This document shows, in pieces, positions 1 to 64,000 of a stretch of DNA of 64,000 nucleotides; positions within the stretch are counted from its first letter, which is position 1, and every line of letters starts with the position of its first letter. A model generated the notes under the pieces. That model was not told the DNA's origin. It did not search any database and worked only from the letters and a program-made list of their open reading frames with translations. The DNA is taken from the UHGV virus genome UHGV-1383976; one strand, given 5' to 3'. The DNA is from a virus. Both the position numbers and the translations under genes were made by a program.

Positions 1-93
1 AAAAATTTCAAAATTCAAATTTGCAAAAATTTCAAAATTCAAATTTGCAAAAATTTCAAAATTCAAATTTGCAAAAATTTCAAAATTTGACTT
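1..93. repeat. 24-bp direct repeat (AAAAATTTCAAAATTCAAATTTGC) x ~3.8, iteron-like; array may continue upstream of window start
   Basis: Perfect copies at 1-24, 25-48 and 49-72; partial fourth copy 73-91 merges into the -35 of the downstream promoter. Confidence 0.9.
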
Positions 94-115
94 TCTCCCT
101 TTCTTGTGCTATAAT
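87..115 (+). promoter_or_regulatory. sigma-70-like promoter TTGACT-17nt-TATAAT with TGn extended -10
   Basis: ttgact at 87-92, 17-nt spacer, tataat at 110-115, tgc immediately upstream of -10; 75 nt upstream of first gene. Confidence 0.7.
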
Positions 116-190
116 TATAAATAGAAGAGATAAGTAGGGAAAGAATTTAGTAAATTTTCCCAACCCGCCACTATACTAAAGGAGACTTAT

Positions 191-1630
191 ATGTATATAC
201 CTAATGTGTCACCCCAACCGCGTCGAAAATCAACATTATCGCTCGACTGGACGCTTGAAACAGCAGTCGAGCGCACAGATTTTTTGGAAACCTATTTGGC
301 CAATCGAACCGTCCCCCTCTCTGAGTCTGACCTCGAAATGTGTGGAAACTATCTACTTTGGGGGCGTGGCTCGAACGGTCTAAACGCTGAACAAGAAGGC
401 TACGTCCAATTAGAGCGCCGCAACTCTACATGGGCCTCTAGCGCGAATACCCGCCAAGTGTCCTCAATTGAGGAGCTAACAGAAAACCCAACTTTTGATG
501 AGGCGCAATTTCACTCGCTGGCCGACACAACTTACAAGACGCCTAAACCAAACTTCTCACGTGAAGAATGTCTGCGCAAAGCCCCGCCTGAATTTATTCC
601 AATGCTGCGGGATTTGTTTGGACGCATTGATCGTGTTGAACTATCAATTGGATTTTATGATAGGGCGCACGGCAAACGCAAAACAGACTTACCCGAACGC
701 CTGACTCGCAAGTTTTCACCCGAAGAGTTGTTTGATTTAGAAGAACGCGCGCTTAGTTGGATAAACGGCCAGTATCTCAAGAAGAAACACCTTTTGGTGG
801 AGCTGAGACGCGAGCAATACACCATAAAGGACAGTTTTTCTAATACCCTAATGGCGCGACCCACAAATAAGTTTGTGGAGGAAGTTTCGCCGACATTTTG
901 TGGACCAGAATCAGCAGAAGATGGATTTTTGGTTCTCCCCATTGGCTTGTCTGACTCCACAAGACAAACGCAAGGCAAAAGTAAGTCGGCCGACTGGTTT
1001 TTGGAGTTTGAGGAACTCGCCGCGAAAAAAGACGATCCGACCTATCAGAGGCAAGCCCGCAAGTTGGAAAATCGACTAATTGAGCGAGGAATTTGTCAGC
1101 CACATAAGACGTCTAAAAAGACACAAGAACCTCAAAAATCGGTCATGCCATTTGGTTTTCTTACAATCGACTTCCGCAATCCGACCCACATTTGTAGATT
1201 GTTGGATAGCCAAAAGCTACTAATAACTGACCCCTCTCTCTCACGAGTGCGCGATACCCTTGATTTTTATGTGCGGCAAGCCAATTTGACTCCCGTTCAA
1301 CAAAAAGTGCTTGAACTCAAACTAGCCGGTAAACAAAATATGGATATCAAGGAAATTGTCAATAAAGAATTTGACCGCTCTTATCAGACAAACTACATTT
1401 CTACCATTTATCGGCAATACGTAGCCCCCGCAATTGCGGATGCGGCAACTCGTCATTTGGAAATTGTGCGCGCTATCGCTGAGGGGCCAGAACGTTTCAA
1501 ACGCTGTTCAGTCTGCGGCCGCTTGTTGGTAGAAAGTGAAACCTATTTCATACACAAGAGCCGCGCGAAATCAGGTTTTTCAGCTCGCTGTAAACAGTGT
1601 GATCACGACTATCGGAAAAGGAGAAAATAA
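191..1630 (+). CDS. Putative DNA-binding regulator: sigma-70 region-4/LuxR-like HTH (LTPVQQKVLELKLAGKQNMDIKEIVNKEF) plus C-terminal C4 zinc ribbon (CSVCG...CKQCDH); function unknown
   Basis: ATG at 191 with GGAG RBS; 479-aa ORF; HTH-like and CxxC..CxxC motifs read from translation; GC content visibly higher than in tail/replication genes. Confidence 0.5.
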   Translation: MYIPNVSPQPRRKSTLSLDWTLETAVERTDFLETYLANRTVPLSESDLEMCGNYLLWGRGSNGLNAEQEGYVQLERRNSTWASSANTRQVSSIEELTENPTFDEAQFHSLADTTYKTPKPNFSREECLRKAPPEFIPMLRDLFGRIDRVELSIGFYDRAHGKRKTDLPERLTRKFSPEELFDLEERALSWINGQYLKKKHLLVELRREQYTIKDSFSNTLMARPTNKFVEEVSPTFCGPESAEDGFLVLPIGLSDSTRQTQGKSKSADWFLEFEELAAKKDDPTYQRQARKLENRLIERGICQPHKTSKKTQEPQKSVMPFGFLTIDFRNPTHICRLLDSQKLLITDPSLSRVRDTLDFYVRQANLTPVQQKVLELKLAGKQNMDIKEIVNKEFDRSYQTNYISTIYRQYVAPAIADAATRHLEIVRAIAEGPERFKRCSVCGRLLVESETYFIHKSRAKSGFSARCKQCDHDYRKRRK

Positions 1631-2059
1631 ATGAAAGAAAAAGAAAATAAAGTCTCTATGAAACAGTTTCAAGAATTCTTGGACTTGTTCTCACAACTTC
1701 AAATTTATGACCTAATTGCGCTGTGCCAGATTATGAGCACTCCGATGGGTTATGAAAAACAAGAAGGGGAGGAACGCGCACGGCCGCGTGAGTTAGCTGA
1801 CATTTTGGAGGAAGTGATGGATAAGTTTCTAGCGCTTCCGAGGACAAGCCGCAAAGACCTGTTGAAGGTAATGCGAGTTGCTGTCAAAAATCCATCACCT
1901 GAACCCAAAGAATTCACAAAGATGGCAGCCGCGAAATCGGGTAAGTTGGCCACTCCATCAAACGATTCGATTGAATGTGTCGATGGTAAACCCGCTCTAC
2001 AGACTTGCTCCACTAACACGTGCGGCGTTGCTTCAAAAACAAGTGAAGGTGATACCTAA
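1631..2059 (+). CDS. Hypothetical protein (142 aa)
   Basis: ATG overlaps upstream stop (TAAATG); co-directional with neighbours, no recognisable motif. Confidence 0.5.
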   Translation: MKEKENKVSMKQFQEFLDLFSQLQIYDLIALCQIMSTPMGYEKQEGEERARPRELADILEEVMDKFLALPRTSRKDLLKVMRVAVKNPSPEPKEFTKMAAAKSGKLATPSNDSIECVDGKPALQTCSTNTCGVASKTSEGDT

Positions 2060-3087
2060 TGCCCAGACTCGGACCACAGATGATTCATCCACGAATTGAA
2101 ACACAGACTTGTTCATGGTGCGGGTCGCTTTTAGGAAGTGATGAATTTGCTTACACAAATTCTCCTTTCTATCCTAGAAAGCGTCTTCCGATGTGTAATT
2201 CGTGCATCAAACAGTATTTGGTTGAAAAAGACTTTCAGTGGGATGCTATTGACCGCATTTGTCAGTGCGCTGACATTCCGTTTGTCCCACGAGAGTTTGA
2301 GCGAGTTCATAACGAGAAAGGCGATGATTGTTTCTCCATCTACGCGGCGCTTTTTGCGACCTCTGAATATGAGGGGCTTGGATGGGACAATTATTACAAG
2401 GCTTATAAACAATTGCGCGATAACGGCCAGTTGATTGATGAGCTTCCATTGCTAGCAGAAGACAAGCGCGCAAAATTGATCGACCGATGGGGCGCCAATT
2501 ATGATGATGAAGCTTTGACATACCTTGAACAACTTTATCAAGGCTTACAGGCCACACAGAATATTGCAGGTGCTCTCCAAAGCGACCAAGCCTATAAAAT
2601 TTGTAAGATTTCCTATGAGATTGACTGCCGCATTAGAGAGGGTGTTGATTTTGATAAGCTGTTGGGTTCTTATGATAAGCTTGTCAAGACAGCCGAATTT
2701 ACACCGAAAAATGCGAAAAATGCGGCAGACTTTGATACCACGGGAGAATTGATTAAGTTCTTAGAGAAAAAAGGTTGGCGTTGTAAATACTATGATGGCG
2801 TTACAAGAGATATTGTTGATGAAACAATCAAAAACATTCAAGCCTACAACCAACGTCTTTACACAAATGAAAGCGGCCTTGGCGAAGAAATAACTCGTCG
2901 CATTGAAGCCCTTGAACGTGCGAAAAAACTTGAAGGCGCGGAGCAGTCTTTTGAAGAGCGTTATTATGGCGAGAGCGCGGATGTTAGTGATAATGAAGCT
3001 GACCTCTATGAAACCGAAGGCTACAAGGAGCTTCTTTCAATGGATGGCGACGATTTTGAAGCAGAGGTTGAAGGTTATGACTCCTAA
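2059..3087 (+). CDS. Hypothetical protein with N-terminal zinc ribbon (CSWCG...CNSC) and acidic C-terminus; terminase small subunit candidate by position only
   Basis: 342-aa ORF immediately upstream of and overlapping the terminase large subunit start by 11 nt. Confidence 0.45.
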   Translation: MPRLGPQMIHPRIETQTCSWCGSLLGSDEFAYTNSPFYPRKRLPMCNSCIKQYLVEKDFQWDAIDRICQCADIPFVPREFERVHNEKGDDCFSIYAALFATSEYEGLGWDNYYKAYKQLRDNGQLIDELPLLAEDKRAKLIDRWGANYDDEALTYLEQLYQGLQATQNIAGALQSDQAYKICKISYEIDCRIREGVDFDKLLGSYDKLVKTAEFTPKNAKNAADFDTTGELIKFLEKKGWRCKYYDGVTRDIVDETIKNIQAYNQRLYTNESGLGEEITRRIEALERAKKLEGAEQSFEERYYGESADVSDNEADLYETEGYKELLSMDGDDFEAEVEGYDS

Positions 3088-6000
3088 AAAAATTCCTCTT
3101 TTATTAGAGAAAAAAGAAAATATGTTCCGAGCGCCTGATCGACCAGTGCGCGACGGTATTGAGCTTGAGAAGGGAGTCGCCCTTTCAGAGCAATATTTAG
3201 AAGAACATTTAGAGGACATTGAAAATGTAATGGGTACGTTTATTGCGTATCCTGATATTTATCTTGACACGATAGCAACAGAGAACTCACCTTCTTTGTT
3301 TTTCTATCAGCGCATCACCTTGCGCGCTATTATGAGATTTAAGGAAATATATATCTGTGCCTGTTTGAAAGGTGATACTCCAATTCTTACAGAACATGGA
3401 ATGGTTCCCATAAAAGATTTTGATCCAACAGAGCGAGTGTGGAGTGATGGCCAGTGGCGAAAAGTAGAAAACCTTAATCGACGTGAATGGCATGGAAATT
3501 TGTGTCAAATTTCGGCTGATAACTGCTTTGAAGATACAATTACAACAACTGATGACCACAAATTTTTGGTAGTGCCGCGCAAGAATAATGCGGCCCGTCC
3601 GGGGCTGTTTTGGAGAAAAGGATTAGACTTTTTTGGTATTCCAAACTACAATGAGCGGAAGGAATTTTACCGAAAAGCTTTGCGCGAAGTCATACCTCGA
3701 TGGGTTGAGGCAAAAGATCTTACTGACAATGATTGGCTTTTATCGTCAATCGACCTTGAGATGCGCGACATTGAAAAATTGAAAACGCCAACACCACCTA
3801 AGAAAGCAACTAATCTAATTCCGCCAGAAATTGAGTTAAACAATGATTTCTATGAATGGCTTGGAATTTGGCTCGCAGAAGGCGGTTGGGACGAACATCG
3901 AGTTGTTTTTACAATTTCAACCGAGGAAGAGCGTCTCAAAAATCGCATTATTGAGTTGTCTGAAAAAATTTTTGGGCTAACGCCACGTGTGTATGCTCAA
4001 CCTGAGCATCACAAGCAAAACCTTTCGATCGGTAGTACGCATTTAAGTCTGTTTTTCTCTCAGCTTTTCCAGTGCGCGCCCAATGAAATGAACCAATGGA
4101 ACAAATGGATTCCACAAACTCTAATTCATTGCGACCCGCACAAACAACTTCAACTTGTAAAGGGCTGGCTTGATGGAGATGGATATTATCGAAAAATTGG
4201 TAATTCACCACGCTATAAGGGGACTACAGTTTCTAATCAGTTGTGCGAGGGCATCAAAAATATCCTCTATCGAAATTTTGTAAATCCATCTATTACGACT
4301 GAAGTTCGTCCTAAAAAGGCAAAAGTATATAACATTAATTTTAATGGTGCATTAGCTTTTGAATTTGAAGAAGCAATAAATAATAATAGGCCTGTTCGCA
4401 TAGATGAAACAATGCGACTTGGAGAATATTATCCCGTCAAGTATGGCAATAAGTTTTATATGCGGAACAAGGTTCGAGAAGTTAAAATTTTACCGTCAGA
4501 TGATGAGGATGTTTATTGCCTTCAAATGGAGAACAAAACATTTTGTATCAATGGTGTAGAAGGGCATAATTGTCGCGCATACTCGAAGAGCTTTATCTCA
4601 ATTTTGGCAATGATGTTGGAATGTATTTTTATTCCGGGAACTCGTAGATTTATCTGTGCCCCCAACAAGAAGCAGGGCGCGCAAATAGCCAAAGAAAAGA
4701 TAAATGAAATTTATGACAAGTGGCCTCTTATAAGGCGAGAAGTGGTCAGAGGCGATATTGACCCAATGCCGGGAAATTTTGGTTCAGATTATGTCAGCTT
4801 GACGTTTCGTAATGGCTCTACATTCGAAGTTTGTGGTGCATTGGAAAGCACCCGTGGATTGCGTAAATATGGTGGTTTGATAGACGAGATTCGTGATCAT
4901 GAGGAACAACCGATAAGTGAAATTGTCCTTCCTCTTCTCAATGTTTCACGCCGTCTTCCTGATAATACTGTAAATCCACGTGAGCCAAATCAACAAACAA
5001 TTTTTGCTACAAGTGCCGGCACTAAAATGTCATTTGCTTATGACAAGCTTATCTCGGTTTTTGAGAATTCGATTATTCTGCCGAGCCAATCATTTACATT
5101 CGGCTGTGATTACCGTGTACCCATGATGCACGGGCTTGTAGATAGGAAATACATCAACAATCTAAAAATGGACCCATCTTTCAATGAAGAAAGTTTCGCC
5201 CGTGAATATATGTCATTGTGGAGCGGGGCTTCTGACGAAAGTTGGTTCAATTTTAGCAAAATGGAAAAGCATCGCAAAATAAAAAATCCAGAATTTCACG
5301 CGAATTTTAGAGCCGGAGTCAATCAATTCTACTTTATTTCGGTAGACGTAGCAAGATTGGCCGGCTGCCAAACTGTTGCGTGTGTTTTTCGTGTAAATAT
5401 TAAAAATGATAGATACTATGCAACACTTGTAAATGTTATTGTGCTTGGTAAGCAAATGGAGCTAAAAACATTTACTCAACAGGCAATTGACCTCAAAAAA
5501 CTTATTAGGGACTATAAACCAAAAGAGTGTCTTATAGACACAAATGGTTTGGGTGTTGGTCTTGCTGATGAAATGATAAAAGTCCATTATGATGAACACG
5601 GTGAAATGCTTCCAGCATATGGCTTCTTCAATGATGACTCTTATAAAAAAGTGCAGCCAAAAGATGCTATTTGTATCTTATATTCAATGAAAGCCAATGG
5701 CCCATTGAACAGTGAAATACATGGGACAACTTATGCCCGCATAAATGGCGGTATGATTCAGTTTCTGATAAAAGAGCAAGATGCGAAAATCGCTTTGCTC
5801 GCTACAAAAGTAGGACAGAAGATGAGTATTGAACAGCGCATCAAGCGACTTATGCCGCATGAAATGACGTCGAGTCTTTTTGAAGAAATGGCTAATCTTC
5901 GTTTGAAAAGAACAGGCTCTGGCACTGACATAGTGCTCGAACAAATCAATACTCGATTCCCTAAAGATAAATACTCTGCTTTTTCCTATGGCGTTTGGCG

Positions 6001-6094
6001 TATCAAACAATTAGAGGATGAAGCAACTAAAAAGCGTCGGCGCCGCACACCCGGTGTAAAGCGCCAACTAACCTTTTTTTCAGGAGGTCGCTAA
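3077..6094 (+). CDS. terL: Terminase large subunit (ATPase + nuclease) interrupted by an intein
   Basis: Start chosen at ATG 3077 (GAAGG RBS), overlapping the upstream gene. Extein sequence KEIYICA|CRAYSKSF... reconstitutes a P-loop-like Walker A once the intein is removed. Large C-terminal region is of terminase size. Position is directly upstream of the portal gene. Confidence 0.8.
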   Translation: MTPKKIPLLLEKKENMFRAPDRPVRDGIELEKGVALSEQYLEEHLEDIENVMGTFIAYPDIYLDTIATENSPSLFFYQRITLRAIMRFKEIYICACLKGDTPILTEHGMVPIKDFDPTERVWSDGQWRKVENLNRREWHGNLCQISADNCFEDTITTTDDHKFLVVPRKNNAARPGLFWRKGLDFFGIPNYNERKEFYRKALREVIPRWVEAKDLTDNDWLLSSIDLEMRDIEKLKTPTPPKKATNLIPPEIELNNDFYEWLGIWLAEGGWDEHRVVFTISTEEERLKNRIIELSEKIFGLTPRVYAQPEHHKQNLSIGSTHLSLFFSQLFQCAPNEMNQWNKWIPQTLIHCDPHKQLQLVKGWLDGDGYYRKIGNSPRYKGTTVSNQLCEGIKNILYRNFVNPSITTEVRPKKAKVYNINFNGALAFEFEEAINNNRPVRIDETMRLGEYYPVKYGNKFYMRNKVREVKILPSDDEDVYCLQMENKTFCINGVEGHNCRAYSKSFISILAMMLECIFIPGTRRFICAPNKKQGAQIAKEKINEIYDKWPLIRREVVRGDIDPMPGNFGSDYVSLTFRNGSTFEVCGALESTRGLRKYGGLIDEIRDHEEQPISEIVLPLLNVSRRLPDNTVNPREPNQQTIFATSAGTKMSFAYDKLISVFENSIILPSQSFTFGCDYRVPMMHGLVDRKYINNLKMDPSFNEESFAREYMSLWSGASDESWFNFSKMEKHRKIKNPEFHANFRAGVNQFYFISVDVARLAGCQTVACVFRVNIKNDRYYATLVNVIVLGKQMELKTFTQQAIDLKKLIRDYKPKECLIDTNGLGVGLADEMIKVHYDEHGEMLPAYGFFNDDSYKKVQPKDAICILYSMKANGPLNSEIHGTTYARINGGMIQFLIKEQDAKIALLATKVGQKMSIEQRIKRLMPHEMTSSLFEEMANLRLKRTGSGTDIVLEQINTRFPKDKYSAFSYGVWRIKQLEDEATKKRRRRTPGVKRQLTFFSGGR
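3362..4570 (+). mobile_element. Intein (403 aa): Hint domain with nested LAGLIDADG homing endonuclease, inserted in terminase P-loop
   Basis: N-terminal splice motif C-LKGDTPILT. Two LAGLIDADG-like blocks (LGIWLAEGG and VKGWLDGDGYY). C-terminal ...VEGHN followed by extein Cys (HN|C) at 4565-4573. Confidence 0.85.
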
Positions 6095-6097
6095 TGA

Positions 6098-7633
6098 ATG
6101 GCGAATGAAGTAAAGGATACGATTGGCGCACGTCAGGTAAAGAAACGAAATTTCAACTTGACTGCTCTTGAGGGCGCCAAAGTTCCAGTTGTACCGACTA
6201 GTGAAACCAGTTGGACGCAACTTTCATACGGTATTCCGCGGCGTTATGGTTATTTTGGGCGCGATCGTTATGACGAAAAAGATATCAAGGACATTATCGA
6301 AAATGGTGATGTCCTTGCTCAGCAAAAACTTTCTCGTTATTTTTATGAGCGTAGCCCGCTGTATCGCCAACAAATTATACATTACGCATCTATTTTGAAA
6401 TATGTTGGGATTCTTATTCCGCACAGTAAAAGCGGCTCTCTCTCCACTCCTAACATAAAGAAGAGATACGAGCGTGGTTTAGAGTTTGTGGAACACTTCA
6501 ATTTACCTAAATATGGCTTTGAATGGTCAGAAAAGGCTCTTGTGGATGGTTGTTATTACGGCGTTATTCAAGACATTACAAAAGATAGTATTTCAATTCT
6601 TGATTTGCCAATGCGCTACTGCGTGAGCCGTTTCAAAGACCCAAATGGAAATGATTTGATTGAATTTGATGTGTCATATTTTGACACAATTGCTGACGAG
6701 GGTTCTCGTGAAATTGCGCTTGATACTTATCCGCAACTGATAGCAAATCACTATCGTGCATGGAGTCGCCGCAAGAGTGTGTCAAATAAGTGGGTAATGA
6801 TTCCGGCTGACATTGGTATTTGTTTCCCAATGTTGAGCAGCGGCTTACCTTTCTTTTTGCCGATTTTACCGTCAATTTTACAGTATGAAGATACTGTCGA
6901 AATTGAACGTGAGCGCGACCTTGAAGAAATTAGAAAGATAATTGTTCAGAAAATCCCGCATAATACATCCACTAATGAGCTTTTATTTGAGCCTGATGAG
7001 GCCCTTGAAATGCATGAAGGTACTGTTGCTATGATGGGCGGTAATAAAAATGTTAGTGTCCTTACAACCTATGCGGACGTCGATGCAATTGTTTCTAAAA
7101 CTTCGTCTGAAGCATCGTCCAATTCAATCGAAAAAATGCTGCAGAATGTGTTCAATAAGTCGGGTGTTAGCCCGCAATTGTTTGCATCTACTGGCAGTAC
7201 TACTCTAAAAATGTCTATCAGAAAAGACATCGCTTTTATGATGACAATGGCTAACAAATATGCTACTTTTCTGACTGGCATTTTGAATAAGTTGTTTGGC
7301 AATTCTAATATAAGTTTCAAATATGAAATTCTTCCTGTTGGAGAGCAAAACTGGGATGACTACATCAAGTCTGCAAAAGAACTTGCTTCTCTTGGCTATA
7401 GCTGGCTTGTACCATCTATCGCGCAAGGCATTTCTCAGCGCGACCTCAGTGATATCAAGCAACTTGAGAATGATGTTTTGAAATTGCCTGAAAATCTGAT
7501 TCCGCTTCAATCCGCCTACAACGCAATTGCAGGCGAGGTTGGCGCGCCAAAGAAACAAGAAGAGGAAAAAGCTGAACAAACAATCAAAAATGAAAAATCA
7601 TTAGATAATACAGCGGGAGGTTCGGTTAGCTAA
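6098..7633 (+). CDS. Putative portal protein (511 aa)
   Basis: Immediately downstream of terL with AGGAGG RBS; size and position typical of portal; no motif verified. Confidence 0.45.
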   Translation: MANEVKDTIGARQVKKRNFNLTALEGAKVPVVPTSETSWTQLSYGIPRRYGYFGRDRYDEKDIKDIIENGDVLAQQKLSRYFYERSPLYRQQIIHYASILKYVGILIPHSKSGSLSTPNIKKRYERGLEFVEHFNLPKYGFEWSEKALVDGCYYGVIQDITKDSISILDLPMRYCVSRFKDPNGNDLIEFDVSYFDTIADEGSREIALDTYPQLIANHYRAWSRRKSVSNKWVMIPADIGICFPMLSSGLPFFLPILPSILQYEDTVEIERERDLEEIRKIIVQKIPHNTSTNELLFEPDEALEMHEGTVAMMGGNKNVSVLTTYADVDAIVSKTSSEASSNSIEKMLQNVFNKSGVSPQLFASTGSTTLKMSIRKDIAFMMTMANKYATFLTGILNKLFGNSNISFKYEILPVGEQNWDDYIKSAKELASLGYSWLVPSIAQGISQRDLSDIKQLENDVLKLPENLIPLQSAYNAIAGEVGAPKKQEEEKAEQTIKNEKSLDNTAGGSVS

Positions 7634-9060
7634 TGAGTAAAAAGATTACTCAGTTCGATGTGCAGCTGTATGGTGATTTACAGCCGTACAACCAAGTCCT
7701 CTCAAAATGTCGTTGCCGCATTTTTTATAAGTATGAAAACCGCAATGGCGGTTTTATTACAGATGAATTTGCTGATAAGCTCGTCGCGACTTTGCCTTAT
7801 GTCCCTGTAAAGGGTATTTATGACAAATTCAATGATGACTATACCGACCATGGCAAGAACCGTGATGAGGGCCGCATTTATGGTATTGTGCCTGAATCAC
7901 GTAACTTTGCGTGGGAGCCGCACGTTGATGACGATGGTGTTGAACGCATTTATGCGTGCTGCGATGTTCTCGTCTTTACGGCCCTTTATCAGGAAGCTAG
8001 TGAAATTATTTCTAAAGGTCAATCAATGGAGCTTTTTGCGCCTTCGATAAAGGGCAGTTGGAAAACAATTCACGGTCAGCGTTTATTTGTATATACTGAT
8101 GCTTGTTTCCTTGGGCTTCAAGCCTTAGGGGACGATGTAGAGCCTTGTTTTGAAGGCGCGGCATTTTTTACTTTATATTCTAACTTACAAGAGGCAGTTG
8201 ACAAGCTTGAGCAATTTGCTTTAGATAATTCAACTGTCGACAATGGAGGACAAGAAATGGATAAACTCAATTTCAAGCTCAGCGATAGTCAGAAGTTCGA
8301 TATGCTTTTCTCTGCGCTGAACCCTGAGTATAATGAGGAAGGCAATTGGAGTGTTGCTTATTCTATTTGCTCTGTCTATGATGAATATGCTATCGCGTAT
8401 GATTATGAAAACAATCGCTACGTGCGGGCTTATTACACCAAGAATGACGAAGACGATTCAATTTCTCTTGGCGAGGTCGTCGAAGTTTATATTGTTGACG
8501 TGACCGAGAGCGAAAAGAAGACTCTCGATACTATTCAGGCAATAAATGGCGGCAGCTTTGAGAAGGCTGACGAAATTTATTCCAAGAATGAAGAACTAAC
8601 CAATCAGGTTTCTACTCTTGAGGGTCAAGTTTCTGAGTTCCAGACTCAAGTTGAAACTTTCAATTCTGAAAAGGAAAATTTTGAACAGCAAATTGTAGAG
8701 CTGAATAACGCAAACGCTACTTTACAAACGGAGAATGAAAATTCTGTCGCAGAACTCTCTACTTTGAAGGAAGAAGTTGAACAGCTTCGCGCATTTAGGC
8801 TCAACGCCGAAACGGCTGAAAAAGAATCAATTCTCCAAAAGTATTCTAAGTCTCTTCCTGAAGAAACTCTCAAGAAATACAGTGAGAGTCTTGAGAAGTT
8901 TGCGATTGCTGATTTGAAGAAAGAATTGGCCTTTGAAATGGTGGAGCATAATCCAAATTTATTCAATTTGGAGACTCCCGCTCAGTACGTCCCGAAAGAA
9001 GTTCATACGGGCGGTATTGAGGATATCTTATCCAAATATACTAATAAAATGGAGGACTAA
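7633..9060 (+). CDS. Putative scaffolding-like protein with long C-terminal coiled coil (475 aa)
   Basis: TAATG overlap with portal stop. Heptad-rich segment (ELTNQVSTLEGQVSEFQTQVETFNSEKENFEQQIVELNNANATLQTENEN...). Lies between portal and capsid genes. Confidence 0.4.
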   Translation: MSKKITQFDVQLYGDLQPYNQVLSKCRCRIFYKYENRNGGFITDEFADKLVATLPYVPVKGIYDKFNDDYTDHGKNRDEGRIYGIVPESRNFAWEPHVDDDGVERIYACCDVLVFTALYQEASEIISKGQSMELFAPSIKGSWKTIHGQRLFVYTDACFLGLQALGDDVEPCFEGAAFFTLYSNLQEAVDKLEQFALDNSTVDNGGQEMDKLNFKLSDSQKFDMLFSALNPEYNEEGNWSVAYSICSVYDEYAIAYDYENNRYVRAYYTKNDEDDSISLGEVVEVYIVDVTESEKKTLDTIQAINGGSFEKADEIYSKNEELTNQVSTLEGQVSEFQTQVETFNSEKENFEQQIVELNNANATLQTENENSVAELSTLKEEVEQLRAFRLNAETAEKESILQKYSKSLPEETLKKYSESLEKFAIADLKKELAFEMVEHNPNLFNLETPAQYVPKEVHTGGIEDILSKYTNKMED

Positions 9061-9065
9061 TACAT

Positions 9066-9620
9066 ATGGCTATCAAAAGACTCGTTATTGATGGTTTTGG
9101 CCAGATTGAGTTAAACAATGTGGCTTTCCGTAGAGACGGTCGCGTTGAAGCCCAGTGCGCCCTTGACGCCGAGGACTTCGCTAGCGTTCCTGCGGAAAAT
9201 GGTATGCTTTTGGCCGTTGATAAGGCTAATCGCTGCATAAAATTTTATAATGCTTCTGAGGATCTTCCTCTGGCAATAAATTATAGTTCTGAGCATCTTT
9301 ATGATGAGCGCCTCAACGCTCTGAAGGACTTTAGTCTCAAGCCCGGTCAGCTTTATCCTCGTATGGGTTATCCCGCTATCGGTGACTTGTTTACTACTAA
9401 CACACTGTGCTATGACGATACCGAGTATACAAGTGAGGATGCTCTTTTGACTGCACTCAAGGCTTGCAATACCGCTGTTGTTTATGCTGGTGCTTCCACC
9501 AATGGTGCTTGGAAGGTTTCTGCTACTAAGCCGACTGCTGGTGTCATTGCTAAGGTTGTCAAGGCTTACAGTATGCCTGATGGTCAGTTCGGCGTCAAGC
9601 TCCAGATTCTTGGTTGCTAA
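9066..9620 (+). CDS. Hypothetical head-associated protein (184 aa)
   Basis: Strongly codon-biased ORF between scaffold-like and capsid genes. Confidence 0.4.
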   Translation: MAIKRLVIDGFGQIELNNVAFRRDGRVEAQCALDAEDFASVPAENGMLLAVDKANRCIKFYNASEDLPLAINYSSEHLYDERLNALKDFSLKPGQLYPRMGYPAIGDLFTTNTLCYDDTEYTSEDALLTALKACNTAVVYAGASTNGAWKVSATKPTAGVIAKVVKAYSMPDGQFGVKLQILGC

Positions 9621-9639
9621 TTGAGGAGGTATTTTGAAT

Positions 9640-10686
9640 ATGGCTACTATAAAAGAACTGAAAGACCTCGCTCTCCACGCCGCTAAGGGTACTGCTCCCG
9701 CAAACTTCACTCAAGAAAATGTTGAGGATGCTTTCCGTGGTGAGATGGGTAAGCTCGCTTCTTCTTTGAACGAGTTCAATCGTAATAAGTACGATATTTT
9801 TGAGATTATAATGAGTGCCGCCGATGAAATCGTTCCTAATAAGGTTATTTCCGGTATGGCTCCATTTGCTGAAGTTCAGCAAGTTGCCTTCAAGCAGAAG
9901 GCCGTCTTCCGTCGTCGTGTTGGTCAGAACCGCGCTAAGCTGTTCCTTACCCGTGCGGCTGCGGCTGGTGTTTATGAGACTTTCCGTCTTGATCACACTG
10001 ATTTTACCGTTGAGACTTATGCGATCGGCGGTGCGACCACTATCGACTTCCAGCGTTTCCTTGATGGCGCTGAGACTATGTCCGAGCTTATGGATATCGT
10101 GACCGAGGGTATGGTTGACGTTATCTATGGTGAAGTTCAGCGTGCGCTGAAGGATGCTATCAATGCGGCTGGTCGTCCTGCGGTTAACAAGTATTTCGGC
10201 AACTCCTTTGATGGCACTGAAATGATGAAGCTTATTTCTGTTGTCAAGGCTTACGGCTCTAGTGCTGTTATCTTTGCTCCTCCTGAGTTCGTTGCCGCTA
10301 TGGGTCCGGATGCTATCGTTCCTGTCGGTACTAACTATCAAGGCGTTTATCATCCTCAGGACATCGATGCAATTCACAACACTGGCTACGTCAATCTGTT
10401 CCGTGGTACTCCCATTGTTCAGATCCCTCAGTCCTTTATTGACGAGAGCAATACCAAGACTTGGATTGATCCACAGTTTGCTTACATTCTTCCTGCTGGT
10501 AAGGAAAAGGTTGTCAAGGTTGTTCTTGAGGGTGGCCAGCAAATGTACGACTTCCAGAACCGCGACGCTTCTATGGAACTTCACACCTATCGTCTGATGG
10601 GCGTTGCTATTCTGGCACATCACAACTGGGCGATTTACCAGAACACTGGTATCACCGAGACTGTTGATTCCCCTTACGATATATAA
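9640..10686 (+). CDS. Putative major capsid protein (348 aa)
   Basis: Track start 9634 is TTG; ATG at 9640 sits 9 nt after GAGGAGG. Highly biased codon usage (gct/ctt/ggt). Followed by a strong rho-independent terminator. Lies after the scaffold gene. Confidence 0.55.
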   Translation: MATIKELKDLALHAAKGTAPANFTQENVEDAFRGEMGKLASSLNEFNRNKYDIFEIIMSAADEIVPNKVISGMAPFAEVQQVAFKQKAVFRRRVGQNRAKLFLTRAAAAGVYETFRLDHTDFTVETYAIGGATTIDFQRFLDGAETMSELMDIVTEGMVDVIYGEVQRALKDAINAAGRPAVNKYFGNSFDGTEMMKLISVVKAYGSSAVIFAPPEFVAAMGPDAIVPVGTNYQGVYHPQDIDAIHNTGYVNLFRGTPIVQIPQSFIDESNTKTWIDPQFAYILPAGKEKVVKVVLEGGQQMYDFQNRDASMELHTYRLMGVAILAHHNWAIYQNTGITETVDSPYDI

Positions 10687-10696
10687 TTGAGTTATG

Positions 10697-10735
10697 AAGA
10701 GGGAGGGAGTTTCTCCCTTCCTCTATTTTTTATTT
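10697..10735 (+). terminator. Rho-independent terminator after capsid gene
   Basis: agagggaggga-gtttc-tcccttcctct hairpin followed by tattttttattttt. Confidence 0.8.
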
Positions 10736-10758
10736 TTAGGAGTAAAGGAGTTTTTATT

Positions 10759-11238
10759 ATGGATAAGAAAAAGATTGCTATTACAAGTCAGGTCAATGGC
10801 CGTGTTGGCATCAATGTGCCTGAGATGCGCTTCAAGAAAACTTGGGAAAAGAAAGGTCAAAAGGTTCTTGTAGACGCAGAGATACTGGAAGAGATTTTTT
10901 ATGACCCCGGTGTTGAGTATATGTTCCGTCAGGGCATTTTGTATATAGAGGATATGGACTTCAAGAAAGAAGTCGGTTTGGAGCCTAATGATGCGAAAGA
11001 GCCTGTCAATATCGTCAAGATTGATGATGCAAAGCTTGCTCGTGCACTTGGCCCTATGCCGGTTAGTGAATTTAGGAAGTTCTTTGAGCCGCTTACAACT
11101 GAACAGAAGCATCAAGTTGCCGACTATGCTATTACTCACGAATGTACTGATTTTAACAAGAGTGAAATAATTCAAAAGGCCATTGGCATTAATGTCATAA
11201 GCGCAATTCAGTTGAATAGGCAGGCTAAGGCTGAATAA
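10759..11238 (+). CDS. Hypothetical protein (159 aa), head-tail region
   Basis: ATG at 10759 with AAGGAG RBS. The longer track ORF start at 10687 lies inside the terminator hairpin and is rejected. Confidence 0.5.
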   Translation: MDKKKIAITSQVNGRVGINVPEMRFKKTWEKKGQKVLVDAEILEEIFYDPGVEYMFRQGILYIEDMDFKKEVGLEPNDAKEPVNIVKIDDAKLARALGPMPVSEFRKFFEPLTTEQKHQVADYAITHECTDFNKSEIIQKAIGINVISAIQLNRQAKAE

Positions 11239-11249
11239 GGAGGTTATAT

Positions 11250-11678
11250 ATGACCCCTATTAAAAAAGTATATAATGCGTTTCTTGTTAAAATTTTGGAT
11301 GATGAATGGGCGCAGTGGCTTTGGGAAGAAGTTCATCAGGATTTGAAAGAGCTTTATTTTAGCGCCGCGGCTTGGTTCAAGTTCCCTCGCAACGATATTA
11401 GTTTAGCTGATGATACTCATATAGCGGGTGACCTTGATAACTCAGAAATCCAAATTTTGGCTGTACGTATGAAGGTTGAGTGGCTAAACCGCTCAATTAT
11501 GACTTGGGAAAATATCAAACCTCTTTATGAGGAAAGAGATTTCTCTCAGGCTAATATGTTAGATAAACTTAGTTCAGCTCTTGAGAAAGAAGAAAAGCGG
11601 GCAAACCGTTTGGAAACCACTTATTATCGCTCAAGAGATAAGAAATCCTTTGACTATTCTAAATTGGCAGGTGGCTAA
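11250..11678 (+). CDS. Hypothetical protein (142 aa), possible head-tail connector component
   Basis: AGGAGG RBS 8 nt upstream; position. Confidence 0.45.
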   Translation: MTPIKKVYNAFLVKILDDEWAQWLWEEVHQDLKELYFSAAAWFKFPRNDISLADDTHIAGDLDNSEIQILAVRMKVEWLNRSIMTWENIKPLYEERDFSQANMLDKLSSALEKEEKRANRLETTYYRSRDKKSFDYSKLAGG

Positions 11679-11679
11679 T

Positions 11680-11946
11680 ATGGAATATGCTGAGGAAATG
11701 AAAGAGGGGTATGATAACAAGCTAAAAAATAAGATTTTCCATTTGCTTTGCGAGTATGAGGAGAATGGAGAATGGGAAAAGTTTTTAGATAGTATTCTAA
11801 TTGAATTGATGGGCGTTGATGAAAGTGAGCGCTCAATCAATTATTATATTTTATTCAAAAAACTTTCTAGCTTGAAATATCTTAGCTACAAATATTTTCG
11901 GACAACAATTTTTGATTGTATGTCTCTCATAGGAGGCGGTTTGTGA
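11680..11946 (+). CDS. Hypothetical protein (88 aa)
   Basis: ATG at 11680 preceded by AGGTGG, 1 nt after the upstream stop. Track start 11581 lies inside the upstream gene. Confidence 0.4.
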   Translation: MEYAEEMKEGYDNKLKNKIFHLLCEYEENGEWEKFLDSILIELMGVDESERSINYYILFKKLSSLKYLSYKYFRTTIFDCMSLIGGGL

Positions 11947-12671
11947 TGGATTATTTTGAGGACGTATATCTCAAACGTCTGAACCGCTATGGGATAGATT
12001 ATCAATCCCGTGTTCAGAATAAGCGTGAAAAGGAGTTTGAAGATTATTTACTCAAGTCCGTTTATCGTGTTGATTTTGAATATGAGGATGCTATACACCC
12101 CGGAATCCTTGAAAAGTATAAACAAGATGAAACTCAAACCTTACAATATTTGCTGACTCGAAGAAAATTAAACATTCCAAATGGTACTATCCTTATGATA
12201 GAAAACAAAGATGGAATTCTAAAGCCTTGGATGATTTATTGGATGGAGGAAATTTCCGCCAGTGGGTATAACAAATATATTGTATTACGAATGTCTCATT
12301 ACATTCAGTGGATATCCCGCGCTGGAAAGCAATGTTCTACTTGGGCTTATATGTATGGACAAGAGGATAATATGCTCAAAGACGAACTCAAGTCTAGAAG
12401 CCGCTCCGCTGGTCTATATACCGAAAATCTCAAAATGAGTTTCTTCGTAATGCCGACAAACGCTGATTTGCGAAAAGATGACTATTTTGAGACAGGTGAG
12501 GGCGACCTTAAAGAAGGCTACCGCGTAACAGGTTATGATATACAGTCTGACCTTGGAGTTGAATTCGTCACTGTCGATCCTGTATATTTGTTTGACCTAA
12601 CGCCTGCTCCAGAAAAAACTGAAGAAGACAGTGAGGATGATTTCTTCTGGTTGAATGGAGGTAAGGAATAA
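11946..12671 (+). CDS. Hypothetical protein (241 aa), head-tail joining region
   Basis: ATG 11946 after GGAGGCGG RBS; translational coupling with neighbours. Confidence 0.45.
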   Translation: MDYFEDVYLKRLNRYGIDYQSRVQNKREKEFEDYLLKSVYRVDFEYEDAIHPGILEKYKQDETQTLQYLLTRRKLNIPNGTILMIENKDGILKPWMIYWMEEISASGYNKYIVLRMSHYIQWISRAGKQCSTWAYMYGQEDNMLKDELKSRSRSAGLYTENLKMSFFVMPTNADLRKDDYFETGEGDLKEGYRVTGYDIQSDLGVEFVTVDPVYLFDLTPAPEKTEEDSEDDFFWLNGGKE

Positions 12672-13162
12672 TGGGAGTTAGAAATTGTGCTGATATTGGA
12701 GAGAACCTTCAAAAGATTATAAGTCGCTTGATGGATAATCAAAATTTGTTGAAATATTTGTACTATTCTGACAAAGACCCTCTATCCAATCCTGATTTGA
12801 CTGACGAACAAATCAAAAAAGAAGTTTTTGAAAAAATTGTCAAAGTGACGCCCCGTATTGGCTCTAAAGAAACTGCACAGTCATTGATACTTGTACGGTG
12901 TAGTCAAGGGAGCCGGTTAGGTGCGAATAGCGAATTCAAGTTGATAAATTTTATTGTTGAAATTTATGTTCCTGATACTCAGTGGCTTATCAAAGGACAA
13001 AATTTGCGGCCTTTCGCTATAATGGGAGAAATTCAAAAGTCTCTTGATGGAAAGCTTATCAATGGACTTGGTAAGCTAACTGGTGGTGATTTTCAATATA
13101 ACTTCTCAAGTGAAGAAATGACTTGCTATTTTCAAAATTTTGAGGTTATAGCATATGACTAA
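12671..13162 (+). CDS. Hypothetical protein (163 aa), head-tail joining region
   Basis: ATG 12671 after AAGGAA; overlaps stop of upstream gene. Confidence 0.45.
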   Translation: MGVRNCADIGENLQKIISRLMDNQNLLKYLYYSDKDPLSNPDLTDEQIKKEVFEKIVKVTPRIGSKETAQSLILVRCSQGSRLGANSEFKLINFIVEIYVPDTQWLIKGQNLRPFAIMGEIQKSLDGKLINGLGKLTGGDFQYNFSSEEMTCYFQNFEVIAYD

Positions 13163-13889
13163 TGAAAATTTTTTCATTGGTGAACCTATTCATTTCAAAA
13201 ACTTATGTAAAATTTATCCCGCAAAAGTTAGAGAAGTTATAACAAATGAAGAGTTAGGTTTATACCAACAACTCCTATTTATAACGCAAGATGAGTTGCG
13301 AGACAAATGGTTTGAAGAGAAAATTGAAGGTGAACCCTTTACGCCATTTCAGTTCGTATTAAATTATGCGCGAGCTGGTGAAGGTCGCGAAGAAACGGTA
13401 AGTCGCGCTTTTCAGTTCTTTATTCACGAACCAGTTTCTTTTTTGTTTGATATGAATATGATTGTCATTGGGGATTTGAAAGAAGAACTCAAAAAAATTG
13501 ATTCTGTTGATGAGTTGCGGCTTTTGAAGGAAGAAGATTATTTTGATTTTCAAAACCTCTTGCGCGAATCATTTGGTGATTCACCAGTTGGCCCACCTGA
13601 CCCGCCTGATCTTGATCCACGTATTGCACGCATCAAAAGATTAGGTCGAAAGAGAGAGAAGCTGGCTGCCAAGAAAGGTTTAAAATTTTCTGATCTAATG
13701 GTATCCATTTGCTGTATGGGGATTGGGATAACGCCACTTAATGTTGGAGAGTTGAGCAAATGCGCAATTTCGGCATTACTTCAGAGCTATCAAGCCAAAG
13801 AAAAATTTGACTTAGACGCTCGGAGTTTACTTGCCGGAGCGGATAAAAATAAGGTAAAAATTGAATATTGGATAAAAAATTTTGAATAA
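13155..13889 (+). CDS. Hypothetical protein (244 aa) preceding major tail protein
   Basis: ATG 13155 overlaps upstream gene by 8 nt. Confidence 0.45.
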   Translation: MTNENFFIGEPIHFKNLCKIYPAKVREVITNEELGLYQQLLFITQDELRDKWFEEKIEGEPFTPFQFVLNYARAGEGREETVSRAFQFFIHEPVSFLFDMNMIVIGDLKEELKKIDSVDELRLLKEEDYFDFQNLLRESFGDSPVGPPDPPDLDPRIARIKRLGRKREKLAAKKGLKFSDLMVSICCMGIGITPLNVGELSKCAISALLQSYQAKEKFDLDARSLLAGADKNKVKIEYWIKNFE

Positions 13890-13906
13890 ATAGGAGGCTA
13901 TTTTTG

Positions 13907-14647
13907 ATGACTAATCTGTTAGATAAATATGGCATCAAAGAGGTCGCTGACGTAGTTTTCTATAAAATAAATCCTGACGGTAGCCGTGGCGCGCCTGTCC
14001 TTTATTTGGACACCCTCAAGGTTAGCACCATTGAGCAGACCGCAGAAAACGTCGCGGCTCGTGGTGGTAAGGGTAACCCTGAACTCATAATCTGGGACTT
14101 CAATAAAGAAATAACCCTTACTCTGCAGGATGCTTTGTTCTCAGCTAAGTCTCTTGCTATGATGTTTGGCTCTGAAGAAGTAAATGCTACTCATTTGATC
14201 AAGACCTTAGCAAAGGATGAGGTAACTTCTGAAGGTGCAAAGCATTACTTTACTGATATGAATGGCAAGAAAGTTGAACTCAAGCAGCCGCATTGGTATA
14301 AAGCAACTGGTGAGGAAGATACTACTACCAATCATACCGACGCTGTTTTTGTGACGGGTGATGTCGACATCACTGGCTACGAGTTCTCTATTGATGCGCA
14401 AAAGTTCCCTGACACTTATTATGTCACTGGCGATACCTATGCACGTAGCCAAGCCACTGGTGAGGATGAATATCTTCAGTTCATCGTTCAGAAAGCTAAG
14501 ATGCTGTCTGAGGTCACTCTTACTATGGAAGCTGAAGGCGATCCCGCTGTCTTCGATATGAACCTCAAGGTTCTTCGTCCGGCGGATGGTAAGATGCTCA
14601 AGCTTGTTAAGTATGACTTTACTGCTACCGCTGACAGCGATGGCTAA
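13907..14647 (+). CDS. Putative major tail (tube) protein (246 aa)
   Basis: Track start 13904 is TTG; ATG at 13907 sits 9 nt after AGGAGG. Strong codon bias. Followed by terminator and upstream of chaperone/tape-measure genes. Confidence 0.5.
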   Translation: MTNLLDKYGIKEVADVVFYKINPDGSRGAPVLYLDTLKVSTIEQTAENVAARGGKGNPELIIWDFNKEITLTLQDALFSAKSLAMMFGSEEVNATHLIKTLAKDEVTSEGAKHYFTDMNGKKVELKQPHWYKATGEEDTTTNHTDAVFVTGDVDITGYEFSIDAQKFPDTYYVTGDTYARSQATGEDEYLQFIVQKAKMLSEVTLTMEAEGDPAVFDMNLKVLRPADGKMLKLVKYDFTATADSDG

Positions 14648-14660
14648 TTTTATAAACCCT

Positions 14661-14697
14661 GAGTAGGTGGTGTCTTACCACCTACTCATTTTTTTAT
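14661..14697 (+). terminator. Rho-independent terminator after major tail gene
   Basis: gagtaggtggt-gtctt-accacctactc hairpin followed by atttttttattt. Confidence 0.8.
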
Positions 14698-14712
14698 TTA
14701 GGAGGACAGGAG

Positions 14713-15492
14713 ATGGATTACCAACAATTTTCCTTGAAGGAACTTTATCAAGTTTCTTTAAAGGCTAACTATGAGTTGGAAATCAACGGTCAAAAGTTCT
14801 ACCCCGGAGATGTTATTACAACTTTTGATCATATTCAACTTGCTAATTTTGGAGAAATACGTCAATTCATTGCTGCCCGTGGTGGATTTGACAATCGCGC
14901 GCAAGTAGTTTGGGATACTGTTCAAGAAGTTCCGTTAACATTTACTCAAGGGGTTTTTTCTCGTGAGCAAATGGCAATTATGAATAATTTACGGATTGTG
15001 TCACAAGAGAATTCGACGCTTATACTGACACAAACTGAACAGTGTGAAAGCAACGAAAATGGCGTTATTGTTTTGCGTCATACGCCATCATCTAACTTGC
15101 ACGTGCGTGCTATTGATGGTAAGGGCATAATTTATACGCAGGATGAAAATGTGCTTACATTAAATAGGAATTATTGCAATTGTATTGTATCTTATTGCTT
15201 TGAATATAAAAAACCAAGGACAGATCTTGTTGTTGGTGAACGCTTTATAAATGGTTTTTTATCTTTGGAAGGCCGCACAAGATTTAAAGATGATAAAACA
15301 GGAGCCAACCATACTGGTATAATCCAAATTCCAAAACTGAAAATTGTATCTAAGTTTACTCTCCAGCTCGGCGAAAATGCTATGCCAGTCAATGGTTCAT
15401 TCGATGCGATTGCATATCCTGTAGGGCCGCGAGGTAATGTTAGAATTGTTGATTTATGGCTTCTTGATGAAGACATAGATGCAGATTTCTAA
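14713..15492 (+). CDS. Putative tail assembly chaperone (259 aa) by position
   Basis: GGAGG RBS; lies between major tail protein and tape measure; no -1 frameshift partner ORF found. Confidence 0.35.
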   Translation: MDYQQFSLKELYQVSLKANYELEINGQKFYPGDVITTFDHIQLANFGEIRQFIAARGGFDNRAQVVWDTVQEVPLTFTQGVFSREQMAIMNNLRIVSQENSTLILTQTEQCESNENGVIVLRHTPSSNLHVRAIDGKGIIYTQDENVLTLNRNYCNCIVSYCFEYKKPRTDLVVGERFINGFLSLEGRTRFKDDKTGANHTGIIQIPKLKIVSKFTLQLGENAMPVNGSFDAIAYPVGPRGNVRIVDLWLLDEDIDADF

Positions 15493-15506
15493 AGGAGGAG
15501 TAAAGG

Positions 15507-18500
15507 ATGCCTACAAATAGGACAGTGTCCGGGACAATCAATCTAAAGGCGCTTTTGGATGTTAGTCAAATTAGAAAGGCCGCTGGCGATATTGAGAGTG
15601 CGCTGAGCGGAATTTCGCTTCCAAAGAACATTAGCAATGCTCTAAATAAGAACTTGGAAAAGATGAAGTCAGATATGACTCGTCTTGACCAGATTCTCGC
15701 AGGAAATATTACAGCTGATAGCTCTAAAGACGCACTAAACACAGCACAAAGAATTCTCAAGGCTTATAGCGATATAAAAGTCGCGGTTGCGCAAGCTGCA
15801 AATTTGTCAAATGCGCAGCTCAAGAAATTGTTTCCTGAGTCGGTTGCGGAGAATATTGAGAAAGCAAATAGGGCACTTGAGAAATATAATTCTAATTTAG
15901 AGAAATATAACAGCGGAAAAAGGCAAAAAGAAAGTGACATATCATACCAAAAAGGCAGGCAAGCTGATTTACAAAAAGCTTTAGATGCTGAAAAGAAAAA
16001 ACCTACTGAGGATGCGGTAAAACAACAAATTGCTGACGCGCAAAAGCAATATAATGAAATTCAGCAAAAAATTCAAGAGTGGTATAGCAAAAAGGAAGGC
16101 CGAGATGCTCTTCCAGAAGGCCAAAAACGTAAATCAAGCACATATCGCCAACTTGTAGATGACTTGGCTAAGGCGGAGCAAGCTCTTGAAAAGTATAAAA
16201 CTGCGCTAAACAGTGTTCAATCCCCTGAGGCAATAAATAAATTAGAATCAGACTTGAATAGTGTTGCGGGGAAAATCAGAACAGCAGAAGAAGCCTTACG
16301 AAAATTTGAAAGCCAAAACAGCGCGCCCAGTTTTGAGACATTGCGTGCTGAACTTGAAAAACTTGGCATTGATATGTCAAATTTGCCCCAAGATGTCGAT
16401 GGCGCGAGACACGCAATCGCTAAACTGACAAACGATGAACTATCCAAAATTCAGTCACAAATCAGCGGCGTGATTTCAGCCACCGATAAAGGTTCTGGTG
16501 CTTTTGATAACTATGCTAGCGGTGCAAATCGCGCGCGAGATGCTGTTCGTCAGCTAACAAATCAAGAGCGCGAACTTCAGCAGTTCCAATCTCGCGTTGA
16601 ATATTTCTTTGGCTTCAACAATAGCGTCCAGCTTTTGAAAAATGCTGTGCGCGATGCTATTGACACAGTAAAAGATCTTGACAAAGCAATGACTGAGACC
16701 GCTGTTGTCACTGACTTTAGTGTTGGTGATATGTGGAAACAGTTACCGAAATATACAGATGAAGCTAACAAGCTCGGTGCGACAGTAAAAGGCGCATATG
16801 AGACATTGACATTGTTCTACCAACAGGGTTTGAATCAGAATCAGGCTTGGAATTTGGGCATTGAGACAATGAAAATGGCCCGCATTGCGGGGTTAGATTA
16901 TACTAATGCTACTAACCTTATGACAAGCGCGCTTCGTGGCTTCAATATGGAGTTAAATCAGGTTTCTTCTCAACGTGTCAATGACGTTTATTCGGAACTC
17001 GCAGCTATAACAGCATCTGACGTTAAAGAACTCGGTGTTGCAATGAGCAAGACGGCGTCTTTGGCTCATTCTGCTAATATGGAATTTGAGACGACTGCGG
17101 CTCTGTTAGCGCAAGGTGTTGAAGCGACTCGTGAAAGCCCCGAAACTATCGGTACTAGCTTGAAAACTGTAATAGCTCGTTTTACAGAAGTAAAAGAGCT
17201 ATTCACAAAAGATCAGTTGATGGGTACCGACAGTGAAGGCCAAGTTATCAATATAAACAAAATTGATACTGCCCTTCAGACGGTCGGTATTGATTTGAAA
17301 AAATTCTTGCTCGGCGAGGAAGGTTTGGATGATGTTTTACTTCAACTTTCTTCTCGTTGGAATACGCTAGATTTAGCAACACAAAGGTATATTGCGACTC
17401 AGGCGGCAGGTAGCCGGCAGCAATCTCGTTTCCTCGCAATGATCTCAAACTACTCCCGCACGCAAGAACTGGTCGAAGCCGCATATAACAGCACAGGCGC
17501 GTCGCAAAAGCAGTTTGAAAAAACCCTTGGCAGTCTTGAAGCAAAACTCAATAAGCTGACAAACGCGTGGGATACGTTCACAATGGGCTTAGCCAACAAT
17601 GCCGTTATCAAGGCGGTTGTTGACACGCTAACCACAATTCTTACAGTAATAAATAAGATAACAGGTGCGTTCGGTGATGGAGCTGGCGCGGTTCTGAAGT
17701 TTATGACTGCAATATCCCTTATAAAGGCTGGCGGCGTAGCTTTTGGCAGCGGTATGTCGTGGATTACGCAGGCTAAAGGTGCGATTGATAAGGGGCAGGC
17801 AATTCCGCATATCAAAGATGTCGCAGGCCAATACGCTCAGACACAATACGGTACTGGTTTCGGCCGTGCGATGGGCAATGCTTTTATTGGGCCTTGGCAA
17901 TTTATCCCCCTCACAATCAAAAAATGGAAAGAGAAGCTTGATAATTCTGAATATGCGAAACAATATATTGAGCATTTGAACCCTGTTCTAGAGCAAGCTT
18001 GGGAGACTGGAAATGCGCCAGAAATGCAGGCCTATCTTGGAGCAAGAAGAAATGCTGGGATAAAGCAATTTGTTTGGAGAGGGGGGCAATGGCTTTCAAA
18101 GAAAGGATTCTCTGACAGCGGCTTTACTCGTGGATTATTTACTAATCGCTTAACGCGCGGGACTTCGATGAAAGTCGCCCAAAGCATTGGTAAATCTTTG
18201 GGTCTTGTCGGTACTGAGGGAATGAAAGTAGCACAATCATTAACTGGTGTTGTTGCTGGCCTCTCTTTGCTTTCAACTGGAATTTTAGCTTTTGCAGCAG
18301 CAATAAAAATCGCGGACCTCAATCTAATCAATGCCAAAGAGGCCCAAGCCGCTGCTGAAGCCCAAAAATCCGCGCAGTCTCAAGCTCGTCAAAATCAAAG
18401 CTCTTTCAAAGAACAAATTTCAACCTATCGTCAACTTCAATCCACTCTTAAAGAAACTACAAAAGGGACTGATGCGTGGAACGAAGCTCTTGTCGCCGCG

Positions 18501-21500
18501 AATGAGAATGTTCTTGAAATGGCGAAGAATTGGGGCGATTTAGGGCTTACATATTCCGTTGATAATGAGACTGGCGCACTTCAACTTGATAAGACTTCGC
18601 AAAAGAAAGTAGAAGATAAACTTACATCTGCGACAAATGAATTGGCCTTCAAAACTGCTTTTACTCAAGCCTATGCCAATGCAGTTCAAGGACGCGATTA
18701 TGAGCGCTCTAGAGTTACTCAATCTCTAAGTGGAGCGGATGACCTTAAAGCCCAAAATAAGGCAAAAGCTTCTCTCAATACAGCAAACAGCCTGCTTGAT
18801 AGTGGACTGTCTAGTATCATTGATAGTTTTGACGGTTTCGGTTCAGCAATCAATAATGATTTGCTTGATGAGAAATACCTAAAGGGGGCCGGAAAAGAGG
18901 CCGCTAAATATTTCTGGCATACTACCGGAGATATGACTGAAGACCTTATGTCTCGCTTTGGCCTTACCCGTGAGCAAGTTCTTTCAACATATGGTAATGG
19001 TGAAAAGCTCGATGTTGAACTCGCGCACAATGCCTTAGGTCTAGATGATGTAGCCAACCAGTTGGCGGCAGAAGTCGAGGGCATGGCTTCAAAATTTACA
19101 GAAGCCTTCGAGGGGATGGCAAATCCTTCTGAGTCAGCACAAGCCTTCCTTGATGTTCTCAATGGCGTTGAAAATGTTGATCTGTCCAAACTTGAAGGCG
19201 CCGGTGAGAATATGTATGATATTCTTACCAGTTTAGGATATGAATATGGCACAGAAGCTTATGATAATGCTTACACTCAATTCCTCAATAATTTTGTTGA
19301 AGCAGTAAAAACTACAGCGACAAACGAAGCCCGCGCGAGAGGTGTTCTTGGGGACAAATTTGACTTGCTTTCTTCTGAGACTCAAAAGCAATTTGGTTCA
19401 ATGCTTTCTGATTCATCTAAATATTTTGGACGAAAAGGAGTAAACGAATTCCAAGATCAGCTCACAGCTCTTTCAAACGAAGGCGAAGTTGATGCTGACC
19501 GTCTGACTCAAGCCTATAATTCAATTGACTTTTCAAGTCCAATTCGCGCTATGTCTCAATTGCGCAAGATGGCACAGAGCACAAATAAAGAAATTCAAGC
19601 CCTTGGTCAACAAGGACTCAAGTCTCTGTCTGATAATACTAGTGCGCTAAGTCTGTCAAGCCAGTTTGAATATCTCTATGAGAATATTCTTTCTTCTGAT
19701 GAGAATCTAGAAGATTTGATTGACGAATTTGGCAAACTTGATGCTGATGACATCTACGATTTAGCTGACAGCTTTTCTGATCTTAAAACTTTCTTGAAAG
19801 AAAGCGGTGTTAGCGCGGCAGCTCTGGCAACTACACTTAATCGCATTAATAAAAATGGCCTCAATCCAAATCTTATAAGTGGCGAATTCTTGACTGCAAT
19901 GTCTAAACTCAATTCCTTTACAAATGGAATTGAAGGCACTATAAAAGAACTTGATAGCATTGATCTTGGCATAGATTATGGCCAGATGACTGACTTTGTG
20001 GCCGATTTGCTTGACCCGTGGAAAGAAATGATGAATAACGGTGAGTTTGGCAATGCTCAAGCTTCCGGTATTTATGATTTGTTCTTTGGCGCAGGCTCTT
20101 GGCGGAAAGTCACACAACAAGGTGAAGCGATGGTCAAGCAAGAAGGACAGCGTCTGTTCGACTTGCTCAATAATGTCGTCAATACAGGTGATTTGTCTCC
20201 CATTTGGGAAACTGTTTTGGGCACCGATACTCTTTCTGGTAAAGGCTTCAATGCTAAATGGAATGATGAACTGGGTCGCATAGATTGGGAAATCACGGAT
20301 GCAACTTATCAAGATATTTATGATTCTCTCGCTGGCAAGGGTTTATCTGATACTCTGATAAAGCTTTTGATAGGCGATGCTGCGAACTTCTCGATTGATT
20401 TAGCACAGATTGTTGATGCTAATGGCGTTGAAGAAGCTCTCAAATATCTTATCGAGAATACGAAAGGTATAATTGATCAATCACTAATTGATACGATTAT
20501 AAATCAGGCTGCTGACCCTGTTGAAGCTCAAAGAATTGCGGATGAATATCTCGCTAAAAATAATCGCAAAACTGATACTTGGACTGGACAAACTCTTATG
20601 TCTGGTATTCAGGCTGGTCATAATCAGAAAGATGTTTCTGGCGAGGGCGAATATGTTCAGGGGATTGCTGAAACAGCATTTGTCGATTCGATAAAAGCTC
20701 CGATTGATAAATACAAAGAGGCCGCACTTGAGTATTTCCAAGGTACAGAAGAAGATCTTCAGGCGGCACTTAAAGGGGCTACCGACAAAAAGGATTTCCT
20801 TAACTATTTTGTGGGTATGAGCGAGAAGGATGAGGCAGATGCAGGTAGAAAAGCTATCGAAGCTTTCTATGAGGCCGCAACAAGTGAAGTTGAGATTCAA
20901 CGTACTACTTGGAACGTTGATGAGATGTTTCAACTTACTGGGCAAGATGCCGATACTCTTTTCGCGGGGCTTTCAGAAGAAATCCAAAAGAATGCTGATG
21001 AGGCGTATAGACTTGTTTGGCAGGATCAAACTATTGATATTGACCCCAATATTCTGATTGAACAGTATAAAGGCGATTTATCATCTTATGTCAATGATGA
21101 GCTTGATAGCATTGCTGCCACGGATTATTCTGAGACACTTTCAAATGCTATTGCTGAAGGTTTAGCTAAATTTGATGGCAATCTTGAAATTACAGTAGAC
21201 GGCAAATCAATTACTACACAGGTTACAACAGCTATCAATGGGGCCGTCAATAAAAAAACATATACTGTCAAGGTCTATGGAGATGTTGAATTACCAAAAT
21301 CTCTTGGTGATTCGACAACAACCAGTAACCATAAATTTAGTAAAATCAAAAAAGCACCAAGTTCCGCAAATGGCACCTATGTTCCCTCTTACGCAGGCGG
21401 TACTCGTCGTGCAAAAGCTGGCCCCGCGCTCGGCGGCGAAGAAGGCGCTGAGATTGTCTGGAATAAAGAAAAAGGTTATGCTTATATTATTGGTGCGAAA

Positions 21501-23579
21501 GGCCCACAATATACTAACCTTCAGCCGGGTGATAGAGTTTTCACAGCTCCACAAACTCGCAAGATTTTGAGTAATTCTGACCGCGGGGCAACCCCATCAT
21601 TTGCCGGTGGCGGTAGTATTCTTGACCTATATGATCGCTCTAGCTCTTACAATGGGAAAGACAATAAGGATTGGTTGAACGATGGCTCCAGTTCAGGCTC
21701 CAGCTCCAAATCCGATGATGGCGATAAATGGCGCAACGAATTTGACTGGCTCTACAATCTAATGGAAGACCTCATCGAACTTGGCCGCGACCAAGAGAAG
21801 CTCGATGAGAAATATGAAGATTATCTTGCCGACATTTCCAAAACAGCGGGCGATCTCGTTCGTGTAACAGCGGAGCAATATCGCAATCTTTACGCACAGC
21901 AAGTTCGTCAAGAACTTGCCTATGAGAAACGTCTCCAAGAGATGCGCGAATACCTCGCGGTAAATGCACAATATGCCGAGTATGGTACTTATAACTTTGA
22001 TGACCAGACGATTGAAATCGACTGGGATAAGATTGAAGCCATTCTTGACGAAGACTTGTATAATAACGTAAAGGATTACGTTGATGGTTTAGAGGAAGTT
22101 CAAGATCGCATTGACAAGGCAGACGATGAACTCCAAGATATTGAGAATGATATCCAAGACCTCCGTGAACGCTTTATCGAGGAATATATCAGTTTTGAAA
22201 AGCGCATTTTAGAAGCGTTGGTCGATGAACGTCAAAAGCAAATTGATGAACTCAGTGACATCAATGACAGCATCAAAGATACCAATTCCAATTTGTTTGA
22301 TGCAATTCAAAAGTCAATTGATAAACAACGACAAGACCGCGATAATCAAAAGACTGAAGATGAAATTGCCAAGAAAGAGCGTCGTTTGGCTTTTTTGAGA
22401 CAAGATACTTCTACTGATAATACTGTTGCTATCAAAGAGCTTGAAAAAGAGCTTAGCGAAATGAAACAGGATTATACAGATGAATTGCTTGACCAAAAAC
22501 TGAGTCTTCTCCAAGATCAAGCTGATTTTGCCGCTGAGCAACGTGAGCGTCAAATCAAACTAATGGAAAGTAATCTTGAGTTTGACCAAGAGACTGGCCA
22601 ACTTTGGGAACAGATTCACGACTTGTTGAATAGTTCCGTTGGTGAAGATGGTAAGCTTCTAAATGATAGTGCGCTTGTTGCTTTACTCCAAAAGAGTGAA
22701 AGTTGGGAGAGCTTGAGCGAAGTTCAGAAAAAGATGTGGCAAGATGACCTTATCAAAGACTTCAATGCCGCATATGCGTATGTGTTATCGCAAAATATTG
22801 ATGAAACAAAAATTAAGCAAGATGAAACTAACAAGCTACTTGAGGAGCTTGTCAATCATTTAGTACCAAGTCATTCACAGGCTGCCGATAAGAATTCGAG
22901 CGGTTCAAGCGGTGGCGGAGGTTCTGGTGGTGGCGGAAGCCAGAGTCCGAACGATAAGATTCCACCAGATGAGAAAAACTCTAACCATAATGGTAATTAT
23001 TCTTCTGACTCAAATAAATATAAGTATGATGCTTATTATGGAGGGCAAAAAATTCGAGGAAATTTTGAAACAGCTTCTGAGGCAAAACAATTTGCTGTGA
23101 ATTATCGCGCAGCTCGACTAAAAGCGCTTCAAAATACCTATAACAAGATGAAGAAAGAACAGCCTTTCAATAAGGTTGGCCTTCGACAACAGGAAAAAAT
23201 TCTTGCGGCTGAGAAAAATAAAGCTATTGAGGTAAAAAAGATCCTACAGGCAAATTCTATTTTACCCTACAAAACAGGCGGCCTTGCAACTCAAACTGGT
23301 CTTGCTTGGCTTGACGGCACTAAGTCTCATCCCGAACTTGTACTCAATGCACGCGATACTGAAAACTTTATCCAACTCAAAGATGTGTTGTCTGACCTGT
23401 TGCGCGGTGGCTCCACAACAAGCAACACAACCACATCCGGCGATAACTATTTTAGCATCACGGTTCAAGCAGAAATCGCAAACGACTACGATGTTGAGCG
23501 TCTTACTAAAAAAATCAAAGATGAAATTTACAAAGACGGTTCTTATCGTGGCGTAAATGTGATCAGAAAAATCAGATAA
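15507..23579 (+). CDS. Tail tape measure protein (2690 aa)
   Basis: Giant ORF after the tail tube/chaperone genes. Extensive coiled coil. Ser/Gly-rich segments (SSGSSGGGGSGGGGS). AAAGGAGG RBS. Confidence 0.8.
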   Translation: MPTNRTVSGTINLKALLDVSQIRKAAGDIESALSGISLPKNISNALNKNLEKMKSDMTRLDQILAGNITADSSKDALNTAQRILKAYSDIKVAVAQAANLSNAQLKKLFPESVAENIEKANRALEKYNSNLEKYNSGKRQKESDISYQKGRQADLQKALDAEKKKPTEDAVKQQIADAQKQYNEIQQKIQEWYSKKEGRDALPEGQKRKSSTYRQLVDDLAKAEQALEKYKTALNSVQSPEAINKLESDLNSVAGKIRTAEEALRKFESQNSAPSFETLRAELEKLGIDMSNLPQDVDGARHAIAKLTNDELSKIQSQISGVISATDKGSGAFDNYASGANRARDAVRQLTNQERELQQFQSRVEYFFGFNNSVQLLKNAVRDAIDTVKDLDKAMTETAVVTDFSVGDMWKQLPKYTDEANKLGATVKGAYETLTLFYQQGLNQNQAWNLGIETMKMARIAGLDYTNATNLMTSALRGFNMELNQVSSQRVNDVYSELAAITASDVKELGVAMSKTASLAHSANMEFETTAALLAQGVEATRESPETIGTSLKTVIARFTEVKELFTKDQLMGTDSEGQVININKIDTALQTVGIDLKKFLLGEEGLDDVLLQLSSRWNTLDLATQRYIATQAAGSRQQSRFLAMISNYSRTQELVEAAYNSTGASQKQFEKTLGSLEAKLNKLTNAWDTFTMGLANNAVIKAVVDTLTTILTVINKITGAFGDGAGAVLKFMTAISLIKAGGVAFGSGMSWITQAKGAIDKGQAIPHIKDVAGQYAQTQYGTGFGRAMGNAFIGPWQFIPLTIKKWKEKLDNSEYAKQYIEHLNPVLEQAWETGNAPEMQAYLGARRNAGIKQFVWRGGQWLSKKGFSDSGFTRGLFTNRLTRGTSMKVAQSIGKSLGLVGTEGMKVAQSLTGVVAGLSLLSTGILAFAAAIKIADLNLINAKEAQAAAEAQKSAQSQARQNQSSFKEQISTYRQLQSTLKETTKGTDAWNEALVAANENVLEMAKNWGDLGLTYSVDNETGALQLDKTSQKKVEDKLTSATNELAFKTAFTQAYANAVQGRDYERSRVTQSLSGADDLKAQNKAKASLNTANSLLDSGLSSIIDSFDGFGSAINNDLLDEKYLKGAGKEAAKYFWHTTGDMTEDLMSRFGLTREQVLSTYGNGEKLDVELAHNALGLDDVANQLAAEVEGMASKFTEAFEGMANPSESAQAFLDVLNGVENVDLSKLEGAGENMYDILTSLGYEYGTEAYDNAYTQFLNNFVEAVKTTATNEARARGVLGDKFDLLSSETQKQFGSMLSDSSKYFGRKGVNEFQDQLTALSNEGEVDADRLTQAYNSIDFSSPIRAMSQLRKMAQSTNKEIQALGQQGLKSLSDNTSALSLSSQFEYLYENILSSDENLEDLIDEFGKLDADDIYDLADSFSDLKTFLKESGVSAAALATTLNRINKNGLNPNLISGEFLTAMSKLNSFTNGIEGTIKELDSIDLGIDYGQMTDFVADLLDPWKEMMNNGEFGNAQASGIYDLFFGAGSWRKVTQQGEAMVKQEGQRLFDLLNNVVNTGDLSPIWETVLGTDTLSGKGFNAKWNDELGRIDWEITDATYQDIYDSLAGKGLSDTLIKLLIGDAANFSIDLAQIVDANGVEEALKYLIENTKGIIDQSLIDTIINQAADPVEAQRIADEYLAKNNRKTDTWTGQTLMSGIQAGHNQKDVSGEGEYVQGIAETAFVDSIKAPIDKYKEAALEYFQGTEEDLQAALKGATDKKDFLNYFVGMSEKDEADAGRKAIEAFYEAATSEVEIQRTTWNVDEMFQLTGQDADTLFAGLSEEIQKNADEAYRLVWQDQTIDIDPNILIEQYKGDLSSYVNDELDSIAATDYSETLSNAIAEGLAKFDGNLEITVDGKSITTQVTTAINGAVNKKTYTVKVYGDVELPKSLGDSTTTSNHKFSKIKKAPSSANGTYVPSYAGGTRRAKAGPALGGEEGAEIVWNKEKGYAYIIGAKGPQYTNLQPGDRVFTAPQTRKILSNSDRGATPSFAGGGSILDLYDRSSSYNGKDNKDWLNDGSSSGSSSKSDDGDKWRNEFDWLYNLMEDLIELGRDQEKLDEKYEDYLADISKTAGDLVRVTAEQYRNLYAQQVRQELAYEKRLQEMREYLAVNAQYAEYGTYNFDDQTIEIDWDKIEAILDEDLYNNVKDYVDGLEEVQDRIDKADDELQDIENDIQDLRERFIEEYISFEKRILEALVDERQKQIDELSDINDSIKDTNSNLFDAIQKSIDKQRQDRDNQKTEDEIAKKERRLAFLRQDTSTDNTVAIKELEKELSEMKQDYTDELLDQKLSLLQDQADFAAEQRERQIKLMESNLEFDQETGQLWEQIHDLLNSSVGEDGKLLNDSALVALLQKSESWESLSEVQKKMWQDDLIKDFNAAYAYVLSQNIDETKIKQDETNKLLEELVNHLVPSHSQAADKNSSGSSGGGGSGGGGSQSPNDKIPPDEKNSNHNGNYSSDSNKYKYDAYYGGQKIRGNFETASEAKQFAVNYRAARLKALQNTYNKMKKEQPFNKVGLRQQEKILAAEKNKAIEVKKILQANSILPYKTGGLATQTGLAWLDGTKSHPELVLNARDTENFIQLKDVLSDLLRGGSTTSNTTTSGDNYFSITVQAEIANDYDVERLTKKIKDEIYKDGSYRGVNVIRKIR

Positions 23580-23582
23580 TAT

Positions 23583-23615
23583 GAGGGAGGTTTATCCTCC
23601 CTCTTTTCTGTATTT
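23583..23615 (+). terminator. Rho-independent terminator after tape measure gene
   Basis: gagggagg-tttat-cctccctc hairpin followed by ttttctgtattt. Confidence 0.7.
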
Positions 23616-23668
23616 CAAGACAAAAAATTTTACTTATTTTTAGAATAATGGGTAAAGGAGGCTACCAA

Positions 23669-24607
23669 ATGGGAGTTGGCAAAGGAGATTTTATGGGCTT
23701 CCAGTATGGCGGTTATCATTCTTCGCAATTAGGGATAACTCGCGTGAGTGATGGCAGTCGTTATACAGAGGAATTGGCGCCCACTATCAATGATAAAATT
23801 ATTGAAAAACCGGGTAATGATGGAACTTATTTTTTCGGTTCTTTCTTTACACAAAAAACATTTGATTTATCAATGGCTTTTGACTCTATTACAGAAGCGC
23901 AATTATATTTACTAAGAATGATTTTTTCAACCAAAGTACCACAACAACTTATTTTTGATGAGACGCCTTATAAGTTCTATTGGGCTAAACCAGCGGCTGC
24001 TCCTCAGTTCAATTATGTCTGTTTTGAGGAAGGCGATAAGTTGCGGGTCTATAAAGGGGAATGTACCGTTTCACTCGTCTCTTATGACGTATATGCACAT
24101 TCCACCAAAAAAACACTTGCTGAATTCGACGATGAAAATGTAGCCGAATGGTCAGACGTAATTGCGCTTAAACAGACGCTCGATGGAATTAATACTTTCA
24201 GCGGCAATCCTTTAATGGCTGAATTGTGGAATCCCGGCGAAGTCGAAACAGACTGGACGCTTAGCTTGAGGGGTTTTTCGGCTGACACGGTAGATGATAC
24301 AGGCAGCATACAAAAAGGAACACTCGGTGCGTCTAGCGGTTTCCACATCTATTTGACAGATGATGCTGATTCTCAACTTTATTTGTCGCAGATTGCGCGT
24401 ATTGGTTTAGACGATGAGGTGCGCATCAATTCCGCAACTAATCTAATCGAGGGCTATAAAGATGGCAAACGTACAGGCAATCTATACAACCGTCATAAGA
24501 CAAAAGGCACATTTTTCAAGATACCTACTGGTCAATCATATATGACAATAACTGGCATAACCAATGCTGCGCGAGTGGGTATAGATTATGATTACCTCTT
24601 CTACTAA
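23669..24607 (+). CDS. Putative distal tail protein (Dit)
   Basis: ATG 23669 after AAAGGAGG. First gene after the tape measure. About 310 aa, a size and position typical of siphophage Dit. Confidence 0.5.
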   Translation: MGVGKGDFMGFQYGGYHSSQLGITRVSDGSRYTEELAPTINDKIIEKPGNDGTYFFGSFFTQKTFDLSMAFDSITEAQLYLLRMIFSTKVPQQLIFDETPYKFYWAKPAAAPQFNYVCFEEGDKLRVYKGECTVSLVSYDVYAHSTKKTLAEFDDENVAEWSDVIALKQTLDGINTFSGNPLMAELWNPGEVETDWTLSLRGFSADTVDDTGSIQKGTLGASSGFHIYLTDDADSQLYLSQIARIGLDDEVRINSATNLIEGYKDGKRTGNLYNRHKTKGTFFKIPTGQSYMTITGITNAARVGIDYDYLFY

Positions 24608-24617
24608 GGAGGTCCCT

Positions 24618-27600
24618 ATGCTTTTACGAGAATATGAAATCAGCGTTTGGGAGGATATACTCTCAGACGATAAAACAACATATAATGAGCATCCGATTGC
24701 AGTCATTGGGTCTAATACAATGACCAGTGATTGTGCTGCACAAGACGCTCATTTCAATAAAAAGACAACAGGCGAATATACTCTTAGCTTTATTTTATAT
24801 ACACAATATTTTGACAAAACTGAAGGCGCTTTTATTGATAATCCTTTTATCAAATTGCTTGTCAATGAACGGAAGATCAAACTTCACTATAAAGACCAGT
24901 GGTATGATTTTGTTATAAAGAATATTATTGAGGATTCTGATGGTAAGAGCTATACTTATACAGCGCAAGCTTTATTTATTAATGAATTGTCTAAAAATGG
25001 CCTTGACATTGTTTTCAGTATTGAGAAAGAAAATTCAATTGGTAATATAACTACACTTGCGGCCGAGGCTTTAAAGGGGACTGACTGGCAAGTTTCTGAC
25101 CAATCTGACCTAATTCGGCAGACTACAGTCGAGCCACTTTATGTTTTGACTACAACCTCGCAAATTACAGCGACTTCTGTTATGTCAAATACGACAAAAG
25201 AGATAATTCCAGCAGGCTCAATTATATATGGCTTTTATTCCTGCTTGTCTAATAAAGACCCGTTCTTTCAATTTTTGTATCGTTCCGATGGCAAATATGA
25301 AATAAATACAGATACCGGCGCGATTATAAATAGTTCTAATTGGTATATAGATAATACATCTTATACTAATAGTGAAGGAACACCATCTTTCTGTAAGAAT
25401 GAAAAAGCAATAAGTCTTGATTATCGTGGTAAAAAATTCATACGCTCAACTGAAAGTTTTTACGATTCTAAAGTGGATGAATTTATTTCTGTTTATCAAG
25501 ATTCCACTGGCAAAGAAATTCGTGGCTATACGAAAACAGAATATTTGTCTCCAACTTTTACTCAAAATTTGATTACCAATTCTTCAAATTTTGAAAGTAC
25601 AACTGGTTGGGATAAAGAAGGCTCAACTTATATTCGCTCTTTGTTTCACCCTCCACTGGTTGATAATGAGGGGAAAGATCTCAAGGGGCAAGCTCTTATC
25701 AATGCTTTGGCTACTGCTAAACTTACTTTGCAGTTTAATTTACAGAGCAGCGACCGCTTCCATAATAGTGGTTTAGTTGATAATCGAAAGCTTTTTGTCA
25801 AAAATGGTATCGCGCTTGGTGAAAAGTATGTGTTGCGTCTGAAGCTGAGCGGTGCTTCTGTTGATGAATCTCATTTGAAAGGTTTTGTTGCTTTCTACGA
25901 TGGAATGGTGGATGGGAAGTATGACATTCAGAAGAATGGTTCAGCAGAAATTCACATTTTCGATTTTACAGCCGCACAAAACATCTCAAATAACGAAGGA
26001 TACATTCTGCGAGTTGCAAGTGCTGCGCAAGCTATTACATATCAGCAAATGTTAACAAAGAATCTTGGTATTTTCTTTGAATCTGATACTGCAGGCACTT
26101 ATATCTTTGAACAAATCGACTTTTTCAAATATTATGAACAGGACGGTAAAATTCTCTATCCTGAAACAGTACTGAGTGCAGAAGCCCAAACTATTTATTA
26201 CTATTACGACCCTAATAAAAACAAAGATGCAACGTCTGCTGATGAAATTCAATATGAATATGTTGGAGCTTCACCTTCAACAGATTTTTCTCTTAAATAT
26301 GATGAAAATTGTGAAAAGCGTCGTTCTTATGAAACTGAAAAAACTAATCGCTTCAATATATTACAAGATCTTGCGGAGTTGTTTGAGTGCTGGATTGATT
26401 TTGTAATTGAGCACAATGAGGACGGTTCAGTAAAAAAAGACAAAAATGGCATCCCACAGAAGTATGTTATTTTTCGTAATTATGTTGGAATCGAGAATTT
26501 CGCTGGGTTCCACTATGGTATAAATTTACAATCAATTGAGCGCACCGTTGATAGTGATCAAATTTGTTCTAAAATTGTCGTTGAAGATAATGACAATGAA
26601 TTTGCCACTGATGGCTACTGTTCTATTTCTCGCGCAATTGATAACCCAACAGGCGAACTTTTCTTCTATGACTTCCATCATTATTATACACAAGGGCTTT
26701 TGAATTATAGTGAGCTGATGAACGACCTTTATCTTGAAGTCTCCCCGTGGTTAGGTTATTATGTCAAGATGAAGCGTATCAATCAGACTCGACAGGCTCT
26801 GTTAGAAGAGGCATCCGCAATTGCAAACTCAATGAACACCTTATCGGCATCAAGCCAAACTCATTTCTTGATTTATACAGAAGGTAGCACGCAGCTTAAC
26901 GACAAAAAGCAAGAACTAGCAAACTATCCTCCCGCAAAAGGATATATATATGAAGATTTCATCAAAAATCCCATAACTGATGAATATGTAATTTCTCTCA
27001 TAGAGCACGATCCCGAAATTATCGGTATTATTACTGCCATTGCAATTCTTGAGCGGCAAGTCTCACAAAGTAAAGAATTCTATAATACTTATAAAGAGGC
27101 ATATGATGCGGCGCAAGCTCGTTATAAGGAAATTCAAGAGTCGCTTGAGGCTTCTAAAACTCAGAAAGAAGAACTCAATAAAAAGTTCTATGAGAAGTAT
27201 TCGCGCTTTATTCAAGAAGGTTCTTGGTCGAGTGAAGACTATCTTGACGATAATTTATATTATTATGATGCTGCGGCTACACTTGCTGAATCAGCTAACC
27301 CGCAAATCACCTATTCAATAAATGTAATTGATGTGGGTTCTCTTGAAGGACTTGAAGGTTATACTTTCAACCCCGGTGATAGAACTTACATTGAGGATAC
27401 AGAATTTTTTGGTTTTACTTACATTGATGGGGTGAAAACTCCTGTCCAAGAAGAAATTGTTGTCAGTGAAATTGATGTGGTTTTGAATGACCCATCGCAA
27501 GATACAATAACTGTTCAAAACTACAAAACACGCTTTGAGGATATGTTTCAGCGCATTAGCGCGACAACAACTTCTCTTCAATATCAATCTGGCAGCTATG

Positions 27601-28781
27601 CTCGCGCGGCCAATGCTATCACAAAGACTGGTGAGATAAAAGCCGAGACTCTTCAACAGAGTTTTGCAAATAATGCTTTCACACTTGCTAACGCGGGCGA
27701 CCAAACAGTTTTGTGGAATGAGAATGGTATTACCGTATCAAGTCCCCGCACACCTAATCAAATTGTTCGCATAATCAATGGCGGTATCTATCTCACTAAA
27801 GACGGTGGCACAACTTGGAGTGCTGCGATTACAGGTGCAGGAATCAACGCATCTTATATAAATGCAGGACAAATTGATACTAGCTTGATACGTATAATGA
27901 ATGGCGCGTTTCCAACTTATAAGTGGGATGGAAATGGGTTAAGTGCCTATTGGTTTTCTCAGAATTCTGATGGCTCGATCGGTTCAATTAACTATGGCAA
28001 GTTTGTGCGATTTGATCAATACGGCATTTACGGTATGTTGGCTGATGATGAAAACTGGATTGCCGCTAATTTGAATGATGTAAAAACTAAAGCTAAATTT
28101 GGCTTGACTTGGGATGGCTTCTTTCTCAAGAATGGAAATGATTCTGGTCAAATTGAAATTAGTAGTGATAAAGATATTACAGTTAGTGCTGGTGGGTATG
28201 ATCGCGTAAAGATTGGTAAGATTGGTGATAATAATTATGGTTTATCAATAAACGATGCAACTGGCGCTCAGGTATTAGCAACAGAAAGTGATGGGTCTTT
28301 GTGGCTAAAAAATAAACTCTCTGTTTCAACTTCTCTTGAGGGAAAAACCGTTCAAATTGGATATCTTAATGATATTGATGAAAAACACGGACATCAAGTC
28401 ATCAATGCAACGGACAATTTTATTGTTTATGAAGATGGACACTTATTAGCAAAGAGCGGCGAATTTACTGGAACCATAAACGCAACAGGCGGAAAAATTG
28501 GTAATTTAACAATAGAAGAACTTGAAAATTCAGGCTATACTATTTTAATTACCAGTGACAAAGGTACTGTTTTCAAAAATGATTATCCGGAAATAATAAA
28601 TCTTACCTGCGAAGTATATAAAGGTGGAGAAAAAATCAACGACTCTCCCGCACATACTATTACATATCAATGGCAAAAAAATCACGTTGATATATTAGAT
28701 GCAAATCAAATGACTTATGAGGTAAAGGATGAAGATGTTACAATAACAGCAATCTATACCTGTATTGTAAACATTACATAA
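24618..28781 (+). CDS. Putative tail-associated lysin/baseplate hub protein (Tal), ~1387 aa
   Basis: ATG 24618 after AAGGAGG; large ORF following Dit. Confidence 0.5.
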   Translation: MLLREYEISVWEDILSDDKTTYNEHPIAVIGSNTMTSDCAAQDAHFNKKTTGEYTLSFILYTQYFDKTEGAFIDNPFIKLLVNERKIKLHYKDQWYDFVIKNIIEDSDGKSYTYTAQALFINELSKNGLDIVFSIEKENSIGNITTLAAEALKGTDWQVSDQSDLIRQTTVEPLYVLTTTSQITATSVMSNTTKEIIPAGSIIYGFYSCLSNKDPFFQFLYRSDGKYEINTDTGAIINSSNWYIDNTSYTNSEGTPSFCKNEKAISLDYRGKKFIRSTESFYDSKVDEFISVYQDSTGKEIRGYTKTEYLSPTFTQNLITNSSNFESTTGWDKEGSTYIRSLFHPPLVDNEGKDLKGQALINALATAKLTLQFNLQSSDRFHNSGLVDNRKLFVKNGIALGEKYVLRLKLSGASVDESHLKGFVAFYDGMVDGKYDIQKNGSAEIHIFDFTAAQNISNNEGYILRVASAAQAITYQQMLTKNLGIFFESDTAGTYIFEQIDFFKYYEQDGKILYPETVLSAEAQTIYYYYDPNKNKDATSADEIQYEYVGASPSTDFSLKYDENCEKRRSYETEKTNRFNILQDLAELFECWIDFVIEHNEDGSVKKDKNGIPQKYVIFRNYVGIENFAGFHYGINLQSIERTVDSDQICSKIVVEDNDNEFATDGYCSISRAIDNPTGELFFYDFHHYYTQGLLNYSELMNDLYLEVSPWLGYYVKMKRINQTRQALLEEASAIANSMNTLSASSQTHFLIYTEGSTQLNDKKQELANYPPAKGYIYEDFIKNPITDEYVISLIEHDPEIIGIITAIAILERQVSQSKEFYNTYKEAYDAAQARYKEIQESLEASKTQKEELNKKFYEKYSRFIQEGSWSSEDYLDDNLYYYDAAATLAESANPQITYSINVIDVGSLEGLEGYTFNPGDRTYIEDTEFFGFTYIDGVKTPVQEEIVVSEIDVVLNDPSQDTITVQNYKTRFEDMFQRISATTTSLQYQSGSYARAANAITKTGEIKAETLQQSFANNAFTLANAGDQTVLWNENGITVSSPRTPNQIVRIINGGIYLTKDGGTTWSAAITGAGINASYINAGQIDTSLIRIMNGAFPTYKWDGNGLSAYWFSQNSDGSIGSINYGKFVRFDQYGIYGMLADDENWIAANLNDVKTKAKFGLTWDGFFLKNGNDSGQIEISSDKDITVSAGGYDRVKIGKIGDNNYGLSINDATGAQVLATESDGSLWLKNKLSVSTSLEGKTVQIGYLNDIDEKHGHQVINATDNFIVYEDGHLLAKSGEFTGTINATGGKIGNLTIEELENSGYTILITSDKGTVFKNDYPEIINLTCEVYKGGEKINDSPAHTITYQWQKNHVDILDANQMTYEVKDEDVTITAIYTCIVNIT

Positions 28782-28793
28782 GGAGGTAAAGAG

Positions 28794-31559
28794 ATGCCAA
28801 ACTATTCCGGCTCAATTACAGTGTCAAAAATATTTGATGGGCAACCGGGCGCGGATGGCAATTCTTACAATCTTGTTTTCAATAAGCAGAAAGTTATAAA
28901 ATACAAGGTTAAAGATGGGAGCAATAACTATTTTACACGTTTTGCTCCCTCTCGCCTAATTTTTTATGCCACAAAACGAGATGGTAATAATACGCCCGCG
29001 AAATTGAGCGATGATGATTACGATTTTACTTTTGCGATGCTTGATATGCTCGGTTCTGATGATACTAGTTCTTTGGAAGAATTAGATAAAACAAGCCCTT
29101 ATTTTCAAGCTTTCAAGCCCTTCCTTTTCTATGATAATAATGATTCTTCAGTTCCTGCGAACTGGGTTTTTGAAATACAACAATTCTGGGATATATATAT
29201 CCTGAGTTCCAACGATCCTAATTATTCGATAATAGTAAAATTTGCTACAATGAATGGCGGAACGCCGCAAGATTGGAGCGCTATTACATCGGGCGATATA
29301 TATGCTGGTGTTTATTTCCCATCCAAAATTTCAGAAGATAATAATGAAATTTATTCAATACCTTCTAGTGCGGCTGACTATCACTGGTATTATTTAGGCA
29401 CTAAAACTGCAGGGCAAGACGATCCAACGGCGGCAATAAGCGGCGGCATCAAACAACTTCTCCAAAAACTTGGCCGCATTATGGCACAAGATGATGCAAT
29501 TTATGTTTTTAAATTGAAAAGCCCTGAAGCAATACCGCAAGAATGGGGCACGTTTCCGCTGATACAGCAATGGGCTACAACAGAAAGTCTTGCATCTTTT
29601 GCGCTCAATGCTGATAGTATCAATATGGCTGTAGATAATACGAGGCTTCGCTTTGATAGCGATGGCTTGCACGTTGTAAATGGCGGCTTAGACATCACTC
29701 GTGTTTATGAGGACGGTCGTGATTCTGAAAAGATTTTTTGGGTTGATGATAATGATGATGGCGATTTACACATCAAAGGGCGTTTAGAGGCAGCAACTGG
29801 TACTTTTACTGGTGAGCTTCAAGCAGCTACTGGTACATTTAGTGGCGAGCTAAGTGCCGCGACTGGTTCTTTTACTGGCGAGCTAAAAGCTGCAACAGGT
29901 TCATTTGCTGGTGAACTCCAAGCAGCGACAGGTACTTTCAAAGAAGGCTATATTTTAAAAGCTATTATTGGTGATGAAGATAATAATTACATTTTGCTTG
30001 ATAGTGAGAATGGTATTGTCCATCACGATACTACTAACAATAATGCTAGCAATTTTTCCATTTCGCTTGACGGCTCTGTTATAGCAAAACGGATTGAACT
30101 TAGCGAAGGTCGCATTGGTAATTTGACTTTTGACAATTCTACAATTCGTGGCGGCGATTCTTGGTACATCAATGAAACAGATGCTGTATTCAATAATATT
30201 ACAGCAAGTGGCAAAATTACAACTGCAATTTTTGAACAACAAAAGCTCCAATTGTGCGGCGGTACATTCTTATTCAAGGACGCTTATCGTATCAATGAAA
30301 TTGAAATTCAAGCTGGAGCAACAAGCTTTACTCCTATCTTTAGAGATGCAATTCAGTCTAGCGCTGATAATCTTTATATGATTACAAATGAGAATCGTTC
30401 CGCGCAATTTTACGCATCTCCTACATCGAGCGGCACTTGGGCTATTTATGGTGGCGCGCAATATGGTATTTATAACTTGGTTCTTGATTTAGGTACAATA
30501 AACGGTGATAAAACTGACGACTGGCTTATTGCAATAAACTCAACGGCCACTGATTTGACATCTTCTGGACTGCCACAAAATAGTGTAAGTTTATCTTGTA
30601 TTGAGGGAAATAATAATTCTTACAAAATTGTTCCCAAAATAATTCTTGGTAAAATCCCTGCACAAATAATTTCAACAGCAATTCAGCAAGACACTTACGG
30701 CCTTTATGCTGAAAGTGCATATTTGACTGGCACTCTTACCACACAATACGACGCGGATGGCGGAGTAGGTTATGCTGGTGTCAATACATTGAGTGGCGCG
30801 CGATTCAATAAGAGAGTTAGTGGCTTATCTGAAGACAACAGCCGCATCGTATTTTGGGCTGGCTCAGAAGGGCTATCAGATGCCGCGATTCAAAATTCTG
30901 TTTTCCAAGTCTCTGAAAATGGTACGTTATACGCTAGCCAAGGTTATTTTGAAGGCTCTATTTTGAGTAAAGCCACTATTGAAGCTTCCACTTTGCGTAC
31001 GGTCAAAATAGAAGGTGCAGGCACTGGCCCCGCTTTGTCAATTAGTGATTGTCAAACTGGTATTGTTTTTACCGGTACTAAAAATGATACTGAACGAAAC
31101 ATTTTCTCTTTGACAAATAATAGTATTGAGTCTTCTGTCCCGTTGACTTTTTCTAGCACTACTGGCTTCAATATCATAAATGCTCGCGCGGTGATGGATA
31201 GACTTATAATTACAGATAACCAGAATCAAGCTGGCACAATTGCCCTAAATCCGCTTTCTCTCGATTTTTATAGTCAATATAAGAGCGATGGCGCGCTTGC
31301 CAATGATTATACACATGGCGATTATCATATTCAAGTTGGCAATGATGGACTAGCAATTTATGACAGTGCTAAACGCGCGAATTTTGGAAAAGAGAAAACA
31401 AGTATTTATTCTGGATTAGACATACAAGATAATCTTTCTTTTGGCAATATTGACAATGAGGAATATACTGCACAATATCGCAAAGCCACAAGAGAAGTGG
31501 ATGGGAAGAACTATCTTATTGGATTAGACCTTTATGTTTCTGAAATAAAGGTTGAGTAA
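28794..31559 (+). CDS. Tail fibre / receptor-binding protein candidate (921 aa) with 11-residue tandem repeats
   Basis: AGGAGG RBS; five tandem ATG(T/S)F(T/S/A)GEL(Q/S/K)A repeats; position after Tal. Confidence 0.5.
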   Translation: MPNYSGSITVSKIFDGQPGADGNSYNLVFNKQKVIKYKVKDGSNNYFTRFAPSRLIFYATKRDGNNTPAKLSDDDYDFTFAMLDMLGSDDTSSLEELDKTSPYFQAFKPFLFYDNNDSSVPANWVFEIQQFWDIYILSSNDPNYSIIVKFATMNGGTPQDWSAITSGDIYAGVYFPSKISEDNNEIYSIPSSAADYHWYYLGTKTAGQDDPTAAISGGIKQLLQKLGRIMAQDDAIYVFKLKSPEAIPQEWGTFPLIQQWATTESLASFALNADSINMAVDNTRLRFDSDGLHVVNGGLDITRVYEDGRDSEKIFWVDDNDDGDLHIKGRLEAATGTFTGELQAATGTFSGELSAATGSFTGELKAATGSFAGELQAATGTFKEGYILKAIIGDEDNNYILLDSENGIVHHDTTNNNASNFSISLDGSVIAKRIELSEGRIGNLTFDNSTIRGGDSWYINETDAVFNNITASGKITTAIFEQQKLQLCGGTFLFKDAYRINEIEIQAGATSFTPIFRDAIQSSADNLYMITNENRSAQFYASPTSSGTWAIYGGAQYGIYNLVLDLGTINGDKTDDWLIAINSTATDLTSSGLPQNSVSLSCIEGNNNSYKIVPKIILGKIPAQIISTAIQQDTYGLYAESAYLTGTLTTQYDADGGVGYAGVNTLSGARFNKRVSGLSEDNSRIVFWAGSEGLSDAAIQNSVFQVSENGTLYASQGYFEGSILSKATIEASTLRTVKIEGAGTGPALSISDCQTGIVFTGTKNDTERNIFSLTNNSIESSVPLTFSSTTGFNIINARAVMDRLIITDNQNQAGTIALNPLSLDFYSQYKSDGALANDYTHGDYHIQVGNDGLAIYDSAKRANFGKEKTSIYSGLDIQDNLSFGNIDNEEYTAQYRKATREVDGKNYLIGLDLYVSEIKVE
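29791..29942 (+). repeat. 33-bp coding tandem repeat x4.6, conserved at the amino-acid level and diverged at synonymous sites
   Basis: Units begin at 29791, 29824, 29857, 29890 and 29923 (gcagcaactggtacttttactggtgagcttcaa and variants). Confidence 0.85.
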
Positions 31560-31570
31560 AGGAGGCTAAT

Positions 31571-34500
31571 ATGGCGCAAATATATTACAATTGTCGTGTT
31601 CCGGGTTATACCGCAGATCAGTGGAACGGACAAGTAAATTTAGGATTTGAGCTTTCTTATAATAAAAGTACAAATGAAACAACAATAAATTTTATAGCCG
31701 AAGAGTGTTTTCACAAATATTATGGCATAAATGGCTGGGGTACTGAAGCTACTACTAGTATAACATTTTATGCAGCTGATAATACAAGCGATAAGAAAGC
31801 GACTTGGCTTTACACATATGGTTATACAGATGGTAGTTCAAAACAATTCAATTCAACTCCAAATAGTATTACAGTAAAACATTCAAGCACAATTGGCGCA
31901 AAAAGTGTAATTGTAGAGGCTTCAACAACTGTAAAAGTTTATCTGAAAAAGAATGTCCAATCTACTGGTACTGGTAGTTATAGTGATACAGTAGCATTAC
32001 CCGCATCTCCTGTCAGTGAACCGATGAGTTTTACGACTTCCGCTTCATCTATAATCATTCCGACTGGCTCAATACCCTTGAGCTGGTCGGGCGCGACCGC
32101 TGGCGTCAATAATGCTATAAATAAATATAAGATTTTTTGGAAAGCGGGAAGTGCTCCAACAGCCATATCATTTGATGATAGTGCCGAAATAACAAATCCC
32201 TCTGCAACATCTTATACAATAAAACTTAGTTTAGATAATACAAGTCGAGGAAAAACCATTTACACCGCGATTCAAACCTGCGGCGAAATGGGCATCAATT
32301 ATGATTCTAACCTAAAGAGTGGCCCTTCCGTAAAAATAAACTCGCTACCCGCCGCGCCGATTCTTTCAGCTACAAATGTCAAATTGCCTTCAACTGCTGG
32401 CGCGTATAGCGTACAAGTTTCAGCGGGATCTGATGCCGATTCTTCTCAAACTGTAAAAGTTCGTCAAGGAGCTAGCGGCGCGCTTCAAACCAGTGGCTCT
32501 CAATTTTCGATTGATTCTGCGGGGGCTTTCACATTTTATTCAAATGATGGACTTGAAAATTCAGTTTCGGGTTCAACGCTTACAATAACTCGTAATGTAG
32601 AGCCAAAAGTAAATAATTTTACAACGGCTTTTTCTGCGTCAACTAATACGAATGATAAGTCAATTTCGACAGCAAAATTTACTGATACAACTAAGAAATT
32701 GACTGCAGCAAAATGGTATATTCGCTCCGCAGAAGAAAAAGTGAATGTGCTAAGTGCTACTTCAGAAGAAATTATTTCTGGAACTGTTTCAAATACGTCA
32801 AATAGTTCAACCCTCACTCTTATAATAGACCCATTAGCACAAAATCCCATTGTAAGCCCCGGCTATTATTATCAAATTGGCGTGCGGCTCAAAGACGAAT
32901 ATGAATATACCGCAATCAAATGGTCTGGAACTGAGGCAGCGCAAATTTATGGCAAGCTTCCAGATAATATTAGTGTTCCTACTATACAAAAAACTGACAC
33001 GTTAGATGCAAGCTTAACTGGCGATTATTCAGTTTATTATCGTAATCCTCAAATCAAGTTGGAATGGACAGCACCAGATAGCTTTCCTACAGGCTTATCT
33101 TCTTTATGGTATTCAATTTTTTACTCAATAGATGCAGGTAATTCTTGGAAACAATGGGGTAGTATGCAGCTGTGTACGGCTAAACAAAAATATACTTCTA
33201 CAATTGATTTCTCTAATGCTGGCCGTGGAGATTTCTTAGCTAAAGTTATCGTATATGATAAAAAAGACGGCAGTAATCAGAAAGTTGAATCAAGTCTTTC
33301 AAACAAACTGTTTTATTCGCCTGATCCCCAATGGATTGGAAATTTTACTCCGACGTTAACATATAGCAAGACTTACACAGATGGGCGTAACTATGTTCGT
33401 CCAAATTCAAGCGCAGTCAGCGAAAAGGCTTTGTCTTTGTCTATCCCCTATCCCGGCACGATTTGTACTACTCTTCAAACCAATGCTGCGGATTTACGTT
33501 ATTCCATCTTACTTTATCGAGAGGATATCTCGCAAGGCCAAGAGCTTCGTTCAATTAGGAAAGTCAGTGGAACTGAGAATGGGCCATTAGGCACAAACAT
33601 TACTTATGAAGACTTACAGTCACTTTACACAGTTCTTTTTGGAACTGAGGCTGAAAGAATTGGCCCTTACAGTATGTCAATTGTTGTGCGGTTTTATGAT
33701 GCTTTTGGCCAATCCATTGACACAACGCGAATGGGATTTGTCATTGATTTTCGTGAAAAACCGAAACAAATTACAAACCTCAAAATAGGGCGTGATGGTG
33801 TTATCTCAAATGACTATGCCGCAGTTGCTGCGAAAAAGAGTAGTAACACAGTCTTCTTTCCGAGTGATAGTGCAAGCGATGCTGACAAATCTATTTTGGC
33901 AGGTGAGCACCTGATAATTGCTTTTCAGAAGCCTGCGCTGAGCTATGCCGCACAAGTGATTGGGCAATACATTTTTACATTGTATAGTGGAGATAATGTA
34001 ATATATACCTATCAAACCTCTAATTTAATTTCAGGTTCAATCTATGGCGAATCTGCAATGAGTTGTGTTACAATTCCAACATTGAATTTTGTCAGCTCAG
34101 CCGCAACTTTTTCCGTCAAAATTAGGCAGCAAGATGGCCAGTCTTATAATGATAATATTAGTATTGAAAGTGCTAGTAGCAATTCTTTATGCGGTGGTGC
34201 ACTTGAACAACCGTCAATAGGCTTTCAAATACCAGACATTACGTCTGATGGGAGCAAACTAAAAGTTGTTTATACTGCAAATACAGCTACTCTAAGCTGG
34301 AGTGGAGTTCAAGGCAATTATAATGCTTACTTGCGCGAAATGGAGTATAGCGGAGTTAGCTATTCTCCTTCTTGTAAAATAACTTTACAATTTAGTGCAG
34401 ATAATAATTTTACATCTTCAGAAGAAATTATATTGGCGTCAAGTTCAACATCTTATAATTTGAAGTCTGGCAATGGCACGCAATCTGTCAGTTTAAGTGG

Positions 34501-34891
34501 CAAGTGTTTTGTTCGCCTCAAAGTTGAGTATAATACAGGGCTAAGGCTCAATGGTACAGCACTTACAACAAATCAAGTTGTTATTTATACCGCAACTCAA
34601 ATTTATTTCAGCGAAGCTCCAACTGTAAGCTATCGTCAAAATAGCGTTGGTATAAATTGCGTACCAGATAATAATAATGCCTTCAAAGTATCAATGACGC
34701 AAAACAATAATTTGATTACTTTTGATGGTTATGGATATGATGCAAATAACGACTTGATTACTCATTCAATTACTTTCGATCTTGCTAATGGTCAAATAAT
34801 CTCAACTAATTTTATGGCAACGACTGATGATATAGATGATATCTGTAATAGTGAGTTCGTCAATGCACGTGATTTGCATACTAAAATTTGA
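31571..34891 (+). CDS. Large tail/virion-surface protein (1106 aa), probable adhesin or second fibre
   Basis: GGAGG RBS; last large gene of the tail operon; Thr/Ser-rich beta-rich sequence; no catalytic motif identified. Confidence 0.45.
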   Translation: MAQIYYNCRVPGYTADQWNGQVNLGFELSYNKSTNETTINFIAEECFHKYYGINGWGTEATTSITFYAADNTSDKKATWLYTYGYTDGSSKQFNSTPNSITVKHSSTIGAKSVIVEASTTVKVYLKKNVQSTGTGSYSDTVALPASPVSEPMSFTTSASSIIIPTGSIPLSWSGATAGVNNAINKYKIFWKAGSAPTAISFDDSAEITNPSATSYTIKLSLDNTSRGKTIYTAIQTCGEMGINYDSNLKSGPSVKINSLPAAPILSATNVKLPSTAGAYSVQVSAGSDADSSQTVKVRQGASGALQTSGSQFSIDSAGAFTFYSNDGLENSVSGSTLTITRNVEPKVNNFTTAFSASTNTNDKSISTAKFTDTTKKLTAAKWYIRSAEEKVNVLSATSEEIISGTVSNTSNSSTLTLIIDPLAQNPIVSPGYYYQIGVRLKDEYEYTAIKWSGTEAAQIYGKLPDNISVPTIQKTDTLDASLTGDYSVYYRNPQIKLEWTAPDSFPTGLSSLWYSIFYSIDAGNSWKQWGSMQLCTAKQKYTSTIDFSNAGRGDFLAKVIVYDKKDGSNQKVESSLSNKLFYSPDPQWIGNFTPTLTYSKTYTDGRNYVRPNSSAVSEKALSLSIPYPGTICTTLQTNAADLRYSILLYREDISQGQELRSIRKVSGTENGPLGTNITYEDLQSLYTVLFGTEAERIGPYSMSIVVRFYDAFGQSIDTTRMGFVIDFREKPKQITNLKIGRDGVISNDYAAVAAKKSSNTVFFPSDSASDADKSILAGEHLIIAFQKPALSYAAQVIGQYIFTLYSGDNVIYTYQTSNLISGSIYGESAMSCVTIPTLNFVSSAATFSVKIRQQDGQSYNDNISIESASSNSLCGGALEQPSIGFQIPDITSDGSKLKVVYTANTATLSWSGVQGNYNAYLREMEYSGVSYSPSCKITLQFSADNNFTSSEEIILASSSTSYNLKSGNGTQSVSLSGKCFVRLKVEYNTGLRLNGTALTTNQVVIYTATQIYFSEAPTVSYRQNSVGINCVPDNNNAFKVSMTQNNNLITFDGYGYDANNDLITHSITFDLANGQIISTNFMATTDDIDDICNSEFVNARDLHTKI

Positions 34892-34916
34892 CTTTTTACT
34901 TCTTTTATGTTATACT
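34888..34916 (+). promoter_or_regulatory. sigma-70-like promoter TTGACT-17-TATACT with TGn
   Basis: ttgact 34888-34893, 17-nt spacer ending tgt, tatact 34911-34916; ~30 nt upstream of the 34946 start. Confidence 0.65.
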
Positions 34917-34945
34917 ATTTATATATAGAGTAAAGGAGGAATAGT

Positions 34946-35326
34946 ATGTATCTGTCTGAAGTAATACAATTTCAAACTGTATATAATACACTTGCTGAAA
35001 TAAAACTTCCATTCAAAATTGCCTATAAGCTAAACAAAATAAACGAAGAAGCTCAAAAAGAGGCTGAGTGGTATAACAAAGAGTTTGATGCAATTTTGAA
35101 TGAATATGGAATGAAAGATGAGGATGGCCATTTCGTGCGGGCTAATGATGGAATGTCAATAAAAATACAAGATGGTCGCGAAAACGAATGTCAAGCAAAA
35201 ATACAGGAACTCGCACGAGTTAATGTTGAACTTAAATCGCCAAAGCTCACAATGGATGATTTGTCGCAAATGGACGCCGAGCTAACTGTGCGCGAAGTCG
35301 CAATTCTAATGAATTTCATAGAATAA
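34946..35326 (+). CDS. Hypothetical protein (126 aa), moron-like unit with its own promoter and terminator
   Basis: AAAGGAGG RBS; flanked by the promoter at 34888 and the terminator at 35336. Confidence 0.55.
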   Translation: MYLSEVIQFQTVYNTLAEIKLPFKIAYKLNKINEEAQKEAEWYNKEFDAILNEYGMKDEDGHFVRANDGMSIKIQDGRENECQAKIQELARVNVELKSPKLTMDDLSQMDAELTVREVAILMNFIE

Positions 35327-35335
35327 ATAAAAAGT

Positions 35336-35375
35336 CCCGAAGAGGCATAATGCTTCTTCGGGATTTGTGCATTTT
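35336..35375 (+). terminator. Rho-independent terminator
   Basis: cccgaagaggca-taa-tgcttcttcggg hairpin followed by atttgtgcattttgtt. Confidence 0.65.
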
Positions 35376-35493
35376 GTTCAGTTTATTCTGAGATAATTGA
35401 GTAAATTGCTGAATTTCCTTTACGCTTACCAATAAAATGTCTAATAAGTCCACTAGTGCTACTTCCATATGAAGAAACAAAGGAGGTAGTAAA

Positions 35494-35841
35494 ATGAATC
35501 CTTTTCAAACCAATACCGTGCAGCCACAAAATAGATTTACGCCATCTATGTTTATGACGCCGCAAGGTAATGTTTATGTCATTGATAGCCCACTTGAAGT
35601 AGCCAATGTTCCTATGGGGACGGGTTTATCTGTCGCAATTTGTCCTAATGAAAGTCTTATGTATCTCAAGATGTATCAAAATGGTGCGCCATCAATTACG
35701 GCTTATAAACTCGCTCCCTATGAACAGCCAACTGGCAATAGTAATTTAGACAAAGTTCTACAAAACATAACTGATAGACTTGACAAAATTGAAAAATCTC
35801 TTTTACCTAAAAAGGAGGAAAAAATAAATGACCTTCTCTAA
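35494..35841 (+). CDS. Hypothetical protein (115 aa)
   Basis: AGGAGG RBS; no motif. Confidence 0.45.
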   Translation: MNPFQTNTVQPQNRFTPSMFMTPQGNVYVIDSPLEVANVPMGTGLSVAICPNESLMYLKMYQNGAPSITAYKLAPYEQPTGNSNLDKVLQNITDRLDKIEKSLLPKKEEKINDLL

Positions 35842-36067
35842 TCCTTTACAGACACTTATGCAGATGGGAAGAGGCTCAATGATGAACGCTCTTCCCAATA
35901 TACAAAAACCAGCTCAAAATCCCCCGATAAATATACAACAATTGAAACAAGCACTCCCGCAACTCACTAAAGAAAATTATGCGCAATTGGTTTCTCAGGC
36001 CCGCGCGCAAGGAATTAGTGAGCAAGACATTGAGTCAGGACTCAATTTTCTTTTACAATTAAATTGA
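35828..36067 (+). CDS. Hypothetical protein (79 aa)
   Basis: AAGGAGG RBS; overlaps upstream gene. Confidence 0.4.
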   Translation: MTFSNPLQTLMQMGRGSMMNALPNIQKPAQNPPINIQQLKQALPQLTKENYAQLVSQARAQGISEQDIESGLNFLLQLN

Positions 36068-36121
36068 TTTACGTCCGGGGTAAGTCAATTTATATTATAA
36101 ATTTTTAGGAGGTTTTTTGTA

Positions 36122-36820
36122 ATGAACGAAGGACTTAGTGCTAGCGATATTCTCGCTTTGACACGTGATAACGATGATGGTATGAATAATGCTTGGAATA
36201 ACCCTTTTATTTATCTTGTTTGGTTGGCATTGTTAGGTGGCAATGGCGGACTTTTTGGCCGTCGTGATGACTGCGCAACGCAAGGCGCAATAACTCGTTC
36301 CGACCTGTTCGAAGGTTTCAACAACCAAGATGTAAATGGCCAACTTCGCGGTATTACTAATGGTATATGTGATGGCTTTTATGCTATCAATAGCGAGATG
36401 AAAGATGGCTTCTATGGCAACCAAGCCACAATCAAAGATGGCTTTTATTCCACTCAAGCAGCGCTTGCTGAAAACAGATTTGCTCAGCAGCAATGCTGCT
36501 GTGAGACGAACCGCAATATTGACAACGTTCGCTCCGAAGCCTATAAGAATACTTGTGAAATTACCACCGCAATTCATAATGAAGGTGAAGCAACTCGTGC
36601 TCTCATAACCGCAAATACAATGCAAGAACTCCGTGATAAGCTCGCTGATCGCGACAGAGATTTGCTTTATGCAAACTTCCAGAACTCTCAGCAGCTCCAG
36701 AACGCATATTTAGTCGATACTTTGCGTCCTGTTAGTAGACCTGCATATATTACCTGCAGTCCATATCAATCTGTTAACTCTTGTGGTACATCTAGCTGCG
36801 GCTGTGGCTATGGCATTTGA
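36122..36820 (+). CDS. Hypothetical membrane-anchored protein (232 aa): one N-terminal TM helix, DGFY-containing tandem repeats, Cys-rich C-terminus (SCGTSSCGCGYGI)
   Basis: TAGGAGG RBS; TM segment FIYLVWLALLGGNGGLFG; repeats KDGFYA/KDGFYG/KDGFYS. Confidence 0.5.
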   Translation: MNEGLSASDILALTRDNDDGMNNAWNNPFIYLVWLALLGGNGGLFGRRDDCATQGAITRSDLFEGFNNQDVNGQLRGITNGICDGFYAINSEMKDGFYGNQATIKDGFYSTQAALAENRFAQQQCCCETNRNIDNVRSEAYKNTCEITTAIHNEGEATRALITANTMQELRDKLADRDRDLLYANFQNSQQLQNAYLVDTLRPVSRPAYITCSPYQSVNSCGTSSCGCGYGI

Positions 36821-36864
36821 GCCAACTCACCGTGAGTACATATCCGTATCAGGGGTGAAACTAA

Positions 36865-37281
36865 ATGGTAGATAGTTATAATATTCAATCTCAAACTGTT
36901 GATGTAAATGGCTTACTTACATTTCCTATCAATTCCATATTGACAGGCTGTACCGTTAGCCATACAGCAGGTAGCACAACATTCTCACTCAATAAGCCCG
37001 GACTTTATTTTGTATCATTCAATGCTGTCGGTACAATTTCAGGTGCTACTGCTGGTGCGATAACCGTTCAACTCCAGAATAATGGCACAGCAGTTCCGGG
37101 TGCGCTTAGCTCAGACACATCCGCATCAACAACTGACGTTCGTAATCTTTCCTTCACAAAAGTAATTCGAGTCAATCCATCTTGCTGTGCGGTCAATAAT
37201 CAAGCTAATCTGACATTTGTAAATGCAGGGCTTGGCGCGATTTACACCAATGCTAACGTGGTAATTACCAAGCTAGCGTAA
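36865..37281 (+). CDS. Hypothetical protein (138 aa), Thr/Ser/Ala-rich beta protein loosely reminiscent of BclA-C-terminal/C1q-like jelly-roll domains
   Basis: ORF with GGGGTG upstream; low-complexity beta-rich sequence ending ...NANVVITKLA. Confidence 0.4.
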   Translation: MVDSYNIQSQTVDVNGLLTFPINSILTGCTVSHTAGSTTFSLNKPGLYFVSFNAVGTISGATAGAITVQLQNNGTAVPGALSSDTSASTTDVRNLSFTKVIRVNPSCCAVNNQANLTFVNAGLGAIYTNANVVITKLA

Positions 37282-37290
37282 GGAGGCAAT

Positions 37291-37593
37291 ATGGTAAAAT
37301 ATAAAGCGCTTTATAAAGCTATGTATGATGACTTGAAAGATAGTGAAATGATGATTTGCTATGCTGATGAAATTCGTGAAAATAAAGAAGACGCGGCTTT
37401 GGCCGATGTTATAGCTAAGTATGCGCAATACCGTCTGAATCATTTTATGGAATTTCATAAGTTGTTTGAGAATGAAGCATCAAAAGAACCACAAGTCAAT
37501 GCCGAATCGGTAGCCTATTGTATGTGGGATACAACCCATGAAATGATGATGGAATGGTATGGTTCCATCAAACAAAAAATAGAAAAATTCTAA
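37291..37593 (+). CDS. Hypothetical protein (100 aa)
   Basis: AGGAGG RBS; last plus-strand gene before the bidirectional terminator. Confidence 0.45.
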   Translation: MVKYKALYKAMYDDLKDSEMMICYADEIRENKEDAALADVIAKYAQYRLNHFMEFHKLFENEASKEPQVNAESVAYCMWDTTHEMMMEWYGSIKQKIEKF

Positions 37594-37598
37594 TTTTG

Positions 37599-37630
37599 GA
37601 AGAGGAGCGTAATGCTCCTCTTTTTTATTC
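37599..37630. terminator. Bidirectional rho-independent terminator between the convergent plus and minus arms
   Basis: gaggagc-gtaat-gctcctc hairpin flanked by an A-run (aaaaattctaatttt) on one side and ttttttatt on the other; lies between the stops of the 37291 (+) and 37625 (-) genes. Confidence 0.75.
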
Positions 37631-38368
37631 CCAAGAAATCATTTTTCGGTTTGGCGCACACTGCCGGACAGCATAAGTCCCAATTCCTATCGCGTCAGCC
37701 TCATCTTCGCTAACGGAAACATCATACCATTGCTTTGCTAATAAACGCATAGAACTTTTTCGGTCACTCCTCGTGCGCCCTTTGACTCCGCACTCTTGGC
37801 GCCAAACCCCTGTATGGCATAAAGTGTAAGCAATTCCTAACTCAAAGCAACACTCAATCAAAATTCCCTGAAGCCACGCGAGTTGTTGAAATACATCAAC
37901 ACCCATCGTGCGCTTACCTTCACTTTCATTCTGAAGTTGAATGTTCTCTAAGGCCACTAAATCTGGCTGCCAATTATAAAGCATATTGACGAGCCAAACT
38001 TTTACAGCATTGCTGCGCGCAATTGTATCGGGCAATTGTGTTTGATAAGTTCCATATTTGATAAGCTCTTTGTCATCAAAAATTGAAAATCCGGTAATAT
38101 GTGTCGCTTGGTCGAGAGCGAGCACACGAAAAATATTTTTCTTTTTTGGAACAATTTTAGATGTTGCAGCCTCTGTTTTATATACATTAGCTTCACACGT
38201 CGGGCATATGCGTTTTGCACGAAGTTTTTTCCAAGGTGCAAATACGGCATGACCTTCGGGACATTCAAACCGCATTTCTGTTTCAAGATTGGTATATGTA
38301 TCGCTTACGACTTTCCAGCCGTCTTGCTCTAATTCTTCTCTAATTGAATCTAGCGAAATTTTTGCCAT
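37625..38368 (-). CDS. RuvC-family Holliday junction resolvase with N-terminal zinc finger (CPEGH...CPTCE)
   Basis: Motifs LALDQATHITGFSIFD, ALENIQLQ and EADAIGIG consistent with the RuvC-like catalytic D/E/D triad; start overlaps dUTPase stop. Confidence 0.6.
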   Translation of the reverse strand: MAKISLDSIREELEQDGWKVVSDTYTNLETEMRFECPEGHAVFAPWKKLRAKRICPTCEANVYKTEAATSKIVPKKKNIFRVLALDQATHITGFSIFDDKELIKYGTYQTQLPDTIARSNAVKVWLVNMLYNWQPDLVALENIQLQNESEGKRTMGVDVFQQLAWLQGILIECCFELGIAYTLCHTGVWRQECGVKGRTRSDRKSSMRLLAKQWYDVSVSEDEADAIGIGTYAVRQCAPNRKMISWE

Positions 38369-39312
38369 TAGAACTTTCCAGTAGAACCGAAACCGCCCTG
38401 ACGGTCTTCCGCTCCATAAAGAGTTATATCATTTACTTCTTGCCAGCTTATTTTAGGAATTTCGGCAAGAACTAACTGGGCGATTTTTTGACCTTTTGTT
38501 ATGTAGACAGGTGAACCATGGAGAATTGATGTGATGATAGGGTGATGAGTTTCATTATCAAAATCATACGCTATGTCTTTGATCGCTGGCTCATTATTTT
38601 CGAGGATTATGCCAATCTCATCATGGAATCCTTCATCAACTGTGCCTATTCCATTCGCAACACGCATATGGGTGCGAGCTGACAGACCAGACTTTGCGCG
38701 CACTTGTATTTCATAGCCTTTTGGTAAAGCCACTCTCAAGCCCGTTGGAATTATTTTGATTTCGCCGGGGTCAATCGTATAATCGTCGAGTGCAAATACG
38801 TCAAGGCCACTGTCAGTTGTATGAGCATATTCAGGAAGTTTTACTTCATCAGACAATCGCTGTATAGGCACACTTACAACACGACGTGCAATTCGCTCAT
38901 TTTCACCAAGCGCATTTGCAACTATACCAAGAATGGATTTGAAGAAATCTATTTTGATTTGAGAAACTTTGCCATCCAAATTGGTTTGGAGTCTTTCTGC
39001 AATGTCGGCCAGTTCATCTATCATATCTTCAGCCGCGACACCTTGAATTGAAAGGTTCTGCGCAATACCAAGCTGAATCTGTGGGTCTTTGAAAGATGTG
39101 TAGAAATTCTCTAGTACATCTGCAGCAATTACCATAAATTTCTCATCATCAAGACTCATCAGACTCGAAAACGCTTTGACGTATTCATCAGCTTCATCAT
39201 CGTCAATCAGATTTCCAAAGAAGAAAGAAAAGGCTTCGCGCAAGGTCTGTTCGACGTCTATTTCTTCAGGCATTTCAATCGGCTGGCCTGAAATATCTAC
39301 TATATCACTCAT
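38368..39312 (-). CDS. dut: dUTPase (C-terminal ~165 aa) fused to a ~150-aa acidic N-terminal domain of unknown function
   Basis: dUTPase motifs 1 (DSGLDVFA), 3 (GTVDEGFHDEIGIIL) and 5 (RQGGFGSTG) present, with a conserved basic-residue region around QVRAKSGLS; residues 1-150 have no recognisable motif. Confidence 0.85.
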   Translation of the reverse strand: MSDIVDISGQPIEMPEEIDVEQTLREAFSFFFGNLIDDDEADEYVKAFSSLMSLDDEKFMVIAADVLENFYTSFKDPQIQLGIAQNLSIQGVAAEDMIDELADIAERLQTNLDGKVSQIKIDFFKSILGIVANALGENERIARRVVSVPIQRLSDEVKLPEYAHTTDSGLDVFALDDYTIDPGEIKIIPTGLRVALPKGYEIQVRAKSGLSARTHMRVANGIGTVDEGFHDEIGIILENNEPAIKDIAYDFDNETHHPIITSILHGSPVYITKGQKIAQLVLAEIPKISWQEVNDITLYGAEDRQGGFGSTGKF

Positions 39313-39530
39313 TCAAGTCCCTCCCATATGGTGCTATATACCATTGTACAAGAAACAACTTCGCAACTGTCAATTATTTCGCCCTTAGACTTCTTATCTT
39401 TGTGAGTGTAGCCGCACTTGGCTATCTGATAACCTCTCTCGCGAGCTTCAGTGCGAAACTTTTCCATCAAATCCTTTGCTTCGTTTTCACTTTCGACTCT
39501 ATATTCCTTAGTTTCTTTGAGCAGTATCAT
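39309..39530 (-). CDS. Hypothetical protein (73 aa)
   Basis: AAAGGAG RBS; first gene downstream of the promoter at 39588-39616. Confidence 0.45.
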   Translation of the reverse strand: MILLKETKEYRVESENEAKDLMEKFRTEARERGYQIAKCGYTHKDKKSKGEIIDSCEVVSCTMVYSTIWEGLE

Positions 39531-39587
39531 TTTATTTCTCCTTTATCCAATACATATAGAAAGGACTTCCTTTCTTTTTATAATATA

Positions 39588-39616
39588 ATTATACCACAAA
39601 AAGATAAGGAAGTCAA
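39588..39616 (-). promoter_or_regulatory. sigma-70-like promoter (minus strand) TTGACT-17-TATAAT
   Basis: Minus-strand reading TTGACTTCCTTATCTTTTTGTGGTATAAT. Confidence 0.7.
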
Positions 39617-39621
39617 ATTTT

Positions 39622-40908
39622 TCAATCTTTATTTTTCAAAACCAGATTGAGAATTATACCAGCCATAAGAGCAAGTGCAGTAGCAGAAATTGAGAAATCA
39701 GTTCCACCAATAGCAAGGCCGCTTATACCGAGAGAAAGAACCGCCGAAACAATTATCAGATTCTTTTGTCCATTCAGATCAACTTGTTGAAGCATCTTTA
39801 TACCACTACAAGCAATAAAACCATAGAGAACAATAGCTGCACCAGCAAAAACACAAGCTGGGATTGAACTGATAAAAGCTTGAACCGGAACGAAAAACCC
39901 CATAAGTATTAGAATAAGAGCGGCTGTCCCACTAACCTTAGCTGAAGCTACTTTACTAAAGCCCACACACGCGACGCCCTCTCCATAAGAGCAAGCGCCA
40001 AGTCCACCAAGTAAACCACTAACAGCATTTGCAAGTCCTTCACCAGCGAAGATGCGGTTAAGGCCGGGCTTCTGATATAGGTCAATACCAATTATGCCGC
40101 CAAGAGCAGCATGGTCGCTAAGGGCCTCCATCATTGCACTTATTGTATAAGCAATAAACAAAAATATCAAAGGAATAAGCTGTGGCAATTCAATGAATTT
40201 GTACCAATTGACATGAGAGATAGCGAGGTCAGGCAAAGCAAAAAGTCTCATATTTTCAAAAATACTAAAATCTACAACAGGAAAAATATTTGTAATTGTA
40301 AGCGCAACCGCATAAGTATAACCAACTAAAGTGCCAAGCAGAAACGGGAGAATCTTTATAATTCCTTTTGCATAATGTGAAAACAGTGCAATTGCTATCA
40401 TTGTGATGATAGCTATACTAACACCCCACATATTAGTTTCGCCATTTATCTGAACATAAGTCAAGATAAAAGGCATAAGATTAATACCTATAACAACCGT
40501 GACCGCGCCGATCAATGATTTGGGGAAAATTTTATATATATTTTCAACGGGAACACGACTAAAGATAAGACCAAAAATTGTATAAACAACCCAAATTACA
40601 AAACAACCAATAATTGCACCTTCATAACCACAAGAAGCAAGTGCAATTAGGATAGGAGCGACGAAAGCACCAGAATTCGAGATGAACATCGGAGACTGGC
40701 CTTTTGTTATAAGAATATAGGCCAAAGTACCGCAACCCGCGCCGACAAGTGCACCAGATATGGCAACGCCGCAAATATTGGCAATAAGCACTGTTGCCAC
40801 AAAAACTGATAACATCATCTGAATGGCAAACAGAATCAGCTTGCCAAAAGGAATTCTATCTCCAAGTGAATAAATCATTCGTGAGTCGCCTCCCAGTCTT
40901 GAAGCCAT
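39622..40908 (-). CDS. Nucleobase:cation symporter (NCS2; xanthine/uracil permease family) membrane transporter (428 aa)
   Basis: ~12-14 TM segments; glycine-rich helices typical of UraA/PyrP-like permeases (ISGALVGAGCGTL, GLLGGLGACSYGEGVACVGFSKV). Confidence 0.65.
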   Translation of the reverse strand: MASRLGGDSRMIYSLGDRIPFGKLILFAIQMMLSVFVATVLIANICGVAISGALVGAGCGTLAYILITKGQSPMFISNSGAFVAPILIALASCGYEGAIIGCFVIWVVYTIFGLIFSRVPVENIYKIFPKSLIGAVTVVIGINLMPFILTYVQINGETNMWGVSIAIITMIAIALFSHYAKGIIKILPFLLGTLVGYTYAVALTITNIFPVVDFSIFENMRLFALPDLAISHVNWYKFIELPQLIPLIFLFIAYTISAMMEALSDHAALGGIIGIDLYQKPGLNRIFAGEGLANAVSGLLGGLGACSYGEGVACVGFSKVASAKVSGTAALILILMGFFVPVQAFISSIPACVFAGAAIVLYGFIACSGIKMLQQVDLNGQKNLIIVSAVLSLGISGLAIGGTDFSISATALALMAGIILNLVLKNKD

Positions 40909-41381
40909 TTTATTACGTCTTCAATATTATCCACTAAAACGCCACCTTGTTTAATAAGGCCAACAGTATAAAGGTTCTGATAACAAAACTGACTCTCACC
41001 AATATCAAGACGCATTATTTCGGCTTTGGCGTCATTGTATGTGCGACTTGCCATACGACTATCGGTACAAATACCGATAATCATTTTCTTGTCTCCGCGC
41101 GTGATCTTTTCGTGAAATTTGCCAATTTCTGCACTTGTTCCAGAAGGAATCACATCGCCATCAATGCAAGCAACAAGGACATCAGTTTCATCCAAGCGCG
41201 CATTATCTCCATCCGCAATCTGCCAAGAGCTTGCACATTTTGTTTTATCATTTATTTCTTTATTTTCCAGAGGATTATAGAGGTTGATTCCGGGAATAGC
41301 ATCACGAATTTGTGCGCTCCATTTCTCATTTCTCATTCTATCTCCTTCACAAAAGATTGGCCCCGCCAAATAAACATTCAT
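40875..41381 (-). CDS. Nucleoside 2-deoxyribosyltransferase (NDT) family protein
   Basis: YLAGPIF motif at N-terminus; D..D and catalytic-Glu-like GTSAEIG block. Start chosen at internal ATG 41381 (MNVYLAGP) with GGAGGA RBS. Overlaps permease start. Confidence 0.65.
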   Translation of the reverse strand: MNVYLAGPIFCEGDRMRNEKWSAQIRDAIPGINLYNPLENKEINDKTKCASSWQIADGDNARLDETDVLVACIDGDVIPSGTSAEIGKFHEKITRGDKKMIIGICTDSRMASRTYNDAKAEIMRLDIGESQFCYQNLYTVGLIKQGGVLVDNIEDVIKWLQDWEATHE

Positions 41382-41737
41382 TCGTCTATATCCTCCAAAT
41401 AAATTATTTTTTTCTCTAATTGCTTTGCCCATTCAATTTCACGTTTTGTGGATTCACCAATATAGCCATTCTTGTTTATTACAAAAATCATATCAGACAT
41501 TGAAATTTTAGCTAGATGCATACGGTCGAGCTGTTGTTTTTCTTTCTCTGTCATTGTATCACCGTAATGCCCATAAATCTCAGGACTTAGGACAATATAG
41601 CCTGCAATTGTAAATTCTTTGCGATATTGCTGAAACAAAGGAAGAAACTTAGTACTGCCACACAATGTAATAATGGGAAACTCATTTTGGTAGTTCCGCA
41701 CTAAAATTTTATTAGTTATTTGTTGTCCCACATTCAT
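41378..41737 (-). CDS. Second NDT-like / Rossmann-fold nucleoside-modifying protein (119 aa from ATG; track ORF starts at TTG 41779)
   Basis: LCGSTKF...YIGESTKREIEWA blocks resemble the NDT/DUF4406-type fold; start ambiguous (TTG 41779 or ATG 41737). Confidence 0.4.
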   Translation of the reverse strand: MNVGQQITNKILVRNYQNEFPIITLCGSTKFLPLFQQYRKEFTIAGYIVLSPEIYGHYGDTMTEKEKQQLDRMHLAKISMSDMIFVINKNGYIGESTKREIEWAKQLEKKIIYLEDIDE

Positions 41738-41966
41738 CCTCGATTCCCATTGCTGCACTAGCTGCTTTATAGCCCTCAATATAGCCCATTGTATGTTCTT
41801 TATTCAGCCTTTCTTGAATATTCTTATAAACTTGCGGGAATAAACTTGCTATCACAAACTCAAAAGAAAGTTCAAGCTCATCTGTGTTTCCATTATACGT
41901 TTTTTCTACTTGCTCAATTACTCGTTTTATGTGCGTGAATCGAACCTTATCTAAATTTTCGTCCAT
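41712..41966 (-). CDS. Hypothetical protein (84 aa)
   Basis: AAAGGAG RBS; overlaps FNT stop. Confidence 0.4.
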   Translation of the reverse strand: MDENLDKVRFTHIKRVIEQVEKTYNGNTDELELSFEFVIASLFPQVYKNIQERLNKEHTMGYIEGYKAASAAMGIEDECGTTNN

Positions 41967-42544
41967 AATGTCTCCTTTCCATAATGTAGGGTTAAAGCGC
42001 CAAATGAATTACCTAATGCAGCAACTAAAATTTTTCGGAAGGAAATTGGTATAGAGCCTGCCGCTGAATAAAACATATTGGCAATGCAGTGATCAAAACC
42101 ACAATAAACAAATAAAAACACAGGGAGCATTATAGCAAGAAGGGACTTTGTTCGTTTGAATCCTTCAACTGCGCAATAGACACATACTCCGCACAAGTAG
42201 GAGCTAAAGAGTAAATTGGCATATGGCATTTCTGCTTTTGAAGAAGCAACTGAGTCGGCCAAAAATGGATTTACCCACCACACCAATAAGCCCAATAGCG
42301 CAGCACCAGCAAAATTTGCAATAAGCATTATACTTAAATCAATAAGATCTGCGCTATCACCTACATAAGCAATACGGCCAGTATAAAGTGGAAGGCTAAG
42401 TTCTAAAATTGAAACAAGCCCAAAGCTAAATAACAGTGCACCCAATATCTTATTTTGGCTAATGAGGTTGGCATATCCGCCAACCCCAATTAGCATACCT
42501 GCAAAGAAAGCAGGAATTATATTATAATTATCTTTTTTTATCAT
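41951..42544 (-). CDS. Compact formate/nitrite transporter (FNT; FocA-like) family channel (197 aa)
   Basis: YCGFDHCIANMF closely matches the FocA TM5 signature (ASGFEHSIANMF) including the central His; TM6 LGNSFGAL resembles FNT GN(I/L)xGG; six TM segments, unusually short. Confidence 0.65.
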   Translation of the reverse strand: MIKKDNYNIIPAFFAGMLIGVGGYANLISQNKILGALLFSFGLVSILELSLPLYTGRIAYVGDSADLIDLSIMLIANFAGAALLGLLVWWVNPFLADSVASSKAEMPYANLLFSSYLCGVCVYCAVEGFKRTKSLLAIMLPVFLFVYCGFDHCIANMFYSAAGSIPISFRKILVAALGNSFGALTLHYGKETLWTKI

Positions 42545-42550
42545 ATTTAT

Positions 42551-42579
42551 ATTATATCAAAATTTTATTGAAAAATCAA
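42551..42579 (-). promoter_or_regulatory. sigma-70-like promoter (minus) TTGATT-17-TATAAT overlapping nrdG stop
   Basis: Minus-strand reading TTGATTTTTCAATAAAATTTTGATATAAT. Confidence 0.6.
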
Positions 42580-43085
42580 ATTTCGAGTTCGCAAATGTGC
42601 GCTTTTTCCAAAGTTTGGTGAACATCTATAAGGCGCTGATTACGAGAGCCACGGAATGGCAAAGTTAAATCACGCTGCTCAAGAATAAAAGGACCATCTA
42701 CCACAACATCGCAAAGTTGGAGTGTTGTTGAAATGCGGCGAGGGGGATTGAAATCCTCCCAGTCCAAGTGGTAGCCAGTATAGAGCCAAATGTCCTTATC
42801 AGGAAATTTTTCTTTGATTTCCCTTAACAACTTATAGATAGTATTGTTGTTTTGTGGCTCAAGTGGATGACCGCCAGAAAGAGTAATGCCTTTTACCCAA
42901 GGTTTAGACAGGGCGTCAAACAATTCTTCTTTTGCGGCATCATCAAAAGGCTTACCTGCACAAAAGTCCCAAGTTTCAGGATTATGACATTCTTTACAAT
43001 GGAGGGAACATCCGGATACCCAAAGGACGACACGTACACCAAAGCCATTTGCGATGTCGCATTTTGTTATTTTGATATAATTCAT
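42576..43085 (-). CDS. nrdG: Anaerobic ribonucleotide reductase activating protein NrdG (radical SAM)
   Basis: CDIANGFGVRVVLWVSGCSLHCKEC motif. Start at ATG 43085 (GGGAGA RBS) overlapping the nrdD stop by 1 nt (TAATG). The upstream in-frame extension is rejected. Confidence 0.85.
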   Translation of the reverse strand: MNYIKITKCDIANGFGVRVVLWVSGCSLHCKECHNPETWDFCAGKPFDDAAKEELFDALSKPWVKGITLSGGHPLEPQNNNTIYKLLREIKEKFPDKDIWLYTGYHLDWEDFNPPRRISTTLQLCDVVVDGPFILEQRDLTLPFRGSRNQRLIDVHQTLEKAHICELEI

Positions 43086-45241
43086 TATGATTCTCCCAAA
43101 TGTAAGACGCGCTCTTTTATTTCTTGGGTACGGCCAAAATTCCAAAAATTAGAGCCAATATAGCCGCAAGTACGACGTGCAACATTCAAGGTAGAATGGT
43201 CGCGATTACCACAATTTGGACAATACCATTCCATATTATCATCAATAAGAATTTCGCCATCAAAACCACACTTCTGACAGTAGTCACTTTTTGTGTTAAG
43301 TTCAGCATACATTATGTTATCGTAAATAAACCTATAAAGCTCCAAGACAGCAGGAATGTTGTTTTGTAAATTAGGAACCTCTACATAGCTTATTGCACCA
43401 CCCGGACTAAGTTTTTGAAACTCAGCCTCAAAAGCAAGTTTATCAAAGGCATTGATTTCTTCAAAAACAGGGACATGATAACTGTTTGTAATATAATTAC
43501 GATCATGCTCATCAAGTTTAATAAATATATCATTACCAAATCGCTGCTTCAAACAACGTGCAAACTTATATGTTGTACTCTCAATAGGAGCGCCATAAAG
43601 AGAATAATCAATTTTTTCGACAGCTTTCCATTCAGCACACTTCTCATTTAAACGTGCCATTACTTCAAGAGCAAAAGGTTTTCCATCAGTTTGTGTATGA
43701 CTATGTCCTGTCATATATTTTACGCACTCATAAAGACCAGCATACCCAAGTGAAATTGTTGAATAGCCATTATGAAGCAACTTATCAAGCCTCTCACCTT
43801 TTTCAAGGCGGGCGAGTGCGCCATTTTGCCAAAGAATAGGGGCAACATCACTAAGGGTTCCCTCAAGACGTTTATGCCTAAGCTGAAGTGCTTTGTGGCA
43901 CAGTTCAGTGCGCTCTTCAAATAACTGCCAAAACTTATCAATATTGCCGCCTGAGCTAAAAGCCAAATCTGGTAAACTGATTGTAACAACACCTTGGTTG
44001 AAACGACCGTAGTATTTTGGGTTATTATTTTCATCAATATAAGGAGTTAGAAAACTTCTACAACCCATACAAGGATAGCAACGCCCCTTACCGGTTTTAT
44101 CTTTTTTTAATTCCAGCATCATTTTTTCAGAAATAATATCGGGGACAAGGCGTTTTGCTGTACATTTTGCTGCGAGTTCTGTTAAATAAAAATATTTGTC
44201 GCCCGGCCGTAAATTATCAGGTTCAAGGACATAAAGTAACTTAGGAAATGCAGGTGTGATATAAACGCCTTTTTCATTCTTGAAGCCTAAAATACGTTGC
44301 TTAATAAACTCCTCTATCAACATTGCCAATTCATTCTTATATTCTTCTGTTTCATTTAAATACATAAACACAGAAAGAAATGGTGCTTGGCCATTTGTTG
44401 TTGTCATTGAATTGACTTGATAATTGAAAGTCTGAACAGCATCAACGACTTCTTTTTTTGTATCAAGTTGCGCATACTTGCACGCACTTTCATCATCAAA
44501 GCCCCAATCCTTATACTTTTTAAGATAAGCCTCATAAGAACTTCTAACAAAAGGAGCAAGGTGCGTAAGAGTAATAGTGGCACCGCCATACGAAGAAGAA
44601 GCAACACCAAGAATTACTTGCGTTGCAATCGTAGAAGCTGTTAAAATTCTGTGTGGCTTCTCAATTTTAACATTGTTGATTACAGTTCCATTTTGAAGAA
44701 CATCTTCCAAGTTGATAAGATCGCAATTATGGAGCGTTTTCTGACCAAAATAATCAATATCGTGGAAGTGTATAATGCCTTTCTCGTGAGCATCTACAAT
44801 TTCTGGAGGAAGAAGAAATCGTTTAGAGATATCTTCACTAACAATACCTGCCATGTAATCGCGCTGTGTTGTTACAAGATCAGCGTTTTTGTTTGAATTT
44901 TCCGCGTTCCAATAATCACTTGTGCCGCTAATTAGTTCAAGTAAATCTTTGTCTGTTGTATTACCTTCGCGCGCAAGCCTATGTTTATACCTATATTCAA
45001 CATAGCGCTCAGCTACGTCTTTTCTTGAACTAGCCATAAGCCGCTCAACTACTAAGTCTTGAATTTCTTCAACACTCAAATCTCTATTAAGTTTTTCTAT
45101 TTGAGTGGCCACCATTCGTGCCTTGTTTTTGGCATAAGATGTTTCACGTCCATCTACTTCCAAAAAGGCTTTGAGAATGGCAACTCTAATTTTCTCTTTA
45201 TCAAATGGAACCGTAGTTCCATCACGTTTTATGACGTACAA
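43085..45241 (-). CDS. nrdD: Anaerobic ribonucleoside-triphosphate reductase NrdD (class III RNR)
   Basis: N-terminal ATP-cone (VIKRDGTTVPFDKEKI). C-terminal Zn ribbon CxxC..CxxC and glycyl-radical motif RRTCGYIG. TTG start at 45241 supported by GGAGG 7 nt upstream. Confidence 0.9.
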   Translation of the reverse strand: MYVIKRDGTTVPFDKEKIRVAILKAFLEVDGRETSYAKNKARMVATQIEKLNRDLSVEEIQDLVVERLMASSRKDVAERYVEYRYKHRLAREGNTTDKDLLELISGTSDYWNAENSNKNADLVTTQRDYMAGIVSEDISKRFLLPPEIVDAHEKGIIHFHDIDYFGQKTLHNCDLINLEDVLQNGTVINNVKIEKPHRILTASTIATQVILGVASSSYGGATITLTHLAPFVRSSYEAYLKKYKDWGFDDESACKYAQLDTKKEVVDAVQTFNYQVNSMTTTNGQAPFLSVFMYLNETEEYKNELAMLIEEFIKQRILGFKNEKGVYITPAFPKLLYVLEPDNLRPGDKYFYLTELAAKCTAKRLVPDIISEKMMLELKKDKTGKGRCYPCMGCRSFLTPYIDENNNPKYYGRFNQGVVTISLPDLAFSSGGNIDKFWQLFEERTELCHKALQLRHKRLEGTLSDVAPILWQNGALARLEKGERLDKLLHNGYSTISLGYAGLYECVKYMTGHSHTQTDGKPFALEVMARLNEKCAEWKAVEKIDYSLYGAPIESTTYKFARCLKQRFGNDIFIKLDEHDRNYITNSYHVPVFEEINAFDKLAFEAEFQKLSPGGAISYVEVPNLQNNIPAVLELYRFIYDNIMYAELNTKSDYCQKCGFDGEILIDDNMEWYCPNCGNRDHSTLNVARRTCGYIGSNFWNFGRTQEIKERVLHLGES

Positions 45242-45242
45242 A

Positions 45243-45443
45243 TCAATCCCTCCCCGGTTCCTCTAAATAACAAAAACGACAATAGCCATCAATAAATTCA
45301 TGAGTACATTGCTTCTGTAATTCACGATTTTCTTTTATCAGCGCAGCTACTGTATTATTCAGAGTATAAACATTCGGGGTCATAATGGACTGAATTATAT
45401 CATTGTTTGCTTCAATTTTTTCATGTATTTCTTGGTTAGACAT
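45243..45443 (-). CDS. Hypothetical protein (66 aa)
   Basis: AAAGGAGG RBS. Confidence 0.4.
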   Translation of the reverse strand: MSNQEIHEKIEANNDIIQSIMTPNVYTLNNTVAALIKENRELQKQCTHEFIDGYCRFCYLEEPGRD

Positions 45444-46581
45444 ATTTCAGCTTTCCTCCTTTTAGTTCTACATTGCGGGCTTCATAAAAGGCCTTGAATA
45501 AATCATAGTTTTTTACACGGATTTTTGTCAGAGAAAGGCGCGCATCAATCTTAGTGGGGACGTGCGGTCTTTTTGTTTTTTCATCTGGCAATGACCGACA
45601 AAATGCATAGACGCTATCACTATCAAGATATTCCTCAAAGACATCTCGATGGCGTGGAGACATTAGTGATACTGCATAGCAATTCATCAGATCAATTGTT
45701 TTGTCCCATCCCATTTTCTCAAAATATTCTTGGTCGTAGCGGAATTTGATTCGAGAAAATGTGTGGCGAAAATATATAATTTGCTTATGAATTAGCGGCA
45801 AAACGCGCTCATAAAAATCATCTTGTGAATTACATTCACGTGTGATGTCGCATTCAAGTTTACTTTTCTTTTTATCCCCTGTTATATAGACATTTTCCAA
45901 CATATCATTTGGAATAAGCCCATCATAAAGAAAAGTAAAATATTGAGATGAAGTCGGCAGGCTCATCCATTGGAGAAGCGAATTCGTATTCTCCGCATAA
46001 ACAGGAAATTTGCTTGAAACATATGGATGAAAAATTCCATAGTTTTTCATTTGTTTCAATAAGTCTTGAATAATTTCAAACGCTCCATCTATTTGGCCGG
46101 GCGTGAAATCATGTAAGAACAAATTGGTTTTTGAGTTGAATGAAGAGGCGAGCTGCCGCGAGAACTGTGGATTTATTGTCGTTCCATCAAGAGAAAGTCG
46201 CAGATGTTGTGCTTTCGTAAGCGATTGGAACGTTAGTGCCATTACCTCACTTGTCTCAAATAACCGTCGCTGTGTCTGATAGATAGACGTATCAGGCGGC
46301 AAATTTTCAATTTCTGGTGGCAATTGTAGATATTGGTTGTCTGAAAAAGCAAGCCCACCAGTTTCAACATTCTTATAAGTGCGGAAATTGGGAATGAAGT
46401 CGCCATCATTGTAATCCTTGTAATAATACAACTTGGTGTAATATTCTGGCGAAAAAGAGGGAGTTAAAGAAATAATATCCCTCTTTCTGCGGTAATATGT
46501 GGCCATTTTCATTATCTCAAGATTGAAGGCTGTGTGAGTAAAGTGCTTCATATCTTCATCATAGAATCCAATTGCAGCCAT
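45436..46581 (-). CDS. Hypothetical protein (381 aa) downstream of polymerase
   Basis: ATG overlaps Pol III alpha stop; no motif recognised. Confidence 0.5.
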   Translation of the reverse strand: MAAIGFYDEDMKHFTHTAFNLEIMKMATYYRRKRDIISLTPSFSPEYYTKLYYYKDYNDGDFIPNFRTYKNVETGGLAFSDNQYLQLPPEIENLPPDTSIYQTQRRLFETSEVMALTFQSLTKAQHLRLSLDGTTINPQFSRQLASSFNSKTNLFLHDFTPGQIDGAFEIIQDLLKQMKNYGIFHPYVSSKFPVYAENTNSLLQWMSLPTSSQYFTFLYDGLIPNDMLENVYITGDKKKSKLECDITRECNSQDDFYERVLPLIHKQIIYFRHTFSRIKFRYDQEYFEKMGWDKTIDLMNCYAVSLMSPRHRDVFEEYLDSDSVYAFCRSLPDEKTKRPHVPTKIDARLSLTKIRVKNYDLFKAFYEARNVELKGGKLKYV

Positions 46582-49500
46582 TTACTCACCCCTTACGTGC
46601 GTTGTAATGCGACCATATTCATCAATGTCTGTTATTTCTTCGATTAGATGATATGGAGTTCGGGAGTATTTCTTTGCCAGAAACCCGTCATCCCTTCTAA
46701 TACCACACACAATAATCTTGTTGCCGCGTGAAAAGATCGATTTTTCAATAATATGCTTCTTTCCATCTGGCTCTCTTTCAGAAATTTGTTTGTCATAATT
46801 CGCAAATGCTTCTCCAAAAATTTTGACTTGAACAACACCATCTTTTGTCAATAACGAAACAATCTTTTTTGCTTTATCTCTATCCAACACAGTCCCGCAA
46901 ATACGATGTATTCTATAAATCGGAATCGGCGCGCTATCACTATCTTTGCCGCGTGGTTTGAAATAAGTTTCAACGTCAGGCTGCTCTTTCAGCTTGAAAA
47001 AGTCTGAAAAACCTTGAGCGCGCTCATCAATATTTTGCAATTCATGCTCATGGAAATAACACGAAACACTATCCATTTCCCACTTACTTATCGAGCCAAG
47101 ACAATACTTATTCCATACATCTCGCGTCAACCGCTCATTCACGGTGTCTAATAACTCGTCGTGATTTTCTTTTATCCATTTGCGAACATTATCCATATAT
47201 TTCTTATAGATTTTATCCCAAGCTGTGATACTAATTTTGAAACCACTTTCAGTTTCATCACTTGTACTCAAACAGTCGAGTGAGAAGTTTTTATCGAGAA
47301 AATTCAACGCGATATTATCCAGTCCATAGAACGAGGAATCTAACTTCATTTTTTTGAGGTATTTCGTGAAATTATAAACACGACGTTCAAAGTCAAGTTT
47401 TTCTGGTAGCATCCCAAAATTTATCAACATTGCCATATTTTGAAGGGTAATGCGTTTTTTTGTATCACTAATTAGGCCGACATATTCACGCATTAGATTT
47501 ACTCTATCGCCAAAGGCATCAAAAGCGCCGCATTTTATAAGGTTTATCATTTGTGGCTTGTTAATTTTGACTTTAGAGAGAAAGTCTGGAATTGATGTGT
47601 AGGGACGATTGGCAATTATGGATTTGACGATGTCTTCGCCGACCTTGACGATGCCGCTCATACCGTAGCGAATTGTTGAGTTTTCAACATCAGGGGAGAA
47701 GGTAAAAGTGGATTTATTGATATCAGGAGGAGAAATAGAAATCCCGGCCATTCGCATCTTACCAATCGCCGACGCAATTTTACCATAGTTGGTTGTTTTG
47801 ACTTTTTTCTTTTTCTTCTTTATATCAATTTTTTCTTCTTCTTCTTCATCATCGTCGTCATCATCTTCGGTGTCATCGACAAATTCTTCAATACAGTTAT
47901 TATAACTATATTCAATAATGTTTTCTGACGTTTCATCTTCATCATCATTTGACTCATTGCCGCCACTATCGCTAATCAAACACGCGCAATTCCAAAAAAT
48001 TGTTGGAAAACGATATGCAAGATTCATTTCCTGCAAAGCTACAAGCGAATAGGAAAGAGTGTGTGCGCGGCAGAATGAATATCCTCTCTGGACTCTGAAC
48101 AAAACATCCCATACATAATGGGCAAGAGTCATATCACAACCTTTTTCTTTTGCATTTTCAAAATAGGCTTTTTCACATTCATCAAAGAGTTTACCTTGTT
48201 TTTTTGCAATCGCCTTTCGACATTTATCCGCAAAAGTCAGATTATTTCCTCCAAGCCTTTCTTCCTGCAGAAGCTGCATCATTCCTTCTTGACTCTCACA
48301 TATACCACTCGTTATCGCATTATGTCCAATTAACCATTTTATATCTTCATTTTTTAATCCATATTGAATCATTTCGTCTTGCCATTCATTGATATTCAAA
48401 CGATATCTTGCCCACATATCAAGTGGCTGCTCGGCTCCTTTTTCAGGAGCCATTAGACGAATTACTGAATTCAAAACAGCTAATTCACTAACGTTTTTAG
48501 GATGAGTTAGTGCTATTCCAGAAATGCCACTTGGCTGTTCCATTTGGAATAAACTGGATATCTTATGATTCCAAACCATTTCCCACATTTCTGGTGCAGT
48601 TCGTTCAAGATTATATATGCCAATTACACTTTCATAAGTTTCACGTAATGTTGGCTTTCGCTCTATATAACCATAATCACATAATAAGTCTAGCTCATTA
48701 TGTATTTTATCAAGGGCTTCAATTGACAACATATCAATTTTGATTAGCGATGCATCCTCCGCATCGTGAAGCTCAAAAGCCGTGATGACTGTGCCATCAG
48801 GCGCGCGAGTTAACGCTGTCGATTCCGTAAAAGGCTCGTCAACGAAGATTACTCCACCGGCGTGAACACCAATGCCGCAAATTAGCCCCTCAATTTTTGA
48901 AGCAACTTCCCAAACATCGCTGTAGGTTTTCATTGCTTCAACAAATTGTTTTACTGGCTTAAAACCTTTGTCTTCATCGCCCTTTATACATTGAGTAAGT
49001 GAGCGAAGTTGCCCACGATCGGCTGGAATCAGAGACGCCAAATAGGATGCTATATCAACATCAATTCCCAAGCCGCGGCAGGCCGTTAAAATTGCCGATT
49101 TAGATTTTTCTGTTTTGAATGTAATAACATTCGCAACTCTGTCTTCTCCATAAAACTCACGGAACTTCTGTAAAACTTGTGCGCGACGTCCACCTTCAAT
49201 ATCGGTATCGACATCCAATACTGAAGCTCGTTCGGGATTAAGAAAACGCCAATGAAATACTTGAGTTTCTTCTTGGACTGGATTTATCTGTGTTATATCC
49301 AATGCATATAACAAAGTAAATCCTGCACCCGAACCACGCCCCGGCCCGACAAGAGAACCAGCTTCCCAACATAAATCAATATTTTTCTGCAGATTCAGAA
49401 AATAAGTCGACCAATGTGTATGATTCGTTATTGACGAACGCCATGTATCATCAAGACAAATATTTATCTCATCATACGCTCGTTTGTTCTGCAAGCCCGG

Positions 49501-50571
49501 CTTCCGCTGGATGCCATCAATAATCGCCCAAACCAGTTTTCTATCACCCCAATAATCAGAGTTATAGAAAGTTTCCAAATAAGGGATTTCTTGTTTGAGA
49601 ATATCATATGCTGCCTCATCTTCAGGAAAAGTTTTCCAATAAAGTTCTGGAATTTTTAAGGGCCGCATTAGTGAAAAATCCTCACACATTTCACCTATTT
49701 TGAGAATATTGCAATATGCGAGTTGAAGTTGCTCTTCAGTGAAATAGTTGAAATACTCTTCTATTTCTTTTGTATCCATAAGATACGTAGTTGCATAGAA
49801 ATCATCTACTTCTCGCTCACCATTTTGTGCATTAAGATATGCTTTATGAATCGCGCAGTCTTCTTTTTTGAGATAATGGCTGTCAGTTGTTATAACATAG
49901 GAAATGTCATATTTAACTGATAATTCAAGCAACTTCTTATTTACATAAATCTGCTCTTTGTTATAACTTGGTTGCATTTCAAAAAAGAAATTACCGTGCC
50001 CAAAAAGTTTATCCAAAGACAAAATCCAGTTTTCAATTTTGCCATTGAGTGAGCTATCATTTCGCGCTTTGAGAAGCTGAGTAGGAAGACAGCCGCCAAG
50101 ACAAGCTGTCATTCCCACAATATGCCCCGGATTGGCTCCCACGATTTCAAACAAATCACTATAATAAGTTGGCATACGACGCATACCTCGCGCCATATAA
50201 CTACGCAATCCTGCGCGAGTAGATAATTCTCTAATTTGTTTATGCCCGATTGCATCTTTAGCTAACAAGATAAAATGATAATATTTATCTTGTCCCGCAA
50301 TAAAATTCGATGCGTTTAACCCATTTCGACAAAGATAAATTTCATTTCCTTGAATGAATTTGAAATCAGGACATTTTTCTTTTACTTTTTTATAATACTT
50401 TTCTGCCTTAATCGCGCCAGATATTGATTCATGGTCTGTAAGAGCGACGACTTTATGACCTAACTCGATGGCGCGATCAATTAGGTCTGAGACTTTTATT
50501 ATACAGTCTCGAAGCCTTTCATTAGAATAATCCGAATGATTATGTAGCGATCCGGGATACGGAATATTCAA
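46582..50571 (-). CDS. DNA polymerase III alpha-like replicative polymerase with N-terminal PHP domain (1329 aa)
   Basis: PHP motifs (YPGSLHNHSDYS, VALTDHESISG). DnaE-like size. Internal acidic/basic low-complexity insert (DDTEDDDDDDEEEEEKIDIKKKKKK). TTG start with AAAGGAAAGGGG RBS. Confidence 0.8.
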   Translation of the reverse strand: MNIPYPGSLHNHSDYSNERLRDCIIKVSDLIDRAIELGHKVVALTDHESISGAIKAEKYYKKVKEKCPDFKFIQGNEIYLCRNGLNASNFIAGQDKYYHFILLAKDAIGHKQIRELSTRAGLRSYMARGMRRMPTYYSDLFEIVGANPGHIVGMTACLGGCLPTQLLKARNDSSLNGKIENWILSLDKLFGHGNFFFEMQPSYNKEQIYVNKKLLELSVKYDISYVITTDSHYLKKEDCAIHKAYLNAQNGEREVDDFYATTYLMDTKEIEEYFNYFTEEQLQLAYCNILKIGEMCEDFSLMRPLKIPELYWKTFPEDEAAYDILKQEIPYLETFYNSDYWGDRKLVWAIIDGIQRKPGLQNKRAYDEINICLDDTWRSSITNHTHWSTYFLNLQKNIDLCWEAGSLVGPGRGSGAGFTLLYALDITQINPVQEETQVFHWRFLNPERASVLDVDTDIEGGRRAQVLQKFREFYGEDRVANVITFKTEKSKSAILTACRGLGIDVDIASYLASLIPADRGQLRSLTQCIKGDEDKGFKPVKQFVEAMKTYSDVWEVASKIEGLICGIGVHAGGVIFVDEPFTESTALTRAPDGTVITAFELHDAEDASLIKIDMLSIEALDKIHNELDLLCDYGYIERKPTLRETYESVIGIYNLERTAPEMWEMVWNHKISSLFQMEQPSGISGIALTHPKNVSELAVLNSVIRLMAPEKGAEQPLDMWARYRLNINEWQDEMIQYGLKNEDIKWLIGHNAITSGICESQEGMMQLLQEERLGGNNLTFADKCRKAIAKKQGKLFDECEKAYFENAKEKGCDMTLAHYVWDVLFRVQRGYSFCRAHTLSYSLVALQEMNLAYRFPTIFWNCACLISDSGGNESNDDEDETSENIIEYSYNNCIEEFVDDTEDDDDDDEEEEEKIDIKKKKKKVKTTNYGKIASAIGKMRMAGISISPPDINKSTFTFSPDVENSTIRYGMSGIVKVGEDIVKSIIANRPYTSIPDFLSKVKINKPQMINLIKCGAFDAFGDRVNLMREYVGLISDTKKRITLQNMAMLINFGMLPEKLDFERRVYNFTKYLKKMKLDSSFYGLDNIALNFLDKNFSLDCLSTSDETESGFKISITAWDKIYKKYMDNVRKWIKENHDELLDTVNERLTRDVWNKYCLGSISKWEMDSVSCYFHEHELQNIDERAQGFSDFFKLKEQPDVETYFKPRGKDSDSAPIPIYRIHRICGTVLDRDKAKKIVSLLTKDGVVQVKIFGEAFANYDKQISEREPDGKKHIIEKSIFSRGNKIIVCGIRRDDGFLAKKYSRTPYHLIEEITDIDEYGRITTHVRGE

Positions 50572-50603
50572 CTTATCACCCCTTTCCTTTATTTTCTATA
50601 TAT

Positions 50604-50632
50604 ATTATATCAAAAATTAGCCTAAAAGTCAA
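50604..50632 (-). promoter_or_regulatory. sigma-70-like promoter (minus) TTGACT-17-TATAAT upstream of polymerase gene
   Basis: Minus-strand reading TTGACTTTTAGGCTAATTTTTGATATAAT. Confidence 0.7.
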
Positions 50633-50634
50633 AC

Positions 50635-51729
50635 TTAAAAGCTCCACTCCGCGTTTTCGACTTCAACATCTACGATTTGCAATTGGGGGGTGTAATTTCC
50701 TAACCATTCATTAACATTGGGTTTACCCACAATTGTTAAACACATTTCAGGCCATTTATGAAGCTTTTCAATCAAGTCTTTTGCACGGAACTTTATGTAG
50801 GTAATTCCATTTTTTTCAATTCGTATTGTATCTTGATTCTTGCCGATTATTTTTACATCATCGGGTTTTATATAGAGGTTTGTTATCGCTATAAGACTCT
50901 GAGGATTATTTTGACCCCAAACTCTTTCGTAGCGTGCCAAATCAAAAATAATGTTGCTTATATCACTATCACTTGCCTTGCGAACGAAATCGACGTCATA
51001 GTTATTATTACCAAAGTCATAAGATGCCAATTGGGTATTAGAAAGATTCAGTAGTTCATTGCGGCTGTTGGCTGGAATAGCAAACCCAGCAGCGTTAGCG
51101 TGCCCTTGCACATAGTCAAACAATGACGTATCTAACAAATAGTCTTTGAACGACGTGAGCGCACTCTGCGAAAGTCCTCTAATACTTCCCTTTATCATTC
51201 CATCTGAGCCTTCGCGTCCTATCATTGTTGGCTTATGGTATCGCGCGCTAAGTTGCGTGGCAATTAGACCATTCAGCTCAGGAGGAAAGTCATCATCGTC
51301 ATCAAGTTTAACAAACAAAATTTTATTTTCTAGCAAATCATACTTGTGTATCTTATACTCAAGTTGCTCGGTTGCTTTTTCTTTTGCCTTATCTTGATGC
51401 GACTTTGCATTTGTACATTCGCGCGTGCTTTCAATTGCGAGCTTTTCAAGTGTTCCTTTTGCCCCGCGCTTGCCACTTGGCACAAGTGTTTCACCCATAA
51501 CAACTGCACGATAAAGGCGCTCTTTTTCCTCTTGAGAACCTACACGAATCATTGCATTTATCAATGGTGTTATGTAAAATGCAACAGTTGTCGGATTGAT
51601 CTCACCGCCCATTGAGTAGGACTGTTTTTCAACAAGAGTTTTGAGAAAAAAGTTTTGTATGTTAGAACAACCACGCTGAACAATAAATTGATTTTCATAA
51701 GACAACATACTCATCATATCGCTTATGCT
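50635..51729 (-). CDS. Exon 2 of split DHH-family (RecJ-like) phosphoesterase: linker + DHHA1 domain
   Basis: DHHA1 signature GHANAAGFAIP. N-terminal SDMMSMLSYENQFIVQRG aligns with the RecJ ADVVPLDGENRILVKQG continuation after motif IV. An in-frame stop at 51730-51732 lies upstream. Confidence 0.6.
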   Translation of the reverse strand, partial: SISDMMSMLSYENQFIVQRGCSNIQNFFLKTLVEKQSYSMGGEINPTTVAFYITPLINAMIRVGSQEEKERLYRAVVMGETLVPSGKRGAKGTLEKLAIESTRECTNAKSHQDKAKEKATEQLEYKIHKYDLLENKILFVKLDDDDDFPPELNGLIATQLSARYHKPTMIGREGSDGMIKGSIRGLSQSALTSFKDYLLDTSLFDYVQGHANAAGFAIPANSRNELLNLSNTQLASYDFGNNNYDVDFVRKASDSDISNIIFDLARYERVWGQNNPQSLIAITNLYIKPDDVKIIGKNQDTIRIEKNGITYIKFRAKDLIEKLHKWPEMCLTIVGKPNVNEWLGNYTPQLQIVDVEVENAEWSF

Positions 51730-52717
51730 TTAGCCTATATGTTTCCATATAGAATAGACTATCTTTTGCTATAAAAATATAGTGTGTCTCTTTCGATTTT
51801 CAAAGGTTTCATTTCTTAACACCTTGCTACGTATCAATAGTAGCTCTACTCCCCAGCATTTCAACCTAAGGGATAGTCGTTACAGGCTTATTTTACGTGC
51901 TTCCATGTTATATTATCGCAGACTCGTGAAATAGTAATATAAGAAACAAAAGAATATTGTTGACTAATTTGAGTTTTTGTTTTTCCTTGAGAATAAAGAT
52001 TTCGAATATTACGGACGTCCTGCTCCGTCAGTTTGGCTTTGACATTATTTTCTCCTCTATTTGCGATTGATGAATACTCTTGACGAGTTTTCTTTTCTGC
52101 AAATAATTCTTGTCCAATTTCAGGGTATGTTGTTCCCAACCAAACTTTTTCAAATACAGAGAACTTTCTGTCAGAAAAGTCTCTATATACTTCGCATTTT
52201 CTTTCCCCGTTTTTCTTCCTTTTTCTAATCCATAAAATTTCTTCATCAGAAAAAGAACGTCTAGTTTTTCTTTTTTCTTGCCCGCCTTCGGTTAAATTAT
52301 ATCCAAAATCTTTTTCATTCGCTCGGAAATATTTTATCCAGTATTTTTCTTTTTCATCTAATTCTTCGGGCAAACATTCTTCAAGGATAACAATTCTTTC
52401 TACTCGACCAAAATATTTTTTTATAGCTAAATCACAAGCCTGTTTATTTGAGCTGGGAGTATTATGCTCCCACATCCGTCTTTTTATATTAATACTTTGT
52501 CCAATATAACATTTATTATTTGGAAAATCAATCTTGTAAATACCACAAATATTTTGCTCTAAATCAGAAATTATAACTTGTTTCATAGTCCTCCTTTTTG
52601 GAGGCACGTAAAAAATTCCCACGGGATTACCATGCTTTTCAGTTTAGGTTTCCCCGTTAGCATATATTTCTATATACCCTTACTGATAAGTAAGAAAAGA
52701 CACATTCGCACCATTCA
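51730..52717 (-). mobile_element. Group I intron (td-like architecture) with GIY-YIG homing endonuclease ORF in a peripheral loop; boundaries approximate
   Basis: Separates the DHH and DHHA1 halves of one gene. 5' part has an acggggaa...aaucccgug pairing like T4 td P4-P5. 3' part has acgacuaucccuuagg (P7-like, G-binding GACUA). HEG is preceded by its own AAGGAGG RBS. Confidence 0.6.
51888..52586 (-). CDS. GIY-YIG homing endonuclease (intron-encoded)
   Basis: GIYKIDFPNNKCYIGQS...R..EH motif. Start at internal ATG (MKQVIIS) with AAGGAGG RBS; track ORF extends to a GTG at 52622. Coordinates +/-1. Confidence 0.8.
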   Translation of the reverse strand: MKQVIISDLEQNICGIYKIDFPNNKCYIGQSINIKRRMWEHNTPSSNKQACDLAIKKYFGRVERIVILEECLPEELDEKEKYWIKYFRANEKDFGYNLTEGGQEKRKTRRSFSDEEILWIRKRKKNGERKCEVYRDFSDRKFSVFEKVWLGTTYPEIGQELFAEKKTRQEYSSIANRGENNVKAKLTEQDVRNIRNLYSQGKTKTQISQQYSFVSYITISRVCDNITWKHVK

Positions 52718-53344
52718 GTCGATGCCTAATGCAGCTAAATCTGTATAATTCCAAGCCCAATCGTGTCCAAATGCATCATCAAGTGCTCTACAAAACTGCC
52801 ATACAACACCAGCACCACATAGGTCTTTATTCTTGTAGGCGAAGCTTGTCTGATTATTTATAAGAATCATATTGGACGGGATTTCACTTATAGGTTCTAA
52901 TTCGTGATGGTCAAGAACCAATACGGGGCAATCTAATTGTTTAATATACTCGCCATCATTAGTCCCGGCATCTGGAATTAGAACACCGCTCCAACTATGT
53001 TCAAGTAATTGTTCCATCACATCACTACAACCGTGCTGCTTACCACTATGTATTATCTGTATAATATGTTTTACAGGATTGAGTCGCTTTATATATTGAT
53101 AAATAATGCCACTTGATGTCAAGCCATCAGCGTCGCAATCACAAATAATAGCCAGTGGTTTTTCATCATCAATGTTTTGCTTGATAAATTCAATACCCTT
53201 ATCCACATTGTCAAGTGCCCGCCAGCTTTGCAGGCAGGTTTCGTCAGGATTCAAGAACAGCTCAACATTTTCAATCCCTCTAAGCCGTAAAATTTGTTCT
53301 CCATAATTATCATATATTCCATCATTTGTCAATTTATATTTCAC
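52715..53344 (-). CDS. Exon 1 of split DHH-family (RecJ-like) phosphoesterase: DHH domain
   Basis: Motif I ICDCDADG, DHH motif LVLDHHE, motif IV-like CGAGVVWQF; GTG start; ORF terminates at a stop a few codons into the intron. Confidence 0.7.
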   Translation of the reverse strand: MKYKLTNDGIYDNYGEQILRLRGIENVELFLNPDETCLQSWRALDNVDKGIEFIKQNIDDEKPLAIICDCDADGLTSSGIIYQYIKRLNPVKHIIQIIHSGKQHGCSDVMEQLLEHSWSGVLIPDAGTNDGEYIKQLDCPVLVLDHHELEPISEIPSNMILINNQTSFAYKNKDLCGAGVVWQFCRALDDAFGHDWAWNYTDLAALGID

Positions 53345-54387
53345 TGCACTTTTACCCTCCTACGTAGCAGTTCACGAAAAATCTTTTCGCCTTTATCAGT
53401 GGGACTATCCTTTGGCTCAGTAAGTCCATCTCTATCATAAATAAAAGAAAAATTAATAAGTTTACTATACTTTTTACACATTGTGTAGAGCTTGTTGAAA
53501 TATATATATTCGCCGGGTTTTTCTTCATTATCAAAACAAAGAACAACTTCATCTGGACGCCCAATCTTGATAATTTCACGCATTGTCCATTTATTCAAAT
53601 GAGAACCACATACTGCAACCGAGCAATTGTTCATATTGAAACTCTCTTGCTGAAGGACGGACTTTTCTCCTTCATATATATAGCAGATATGATCTTGTTT
53701 TATCTTTTGTTTATTCTGATAAAGTCCATATGGGTTAAGGGAAAGCGGATGGCTATACCAAATTCCTTCAACCTGAACTGGCATATATTTACCCACATTT
53801 TCAACTTCCCATGAATTGAGCGCACGTCCTCTTATTCCAACTAACTCTCCGTTTATATTATAATGAGGAATTATAATTTTGTTCTGGCTTATCGAATAAC
53901 GAATATCAAACTTATCCATTGCTTCTTTTGTAATTCCATCATTCAACCATTCGGGTGGATAAAACTTTGTAAATACGTCTAAGACACGTTTATCATAGAT
54001 CTTCAATTCTTTTGGTTTTTGTGGTTTATACTTGTCTTTCTCACTTACATATGGTTGAATCAAAAATGAACGTTCAGCCGCTGTGTAAGTAGAACAATTC
54101 AGCGCAGGAAGTAAAATATCATTATGCCAATCATACAAGATGTTTCTTGTGTCATAATAATGTTTTAAAAAACTAAAAATTGACATATTGCCGCACTCAC
54201 TATAACAAACAAATAAATGCGTGTCAAAATAATAGTATAATTTTGGACTTCCTTCGTATGCGTTATGACAAATTGTTGTGCAGACTAAACAATTATCTTT
54301 TCTCTGGACATCACCACCAAGTTGCCGGAGTAGATTTTCTACCCCATCTGGCGTTAGTCCTTTTACAATGCCTTCGTAATCAATCAA
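53341..54387 (-). CDS. DnaG-like DNA primase (zinc-binding domain + TOPRIM)
   Basis: ZBD CxxCH...FVCYSECGNMSIFSF resembles DnaG CPFH...HCFGCG..I.F; TOPRIM-like YEGEKS and LCFDNEE; TTG start with GAAAGG RBS; overlaps helicase gene. Confidence 0.6.
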   Translation of the reverse strand: MIDYEGIVKGLTPDGVENLLRQLGGDVQRKDNCLVCTTICHNAYEGSPKLYYYFDTHLFVCYSECGNMSIFSFLKHYYDTRNILYDWHNDILLPALNCSTYTAAERSFLIQPYVSEKDKYKPQKPKELKIYDKRVLDVFTKFYPPEWLNDGITKEAMDKFDIRYSISQNKIIIPHYNINGELVGIRGRALNSWEVENVGKYMPVQVEGIWYSHPLSLNPYGLYQNKQKIKQDHICYIYEGEKSVLQQESFNMNNCSVAVCGSHLNKWTMREIIKIGRPDEVVLCFDNEEKPGEYIYFNKLYTMCKKYSKLINFSFIYDRDGLTEPKDSPTDKGEKIFRELLRRRVKVQ

Positions 54388-55939
54388 TCTTATTCAACCT
54401 TTCTATCAGTTCTTTTATTTCATTTGCTTCACTATCATCCCAATTATATACTTCAATTTCATTGACAACAAAGTCATCAAGTGGTTCCAACAAAGAGTTT
54501 GTAATAAACAAATCTTTCTTTTTCAAACGCCCCAAATCAACATATGACCAAATGCGCGTTTGCGTCCATCGCCCGCTTCTCAATTTATAAACATCGGCAA
54601 CCTGATTGGGCGTTCCATACATACTGATAAAATTATCCTTTAGAATTAGCAATTCATCATTTGTTGGGCGCGACATAATCAAACCATTATCTGCCTTATT
54701 GATAATTGCACGGCTACCCGCAAGAGAAGATTCATTTCTTATGTCTTTGTTATCATCGGCTTTTGCATTTACTTGCGTTGAAGTAAAAACCGCAACATTC
54801 AACTCAACTGCTAAATTTTTCAGTGCGGTTGTCATAAACAAAAGCAACTCATCATTTCTAAGTGCAGCTCCTTTGAACTCATTTACTAACGAAGGACTTA
54901 TGAAAATATAGTCGTAAAATACAACATCAACTTCATTTATAATACACTGGTCGCGCACAACTGCATTTATGAGTTCAATTGTTGGCTCTGGCATACGTAT
55001 AACAATAAAGCTTTTTTCATATTGCTTCATTATTTCAAGGGCTTGTTTGATGATGCGCTGTTCTGTCTTATCAAAATTTGCATAGCGAAATCTATCTTCA
55101 TTGATGTCAGTGAGGTAAGCTAGAACCATTTTTTGAATCTCTTTTTTCTGCTGCTCCGTTATAATAAATAGAACTTTTTGCGTATTACCGCACTGAATCC
55201 ATTTACCATTCTCTGTATTATAACGAATAGGATAAGCAAGATAACAAGCATCCATTACTGCAGTACGCGTCTTACCAAGGCCGCTACTCGCTGAACGAAC
55301 TGTCAAAGTTCCTTTTAACGCGCCATTCATTATCTCATTACAAATCGCGCCCTGTATTGGATAACCAATTTCTTCTGTGGAGCCAAAACTTTCAACCAAT
55401 TCCTCAATGCCATCCGCGAGACTTTCAATTTCAACTTCTTCGCCAGCCGCATATTCACTTTCCAAATGAACAAGTTGCTTTTTTAGACCTTTGATGATAT
55501 CTTGCGGCGTCAGTTCTTTGAATCTCTCATTTATCTCACTTGCACGTGGAGCCGTCAAATCTTTCTCATAGAATGACTTGACACTATATCCTTGCTTTTC
55601 AAGATCTGTCATTAAATTGAACTTTTTGAGTTGGTTATAATAAAAGCCGAAGTTTTCAACTTCTGCCAACTCAATCAAATCCTGAACTCTTTCAAGCCCA
55701 TTTGACTGTTCAAATAAAGACTTTGACATTGGATCTTGTCCAAAAACTCCTTCAATATCAATCGGCCTTATTTTAGGAGCGCCGCTCGTGTATAACATAT
55801 AAATGGCTTTGAAAACTCGTCTATCAAACTTATCCTCAAAGTCCAGCGGTGTCAATGAATATTTGTCTGTTTCGTTTAGGAGTTTAGGCTGAAGAATCAA
55901 ACCGCCAAGAACCTGATTTATAGAAGTGCGGTCAATCAA
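54380..55939 (-). CDS. dnaB: DnaB-family replicative helicase
   Basis: N-terminal DnaB-like INQVLGGLIL. Walker A GLGKT and RecA-like core. TTG start with GGAGG RBS overlapping the upstream gene. Confidence 0.85.
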   Translation of the reverse strand: MIDRTSINQVLGGLILQPKLLNETDKYSLTPLDFEDKFDRRVFKAIYMLYTSGAPKIRPIDIEGVFGQDPMSKSLFEQSNGLERVQDLIELAEVENFGFYYNQLKKFNLMTDLEKQGYSVKSFYEKDLTAPRASEINERFKELTPQDIIKGLKKQLVHLESEYAAGEEVEIESLADGIEELVESFGSTEEIGYPIQGAICNEIMNGALKGTLTVRSASSGLGKTRTAVMDACYLAYPIRYNTENGKWIQCGNTQKVLFIITEQQKKEIQKMVLAYLTDINEDRFRYANFDKTEQRIIKQALEIMKQYEKSFIVIRMPEPTIELINAVVRDQCIINEVDVVFYDYIFISPSLVNEFKGAALRNDELLLFMTTALKNLAVELNVAVFTSTQVNAKADDNKDIRNESSLAGSRAIINKADNGLIMSRPTNDELLILKDNFISMYGTPNQVADVYKLRSGRWTQTRIWSYVDLGRLKKKDLFITNSLLEPLDDFVVNEIEVYNWDDSEANEIKELIERLNKID

Positions 55940-56511
55940 TCTTCATCATCCTCCATTGAATAAGTTTTACGATTATTTTTCTTTTTGAAAGTGGTTTGTC
56001 GCACAATCTGTTTCTGTGCTTCAGCTTGTTTTTTCGCTTGCTCTTCAATTCGTTTGATAATATCACTGTCACGCTGATTCTGCTGTTTCCAATATTCGCG
56101 TGAATCGTCATAAATATAATCTACAATTCCGATCGCGCCATTAGAACGTTCAACTGAGTTTTTCTTTATGTCGTAAAAATATACAAGTGCAAAATAAATA
56201 CCTTTCGGAGTACGTTTCTTTTTAAGATTTGATTGCCATTGTTTGTCAAATAATGGATAATTGACAGCTATCTTTAAATGATTCTTCAAGAAATAATATG
56301 TACTATCTTTCCATTCAGTCTCTGACGCTGTATCCGTTATTTTTTTTGTCTTTCTAAGCTCCATTGCTTTTGGATAACATTCGGTGTGATAAAACCACTT
56401 TGTTGGACTTTCAATCCACGTACCTTCTGGCACGACATTTCGGTCAAACTTTTTGTGGCAATGGCGGCACTCGACTTCTCTTTTTGGATATTTCAATTGT
56501 GTTTTTGCCAC
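55936..56511 (-). CDS. Hypothetical zinc-finger protein (191 aa; CRHCHKKF...)
   Basis: GTG start with AAAGGAG RBS directly downstream of the promoter at 56537. Confidence 0.5.
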   Translation of the reverse strand: MAKTQLKYPKREVECRHCHKKFDRNVVPEGTWIESPTKWFYHTECYPKAMELRKTKKITDTASETEWKDSTYYFLKNHLKIAVNYPLFDKQWQSNLKKKRTPKGIYFALVYFYDIKKNSVERSNGAIGIVDYIYDDSREYWKQQNQRDSDIIKRIEEQAKKQAEAQKQIVRQTTFKKKNNRKTYSMEDDED

Positions 56512-56536
56512 TTTCTCACTCCTTTCATATATAAAT

Positions 56537-56565
56537 ATTATATCACAATTTTTCTAAAAAGTCAA
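56537..56565 (-). promoter_or_regulatory. sigma-70-like promoter (minus) TTGACT-17-TATAAT
   Basis: Minus-strand reading TTGACTTTTTAGAAAAATTGTGATATAAT. Confidence 0.7.
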
Positions 56566-56570
56566 ATTAG

Positions 56571-56603
56571 AAAAGGGGCGACTACAATATAAAGTAGTCG
56601 CCC
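56571..56603 (-). terminator. Rho-independent terminator (minus) after ATPase gene
   Basis: gggcgactac-aatataaa-gtagtcgccc perfect 10-bp stem, followed on the minus strand by cttttctaattt. Confidence 0.7.
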
Positions 56604-56622
56604 GTGAGCAGTTATACAATAT

Positions 56623-57609
56623 TTAGTTGCTCTTCTCTTTGAGAAGGTCTTCCATCTCAAGATTGACAAGATTGAGCAAATCGACTTGGTCTTCGGTAGC
56701 TTCGCTGAGCTTCATTGGATGACCGAAAATCATTTCGATCTTCTTAGAAATGCGACGAGCCATATCAGCATCAGCATTTTCACCTGTACCGACAAGCTTA
56801 ACCCAAAGGTCTTGTGCGTGATTACGAACAGTTATGTAATCAAGAGTCTCTTCATCCTTGATTACAACATTATCTACTGCTGAGCCACCACTTACTTCAA
56901 TTTCCTTATCTATTGCGCGGCCTACCGCATCCTCAAGATAAGAATATCCGAATGGAAGAACAGGGTCAAGGAAACGAAAACGACTACCCGCGGTGATAGT
57001 AGGTGTTGCTCTCGTAACGAGATATCTTTCACATTCACCCTTATCATTCCATTTCTTAGTAATAACTCCAATGACATCAACGAGACTATTCACAACCTTG
57101 AGACAACGAGGATTAAGGTCGGGCTTATAGCCAATAACCGCACCTTTGTCATCAAGTTCTTCCTTCAAGTGAGAAGTTAAAATCTCGCCATAACCAAGCA
57201 TTGTAATTTTACGAAGAGTCCGCTCAAATTCCTGAGACAAAGATTTATAGCCAGCGCCATAAGGAATATCACCAATCTTTTGAACGCCAGCCTGCGCGCA
57301 AATATATTGCTCACACAAATCCCAAGCAATTGCAACAGTGTCAAAGCAAATAACCTTAAACCGTTGCTTTATTTCAGGCTTTTCAAGCTGTCTTACAATA
57401 AGTTTGACATCACTCCATTTCTCTACTGGCTGAATCATTGCTCCCGGACGAGCGTTAGTGCCCATTTCAAAAGCAAGAATTAGAGAATCTTTTGCCGTTG
57501 TGCAAAATTCCGTTTTCCCAATCTTAGGTTCTCCAGAAAGCAGAATATATTTGCCAGACAGATTTCTTGGAATAACGCTCGGCTGTATTGCCATTAAATC
57601 AATAGCCAT
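56623..57609 (-). CDS. P-loop NTPase, RecA/Sak4-like; putative recombination/replication-initiation ATPase (328 aa)
   Basis: Walker A GEPKIGKTEF, Walker B-like KVICFDTV; AAGGAGG RBS. Confidence 0.5.
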   Translation of the reverse strand: MAIDLMAIQPSVIPRNLSGKYILLSGEPKIGKTEFCTTAKDSLILAFEMGTNARPGAMIQPVEKWSDVKLIVRQLEKPEIKQRFKVICFDTVAIAWDLCEQYICAQAGVQKIGDIPYGAGYKSLSQEFERTLRKITMLGYGEILTSHLKEELDDKGAVIGYKPDLNPRCLKVVNSLVDVIGVITKKWNDKGECERYLVTRATPTITAGSRFRFLDPVLPFGYSYLEDAVGRAIDKEIEVSGGSAVDNVVIKDEETLDYITVRNHAQDLWVKLVGTGENADADMARRISKKIEMIFGHPMKLSEATEDQVDLLNLVNLEMEDLLKEKSN

Positions 57610-57623
57610 AGGTCAAGACCTCC

Positions 57624-58526
57624 TTAGAAACCAAGGTCAAGACCCATAGATGCAGTTGAAGAATTCTGAGCCGGTGCTTTACGCTGTGCAGCACGAGCAC
57701 GGCCATTGGCTTTCTGCTGCTCCTGACGCTCCTTTCTCTTACTGAGGCCCGCGCTTATCTCTTCAAGAGTCCAAGCTTTATCACCTTCAAGAGGGGTTGG
57801 GCAGCCGCCAGTGATGACAAGTTCACTCAGATTCAGAGTGCGAGTTTCTTCATGCGGTTCGCCAAAGCCCGGATTGACTATCTCAGTACGCACAGTTGAA
57901 GTAAAGTTCAAACGACCCTCAGCTGCAACGCAATCATTTTCCTGCCAATATTCACTTATTGCCGCGCGAACATTCTCGCTCTTGACAATAAATGGAATAA
58001 CATCAACAGTATCACCCCAGCCGGGAACAACACCCCGGATTATCATATTACCAGTCTCAATGCCTTCCTTATCAAGTTCAGGAGACATATTAGCCAGCAT
58101 CATCTCAATAGAGAAATCAGCCTTGGGCTTCATCTCATCCTTACGCACAACATTGACAAAAGATGCTTGAATCTGAGGATAAGAAACCATAGAAGAACCA
58201 TCCTGAGATGGATATTCATTCATAGAAATCTTGCCAGTCAGACGGACACGAGTTGCATCAGCCTCGCCAACCTGCGCAATACTATGCATTTCGTCCAGAA
58301 TACGCTGAACAGATGCATACGCAGGATTAGCATTACCATCACGCTTAGTTTTATTTGCAAACAGCTTTACAGGGATTTCAAGAAGTCCCTCTTTGCTATT
58401 GACTCTTATCTTTATAGAACCACCAAGATACTCAGTGGTGCGGCCGTCCTTTTCAAAAGAGCCATTCTTCAGGTCAGTTTCACTCAATATTCCTTCAATA
58501 TATACTTTATTAGTTGCTTCTCTCAT
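57624..58526 (-). CDS. Putative single-stranded DNA-binding protein (300 aa from internal ATG)
   Basis: Start moved to the ATG with AAGGAG RBS (the track ATG at 58565 lies inside the upstream terminator hairpin); size and position beside the recombination ATPase; no motif verified. Confidence 0.3.
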   Translation of the reverse strand: MREATNKVYIEGILSETDLKNGSFEKDGRTTEYLGGSIKIRVNSKEGLLEIPVKLFANKTKRDGNANPAYASVQRILDEMHSIAQVGEADATRVRLTGKISMNEYPSQDGSSMVSYPQIQASFVNVVRKDEMKPKADFSIEMMLANMSPELDKEGIETGNMIIRGVVPGWGDTVDVIPFIVKSENVRAAISEYWQENDCVAAEGRLNFTSTVRTEIVNPGFGEPHEETRTLNLSELVITGGCPTPLEGDKAWTLEEISAGLSKRKERQEQQKANGRARAAQRKAPAQNSSTASMGLDLGF

Positions 58527-58567
58527 TTCCTTACTCCTTATTTTTATTTTGACTCTTTTGAACATAA

Positions 58568-58592
58568 GGAGCCTGACTATTCATCAGGCTCC
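58568..58592 (-). terminator. Hairpin terminator (minus) after small 84-aa gene
   Basis: ggagcctga-ctattca-tcaggctcc; weak U tract. Confidence 0.45.
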
Positions 58593-58605
58593 GATATATT
58601 CAAAA

Positions 58606-58860
58606 TTACTCTTCGTCAGTGGACGGAACGAAAACCTTGCCTTCATCAGTCAGATTGACATAGGTGATGTCCTTGGCGTCCTCGCCTTCACCAGCAACCT
58701 TCTCACGAACAACAAGACCCTTCTTCTGAAGGTCAGTTACGTTTGCGCCAATAGAACGAGCAGCACGGCCAAGAGCGGAAACCAGCTCATCAATGGAAAT
58801 GTGACCACCATTGTCGCGAATGTAATCAAAAACCTGACTGGACTTTTCTGTGAGTTTCAT
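58606..58860 (-). CDS. Small abundant protein (84 aa), possible winged-helix DNA-binding/regulatory protein
   Basis: AAGGAG RBS; strongly biased codon usage; driven by two tandem consensus promoters. Confidence 0.5.
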   Translation of the reverse strand: MKLTEKSSQVFDYIRDNGGHISIDELVSALGRAARSIGANVTDLQKKGLVVREKVAGEGEDAKDITYVNLTDEGKVFVPSTDEE

Positions 58861-58939
58861 AATGTGTTTTTCTCCTTGTTTTGTTTCATAAATTTTTTAT
58901 TTTATATAAATGGGAATTATTTCCCCATTCAACAAATAT

Positions 58940-58968
58940 ATTATATCAAAAATTTCACTCAAAGTCAA
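58940..58968 (-). promoter_or_regulatory. sigma-70-like promoter (minus) TTGACT-17-TATAAT, proximal of a tandem pair
   Basis: Minus-strand reading TTGACTTTGAGTGAAATTTTTGATATAAT. Confidence 0.7.
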
Positions 58969-59029
58969 ATTTTCAATATTCAATTTTAGAAAAGAATAAT
59001 TTCTTTCTTTCCTTATCTTGTATATATAT

Positions 59030-59058
59030 ATTATATCGCAGATTTTGAAAAAAGTCAA
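59030..59058 (-). promoter_or_regulatory. sigma-70-like promoter (minus) TTGACT-17-TATAAT, distal of a tandem pair; overlaps topo A stop
   Basis: Minus-strand reading TTGACTTTTTTCAAAATCTGCGATATAAT. Confidence 0.65.
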
Positions 59059-61427
59059 ATTTTGACCAGACCAATTACTTCATTTTTACCAGACAACTTC
59101 AATGTCTTGACTCCTTGCGCTGTTCGACTCTGAAGCGGCAAATCATTTACTTTGATGCGAAGGCGCGCACTTGTCGATATAACAACCAGTTCGCGCTCAT
59201 TCTGTAGAGCAACAAAATCAACAATTCCTTCTGGCATTGCTTTCACGCCCTTTGTATAGCGACCCTGAACAGGTAGCTCGTCAACAGACAACCGCTTTGC
59301 CAATCCTTCTTTTGACACAACGACAATTTCTTTTTCCGATGTAATAGCACGGGCACTTGATACTTCATCGCCGAGACTTAGCTTGATGCCATGAACACCT
59401 TTTGTAGCACGTCCAATGGCATTTATCGAGTCAGTCTCAATTATGAGGAACTGGCCCTTCTTTGTGGAAAGTGCAAGATTTTCCTCGTTTATTAGCAATA
59501 CATTGACTAATTCATCACCAGTAGTAAACTCAATTGCTTTTATACCGCCAGAACGATTAGTATTATATTCTTTGAGTTCAGTTTTTTTGACAAAACCTTG
59601 CTTCGTGATAAACATAGCATGGCGCGCACTTGTGGTTTTGTTGTAAGATGTAAGTGTAAGAACCTTGTCATCACCCGCAAAATCGAGATAGGTTTTCTTT
59701 TCATTTTCAAAAGATGACAAAGGCCGTACATACATCTGCCCTTTTTGTGTAAAAAACAAGAGCACATCGCCTGTCATACAGGAAGTTGAATATGTGATAT
59801 ATTCGCCATCTGCCAATTTCATTTTATTGCCAACCGTATTACGGCTTTGGGAATAAAGAGAAGAAATCTCATTGACATAAATCTCATTCTGATTTGTCAG
59901 ACTTACCTGATATTTTTTTACTTCAACAGGTTCATCGTTTTCATCTGCTGACAAATTCAAAATCTGTGTGCGACGGTCATCTCCAAATTTCTCGGCAACT
60001 TCACGCCATCCCTTTTTGATTTCTTCTTTGAACAGTTCCTCATTATTGAGAGTTTTTTCAATAGACTCCGCTTTAGAAATCAAATCAGCCCTTTCGTTTT
60101 CCAGCTTTTGAACTTCTAAGTGTGCTAAACGGCTTAACTTCATATCTAATACAGCTTTGGCTTGTGCTTCATCGAGTAAAAAATTCTGTCGCAATGCAAC
60201 AGAGGCAGCGCTAGCTGACGTGGAACTGCGAATTGTTTGAACAATCTCCTCAATATGTGCCATACAAATCAGCAGACCATCAATAATGTGAATACGAGAT
60301 TTGATTTTATTAAGGTCAAATTCAAAAGCACGACGATACACAACGCGCTCATGGTCGATATGAGACTGAAGCATCTCCTTCCAACCAAATACACGAGGAA
60401 AACGGCCATTATCTAGCATTGTGAAGTTGATGCCATAATGGTACTGAAGAAACGTATTTTTGAACAGATACTTTAGTACTTTATCAGGATTTGCTTTCTT
60501 TGTTAAGTAAATTTTAATTAGCGGAGTAGAACCGGTAAGGTCATTAAATCTTTCGATGCCGGGGTTATCCTCTCCGTTCACAATTTCCTCAAGTTGGCCG
60601 CAGATTGTATTGGTGTAAACCCCATATGGAATTTCAGTTATAGTAAAACATTTTTCCTTAGAGTCATACTTAGCCACACTGCGCAACTTACAAGCAAATC
60701 CCTGACCATTCTTCATAGATTTCTTTACATCATCTTCGTTATAAAGAATAGCGCCAGTAGCAAAATCGGGGGCGCAATAGATTTCATTAAAATCGCAATC
60801 TGGATTGTCAATAAGATAAATAAGCGCATTGTTCAATTCACGCAGGTTATATTGAGGAATAGAGCAGGCCATACCCGTTGCAATACCACTACTACCATTT
60901 ACGATGTTGTAATACCCCTTAGTAGGAAGTACAGATGGATACAGCTCATTATCAGCATAATTATCACGCCAATCATCAATAGTATCTTTATCAATGTCAG
61001 CAAATAAATATGCAGCGAGCTTAGAGAGCCTTGTCTCCGTATAACGAGGAGCCGCCCAGTTGCCAGATGATAACAAAGTTCCGCCATTGCCTTTTACTTC
61101 TACAAGTGGATATCTCATAGCAAAAGCCTGACCAGCACGCATTATAATACCTTCACAAGAACTGTCACCGTGAATATAAAAATGTTTCATAGCATCACCA
61201 ATCGCGGCCATTGTTTTTTGAAAGGGCTTGGTTGCCACATATTTATATTTATCCATACAGTAAAAAATTTGACGCGCAGATGGTTTAAGTCCATCGCGCA
61301 CATCGACCAATGCTCGCGATTGAATAACTGCAGCTGCGTATTGCGCGAAACTTTGCTTTATTATGTCGGTCATATTATTGCTGTTCACTAAATATTTCCT
61401 CCAATCTATCTTCAATAATTTCTTCAT
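59055..61427 (-). CDS. Type IIA topoisomerase A subunit (GyrA/ParC/T4 gp52-like)
   Basis: AAIGDAMKHFYIHGDSSCEGIIMRAGQAFAMRYPLVEVKGNGG matches the GyrA catalytic-Tyr region signature. Confidence 0.9.
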   Translation of the reverse strand: MKKLLKIDWRKYLVNSNNMTDIIKQSFAQYAAAVIQSRALVDVRDGLKPSARQIFYCMDKYKYVATKPFQKTMAAIGDAMKHFYIHGDSSCEGIIMRAGQAFAMRYPLVEVKGNGGTLLSSGNWAAPRYTETRLSKLAAYLFADIDKDTIDDWRDNYADNELYPSVLPTKGYYNIVNGSSGIATGMACSIPQYNLRELNNALIYLIDNPDCDFNEIYCAPDFATGAILYNEDDVKKSMKNGQGFACKLRSVAKYDSKEKCFTITEIPYGVYTNTICGQLEEIVNGEDNPGIERFNDLTGSTPLIKIYLTKKANPDKVLKYLFKNTFLQYHYGINFTMLDNGRFPRVFGWKEMLQSHIDHERVVYRRAFEFDLNKIKSRIHIIDGLLICMAHIEEIVQTIRSSTSASAASVALRQNFLLDEAQAKAVLDMKLSRLAHLEVQKLENERADLISKAESIEKTLNNEELFKEEIKKGWREVAEKFGDDRRTQILNLSADENDEPVEVKKYQVSLTNQNEIYVNEISSLYSQSRNTVGNKMKLADGEYITYSTSCMTGDVLLFFTQKGQMYVRPLSSFENEKKTYLDFAGDDKVLTLTSYNKTTSARHAMFITKQGFVKKTELKEYNTNRSGGIKAIEFTTGDELVNVLLINEENLALSTKKGQFLIIETDSINAIGRATKGVHGIKLSLGDEVSSARAITSEKEIVVVSKEGLAKRLSVDELPVQGRYTKGVKAMPEGIVDFVALQNERELVVISTSARLRIKVNDLPLQSRTAQGVKTLKLSGKNEVIGLVKI

Positions 61428-62292
61428 AAGTAATATAATATAATTTTATATTATGTTCTTGGCAATAATTATATTTAATTTTATCTCGCTTTTGGCAATC
61501 TTTTAGAGCTTCTTCTGTATTCCAACCAGTTCCAATTTTAAAATGAATATTACCTTGAAATTCAATTAAAAAATCAAGCTCTCCACTATCCTTAAATATT
61601 GCAAAATCAAATTTATAATAATTGCCTAAAGTTGTGTAAAAATCCTTAAAGAAATATTCAGCTTGATAATTCTTATGATTAGCATTTAACCAACGCGCTA
61701 TACTTGCATTGCCTCTTGACTTAGTACATCCACAAGATTCCGTATCACCAAAGCGCAGATACCTATGATTGACAATACATTCATTACCACAATCGCATTT
61801 ACATAGCCACATTCTATCTCTATGCCCATTATTATGGTCTAGCCAATGACTAAATTTTATTACAGTTAACTTACCAAACCGTTGTCCTGCTAAATTGTTA
61901 AAATTTGTTCTTTCAATGTGATTGTTTTTATTTCCACAATAATGAACTACATTTGAAGTTAATTGAGTTCTTTCAAAAACAACTTCATCACCACAAGAGC
62001 ATTTACACTTATATAAACGAGGAGAGGAATTTTCTATTTCCTCTATAACAGTTAAATCACCAAACTGCATACCCGGTAGATATAATCCATTTTTACAACC
62101 GCAGCTCGTGGTACGATAATTCTTTCTGGTCAAATTATTACCTCTCACTTCTACAATTTTTCCACAACTACATTGGCATTTCCAAGCTACTGCATTTCCT
62201 TTATTTTTTACTCTATATAAAACTGTTAATCTACCAAAAACTTTTCCTCTTAAATCCTTAGCTTTTCCAACAGGAATCTCATCTTCATGCAT
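61375..62292 (-). CDS. Free-standing homing-endonuclease-like gene: three Cys-rich repeats (CxCxCG...CGC) plus C-terminal Vsr/DUF559-like PD-(D/E)xK domain
   Basis: Repeats CQCSCGK/CKCSCGD/CKCDCGN. C-terminus YKFDFAIFKDSGELDFLIEFQGNIHF resembles the DUF559 signature. ATG 62292 with GAGG RBS (track TTG 62301). Inserted between topo B and topo A genes and overlaps the topo A start. Confidence 0.5.
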   Translation of the reverse strand: MHEDEIPVGKAKDLRGKVFGRLTVLYRVKNKGNAVAWKCQCSCGKIVEVRGNNLTRKNYRTTSCGCKNGLYLPGMQFGDLTVIEEIENSSPRLYKCKCSCGDEVVFERTQLTSNVVHYCGNKNNHIERTNFNNLAGQRFGKLTVIKFSHWLDHNNGHRDRMWLCKCDCGNECIVNHRYLRFGDTESCGCTKSRGNASIARWLNANHKNYQAEYFFKDFYTTLGNYYKFDFAIFKDSGELDFLIEFQGNIHFKIGTGWNTEEALKDCQKRDKIKYNYCQEHNIKLYYITYEEIIEDRLEEIFSEQQ

Positions 62293-62293
62293 T

Positions 62294-62515
62294 TTATTCA
62301 ACCTCTACTAAAATTATCATATTATTATTTTCATTATTGAAACTAACATTTCTGACGATTTTATTATAATAAGGCTCTAATTTGTCTAAGGTTCTTCCAA
62401 TTTTAGGACTATTATCCATAATAATACGCCAACAATATTCTTTTCCCTCAATTGAGGTAAAGAAATATATGCCATCTAAATTACAGAGAGAAGTAAATTG
62501 CTCTAAATTAATCAT
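62294..62515 (-). CDS. Hypothetical protein (73 aa)
   Basis: ATG ORF overlapping the endonuclease start by 8 nt. Confidence 0.3.
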   Translation of the reverse strand: MINLEQFTSLCNLDGIYFFTSIEGKEYCWRIIMDNSPKIGRTLDKLEPYYNKIVRNVSFNNENNNMIILVEVE

Positions 62516-62663
62516 GTATCTAGACTATCCTTTTCTTTATTTTCCTCAATTAACTTTTTAAAATATTTATACCAATAGCAGGACTTATCTGGTAGACAAG
62601 TCCTGCACATAGCAGTTTTGCAATTACAGAATTCAAACAAAGGGCATTTATTCCATTTATTAG

Positions 62664-64000
62664 TCATTCTCTGATCTCCGAAAAGTCTACATTCTGTATA
62701 ATAAAGTCACGTCTTGGACTTACTTCACTTCCCATTAGAGAATAAAGTAAATCCATTGCCTCTTCATCATACTCTATCACGTCCATACGCTGATATTCAG
62801 GATCAAACATAGATTTACGTGCCTGATTGGGTTCAAGAGAACCGAGGCCCTTATTACGCTGAACTTCGCCCTTTACCTTGGTTTTATTTGCTTCATATTC
62901 TGCATCAGTAAAGAAATAAGACTCAGTTTTTCCATTATTTACAATCCACAAAGGAGAGCGCAACCAACACAGTCTGCCTTCACGAATAAACTGAGGAGCA
63001 ATATGTGCTAAAGCTGCCATAATAAGTAGGCCAATATGATAGCCGTCACTATCAGCATCGGTACAGATGGCAAGCTTGCCGTATCGAAGTTTTTTTGCAT
63101 CATACTTTTCAGGTACAATGTTCATAGCACTTAATAGCAATTTAATTTCTTCATTCTCATAAACCTTCTCATCAGGATTAGATAAGGCATTGATAATTTT
63201 ACCTCGAATAGCCATAATACCATACTTAGTATAATCACGACCCTGCGCCAAGCCTCCTAGTGCAGAATCACCCTCAGCAATCAACAGAGTGGAATCTTCT
63301 CCCAAAAATTCCGCGTCTTTCAATTTATCACTTGAAAAGACTTTTCGCTTTTGATTTTTTTCAACTTCTTTAGAAGCGTTCAAAACTTGCTGACGCGCAC
63401 GCTCAGCCATCATTTCAGCTTTCTTTTCTTTAGCCAAAAGTTCAACAACTTTATCAAATTCATCCTTATGCTTTCTTACAAACTCTTTTATCGCTTCGGT
63501 AAAAACTATTTGTGTATAACCTCGAAGTTCAGGATTCTGAATACGAGATTTAGTTTGATTCTGATAAATTGGATGAGGATGCCGTACATTTACAATATAT
63601 ACAAGTCCTTTACGTATCATATCGGCGTTATAATCACCTTTAGATAAAGAATTGATAGTGCGCGTAAAAGCTGTTTTTGCACCCGTACTGGGTGTTCCTC
63701 CATCTATATTAAGTGCGCCATTAGAAAAAATGTATTCAGTTTCTTTTCCACTCGTCCATTGGGCAAAAACCTCAACTTCAACCTCATCATCAAACTCTTT
63801 ATATCCATAAATATAAGACTTATGAAGCGGCTTGCTAATATTGTCTTTTGCAAAATCTTTCAGCCCATTTAGTGAATAAAAGGTTTCACTTTTACCTTTA
63901 TAAGTAAAAACAAAATAAACCTTTGGAATAAAGTAAGATGTAAGTCGAAGTTCTTCTCTAATTCGCTCACACTGAAAGGCTGGTTGGTCTTTTTCAATGT
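62664..64000 (-). CDS. Type IIA topoisomerase B subunit (GyrB-like), 5' end beyond window
   Basis: QTK transducer motif and TOPRIM (EGDSALGG, CTDADSDGYHIG). GyrB-like C-terminus PRRDFIIQN. The reading frame stays open upstream of the track M at 63620 to the window edge. Confidence 0.8.
   Translation of the reverse strand, partial: IEKDQPAFQCERIREELRLTSYFIPKVYFVFTYKGKSETFYSLNGLKDFAKDNISKPLHKSYIYGYKEFDDEVEVEVFAQWTSGKETEYIFSNGALNIDGGTPSTGAKTAFTRTINSLSKGDYNADMIRKGLVYIVNVRHPHPIYQNQTKSRIQNPELRGYTQIVFTEAIKEFVRKHKDEFDKVVELLAKEKKAEMMAERARQQVLNASKEVEKNQKRKVFSSDKLKDAEFLGEDSTLLIAEGDSALGGLAQGRDYTKYGIMAIRGKIINALSNPDEKVYENEEIKLLLSAMNIVPEKYDAKKLRYGKLAICTDADSDGYHIGLLIMAALAHIAPQFIREGRLCWLRSPLWIVNNGKTESYFFTDAEYEANKTKVKGEVQRNKGLGSLEPNQARKSMFDPEYQRMDVIEYDEEAMDLLYSLMGSEVSPRRDFIIQNVDFSEIRE

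Follow-up and report, generated by a model that had tools for sequence, protein, structure and literature searches.

The terminase locus

The window, by which we mean the whole stretch of 64,000 nucleotides that was analysed, derives from an SPbeta-like phage with a genome of some 110-130 kb, which is uncultured and was found in animal or human gut metagenomes, the source samples being anaerobic gut communities. A megablast search of window positions 2000-8000 against 50,697 cultured phage records returned zero matches; the phage has no close cultured relative. At the locus studied here, the gene for a terminase large subunit (TerL) houses an intein and is followed by a portal gene, with the following features:

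3077..6094, plus strand: TerL (YonF-type) precursor gene, 1005 aa, 116.5 kDa, intein included (ORF listing and translation)
3077..3361, plus strand: N-extein, 95 aa, C-terminal end KEIYICA
3299-3316, plus strand: FFYQRI in the N-extein, pairing with the adenine-binding YQR of T4 gp17
3362..4570, plus strand: intein, 1209 nt, 403 aa, 47.3 kDa; Hint splicing domain with a LAGLIDADG endonuclease domain set into it
3362..3400, plus strand: splicing block A, Cys1-LKGDTPILTEHG, N-terminal nucleophile; the intein_Nterm alignment starts exactly at Cys1
3539..3574, plus strand: splicing block B, ITTTDDHKFLVV; TxxH is Thr63 and His66 (3548-3559), B:12 is Phe68
3851..3889, plus strand: LAGLIDADG motif 1 (block C), YEWLGIWLAEGGW; catalytic Glu173 (LGIWLAE173G)
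4145..4189, plus strand: LAGLIDADG motif 2 (block E), QLQLVKGWLDGDGYY; catalytic Asp273 (GWLDGD273G), helix 259-273 in the model
4508..4543, plus strand: splicing block F, DVYCLQMENKTF; F:4 is Cys386, not the usual Asp
4550..4573, plus strand: splicing block G, NGVEGHN, then the +1 Cys
4571..6094, plus strand: C-extein, 507 aa plus stop
4571-4591, plus strand: Walker A CRAYSKS at the start of the C-extein, on T4 gp17 161-SRQLGKT-167 (hhalign)
4871-4888, plus strand: Walker B GGLIDE of the C-extein, on T4 gp17 MIYIDE (hhalign)
5003-5020, plus strand: coupling-motif region FATSAG, C-extein
5333-5353, plus strand: nuclease-domain motif FISVDVA, C-extein
5531-5554, plus strand: nuclease-domain motif LIDTNGLG, C-extein
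6098-7633: portal gene downstream of TerL (phrog_2739, 1.9e-62)

The TerL frame most likely starts at ATG 3077, in agreement with the gene calls in two related metagenomic genomes (L001 and L002), and is open throughout its 1005 codons to the stop at 6094. Judging from TerL homology and portal synteny, the host gene is a terminase large subunit made of an ASCE ATPase and an RNase H-like nuclease. The extein matched the PHROG family phrog_2 “terminase large subunit” (3.7e-20), and a tblastn search reached TerL genes annotated in Geobacillus virus E3 (41%) and in Enterococcus and Bacillus phages. An hhalign alignment of the extein family with T4 gp17, which has a low probability (2.7%) and was used for motif register only, pairs YQR, Walker A and Walker B in order; the register of CRAYSKS is independently backed, because R97, A98, S100 and K101 of TerL (the R-A-x-S-K columns) are invariant in 17 intein-less homologues. 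Foldseek with the poor structure model of the extein (pLDDT 61; weak support only) gave TerLs as all of its top 18 matches, and this model would place the intein junction at the end of strand 90-95, ahead of helix 101-115.

Anatomy and fold of the intein

The insertion point lies between Ala95 and Cys96 of TerL, the latter being the first residue of a deviant Walker A (C-R-A-Y-S-K-S, to be compared with S-R-Q-L-G-K-T in T4 gp17). Cys1 of the intein (TGT, 3362-3364) opens the stretch CLKGDTPIL and is kept in all relatives covering the N-terminal junction, while the terminal His-Asn pair, H402-N403 (CAT AAT, 4565-4570), directly precedes the +1 Cys (TGT, 4571-4573). The class-1 catalytic set of C1, T63, H66, H402, N403 and C+1 is complete in the window and conserved in 36 relatives; T63, H66 and F68 hardly vary among 36 related inteins. 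GC content is equal in the intein (39.4%) and the host gene (40.1%). A second copy of the intein was sought in the window by tblastn and none was found.

Pfam LAGLIDADG_3 scored 28.1 bits over intein residues 264-323 (cut-off 22.5). The two LAGLIDADG-like blocks that the original prediction had noticed are confirmed, each with its catalytic acid. The curated Hint models stayed below their cut-offs, Pfam Intein_splicing at 23.4 against 35.8 bits (E 5.8e-5) and NCBIfam intein_Nterm narrowly so, at 23.4 against 24.5 bits (model positions 1-83). These scores reflect the sensitivity limit of the models and are not a defining biological feature. Neither the intein nor the extein yielded a useful match when searched as a single sequence against PDB sequences, and distant relatives of the intein were recovered only by family profiles and fold comparison. 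By sequence, the family profile matches the solved inteins TliVMA (4e-16), PI-PkoII (2e-7) and gp41-1 (4e-6), in addition to DnaE and BIL Hint domains. In the AlphaFold model of the intein (pLDDT 94, pTM 0.92), helix 161-173, which carries motif 1, is followed by beta strands. Foldseek with this model placed only endonuclease-containing inteins among its 16 best PDB matches (E 4e-13 to 3e-23), with TliVMA (2.7e-23), PI-SceI (1e-18), PI-PkoII (2e-13) and PI-PfuI (4e-13) on top; the free-standing endonucleases I-DmoI, I-Tsp061I, I-AniI and I-SceI were matched too. Anatomy and fold are established: junction codons, fold and family profile agree on the complete Hint domain that had been proposed, starting with C-LKGDTPIL and ending with HN before an extein Cys.

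The intein-less allele and the distribution of the intein

A sister metagenomic genome, L001, is 95% identical to the window and lacks exactly the 1209 bases 3362..4570, so that the intein borders predicted within the terminase ORF are exact to the base. In the alignment, L001 positions 30-3193 correspond to 215-3363 of the window and 3192-9715 to 4571-11097. Removing the intein in silico gives ...KEIYICA|CRAYSKSF..., and the L001 TerL (P0007), which is 602 aa long, reads KEIYICA-CRAYSKSF, identical to the predicted splice product at the junction; over its full length it differs from the window extein in 4 residues (92 of 1809 nt). Together with the T4 gp17 alignment, this natural counterpart upholds the expectation that excision restores a contiguous terminase with a deviant Walker A. 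The ligated exteins (602 aa) have a computed mass of 69.2 kDa and the intein of 47.3 kDa, close to the ~68 and ~46 kDa estimated beforehand, out of a precursor of 116.5 kDa. With the LAGLIDADG_3 score, the family profile, the fold and this natural intein-less allele, a chance pattern is excluded.

About 40 further intein-less homologues have identical junction spacing. Among the cultured-phage TerL matches listed, none of 146 has an insertion at this site, each being in one piece and of uninterrupted length, and 78 out of 78 GTDB genome loci are without this intein. The same intein architecture is found in the independent assemblies L002, L004, L005 and L006, and the 90%-identity cluster of the window sequence has 53 members; a second 90%-identity cluster comprises 174 sequences. 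The polymorphism between the window and L001 reflects either a gain in the window lineage or a precise loss in L001. The original prediction also held that the intein dates the element; this is unsupported, because two genomes of 95% identity differ in having the intein, and because among relatives the similarity of the intein does not follow that of the host gene.

Selection and mobility

Purifying selection acts strongly on the splicing parts and the endonuclease part alike. Between the window and L002, the intein as a whole has a dN/dS of 0.037, its endonuclease part of 0.024 and its Hint parts of 0.041 and 0.044, and the C-extein has a value of 0.033. The sporadic occurrence of the intein is accompanied by an established discordance in similarity: P0006 and P0010 are 80% and 78% identical to the window in the intein and only 61% and 60% in the C-extein, while P0046 and P0047 follow the reverse pattern, with 43-44% in the intein and 77-78% in the C-extein. 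Related inteins (29-35% identity) are also housed by phage-type DnaE genes. Such discordance between intein and host gene among relatives indicates that the intein has probably moved by homing.

A co-conversion tract around the insertion was looked for in a comparison of three genomes (window, L001 and the intein-bearing L002). From -150 to +300 nt around the junction, the window agrees with L002 at 14 of the 22 variable sites and L001 agrees with L002 at 5; farther out the counts are 25 and 35. The pattern is no more than suggestive and carries no weight in the conclusions drawn here.

It could be argued that the intein splices and that its endonuclease is inactive on DNA, the element being a fixed vertical passenger or the domain being kept, for example, for folding of the intein. 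Relatives offer several examples: the catalytic acid is lost in P0004 and P0051 (E173K), in P0008 (E173R plus D273N) and in P0055 (E173V), and in P0046, P0047 and P0063 the endonuclease domains are degenerate and shorter (336-337 aa). Endonuclease decay is therefore common in the family. Moreover, the dS of the intein between the window and L002 (about 0.95) is similar to that of the extein (0.71-1.35), which is compatible with long co-inheritance. In the window copy, however, both catalytic acids and both motifs are intact, and no segment has a lower dN/dS than the endonuclease part; the intein-less genome at 95% identity and the discordant similarities speak against a fixed passenger as well. 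We consider this explanation unlikely.

Proposed mechanism

The segment 3362..4570, which lies in the terminase P-loop, is very probably an intein of the class 1 type in which a LAGLIDADG homing endonuclease with two motifs is nested, and we infer that it splices, cleaves DNA and homes. The 116.5-kDa precursor would be translated first. Cys1 would then undergo an N-S acyl shift aided by Thr63 and His66 of block B, the resulting thioester would be attacked by the +1 Cys in a trans-thioesterification, and cyclisation of Asn403, aided by His402, would set free the intein (47 kDa) and a terminase (69 kDa) whose strand, P-loop and helix are intact. ATP binding and DNA packaging would be restricted to the spliced protein; from the insertion position it is a sound inference that splicing is needed before the packaging motor works. 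During co-infection, the freed endonuclease, acting through Glu173 and Asp273, may cut an intein-less terL at ...ATCTGTGCC|TGCCGCGCA..., and repair off the intein-bearing copy would allow the element to spread by homing. The L001 junction AAGGAGATATATATCTGTGCC|TGCCGCGCATACTCGAAGAGC is a candidate substrate of the endonuclease.

The block F cysteine

In the family profile alignment, VYCLQ of the window intein stands opposite VYDIT of TliVMA, with Cys386 opposite Asp. The cysteine is nearly invariant in the family, and a Cys at F:4 occurs in about 22 of 31 inspected representatives of the wider clade. Asp is usual at F:4 in standard inteins (PMC2807308), and details of catalysis could therefore differ here. 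In class 3 inteins the F:4 Cys is the catalytic nucleophile; the class is defined by the absence of an N-terminal nucleophile together with Trp at B:12, Cys at F:4 and Thr at G:5 (PMC2807308). Assignment of the window intein to class 3 (WCT) was considered and rejected, as Cys1 is present, B:12 is Phe68, G:5 is Gly401 and Cys386 at F:4 alone fits, so that three of the four hallmarks failed.

Perhaps splicing is conditional, with Cys1, Cys386 and Cys+1 forming a redox switch or Cys386 acting as a class-3-like nucleophile, in which case terminase maturation and packaging would need a reducing cytoplasm. The conservation of Cys386 in place of the standard Asp, its commonness in the clade and the nucleophilic role of its class 3 counterpart would fit such a scheme. 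A regulatory disulfide involving the F:4 Cys is known in M. smegmatis DnaBi1 (PMC6195587), and the anaerobic gut origin of the samples points in the same direction. Nevertheless, the remaining class 3 hallmarks are missing and the class-1 TxxH is intact, and we regard conditional splicing as improbable. At its furthest, the idea would make the element a redox-gated or hybrid class 1 / class 3-like intein through which a reducing host cytoplasm alone turns packaging on post-translationally, with Cys1...VYCL...HN|C marking a terminase and DnaE intein clade that shares this property; this, too, is a speculation that we hold to be improbable. A dead remnant that no longer splices, or an artefact of assembly, within a defective terminase gene is hardly conceivable, since nothing positive speaks for it beside the sub-threshold Hint scores, and against it stand 1005 codons free of frame breaks, fully intact catalytic residues, a dN/dS of 0.037, a GC content matching that of the host gene, and an architecture recurring in four other assemblies and a cluster of 53 sequences.

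Comparison with known inteins

Terminase P-loop inteins are already documented, and the P-loop is a known hotspot, as the original prediction had assumed (PMC5050341, PMC4760082, PMC2807308). Mycobacteriophage TerL P-loop inteins were found experimentally to splice, and their endonucleases to cleave those alleles of partner phages that lack the intein (Kelley et al. 2016, PMC5050341). Like the window intein, the mycobacteriophage inteins TerL1-a and TerL1-b lie in the Walker A of TerL, occur in intein-plus and intein-minus partner phages, and in several cases carry a homing endonuclease (PMC5050341). They differ in their host gene, an actinophage Terminase_1, whereas the window has a YonF/SPbeta-type TerL of Firmicutes-like gut phages. 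Their insertion points differ as well: TerL1-a separates the invariant Lys from the next Thr, and TerL1-b is one residue away (PMC5050341). The window intein directly precedes Walker A, at a distance of five residues upstream of the Lys and not at the Lys-Thr position; its family adds a different insertion point in the terminase P-loop. No close sequence relationship to the mycobacteriophage TerL inteins was detected in the searches.

The best full-length structural matches are PI-SceI (yeast VMA1) and the archaeal TliVMA, PhoVMA, PI-PfuI and PI-PkoII. This group and the window intein have in common a Hint domain into which a two-motif LAGLIDADG endonuclease is inserted, additional structure that separates block B from the endonuclease, and Cys1, TxxH, His-Asn and +1 Cys; identity is only 13-18%, the host proteins are V-ATPase, RNR and polymerase, and F:4 is Asp in TliVMA. 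The closest relatives outside terminases are inteins of metagenomic phage-type DnaE (PolIII alpha), including P0068, P0079-P0081, P0085-P0089 and others, which over 403 residues reach the 29-35% identity mentioned above and share Cys1...VYCL...HN|C and the LAGLIDADG motifs. The P0068 intein sits in the PHP domain of DnaE, equivalent to about residue 157 of the window DnaE, and the latter (46582-50571, minus strand) is without an intein. Class 3 inteins (MP-Be DnaB, Msm DnaBi1) share the F:4 Cys with the window intein and often lie in ATPase P-loops, including those of phage terminases (PMC2807308); the window intein is unlike them in its N-terminal Cys, block B Thr, Phe at B:12, Gly at G:5 and +1 Cys.

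The intein is a textbook selfish element at a textbook place; it leaves concepts unchanged, and its practical value is real, if modest. With and without the intein, the window and L001 are a naturally occurring pair, which supplies both enzyme and substrate for studies of homing in SPbeta-like gut phages that are uncultured, and the added clade with Cys at F:4 could interest intein engineering or studies of conditional splicing. The intein is unannotated, public copies being labelled “hypothetical protein”. With this naming and the sub-threshold Hint scores, this TerL will be mis-sized or misaligned in gene calls and terminase phylogenies unless the 1209 bases are removed.

Elsewhere in the window, GyrB at 62664-63620 (minus strand) looks truncated only because it meets the window edge, the frame being open to base 64000. 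A search of the window with Rfam returned no introns or other RNA families; group I introns are also present in terL of relatives.

An intein in the terminase large subunit gene

When read from the DNA, the terminase large subunit (TerL) gene bore out the coordinates and every residue quoted in the original prediction. The listed ORF spans 2903..6094; the real start is most plausibly the ATG at 3077 (MTPKKIPLL...), from which 1005 aa are counted. From this start the gene shares its first 11 nt with the gene upstream, and it is called identically in two related contigs.

Features of the TerL gene
3077..6094, + strand, TerL gene
3362-3364, + strand, TGT, Cys1 of the intein (CLKGDTPIL)
4565-4570, + strand, CAT AAT, terminal His-Asn of the intein
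[quoted passage not shown]

The segment 3362..4570 comprises 1209 nt and encodes 403 aa (47.3 kDa); its deletion joins the exteins into a 602-aa protein of 69.2 kDa reading ...KEIYICA|CRAYSKSF.... GC content is the same in the intein (39.4%), the flanking gene (40.1%) and the window (39.2%).

Curated models were only partly decisive for the identity of the intein. Pfam LAGLIDADG_3 passes its cut-off (28.1 vs 22.5 bits), whereas both Hint models stay below theirs: Intein_splicing with 23.4 vs 35.8 bits (E 5.8e-5) and NCBIfam intein_Nterm with 23.4 vs 24.5 bits, the latter match beginning exactly at Cys1 and covering the full model. Single-sequence searches of PDB sequences gave no match. Homologues of the precursor numbered 69 in a search of 5.8 billion proteins, and alignment A1, of 36 intein-bearing sequences, keeps Cys1, Thr63 and His66 of the block B TxxH, both LAGLIDADG motifs (LGIWLAE173G and GWLDGD273G), block F (VYC386LQ) and the terminal H402-N403 followed by Cys+1. 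By sequence, the A1 profile matches the solved inteins TliVMA (4e-16), PI-PkoII (2e-7) and gp41-1 (4e-6), and more weakly PI-SceI (3e-4) and the DnaE mini-inteins (4e-3). The alignment-based AlphaFold model of the intein is confident (pLDDT 94, pTM 0.92) and places the LAGLIDADG helices at residues 161-173 and 259-273, each followed by beta strands. With Foldseek, the best 16 PDB matches are all endonuclease-containing inteins (TliVMA at 2.7e-23, PI-SceI at 1e-18, also PhoVMA, PI-PkoII and PI-PfuI), followed by free-standing LAGLIDADG enzymes including I-Tsp061I, I-DmoI, I-AniI and I-SceI. Because of the residues conserved in relatives, the profile matches and the matches of the modelled fold, the segment is a Hint domain split by a two-motif LAGLIDADG endonuclease, as had been predicted. 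It shows every testable defining feature of TerL P-loop and PI-SceI-type inteins, the curated Hint HMM cut-offs excepted.

The empty site and the Walker A motif

A natural intein-less allele is found in the sister contig L001, whose TerL (P0007, in a cluster of 174 sequences) has 602 aa, is 99% identical to the window exteins with 4 residues different, and reads KEIYICACRAYSKSF over the junction, contiguous as expected from the removal of the intein. Positions 30-3193 of L001 align with window 215-3363 and positions 3192-9715 with window 4571-11097, so that the two genomes, about 95% identical, differ here by a clean in-frame 1209 bp; the sole junction ambiguity is the 2-nt TG common to both TGT/TGC codons. 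The same uninterrupted spacing is seen in about 40 more homologues of 594-606 aa.

The extein matches PHROG terminase large subunit families (phrog_2 at 3.7e-20), and the next gene encodes the portal (phrog_2739, 1.9e-62). In tblastn, it matches the annotated TerL of Geobacillus virus E3 (41%) and those of Enterococcus, Bacillus, Lactococcus and Brevibacillus ("YonF") phages, all large siphophages of Firmicutes; neighbouring genes contain YonG_N, YonD_N and YonB, Pfam families of SPbeta origin, and contigs with this terL reach 108-132 kb. The extein model is poor (pLDDT 61), with its best 18 PDB matches all being terminase large subunits. When the extein is aligned by profile to T4 gp17, the statistics are weak (probability 2.7%) and the motif register is coherent.

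Motifs of the window extein and of T4 gp17 in the profile alignment
FFYQRI, aligned with DYQRDM, the adenine-binding motif
CACRAYSKS, aligned with NLSRQLGKT, Walker A (residues 161-167)
GGLIDE, aligned with MIYIDE, Walker B and the catalytic Glu

In 17 intein-less homologues R97, A98, S100 and K101 are invariant, and in the extein model the junction lies at the end of strand 90-95 and before helix 101-115, fitting the classic arrangement of strand, P-loop and helix. From the motif register, the invariant residues and this position in the model, the intein directly precedes a deviant Walker A, whose Lys comes five residues after its initial Cys, in line with the predicted insertion at the packaging ATPase site. 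A 47-kDa insertion here is incompatible with nucleotide binding, so terminase function should require splicing, which is consistent with work on mycobacteriophages (PMC5050341).

Among intein-less terminases the +1 position (the alignment A2 column of codon 4571-4573) is Cys, Pro, Ser or Thr, with Cys in every allele that bears the intein and in the intein-less alleles closest to these. With Pro at this position (APRAFSKSF) splicing could not take place, and such alleles may resist productive invasion.

Terminases are a recognised common intein target (PMC4760082), and about 40% of mycobacteriophage inteins lie in TerL, most commonly in the Walker A loop, with splicing and endonuclease activity demonstrated (PMC5050341); the P-loop is therefore a known hotspot, as claimed. 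The element is predicted to work like these and PI-SceI-type inteins. It differs from the mycobacteriophage TerL inteins in its host family, a YonF/SPbeta-type TerL of uncultured gut phages, and in its exact insertion point within the loop. The finding is correct and can be demonstrated cleanly, yet it is unsurprising.

Block F cysteine

Beyond host family and insertion point, the intein also differs in Cys386 at block F position 4 (window 4517-4519), aligned with an Asp of TliVMA (VYCLQ vs VYDIT). Standard inteins mostly have Asp here, class 3 (WCT) inteins have a Cys that acts as the nucleophile (PMC2807308), and in M. smegmatis DnaBi1 the equivalent Cys forms a regulatory disulfide (PMC6195587). 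Membership of class 3 was ruled out, as the intein has both Cys1 and the block B Thr, with Phe at B:12 and with Gly at G:5. The block F cysteine is not special to this copy but a trait of its clade, occurring in about 22 of the 31 distant relatives inspected, and the signature Cys1...VYC-L...HN|Cys is common to most of the wider clade, especially the phage-type DnaE inteins. The clade appears class 1 in its sequence while bearing a cysteine characteristic of class 3; a putative catalytic or redox role for Cys386 seems rather improbable.

Selection, mobility and decay

The intein shares 85.9% of its nucleotides and 92.8% of its amino acids with that of L002, an intein-bearing relative (TerL P0001).

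dN/dS against L002
Whole intein, 0.037
Endonuclease part, 0.024
Hint parts, 0.041 and 0.044
C-extein, 0.033

Such low ratios at an intein dS of about 0.95 argue for strong purifying selection on both the splicing and the endonuclease activities. The distribution of the intein is sporadic and its similarities are discordant with those of the host gene: P0006 and P0010 carry inteins 80% and 78% identical to that of the window beside C-exteins at 61% and 60%, whereas P0046 and P0047 have C-exteins at 77-78% and a 337-aa intein at 43-44% with both catalytic acids lost. Other losses among relatives are E173K, E173R with D273N, and E173V. Same-site inteins with lost catalytic acid(s), or shrunk to 336-337 aa (P0004, P0008, P0046, P0047, P0051, P0055, P0063), look like stages of a homing-decay cycle. 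The pattern would be that expected of invasion, fixation and decay, with the window copy at the intact stage.

The polymorphism between the window and L001 may be either a gain in the window lineage or a loss in L001. From -150 to +300 nt of the insertion (window 3211-3661), the window and L002 share 14 variable sites and L001 and L002 share 5; at greater distance these numbers become 25 and 35. The excess near the junction hints at co-conversion, weakly and below useful significance. As either direction would fit, the suggestion that the intein dates the element found no support.

Relatives and other self-splicing elements

Exhaustive comparison with 1.84 billion cluster representatives returned 1174 proteins at E <=1e-3 and only 13 at E <=1e-30; the close family is small and belongs to the large superfamily of LAGLIDADG inteins. 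Outside terminases, its nearest relatives (29-35% identity, full length) are inteins in phage-type DnaE genes, inserted in P0068 at the equivalent of residue ~157 of the window DnaE and in P0079-P0081 near residue 470-500. The window's own DnaE is intein-free.

46582-50571, - strand, DnaE (PolIII alpha; PHP, NTPase, finger and HHH domains)

The intein at the terL site is absent from cultured-phage records, all TerL matches listed being single, uninterrupted pieces, and from all 78 loci with a related terL among GTDB genomes; the best cultured-phage match, at 27% identity, is an intein that Staphylococcus phage 6ec carries in its DNA polymerase. Public copies have either no name or the label "hypothetical protein". 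Cultured relatives of the terminase are phages of Firmicutes. Its closest genome-collection relatives (L007-L013 and others) lie in MAG bins assigned to Bacteroidales, Muribaculaceae, Methanobrevibacter, Alphaproteobacteria, Bacilli and others, from the gut of ruminants, rabbits, chickens and humans. Taxa as inconsistent as these suggest that phage contigs were mis-binned.

Group I introns (Rfam RF00028) were detected in related terL loci, with 58-98 bits in five of them and 38 bits in L004.

L005, 8427-8728
L043, 2724-2949
L066, 4457-4677
L042, 3820-4091 and 4468-4665
L040, 4430-4764
L004, 5413-5715, with a GIY-YIG endonuclease ORF (4642-5493) just upstream

As L004 and L005 also carry the intein in terL, this gene is a mosaic hotspot for self-splicing elements in this phage group; no intron was found by Rfam search in the window's own terL. 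In fifteen relatives (P0006, P0010, P0013, P0042, P0046, P0047, P0051, P0055, P0058, P0060, P0061, P0064, P0065, P0070 and P0071) terL stops abruptly at conserved motifs and continues into unrelated tails, as it does in cluster members of 173-532 aa on 100-130 kb contigs. Break points including RGGRRHG|, GGLIDEIR| (Walker B), FIPG|, FYFISV| and IDCNGL| are probably exon-intron boundaries, at which gene callers would thus fragment TerL.

Other genes of the window

Two further genes were noted.

39622-40908, - strand, xanthine/uracil permease family gene (Pfam Xan_ur_permease, 1.4e-54)
191-1630, + strand, 479-aa protein

The permease gene is located among the phage replication genes NrdD, DnaE, helicase, GyrA and GyrB and may be an auxiliary metabolic gene. 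The 479-aa protein resembles a phage sigma factor weakly in its C-terminal part (phrog_5767, 4.9e-11) and ends in a Cys-rich zinc-ribbon-like tail that gives faint matches to HNH, endonuclease VII and Lar families.

Follow-up and report, generated by a model that had tools for sequence, protein, structure and literature searches.

A near-obligate pairing of a variant deoxyribosyltransferase with an NCS2 nucleobase permease in uncultured phages: a probable route feeding phage DNA synthesis

Why would a phage carry a membrane transporter for nucleobases beside an enzyme that transfers deoxyribose? The question is raised by a row of minus-strand genes at 38368-41779 of the window, the stretch of 64,000 nucleotides from UHGV virus genome UHGV-1383976 that was analysed here. 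The row encodes an extended dUTPase, a 73-aa ORF, an NCS2 permease, a PF05014 nucleoside 2-deoxyribosyltransferase (NDT) and a small protein of NDT fold, and it is adjoined by NrdD, NrdG and a formate/nitrite-family channel (Table 1). Terminase, portal and tail protein genes mark the window as phage DNA, and IMG/VR contigs of 75-132 kb match it with 96-98% identity at the protein level. An earlier note on this DNA had proposed that the permease, two NDT-like proteins and the dUTPase form a module that joins base import to deoxyribosyl transfer. Its family assignments hold on profile search for the permease, NDT and dUTPase, and through a sub-threshold DUF4406 match and a Foldseek fold for the small protein. 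The core idea of a base importer coupled to deoxyribosyl transfer is supported by near-obligate gene linkage, but the four genes are not one conserved unit. What is conserved is a two-gene cassette, an NDT resembling the purine enzyme EfPDT followed by an NCS2 symporter, which is probably a previously undescribed phage route feeding DNA synthesis.

Table 1. Features of the gene row and its surroundings, with positions in the window.
Feature	Position	Strand	Basis or remark
Trimeric-type dUTPase with N-terminal extension	38368..39312	-	NCBIfam dut equivalog
Conserved 73-aa ORF, between permease and dUTPase	39309..39530	-	Gene call present in ENA and Logan contigs
Sigma-70-like promoter candidate	39588..39616	-	91-bp gap downstream of permease
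NCS2/NAT (COG2233-type) nucleobase:cation symporter, 418 aa	39622..40878	-	Xan_ur_permease, UraA structures; translationally coupled to NDT
NDT, variant of EfPDT-like lineage, 168 aa	40875..41381	-	PF05014, 7M5H match, residue mapping, ATGA at both ends
Small NDT-superfamily-fold protein (predicted), 119 aa	41378..41737	-	Sub-threshold DUF4406, AF2 and Foldseek
84-aa ORF, between FNT channel and small NDT-fold gene	41712..41966	-	Called in related contigs
FNT-family channel, 197 aa, between NrdG and NDT genes	41951..42544	-	Form_Nir_trans; context, not core
NrdG activase	42576-43085	-	TIGR02491; context
NrdD class III ribonucleotide reductase	43085-45241	-	PHROG NrdD 1.6e-199; context

The starts of three genes in Table 1 were revised from those of the initial ORFs (40875-41432 for the NDT, 39622-40908 for the permease and 41378-41779 for the small NDT-fold protein) to agree with homologues and with gene calls made independently in ENA and Logan contigs, the NDT start being the second Met. 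Within the window, ATGA stop/start overlaps chain the small NDT-fold gene to the NDT and the NDT to the permease, and a GGAGG-like site lies upstream at each of these two junctions.

The pairing of NDT and permease is near-obligate across about 100 variants from uncultured phages. In a pooled IMG/VR set of 98 distinct NDT variants (39-98% identity), 94 have an NCS2 permease in the same orientation no more than 2 kb away, a count drawn from related phages whose variants are not fully independent events. Three of the four NDT genes without a permease sit within 420 bp of a contig end, and the single genuine exception, locus L142, has GyrB directly after the NDT. In all 75 distinct NDT-permease pairs the two genes point the same way, at a median distance of 15 bp; the NDT comes first in 67 and the permease in 8, and where the two are separated the inserts include homing endonucleases (GIY-YIG type in one locus) and unassigned small ORFs. 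Divergent subclades (SGD[IM]PPIGT; NDT 39-44% identical) also carry the permease. The next commonest neighbour family occurs at only 27 of 72 loci, and all other neighbours vary; for example, among 94 fetched loci, duplicate contigs included, 27 ORFs matched the small NDT-fold gene and 13 the long-form dUTPase. The conserved unit is the NDT with the permease, while the dUTPase, small NDT-fold gene, NrdDG and channel are facultative neighbours only.

It is very improbable that the two genes are mere neighbours in a nucleotide-metabolism island, the permease being a generic auxiliary gene. Unrelated nucleotide genes do share the island, the L142 NDT has no permease, and in other phage records NCS2 permeases turn up without an NDT: a permease search listed fecal 'Bacteriophage sp.' contigs and Clostridium phage c-st, whereas the only records from an NDT search were those of Lactococcus, Bacillus, Geobacillus and Enterococcus. 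However, the 94/98 linkage has survived both gene-order reversal and homing endonuclease insertion, the stop and start codons overlap, and no other neighbour is constant. The rarity claimed by the earlier note for phage-borne nucleobase transporters applies to deposited phage genomes, since INPHARED has no copy of the cassette, but not to uncultured gut and rumen phages. Among 185,579 species genomes the signature of the NDT clade occurs in only three contigs, all from MAGs and all with the NDT-permease pair, and the NDT lineage is restricted to phage contigs.

The facultative neighbours have their own character. The dUTPase exceeds the cut-offs of NF001862, the NCBIfam dut equivalog (111.3 bits versus 103), and of TIGR00576 (106.1 versus 102.55), and has the GFGSTG C-terminal motif and the motif III catalytic Asp. 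Its domain spans residues of about 145-314, so that the N-terminal extension, put at 150 aa in the earlier note, is real and about 145 aa long; PDB dUTPase entries, which we take to be staphylococcal-phage dUTPases, align continuously over query residues 147-312. The N-domain is lineage-specific and conserved in relatives down to 30% identity. It is predicted by AF2 to be all-helical (six helices, pLDDT 67) rather than a third NDT-like domain, and Foldseek found no fold match for it (E at least 0.3). The 73-aa ORF has no Pfam, PHROG or PADLOC match, and tblastn and blastp found it in 16 related loci at 34-97% identity. Between it and the permease lies the promoter candidate (TTGACT, 17 nt, TATAAT and a TG extension; 11 of 12 positions), the best such site of a region in which sigma-70-like sites are in total not above shuffled expectation. 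This near-consensus site parts the dUTPase from the NDT-permease pair, and the single early transcription unit of the earlier note is not established.

On the other side, the 84-aa ORF, likewise without a Pfam, PHROG or PADLOC match, and the channel are each found only in close relatives of the window. The channel matches Form_Nir_trans (PF01226; 1.5e-22, 80.6 bits versus 34.6) and falls below the NCBIfam cut-offs for fnt, FocA and NirC; its translation contains 'LYTG' (loop Thr) and 'FDHCIAN' (central His), residues that presumably correspond to those of FocA. NrdG scores 175 bits against 126 for TIGR02491, and the NrdD gene calls have ATP-cone, NRDD and Gly_radical domains.

The NDT itself scores 45.5 bits with PF05014 (gathering score 28.8) and 1.8e-26 with PHROG 1817, and the YLAGPIF motif and catalytic Glu block recognised earlier are borne out, with SAEIG present and the Glu invariant. 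The best match is EfPDT, the type I purine 2'-deoxyribosyltransferase of Enterococcus faecalis V583 (7M5H; PMC12372993), with which it is about 40% identical across the entire domain (E 7.6e-24, or 9e-48 with a profile). Searched against the PDB, the profile of the NDT clade matches transferases only and retrieved no DNPH1, MilB or BcmB chain up to E = 10. Tyr5, Asp60, Glu86, Asn130 and Tyr132 (EfPDT numbering), a PxEN..IN.K block and a TDSR block are common to the two enzymes, as is an Asn-Leu-Tyr (NLY) motif instead of NLM. In the phage enzyme, none of 65 sequences deviates at the Glu nucleophile E102 or at its partners Y21 and D76; N153, the neighbouring-subunit Asn equivalent to EfPDT Asn130, is also invariant, Y155 is conserved, and P54, likewise invariant, is the water-excluding Pro said to be conserved among transferases (PMC12884076).

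The phage lineage departs from EfPDT at the site that binds the sugar 5'-OH. Six residues before Glu102, where EfPDT has its ligand Asp80, stands Pro96, invariant in 65 of 65 sequences, so that the canonical NDT ligand is absent. This Asp is kept in EfPDT, CtNDT (Asp82), DpNDT, BpNDT and the NDTs of Bacillus and Lactococcus phages, and we take LlNDT Asp92 to be its equivalent. Of 150 cluster representatives (50% identity), the majority, those more distantly related, keep Asp at -6, whereas the GD-x-x-P form is confined to one sub-lineage, several long members of which are fused to GIY-YIG homing endonucleases. The loop after Pro96 reads Pro-Ser/Ala-Gly-Thr, with Ser or Ala at -5 and Gly-Thr for the Gly-Val of EfPDT. 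Moreover, the phage lineage has an additional Asp, the invariant Asp93, three positions before Pro96 and, following the catalytic helix, a basic insertion of five residues (KFHEKIxRG), and it is distinguished from EfPDT by its restriction to phages and its pairing with a permease.

With the Asp that binds the 5'-OH in all characterised NDTs replaced by an invariant Pro, and with this loop behind it, a type of change known from enzymes acting on 5'-phosphates, dNMPs may serve as the donor in place of deoxynucleosides. The replacement goes toward dNMP-using relatives such as DmtZ and DNPH1. Transfer of deoxyribose 5-phosphate to a base does exist in nature, in DmtZ of the PurZ0 Z-genome phages (PMC12884076). 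However, Asn153, the second 5'-OH ligand, is kept, unlike in DmtZ and DNPH1. Human DNPH1 has Ser98 and Ser128' at its 5'-phosphate site (PMC10603095), and such Ser residues, sought as a mark of the DNPH1/MilB/BcmB N-glycosidases, are not matched by the phage enzyme, which has Pro at -6 and Asn at the neighbour-subunit position. Asp93 might also replace the lost Asp in 5'-OH binding, which would leave an ordinary nucleoside-level NDT. We hold the dNMP-level version only tentatively, with the odds leaning against it. Somewhat more doubtful still is the full proposal of a natural phosphodeoxyribosyltransferase with its own base importer, swapping the bases on dNMPs released from host DNA for imported ones.

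The permease matches Xan_ur_permease (PF00860) at 1.4e-54 and TIGR00801 at 3.8e-57, and UraA structures align with it over its full length (E about 1e-41). This full-length profile match, together with the conserved carboxylates of TM8 and TM10 (E261 and E310), places it in the COG2233 branch of NCS2/NAT. Of the NCBIfam models, uracil permease scores best (2.4e-60), but the protein stays below every equivalog cut-off. Identity as a UraA/PyrP uracil permease was rejected, the score being 204.6 bits against a cut-off of 477 and UraA His245 and Phe73 being replaced by Asp and Gly in 69 of 69 homologues. The signature E261/D265/E310/G80 is invariant in these 69 phage sequences. Compared with UraA (3QE7, 5XLS), the equivalents of Glu241 and Glu290 are thus retained, whereas Asn291 becomes Gly or Ser; the Asp at the His245 position is, we assume, as in xanthine and uric-acid transporters. 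The predicted binding site is an invariant hybrid, Glu/Asp in TM8 and Glu in TM10, that matches no characterised specificity. Characterised NCS2 proteins are proton-coupled importers.

Could the NDT or the small NDT-fold protein hydrolyse nucleotides instead? The small protein scores 19.3 bits with DUF4406 (PF14359), below the gathering score of 22, and was not accepted as a member; its homologues score 14-20 bits. Its AF2 model (pLDDT 84.7) matches NDT, DNPH1 and MilB folds (Foldseek E 4e-4, TM 0.6-0.67), with CtNDT, DpNDT, DNPH1, BcmB and MilB as the best PDB matches. Because the modelled fold is of the NDT superfamily while the DUF4406 score is below gathering, we regard it as a predicted sister family of DUF4406. 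The family has 1028 homologues, a core of about 100 aa and the invariant motifs LCGSTxF, LDxxHxxKI and YIGxSTxxEI. The alignment of catalytic residues suggested earlier for telling transferases from N-glycosidases does not by itself separate the two: the large enzyme keeps Tyr, Asp, Glu, Asn and Pro and has lost the 5'-OH Asp, while in the small protein, which keeps Asp and Glu, the catalytic Tyr is replaced by Thr, Gly stands at the -6 position and the transferase Pro is missing.

It is conceivable that one or both proteins hydrolyse particular (d)NMPs, the permease re-taking or exporting the freed base. The superfamily includes the dNMP/NMP hydrolases DNPH1, MilB and BcmB, which the small protein model matches as well as it does transferases, the small protein lacks the catalytic Tyr and the transferase Pro, and the large enzyme lacks the 5'-OH Asp. 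We nevertheless consider this improbable: the large enzyme keeps the water-excluding Pro, its profile finds only transferases in the PDB, and there is no obvious logic linking a hydrolase to an importer, as characterised NCS2 proteins are. A role in counter-defence, with the cassette restoring pools drained by host systems such as dCTP deaminase, dGTPase or ATP nucleosidases, or degrading a nucleotide signal, is quite improbable. Phages are known to restore depleted metabolites, TIR and SLOG folds related to NDT act in immune signalling, and the small protein has weak Foldseek matches to TIR and ThsB, low in the ranking. However, no PADLOC model matches any protein of the gene row, the neighbours are replication and dNTP-synthesis genes rather than known anti-defence genes, and the strong similarity of the NDT is to a bona fide deoxyribosyltransferase.

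The earlier note had also speculated about a non-canonical base, for which the window offers no direct support. By this reading, the NDT would act like DmtZ, loading an unusual base, imported or made by the phage, onto deoxyribose 5-phosphate, and the phage DNA would carry the modified base. DmtZ is a precedent among phage NDT-family enzymes, having the transferase Pro, a non-charged residue at the 5'-OH site and a dUTPase-family gene nearby, as here (PMC12884076), and a phage type I NDT has been linked to dZ genomes (bioRxiv 10.1101/2025.10.22.683976). The loss of the 5'-OH Asp and the hybrid permease site would also fit. Nevertheless, we give this reading little chance. By its published description, DmtZ lacks both Asp and Asn, keeps Pro and has a DNPH1-like structure, whereas the EfPDT-like phage NDT has lost Asp and kept both Asn and Pro. 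DmtZ has no linked permease, and the DmtZ-DutZ fusions of Z-genome phages contain an NDT-like domain (PMC12884076) where the dUTPase extension here is helical. Moreover, PurZ, DatZ, DpoZ and other modification genes are absent from the window, its polymerase is DnaE-type, its dUTPase has an ordinary dut signature above the equivalog cut-off, and reliance on a rare base from the environment would be fragile.

We favor, at a probability of roughly 0.55 and on the strength of gene linkage and residue patterns, the reading that the phage supplies its dNTPs by swapping imported bases onto deoxyribose, or deoxyribose 5-phosphate, taken from the host. Early in infection, the permease would insert into the host membrane and bring in a free nucleobase from the gut lumen. 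The NDT would form a covalent deoxyribosyl-Glu102 intermediate with a donor from host DNA breakdown and hand the deoxyribose to the imported base, converting surplus deoxynucleosides or deoxynucleotides into those that the phage needs. The products would merge with the dNTP supply of the neighbouring NrdDG, and the dUTPase would clear dUTP. Transport direction, base identity and donor are inferred here, and several points weigh against the reading. Exchange gives no net deoxyribose, so the benefit could only be a rebalancing of pools. The substrates of the two proteins are not obviously matched, because the closest enzyme is purine-specific and the closest permease structure transports uracil. 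Neither a deoxynucleoside kinase nor a dNMP kinase is encoded in the window. On the supporting side, 68 of about 166 loci, a count that includes duplicates, have a T4-type dNMP kinase in their fetched flanks.

The favored reading has parallels in known systems. In operons of the upp-uraA or pyrP type, a base:proton symporter of the same family stands beside a transferase that attaches the incoming base to a sugar. There, however, PRPP is the sugar donor and the product is a ribonucleotide, whereas the phage transferase is of the deoxyribosyl type. In the Lactococcus phage 949/phiL47 group, an NDT, a PnuC-family transporter and NrdDG lie in a row, and the logic of uptake and deoxyribosyl transfer beside dNTP synthesis is the same, although the transporter family (PnuC/PnuN) is unrelated and the NDT has the canonical Asp. 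Deoxynucleosides are the predicted cargo of the PnuN branch (PMC7749635). For salvage, Borrelia burgdorferi, a parasite with limited dNTP synthesis, combines the uptake of bases or nucleosides and deoxyribosyl exchange through the deoxyribosyltransferase BB0426 and the purine permeases BBB22-23 (PMC2764106). It differs in being cellular, in that the genes are not operon-linked and in having no ribonucleotide reductase, whereas the phage encodes NrdDG.

The usual account of phage dNTP supply invokes ribonucleotide reductase, dNMP kinases and the recycling of host DNA inside the cell. If the favored reading is true, a large group of phages from gut and rumen also draws on extracellular bases, and phage productivity would be tied to the nutrient state of the gut. 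The pair offers a clean experimental handle (two small genes, simple assays) and a genomic marker for an uncultured phage group. The invariant loss of the 5'-OH Asp marks a phage-specific lineage that may act on nucleotides. This is of interest for biocatalysis with nucleosides and nucleotides, a field in which engineered phosphodeoxyribosyltransferases were designed by hand. Should the dNMP route be true, dAMP or dTMP, for instance, would be made directly from adenine or thymine, kinase-free and possibly folate-free, and dNMP pools would be retuned to the phage's own AT-rich composition. Such an enzyme would be the canonical-base counterpart of DmtZ, and the cassette a new class of auxiliary metabolism that depends on the nutrients of the lumen.

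The conserved unit is the pair formed by the nucleoside 2-deoxyribosyltransferase (NDT) and the NCS2 permease. Loci around relatives of both proteins were taken from IMG/VR, where the single-protein queries P0259 and P0273 gave none and an alignment query gave loci. The first 94 loci hold 75 distinct NDT-permease pairs, co-oriented throughout and separated by a median of 15 bp, with the NDT first in 67 and the permease first in 8. When all loci are pooled, 94 of 98 distinct NDTs (39-98% identical to that of the window) have a co-oriented NCS2 permease no more than 2 kb away. Three of the other four end within 420 bp of a contig edge, leaving one genuine exception (L142), in which the NDT is followed by GyrB. 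Inserts between separated pair genes include homing endonucleases (GIY-YIG type in one locus) and small unassigned ORFs. No other neighbour family approaches the permease in frequency: by neighbour clustering, none of the next commonest (PhoH, NrdD, RNase H, ligase, T4-type dNMP kinase and ClpP) exceeds 27 of 72 loci. With duplicate contigs included, the 94 loci yield 27 ORFs matching the small NDT-fold gene and 13 matching the long-form dUTPase, and the formate/nitrite-family channel is limited to close relatives of the window. Given this linkage, we regard it as highly improbable that the genes have no functional coupling.

The window is, to judge from its genes, a fragment of a tailed-phage genome, with terminase, portal and tail protein on the plus strand and a minus-strand replication and nucleotide-metabolism module from about 37.6 kb onward that includes a DnaE-type polymerase, DnaB-type helicase, primase, RecJ, GyrA/B and a Sak4-like annealing protein. 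At protein level it shares 96-98% identity with IMG/VR contigs of 75-132 kb. The exact 119-aa NDT-fold protein is encoded on at least 24 metagenome contigs, with at least one record labelled gut metagenome, and the collection's index lists it in 95 blocks. A megablast of 9 kb found no DNA-level match among the deposited phage genomes of INPHARED, and the window has no tRNA genes hinting at a host.

Genes of the minus-strand row around the cassette, listed 5' to 3'
Feature	Window positions	Strand	Place in row
NrdD	43085-45241	-	first
NrdG	42576-43085	-	after NrdD
Formate/nitrite-family channel	41951-42544	-	after NrdG
84-aa ORF		-	between channel and small NDT-fold gene
Small NDT-fold protein	41378-41737	-	after 84-aa ORF
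NDT	40875-41381	-	after small NDT-fold gene
NCS2 permease	39622-40878	-	after NDT
73-aa ORF	39309-39530	-	after permease
Extended dUTPase	38368-39312	-	after 73-aa ORF
RuvC-like resolvase		-	last, after dUTPase

The earlier note had proposed the permease, two NDT-family genes and the extended dUTPase as a salvage or base-swapping module, and profile searches recovered all the families that it named: Xan_ur_permease at 1.4e-54, Nuc_deoxyrib_tr at 45.5 bits (exceeding the gathering score), and a dut equivalog score above its cut-off. For the second NDT-like protein the DUF4406 match was sub-threshold, and it is the predicted fold (AF2 model) that is NDT-like. Homologue alignments and independent gene calls indicate that the starts of the longest ORFs lie too far upstream and that the products are of 119, 168 and 418 aa; an exact look-up of the 428-aa permease ORF gave no match because the true product is 418 aa long. 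At the corrected starts, the small NDT-fold gene, the NDT and the permease are linked by stop/start overlaps of the form ATGA, with a GGAGG-like site ahead of each.

The solved structure closest to the window NDT is EfPDT (7M5H; E 7.6e-24), a tetrameric, purine-specific type I deoxyribosyltransferase with catalytic residues Tyr5, Asp60, Asp80, Glu86, Asn130* and Tyr132*. Among 65 members of the phage lineage Y21, D76, E102, N153 and Y155 (ORF numbering) are invariant, as is P54, which corresponds to a Pro described as water-excluding and conserved in transferases (PMC12884076). The lineage differs from EfPDT in having an invariant Pro96 in place of Asp80, an invariant Asp93, Gly-Thr instead of Gly-Val, and a basic five-residue insertion beyond the catalytic helix, whereas the NDTs of Bacillus phage Thrax1 and Lactococcus phage phiL47 keep the canonical Asp. 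Only 282 relatives emerged when 1.84 billion cluster representatives were scanned in full with HMMER. Most of the matches listed, which are more distant relatives, are of the Asp type; the GD-x-x-P type is a sub-lineage in which the longer members carry fused GIY-YIG homing endonucleases, a hallmark of phages. A check of the long NDT representatives for informative fusions yielded, in the GD-x-x-P type, nothing beyond these endonucleases. Cultured Thrax1 (L095, 9485-10300) likewise has its NDT next to RNR genes and to a dUTP diphosphatase that is long (271 aa) and whose extra sequence has no similarity to the N-terminal domain of the window dUTPase.

Transferases were the sole matches of the clade profile in the PDB, with no DNPH1 or MilB chains up to E = 10, and a cassette built around a nucleotide-destroying glycosidase is unlikely. 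For the small NDT-fold protein, nucleotide N-glycosidase activity is one possibility. It retains the Asp and Glu, Thr replaces the catalytic Tyr, Gly stands at -6 from the Glu, and the conserved transferase Pro is absent. Its AF2 model (pLDDT 84.7) matches CtNDT, DpNDT, DNPH1, BcmB and MilB at TM 0.6-0.67, and it belongs to a large unnamed family (1028 matches) with a core of about 100 aa and the invariant motifs LCGSTxF, LDxxHxxKI and YIGxSTxxEI. Six homologues (P0124, P0125, P0127, P0129, P0143 and P0159) carry an N-terminal Cys-rich domain of about 65 aa (GYCCC...C.C..F......GFCHCG.YYK) for which Pfam gives no match up to E 0.1. Compared by eye, its Cys pattern resembles that of ferredoxin:thioredoxin-reductase catalytic subunits, a resemblance that would hint at a redox link to RNR.

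The loss of the Asp in the lineage can be read in two ways. In CtNDT the equivalent Asp82, together with Asn118, adjoins the sugar 5'-OH (PMC10913048), and in DNPH1 the positions of these ligands are occupied by Ser98 and Ser128', which bind the 5'-phosphate (PMC10603095). Neither the Asp nor the Asn is present in DmtZ, an NDT-family enzyme of phages reported in 2026, which retains the Pro of transferases and both hydrolyses dAMP and passes deoxyribose 5-phosphate to 2-aminoadenine (PMC12884076); with the Asp lost and the Asn retained, the present lineage stands midway to it. Either Asp93 may have taken over binding of the 5'-OH, leaving an ordinary nucleoside-level NDT, or the Pro-Ser/Ala-Gly-Thr loop may admit phosphate, giving a dNMP-level transferase, for which the frequency of a T4-type dNMP kinase nearby is weak support. 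A modified-base route, in which the cassette would install or remove a non-canonical base, could find a precedent in DmtZ and is quite unlikely.

The permease aligns over its full length with UraA (E about 1e-41), and the equivalents of Glu241 and Glu290 are invariant among 69 phage homologues (35-98% identity). In all 69, Asp occupies the position of His245, the arrangement of XanQ, UapA and other transporters of xanthine and uric acid, and Gly that of Phe73. Because its binding-site residues differ and it reaches none of the NCBIfam equivalog cut-offs, the permease is, by sequence, a distinct phage-borne branch of the COG2233 subfamily, which holds uracil/thymine, xanthine/urate and purine (YbbY) transporters and clusters without assigned function (PMC6308229). 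Its binding-site residues yield no single substrate assignment.

The 91-bp gap that separates the permease from the 73-aa ORF contains the region's best promoter-like site (39588-39616, minus strand): near-consensus and sigma-70-like, it reads TTGACT, 17 nt, TG, TATAAT, with an extended -10, and adjoins a 7-bp inverted repeat (39558-39575). The arrangement suggests that transcription is divided here, with the cassette on one side and the 73-aa ORF, dUTPase and resolvase on the other, and the dUTPase may therefore have separate transcription. Its enzymatic domain is conventional. The PDB matches include dUTPase entries, presumably from staphylococcal phages to judge by their codes, that align without break over residues 147-312 and have a similar insertion between motifs III and IV. 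The N-terminal 145 aa are kept in DnaE-bearing relatives, and a word-indexed search found two close homologues only. The extension has six helices in an all-helical AF2 model (pLDDT 67), with no Pfam or PDB sequence match and no fold match; with modest confidence, we reject it as a third NDT-like domain comparable to Wayne-type DmtZ-DutZ fusions.

Outside this row, a 1063-aa terminase-like ORF (2903-6094, plus strand) matches terminases only over residues 555-1043, the structural module includes a single 2690-aa ORF (15507-23579, plus), and the plus-strand module ends with two proteins (36122-37281, plus), one of 232 aa and Cys-rich, the other of 138 aa and BclA-C-terminal-domain-like. Core genes are broken up by homing endonucleases in the window and its relatives: a GIY-YIG gene (51888-52622) sits between the DHH and C-terminal parts of RecJ in the region 50635-53344 (minus), an HNH gene (61375-62301) between a GyrB C-terminal fragment and GyrA in the region 61375-63620 (minus), and in relatives (L172, L175) the breaks are in the dUTPase, by a LAGLIDADG gene, and in NrdD, by an HNH gene.

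A scan of 185,579 species genomes with lineage signature peptides, clade-specific patterns that bear on this lineage and not on Asp-type NDTs in cells, found only three contigs, each from a MAG and each with the pair. One 151-kb contig with the pair (L097, JAFRFD010000012.1) was binned into a 'Methanobrevibacter' MAG from goat ileum and may be phage DNA placed in the wrong bin. A T4-gp1-type deoxynucleotide monophosphate kinase (PF21448) lies at 4862-5470 of related locus L063 and in 67 more related loci. In the larger phages of rumen and gut (150-190 kb), PhoH, ClpP, RNase H, ATP-dependent ligase and metallophosphoesterase are, like this kinase, repeated neighbours of the cassette; the window has none of these six. 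In INPHARED, protein searches placed the NDT in records of Bacillus, Geobacillus, Lactococcus and Enterococcus alone and the pair in none; judged by record lengths and annotations, most of the permease matches there seem to lie in host flanks or in multi-contig records that lack annotation. Phage NDTs, NCS2 permeases and class III RNR islands are already known separately. Literature searches on phage NDTs with a permease, phage uracil permeases and phage formate/nitrite channels gave no description of this cassette. We likewise found none of a conserved, translationally coupled NDT-permease operon or of the Pro-for-Asp lineage defining it.

The most economical reading is a cassette for salvage and rebalancing. 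A role in counter-defence is very unlikely, and assignment to a known defence or anti-defence system was dropped, none of eight proteins having a PADLOC match. The salvage logic is supported by independent analogues. In bacterial upp-uraA operons, a transporter of this family stands beside a transferase that captures the base. Phages of the Lactococcus 949/phiL47 group have an NDT directly before a PnuC-family transporter, together with NrdDG, and deoxynucleosides are the predicted cargo of the PnuN branch of that transporter family (PMC7749635); Borrelia depends on a deoxyribosyltransferase and purine permeases (PMC2764106). The formate/nitrite-family (FNT) channel, of 197 aa and shorter than FocA, retains the FocA-type 'LYTG' Thr and 'FDHCIAN' His motifs; our searches turned up no papers on FNT channels in phages. 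Because class III RNR classically takes formate as its reductant, the phage may import reductant for its own reductase. In the salvage cassette, a base imported by the permease would be placed by the transferase on deoxyribose or deoxyribose 5-phosphate from host-DNA breakdown, and the product would supply phage DNA synthesis alongside NrdDG and dUTPase.

Follow-up and report, generated by a model that had tools for sequence, protein, structure and literature searches.

A compact channel of the formate/nitrite transporter family encoded with class III ribonucleotide reductase genes in phages, a candidate formate importer

[quoted passage not shown] In the proposed mechanism, the phage would place a minimal FNT channel in the host membrane, through which formate would enter the infected cell as formate/H+, i.e. 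formic acid, and there serve as the stoichiometric reductant of phage NrdD (NTP + formate -> dNTP + CO2). The three genes would act as one expression unit, in the order nrdD-nrdG-FNT in the window, whereas most other phages have nrdD-FNT-nrdG. We also lean, with a little less assurance, towards a broader reading: phages of gut and rumen anaerobes would repeatedly have taken a minimal, probably ungated FNT into the nrdD-nrdG operon to import the electron donor of RNR, and the same subfamily would be the ZTP-controlled formate importer of many anaerobes for purine and C1 metabolism.

Results

The cassette occupies the minus strand of the window. It begins with nrdD (43085..45241, minus strand), a 718-aa ORF for a class III (anaerobic) ribonucleoside-triphosphate reductase with an ATP-cone, predicted to be of the formate-dependent (NrdD1) type, followed by nrdG (42576..43085, minus strand), encoding the radical-SAM activase of NrdD, and by the FNT gene (41951..42544, minus strand). 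The nrdG ORF was listed as 42576..43145 (189 aa); its true start is the ATG at 43085, which overlaps the nrdD stop codon (TAATG), with a Shine-Dalgarno sequence, GGGAGA, read upstream. The start of a small conserved gene, orf84 (41712..41966, minus strand), overlaps the 3' end of the FNT gene by 16 nt. Its product had no match in Pfam, NCBIfam or PHROG, and 11 divergent viral loci have a homologue (32-49% identical) directly 3' of nrdG. Same-strand genes of nucleotide metabolism continue past the cassette (38368..41779, minus strand), encoding a DUF4406/Ndt-like protein (41378..41779), a nucleoside 2-deoxyribosyltransferase (40875..41432), an NCS2 nucleobase permease (39622..40908) and a dUTPase fusion (38368..39312); of 76 other viral loci, 29 likewise have dUTPase homologues close to the cassette. 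Phage origin of the window is indicated by its portal, tape measure and capsid-module proteins, and its relatives are IMG/VR contigs of 75-132 kb.

Profile searches bore out the earlier assignment of the two upstream genes. NrdD matched PF13597 (E=1.6e-178), the ATP-cone and Gly_radical domains, and NF006732 (862 bits, cutoff 657), and NrdG matched TIGR02491 (175 bits, cutoff 126) and Fer4_12 (154.8 bits). The solved structures closest to NrdD are those of S. thermophilus NrdD (9d3x, 459 bits) and T4 NrdD (1h78, 377 bits), with which the window enzyme groups, while the commoner FNT-linked phage type groups with P. copri NrdD; formate dependence is documented for NrdDs of the StNrdD, T4 and P. 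copri types (PMC11226230, PMC12662201, PMC4493059). Formate-dependent enzymes are told apart by Asn versus Cys at a site on the sixth strand (PMC11226230, PMC4493059), where thioredoxin-type enzymes have Cys and the window NrdD has Asn415. The use of formate by this NrdD, claimed in the preliminary description, is supported by this residue together with the two catalytic Cys and the glycyl-radical Gly. In an alignment of nine FNT-linked NrdDs, C173, C394, N415 and G693 are invariant, and the diagnostic site is occupied in all nine by Asn, not by a third Cys, so that every linked NrdD checked is assigned by these residues to the formate-dependent type.

The next gene in the same direction encodes, as had been proposed, a protein of the FNT family. 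The match to PF01226 (Form_Nir_trans; 80.6 bits, E=1.5e-22, gathering cutoff 34.6) spans profile positions 22-232 of 240 and, being far above chance, confirms a genuine FNT. Structural modelling agreed: the AF2 monomer prediction (pLDDT 84.7, pTM 0.82) has the FNT fold, with six TM helices (helical segments 9-28, 32-48, 67-91, 97-105, 108-132, 136-148, 153-162 and 169-196), the Omega and S loops interrupting TM2 and TM5. Foldseek matched the model with probability 1.00 to HSC, FocA, NirC and PfFNT (TMq 0.70-0.84), the top matches being structures of the hydrosulfide channel HSC (TMq 0.74-0.78). The protein presumably forms a pentamer. A holin or lysis membrane protein was considered and rejected, since holins have 1-4 TM helices and lie beside endolysin, whereas this protein has a six-TM FNT fold and its gene lies between nrdG and the deoxyribosyltransferase genes.

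Both pore layers are complete. With residue roles and E. coli FocA numbering taken from PMC5525234, the central constriction F39/F145/H152/A155 corresponds to F75/F202/H209/A212 of FocA, and the cytoplasmic slit L43/L53/T55/V122 to L79/L89/T91/V175; the vestibule Lys (K103) and the TM6 Asn (N179) are also retained. Alignment to V. cholerae FocA placed the residues of two loop motifs: LPLYTG of the Omega loop (residues 51-56; 42377..42394, minus strand), where L53 and T55 are FocA L89 and T91, and the previously noted GFDHCIANMF of the S-loop/TM5b (residues 149-158; 42071..42100, minus strand), where H152 and A155 are FocA H209 and A212. Across 137 homologues (57 from phages, linked to nrdDG, and 80 from genomes), H152, T55, F39, F145, A155, L43, L53, G149 and N179 are invariant; the pore His and Thr, whose conservation had been put forward as one of two refutation tests, did not vary in any alignment. 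K103 is nearly invariant, and position 122 is V, I or M. The position of FocA Asn172 is Gly in most members, which could alter selectivity. Compared with three related phage contigs (L001-L003), the FNT gene has a dN/dS of 0.11-0.15 and is under purifying selection. The complete, invariant pore and the dN/dS of about 0.12 speak for conservation of channel function.

Solved FNTs comprise 257-309 aa, about 60-90 aa more than this protein, in line with the preliminary estimate of about 80 aa; this size is, however, the norm within a large subfamily. Small size is a trait of the entire subfamily rather than a truncation, because the compact subfamily, whose proteins are of about 180-215 aa, is large, numbering over 500 clusters at E<=1e-30. 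We define this mini-FNT subfamily by a length of about 170-215 aa, an N-terminus of at most 10 aa ahead of TM1, and the motifs AGxLIG, GAxLFS, LxLYTG(K/R), GFEHC(I/V)A(D/N) and GNS/T; the 197-aa protein falls within this definition. A search with the subfamily profile returned 4190 proteins at E<=1e-3, of which 507 reach E<=1e-30, and the best 150 matches are nearly all of 155-250 aa. The subfamily occurs in Clostridia, Bacilli, Bacteroidales and Methanomassiliicoccales. The profile scored 82.9 bits against V. cholerae FocA, 75.7 against HSC, 69.9 against NirC and 67.5 against E. coli FocA, which places it about equally far from all three channel types. The eight FNT subgroups of PMC5525234 have N-termini of 25-55 residues and do not include this compact length class. 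No family for mini-FNT was present in PHROGs v4, homologues among GenBank phages were confined to two unannotated fragments, and our literature search found no description of an nrdDG-linked phage FNT channel. Judged from these searches, mini-FNTs are a large, previously undescribed subfamily.

The description of the protein as FocA-like holds at the superfamily level (PF01226) and fails at the level of FocA itself. Identity as a FocA orthologue was rejected, all three equivalog models scoring far below cutoff (TIGR04060, 50.1 bits versus 290.1; NF008069, 18.7 versus 440; TIGR00790 fnt, 51.2 versus 232.3). With FocA of E. coli and V. cholerae (TCDB 1.A.16) the protein shares the Pfam family, fold, constriction, slit, vestibule Lys and TM6 Asn, and formate is the substrate proposed here; it differs in being about 85 residues shorter with shortened loops, in having Gly for Asn172, and in being phage-encoded and nrdDG-linked. 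In FocA, an N-terminal helix of about 30 aa contacts PflB, and an I/L-Y-L-R/K motif ends TM6, both being of importance to FocA function (PMC5572259). The helix is absent here: TM1 begins at residue 9, and alignments of FocA with the protein or the subfamily profile begin at FocA residues 33-52. Because this cytoplasmic gating helix is missing, the channel is probably free of gating by the host pyruvate formate-lyase. The Y-L-R motif is also absent, the C-terminus (...LTLHYGKETLWTKI) having only Y-G-K, which sits in a lineage-specific insertion absent from other family members. Unlike FocA, with its pflB/pflA coupling, mini-FNT is not linked to pflB, and no PFL was found among the window ORFs scanned (39.6-46.6 kb and 50.6-62.3 kb). 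HSC of C. difficile, NirC (nitrite), FdhC, PfFNT (lactate) and LCIA are alike in fold and pore architecture, but none matches at the subfamily level, and their asrABC, nirBD and fdh contexts are absent here.

To examine synteny in phages, we surveyed 79 IMG/VR loci with mini-FNT, using tblastn queries for neighbouring genes. In 56 of them the gene directly adjoins nrdD and/or nrdG in the same orientation, mostly at a distance below 100 nt, in the orders nrdD-FNT-nrdG (34), nrdD-nrdG-FNT (11), nrdD-FNT (7), FNT-nrdD(-nrdG) (3) and FNT-nrdG (1), so that the co-occurrence survey called for earlier reveals adjacency in several gene orders and with divergent FNTs. The linked FNTs form 13 clusters at 50% identity, the divergent ones being 24-40% identical (minimum pairwise 24%), and in an NJ tree they are intermingled with FNTs of bacteria, a pattern suggesting that FNT was joined to nrdDG repeatedly and independently; about 40 of the linked loci fall in one clade. 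At least 70 further phage contigs contain the cassette. Reverse surveys, with nrdD as the starting point, added linked copies in 5 of 80 loci and in 18 of 80, and the share of sampled phage nrdD loci with FNT is only 6-22%. The remaining 23 of the 79 loci are without nrdDG within 8 kb, one of these containing a divergent NrdD detected only by Pfam scan.

The bacterial relatives have a different setting. Among 80 GTDB loci with mini-FNT, none was near nrdD, and 20 lie behind a ZTP riboswitch, in a pur operon or beside the gene for formate-THF ligase. Five have the gene between purM and purN (purE-C-F-M-FNT-N-O-H-D-L operons), and six have it beside fhs, the formate-THF ligase gene. The ZMP/ZTP riboswitch RF01750 stands immediately 5' of mini-FNT in 10 bacterial loci and heads four of the pur operons containing it. 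This riboswitch turns genes on when 10-formyl-THF is short, its typical targets being fhs, pfl and purH (PMC2864571, PMC7266159), and such control fits formate uptake by the bacterial channels. In these genomes pfl was not a recurrent neighbour of mini-FNT, the recurrent neighbours of the subfamily included no gene for lactate or for nitrite or sulfite reductase, and the riboswitch was absent from the window and from 18 viral loci searched.

The FNT gene had been assigned its own promoter overlapping the nrdG stop. A TTGATT-17-TATAAT motif is indeed present (42551..42579, minus strand), with TG directly before the -10, a -35 overlapping the nrdG TGA (42578..42576) and a -10 ending 6 nt before the FNT ATG. 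It matches the consensus at 10 of 12 positions, and both hexamers are invariant in the window and in L001, L002 and L003 while nearby bases vary; across the scanned 8 kb, however, promoter-like sites stand at chance level (27 versus 25.1 expected from shuffles), and a separate FNT promoter is a candidate, only a consensus match. The nrdG-FNT interval had no terminator-like site on the minus strand, and in most related cassettes nrdD and nrdG enclose the FNT gene within the operon, where it overlaps nrdD in some cases. We infer that nrdD, nrdG and FNT are co-transcribed.

Discussion

Two independent contexts, nrdDG in phages and ZTP/pur/fhs in bacteria, point to formate uptake. The pore residues leave the substrate unspecified, because the FFHA/LLVT set is common to formate, nitrite and hydrosulfide channels (PMC5525234), and, as FNTs are bidirectional, direction is read only from genomic context. 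From these contexts we infer formate as the substrate and inward net movement, and a fitness benefit for the phage would be expected. By rough estimate, a 130-kb genome and a burst of 50-100 would call for about 1-3 x 10^7 dNTPs; were all of these made via NrdD, the demand would correspond, in a cell of 1 fL, to formate at tens of mM.

The imported formate might instead serve mainly the host formate-THF ligase and 10-formyl-THF pool, for purine and thymidylate synthesis, rather than NrdD specifically. The riboswitches, pur operons and fhs neighbours of the bacterial members, and the wider block of deoxyribosyltransferase, nucleobase permease and dUTPase genes around the window gene, would suit such a role; yet the conserved neighbours in phages are nrdD and nrdG, often flanking FNT on both sides, the same tblastn queries found fhs or pur genes in none of the viral loci, and no viral copy searched had the riboswitch, which leaves this use improbable as the main one. 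Feeding NrdD and feeding host C1 metabolism can coexist.

It is similarly doubtful that the channel carries another anion (nitrite, hydrosulfide, lactate/acetate or bicarbonate) and adjoins nrdDG for some other need, such as detoxification or pH control. Such a cargo would accord with pore residues that do not separate substrates, with HSC as the best Foldseek match, with the equidistant profile and with the family-specific change of N172 to Gly. Against it, both unrelated contexts involve formate consumers (formate-type NrdD, and Fhs/purine C1 under ZTP), and genes for nitrite, sulfite or lactate conversion are not recurrent neighbours.

The preliminary description had left open whether formate was supplied or vented. 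Supply fits the evidence; venting does not, because NrdD uses formate up. FocA-type channels are bidirectional and export formate in fermentation (PMC8914244), so that relief of acid stress from host pyruvate formate-lyase is conceivable, but losing the reductant would harm phage dNTP synthesis and the ON control of bacterial members signals demand for more C1 units (PMC2864571, PMC7266159), making export very unlikely. Least probable is a non-metabolic role (holin-like permeabilisation or superinfection exclusion) or a neutral passenger: a distant homologue lies two genes 3' of a Hydrolase_2 cell-wall hydrolase (L004) and some phage copies have mobile elements (TnpB and LAGLIDADG, for example) as neighbours, but the pore is complete, invariant and under constraint, the gene sits in nucleotide-metabolism/replication rather than lysis modules, and a passenger would not be captured repeatedly beside nrdDG.

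Phage T4 likewise encodes a formate-dependent class III RNR and its activase, but in T4 and other reference phages the cassette is without a transporter. Bacterial mini-FNTs share the riboswitch, or its pur operons, with the ZTP regulon of Firmicutes (fhs, pfl, purH, folD, glyA), and the subfamily is therefore placed in formate/C1 supply; the phage copy differs in being without the riboswitch and coupled to nucleotide reduction instead of folate formylation. The phosphate-binding PstS of cyanophages is a virus-encoded uptake component for a replication-limiting nutrient, and the BFVD list contains an NMN transporter of Lactococcus phage AM4. The concept of viral uptake of a limiting nutrient is common to these and to the mini-FNT, whose cargo, in contrast, would donate electrons to a phage enzyme, with the gene inside that enzyme's operon.

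If formate import for NrdD is correct, the channel would found a new class among the auxiliary metabolic genes of phages, bringing in the stoichiometric reductant of an enzyme encoded in the same operon. Phage DNA synthesis could then be limited by the supply of formate in anaerobic communities of the gut and rumen, in which fermenters trade this intermediate with methanogens or acetogens. A large FNT subfamily, so far uncharacterised, would also gain a function and would join the ZTP-riboswitch regulon. Because they are without the FocA gating domain, and because the proteins of roughly 180-200 aa are the smallest complete FNT pores met in these searches, mini-FNTs are attractive minimal models for transport mechanism and for the engineering of formate uptake.

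Gene neighbourhood of the phage FNT

The 197-aa formate/nitrite transporter (FNT) ORF lies within a same-direction gene run on the minus strand, covering 38.4–50.6 kb in the ORF list. The run comprises DNA polymerase III alpha (46582..50571), two small or unknown ORFs, nrdD (43085..45241; PF13597, E=1.6e-178; NF006732, 862 bits vs a cutoff of 657), nrdG (start ATG at 43085; TIGR02491, 175 bits), the FNT (41951..42544; PF01226), the 84-aa orf84 (41712..41966), two nucleoside-2-deoxyribosyltransferase-like genes (40875..41432 and 41378..41779), a 428-aa NCS2 nucleobase permease of the uracil/xanthine type (39622..40908; PF00860, 185.7 bits; phrog_20031, function unknown) and a dUTPase fusion (38368..39312). 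The nrdG start codon and the nrdD stop codon overlap as TAATG, with a GGGAGA Shine-Dalgarno in front. The element is a phage; PHROGs identified plus-strand ORFs as a portal and a tape measure of 2690 aa, and the nearest relatives are IMG/VR contigs of 75–132 kb. A megablast search of GenBank phages with 39–47 kb of the window gave no match.

Three further features of the window were observed. The NCS2 permease, which shares its strand block with the deoxyribosyltransferase-like genes and the dUTPase fusion, is a second transporter of the nucleotide module and suggests base salvage. A RecJ-like exonuclease is apparently split (50635..53344, minus strand), with a GIY-YIG endonuclease ORF (51888..52622) standing between an ORF for the DHH domain (52715..53344) and one for DHHA1 and RecJ_OB (50635..51717). 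DNA polymerase III alpha (1329 aa) carries a low-complexity insert, strongly acidic and then basic (…NDDEDETSEN…DDTEDDDDDDEEEEEKIDIKKKKKKVK…).

A compact FNT subfamily

The window protein is a real FNT, as the preliminary description had proposed: it matched the Form_Nir_trans profile PF01226 with 80.6 bits (cutoff 34.6; E=1.5e-22) over profile positions 22–232 of 240. An AlphaFold2 model built from 18 homologues (pLDDT 84.7, pTM 0.82) has the element order TM1, TM2a, Omega loop, TM3, a short K103 helix, TM4, TM5a, S loop, TM5b and TM6, and its top Foldseek matches in the PDB were all FNT channels (HSC, FocA, NirC, PfFNT and LCIA; probability 1.00, query TM-score 0.70–0.84). A holin or lysis protein was rejected as an identity for this ORF on fold and location.

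Residue equivalences, in E. coli FocA numbering, were taken from HMMER alignments to Vibrio cholerae FocA and Clostridioides difficile HSC, using the pore-residue roles tabulated for FNTs (PMC5525234). FocA F75, L79, L89, F90, T91, K156, N172, V175, F202, G206, H209, A212, N213 and N262 correspond to F39, L43, L53, Y54, T55, K103, G119, V122, F145, G149, H152, A155, N156 and N179, respectively. Both pore constrictions are thus canonical, and the pore His and Thr hold in the alignment, H152 and T55 matching H209 and T91. Across the window and three related contigs, dN/dS of the FNT gene was 0.11–0.15, indicating that the gene is kept by selection. In one of these contigs (L002:8001-8594) the FNT copy stops four codons early (…GKETL*), losing WTKI, a change that is apparently tolerated.

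The description of the channel as FocA-like holds for the family and the constrictions, but not at the level of FocA itself. The window protein scored only ~50 bits against the FocA and fnt equivalog models (cutoffs 232–290) and ~18 bits against the enterobacterial FocA, FocB and NirC models (cutoffs 293–499); it is not a FocA and belongs to a compact subfamily, here called mini-FNT. Its reported shortfall of ~80 aa is real, at 60–90 residues. Alignments and the model show that it lacks the ~30-residue N-terminal cytoplasmic helix, the loops TM1–TM2, post-Omega, TM3–TM4 and TM5b–TM6 are reduced, and the I/L-Y-L-R/K cap behind TM6 is missing. The short length is, however, not a truncation: an exhaustive profile search over 1.84 billion cluster representatives returned 4190 relatives at E<=1e-3, of which 507 reached E<=1e-30; almost every one of the 150 best measures 155–250 aa, most of them 180–215. 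The eight subgroups of the 2017 FNT classification, with N-termini of 25–55 residues (PMC5525234), do not include such a compact class. A 100-sequence mini-FNT profile scored V. cholerae FocA (82.9 bits), HSC (75.7), NirC (69.9) and E. coli FocA (67.5) nearly equally, so a substrate cannot be assigned from sequence alone.

Recurrent linkage to nrdDG in phages

A word-indexed search first gave five close homologues of the window FNT, and twelve distant homologues (P0006–P0017) were found in phage-like contigs without nrdDG. The latter suggested that adjacency to nrdDG was a lineage-specific trait, a view overturned when the family alignment was run against IMG/VR, yielding 79 viral mini-FNT loci (76 outside the window lineage) with 27–41% identity to the window protein. 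To score linkage, the window NrdG and two divergent NrdDs served as tblastn queries. Same-strand nrdD and/or nrdG stood beside the FNT at 56 of the 79 loci, in the orders nrdD-FNT-nrdG (34 loci), nrdD-nrdG-FNT as in the window (11), nrdD-FNT (7), FNT-nrdD(-nrdG) (3) and FNT-nrdG (1), mostly spaced by less than 100 nt and with some overlaps of 4 or 25 nt. The 23 unlinked loci are still phage, encoding a Gp23-type capsid, portal, Pol III and DnaB; one has a divergent NrdD, detected only by Pfam.

Clustering of the nrdDG-linked FNTs gives 13 groups at 50% identity and 5 at 40%; some pairs are only 24% identical, and in a neighbour-joining tree these FNTs interleave with bacterial sequences. About 40 linked loci make up one nrdD-FNT-nrdG clade, but the other arrangements are scattered, which favours repeated association over a single inherited accident. 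In reverse surveys from nrdD, a mini-FNT was found within 4 kb in 5 of the 80 viral loci that have the window-type NrdD and in 18 of 80 with the other type; the FNT is therefore an optional third gene of the cassette. These surveys added ~16 linked contigs, bringing the total to at least 70. The related contig L002 (IMG/VR 3300045988_162796), otherwise 93–96% identical to the window, has exchanged nrdD alone: its allele (5217–7439) is 34% identical to window 43085..45241 and of the Prevotella copri type, the window allele being of the Streptococcus thermophilus/T4 type, while nrdG (95%) and FNT (93%) are kept. The FNT thus travels with either NrdD type.

Among GenBank phages, tblastn with the FNT hit just two faecal phage fragments, both unannotated and neither with nrdD. 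The full-text literature searched contained no account of FNT genes in phages or of FNT-nrdD linkage, and neither the window FNT nor two divergent phage FNTs fell into any PHROGs family; in UniProt/nr, MAG-derived copies bear automatic names only ('Formate/nitrite transporter [Caudoviricetes sp.]' and '[Siphoviridae sp. ctTnV63]'). FNT channels, class III RNR and the idea of phage auxiliary genes are already known kinds. The apparent novelties are the compact subfamily, the ZTP/purine setting in which it occurs and its repeated insertion into nrdDG operons of phages.

Formate dependence of the partner enzyme and expression of the cassette

The window NrdD is closest to those of S. thermophilus (459 bits) and T4 (377 bits), and the commoner phage type to that of P. 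copri (415 bits), all formate-dependent NrdD1 enzymes (PMC12662201, PMC11226230, PMC4493059). The formate type is diagnosed by a sixth-strand residue, which is Asn and not a third Cys (PMC11226230). Asn occupies this site in the window NrdD (N415), in that of L002 and in nine of nine FNT-linked NrdDs aligned, and both catalytic Cys and the radical Gly are kept. Judged by these residues, the partner NrdD is a formate user.

The FNT had also been credited with a promoter of its own. The TTGATT-17-TATAAT motif is present, with a TG upstream of the -10, and neither hexamer varies among four related phages, but promoter-like matches are as common as in shuffled sequence (27 vs 25.1). The -10 ends 6 nt ahead of the FNT ATG, so that a transcript from there would be a leaderless mRNA; this ATG lacks a Shine-Dalgarno, and the nrdG and orf84 starts each have one. 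No terminator-like site was found between nrdG and the FNT on the minus strand. Since the FNT lies inside the operon in most other phages, co-transcription with nrdDG is the default expectation, and an additional FNT promoter is possible.

Bacterial and archaeal mini-FNT loci

GTDB representative genomes were scanned with alignment A1, the 100-sequence A2 being too diverse, and contained more than 560 mini-FNT relatives. The best 80 came from gut and rumen Clostridia, Bacilli, Bacteroidales, a few others and Methanomassiliicoccales (archaeal MAGs L063, L068 and L083, from gut and rumen samples). None of these 80 loci had nrdD or nrdG within 6 kb. Nearest neighbours were diverse, and a Pfam census revealed no dominant partner but purM and purN: in five loci the mini-FNT sits between them in purE-C-F-M-FNT-N-O-H-D-L operons, and in six it adjoins fhs, encoding formate-THF ligase. 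A co-oriented ZMP/ZTP riboswitch (RF01750; 46–61 bits vs a gathering score of 39) lies directly upstream of the mini-FNT in 10 loci and also heads four of the pur operons; Rfam searches found none at sixteen further bacterial loci. Together, 20 of the 80 loci have a pur operon, fhs or ZTP riboswitch context, and the recurrent bacterial associations are all with one-carbon/purine metabolism. No ZTP riboswitch was found in the window or in 18 viral loci without nrdDG. In two Oscillospiraceae/Faeciplasma genomes, the mini-FNT locus is preceded by a lysine riboswitch (L074:3442-3613, L087:3443-3615), with lysA directly upstream of the mini-FNT and fhs ~1.5 kb further, a regulation unlike that of the ZTP-controlled copies.

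Genes under the ZTP riboswitch are switched on by a shortage of 10-formyl-THF, the usual targets being fhs, pfl, purH, folD and glyA (PMC2864571, PMC7266159). A channel within this regulon most simply supplies formate to Fhs. The bacterial loci are therefore a second, unrelated context tying the subfamily to a formate-consuming enzyme, and point to uptake. Formate import by the phage chiefly for host Fhs and purine synthesis would be compatible with these data, but would leave the specific nrdDG linkage unexplained, and we consider it improbable.

Proposed role in phage dNTP synthesis

We propose that the phage, on infecting an anaerobic host, would express the mini-FNT along with nrdD and nrdG. 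The channel, which like other FNTs is presumably a pentamer, would admit formate or formic acid from the formate-containing gut or rumen milieu and may also recapture formate exported by the host; NrdD would oxidise the imported formate to CO2 while reducing NTPs. As a rough estimate, 130 kb at 2 nucleotides/bp and a burst of 50–100 would require ~1–3 x 10^7 dNTPs, which, if all made via NrdD, would amount to tens of mM formate per 1-fL cell, a demand at which reductant supply could plausibly be limiting. The N-terminal cytoplasmic helix of FocA binds PflB (PMC5572259); lacking this helix, the mini-FNT is, by analogy with FocA, probably free of PflB gating.

Transport of a different anion, against which the pore residues do not decide, would explain neither the phage nor the bacterial context and is likewise improbable. 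Formate export is less likely again, as it runs against the need of the partner enzyme for formate. Least likely of all is a lysis, exclusion or passenger role, contradicted by the fold, location, invariant pore and purifying selection.

Other features of the viral mini-FNT loci

The nrdD beside a mini-FNT often matched in two blocks 0.7–2 kb apart (L096, L108–L110, L114, L116, L135–L140, L148, L152 and L162), a pattern suggestive of introns, inteins or insertions by homing endonucleases. Neighbouring ORFs of other loci contain LAGLIDADG domains. Directly behind the nrdG/FNT cassette, the window lineage and 11 divergent viral loci carry the orf84 family (65–88 aa; homologues include L095:9053-9247, L107:9050-9289, L113:9032-9295 and L132:2860-3093), which has the conserved core SFEFxxxSxFP...NIK...GYxEG, gave no match in Pfam or PHROG and may be a fourth cassette member. 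In a 181-kb contig (L141:3688-14183; IMG/VR 3300045988_172743), the mini-FNT (8001–8540) lies within an array of more than 20 tRNA genes, just downstream of a tmRNA (7455–7829, 115 bits), and positions 13398–13553 match the 3' part of OLE RNA at 95.6 bits, which is unusual in a phage contig.
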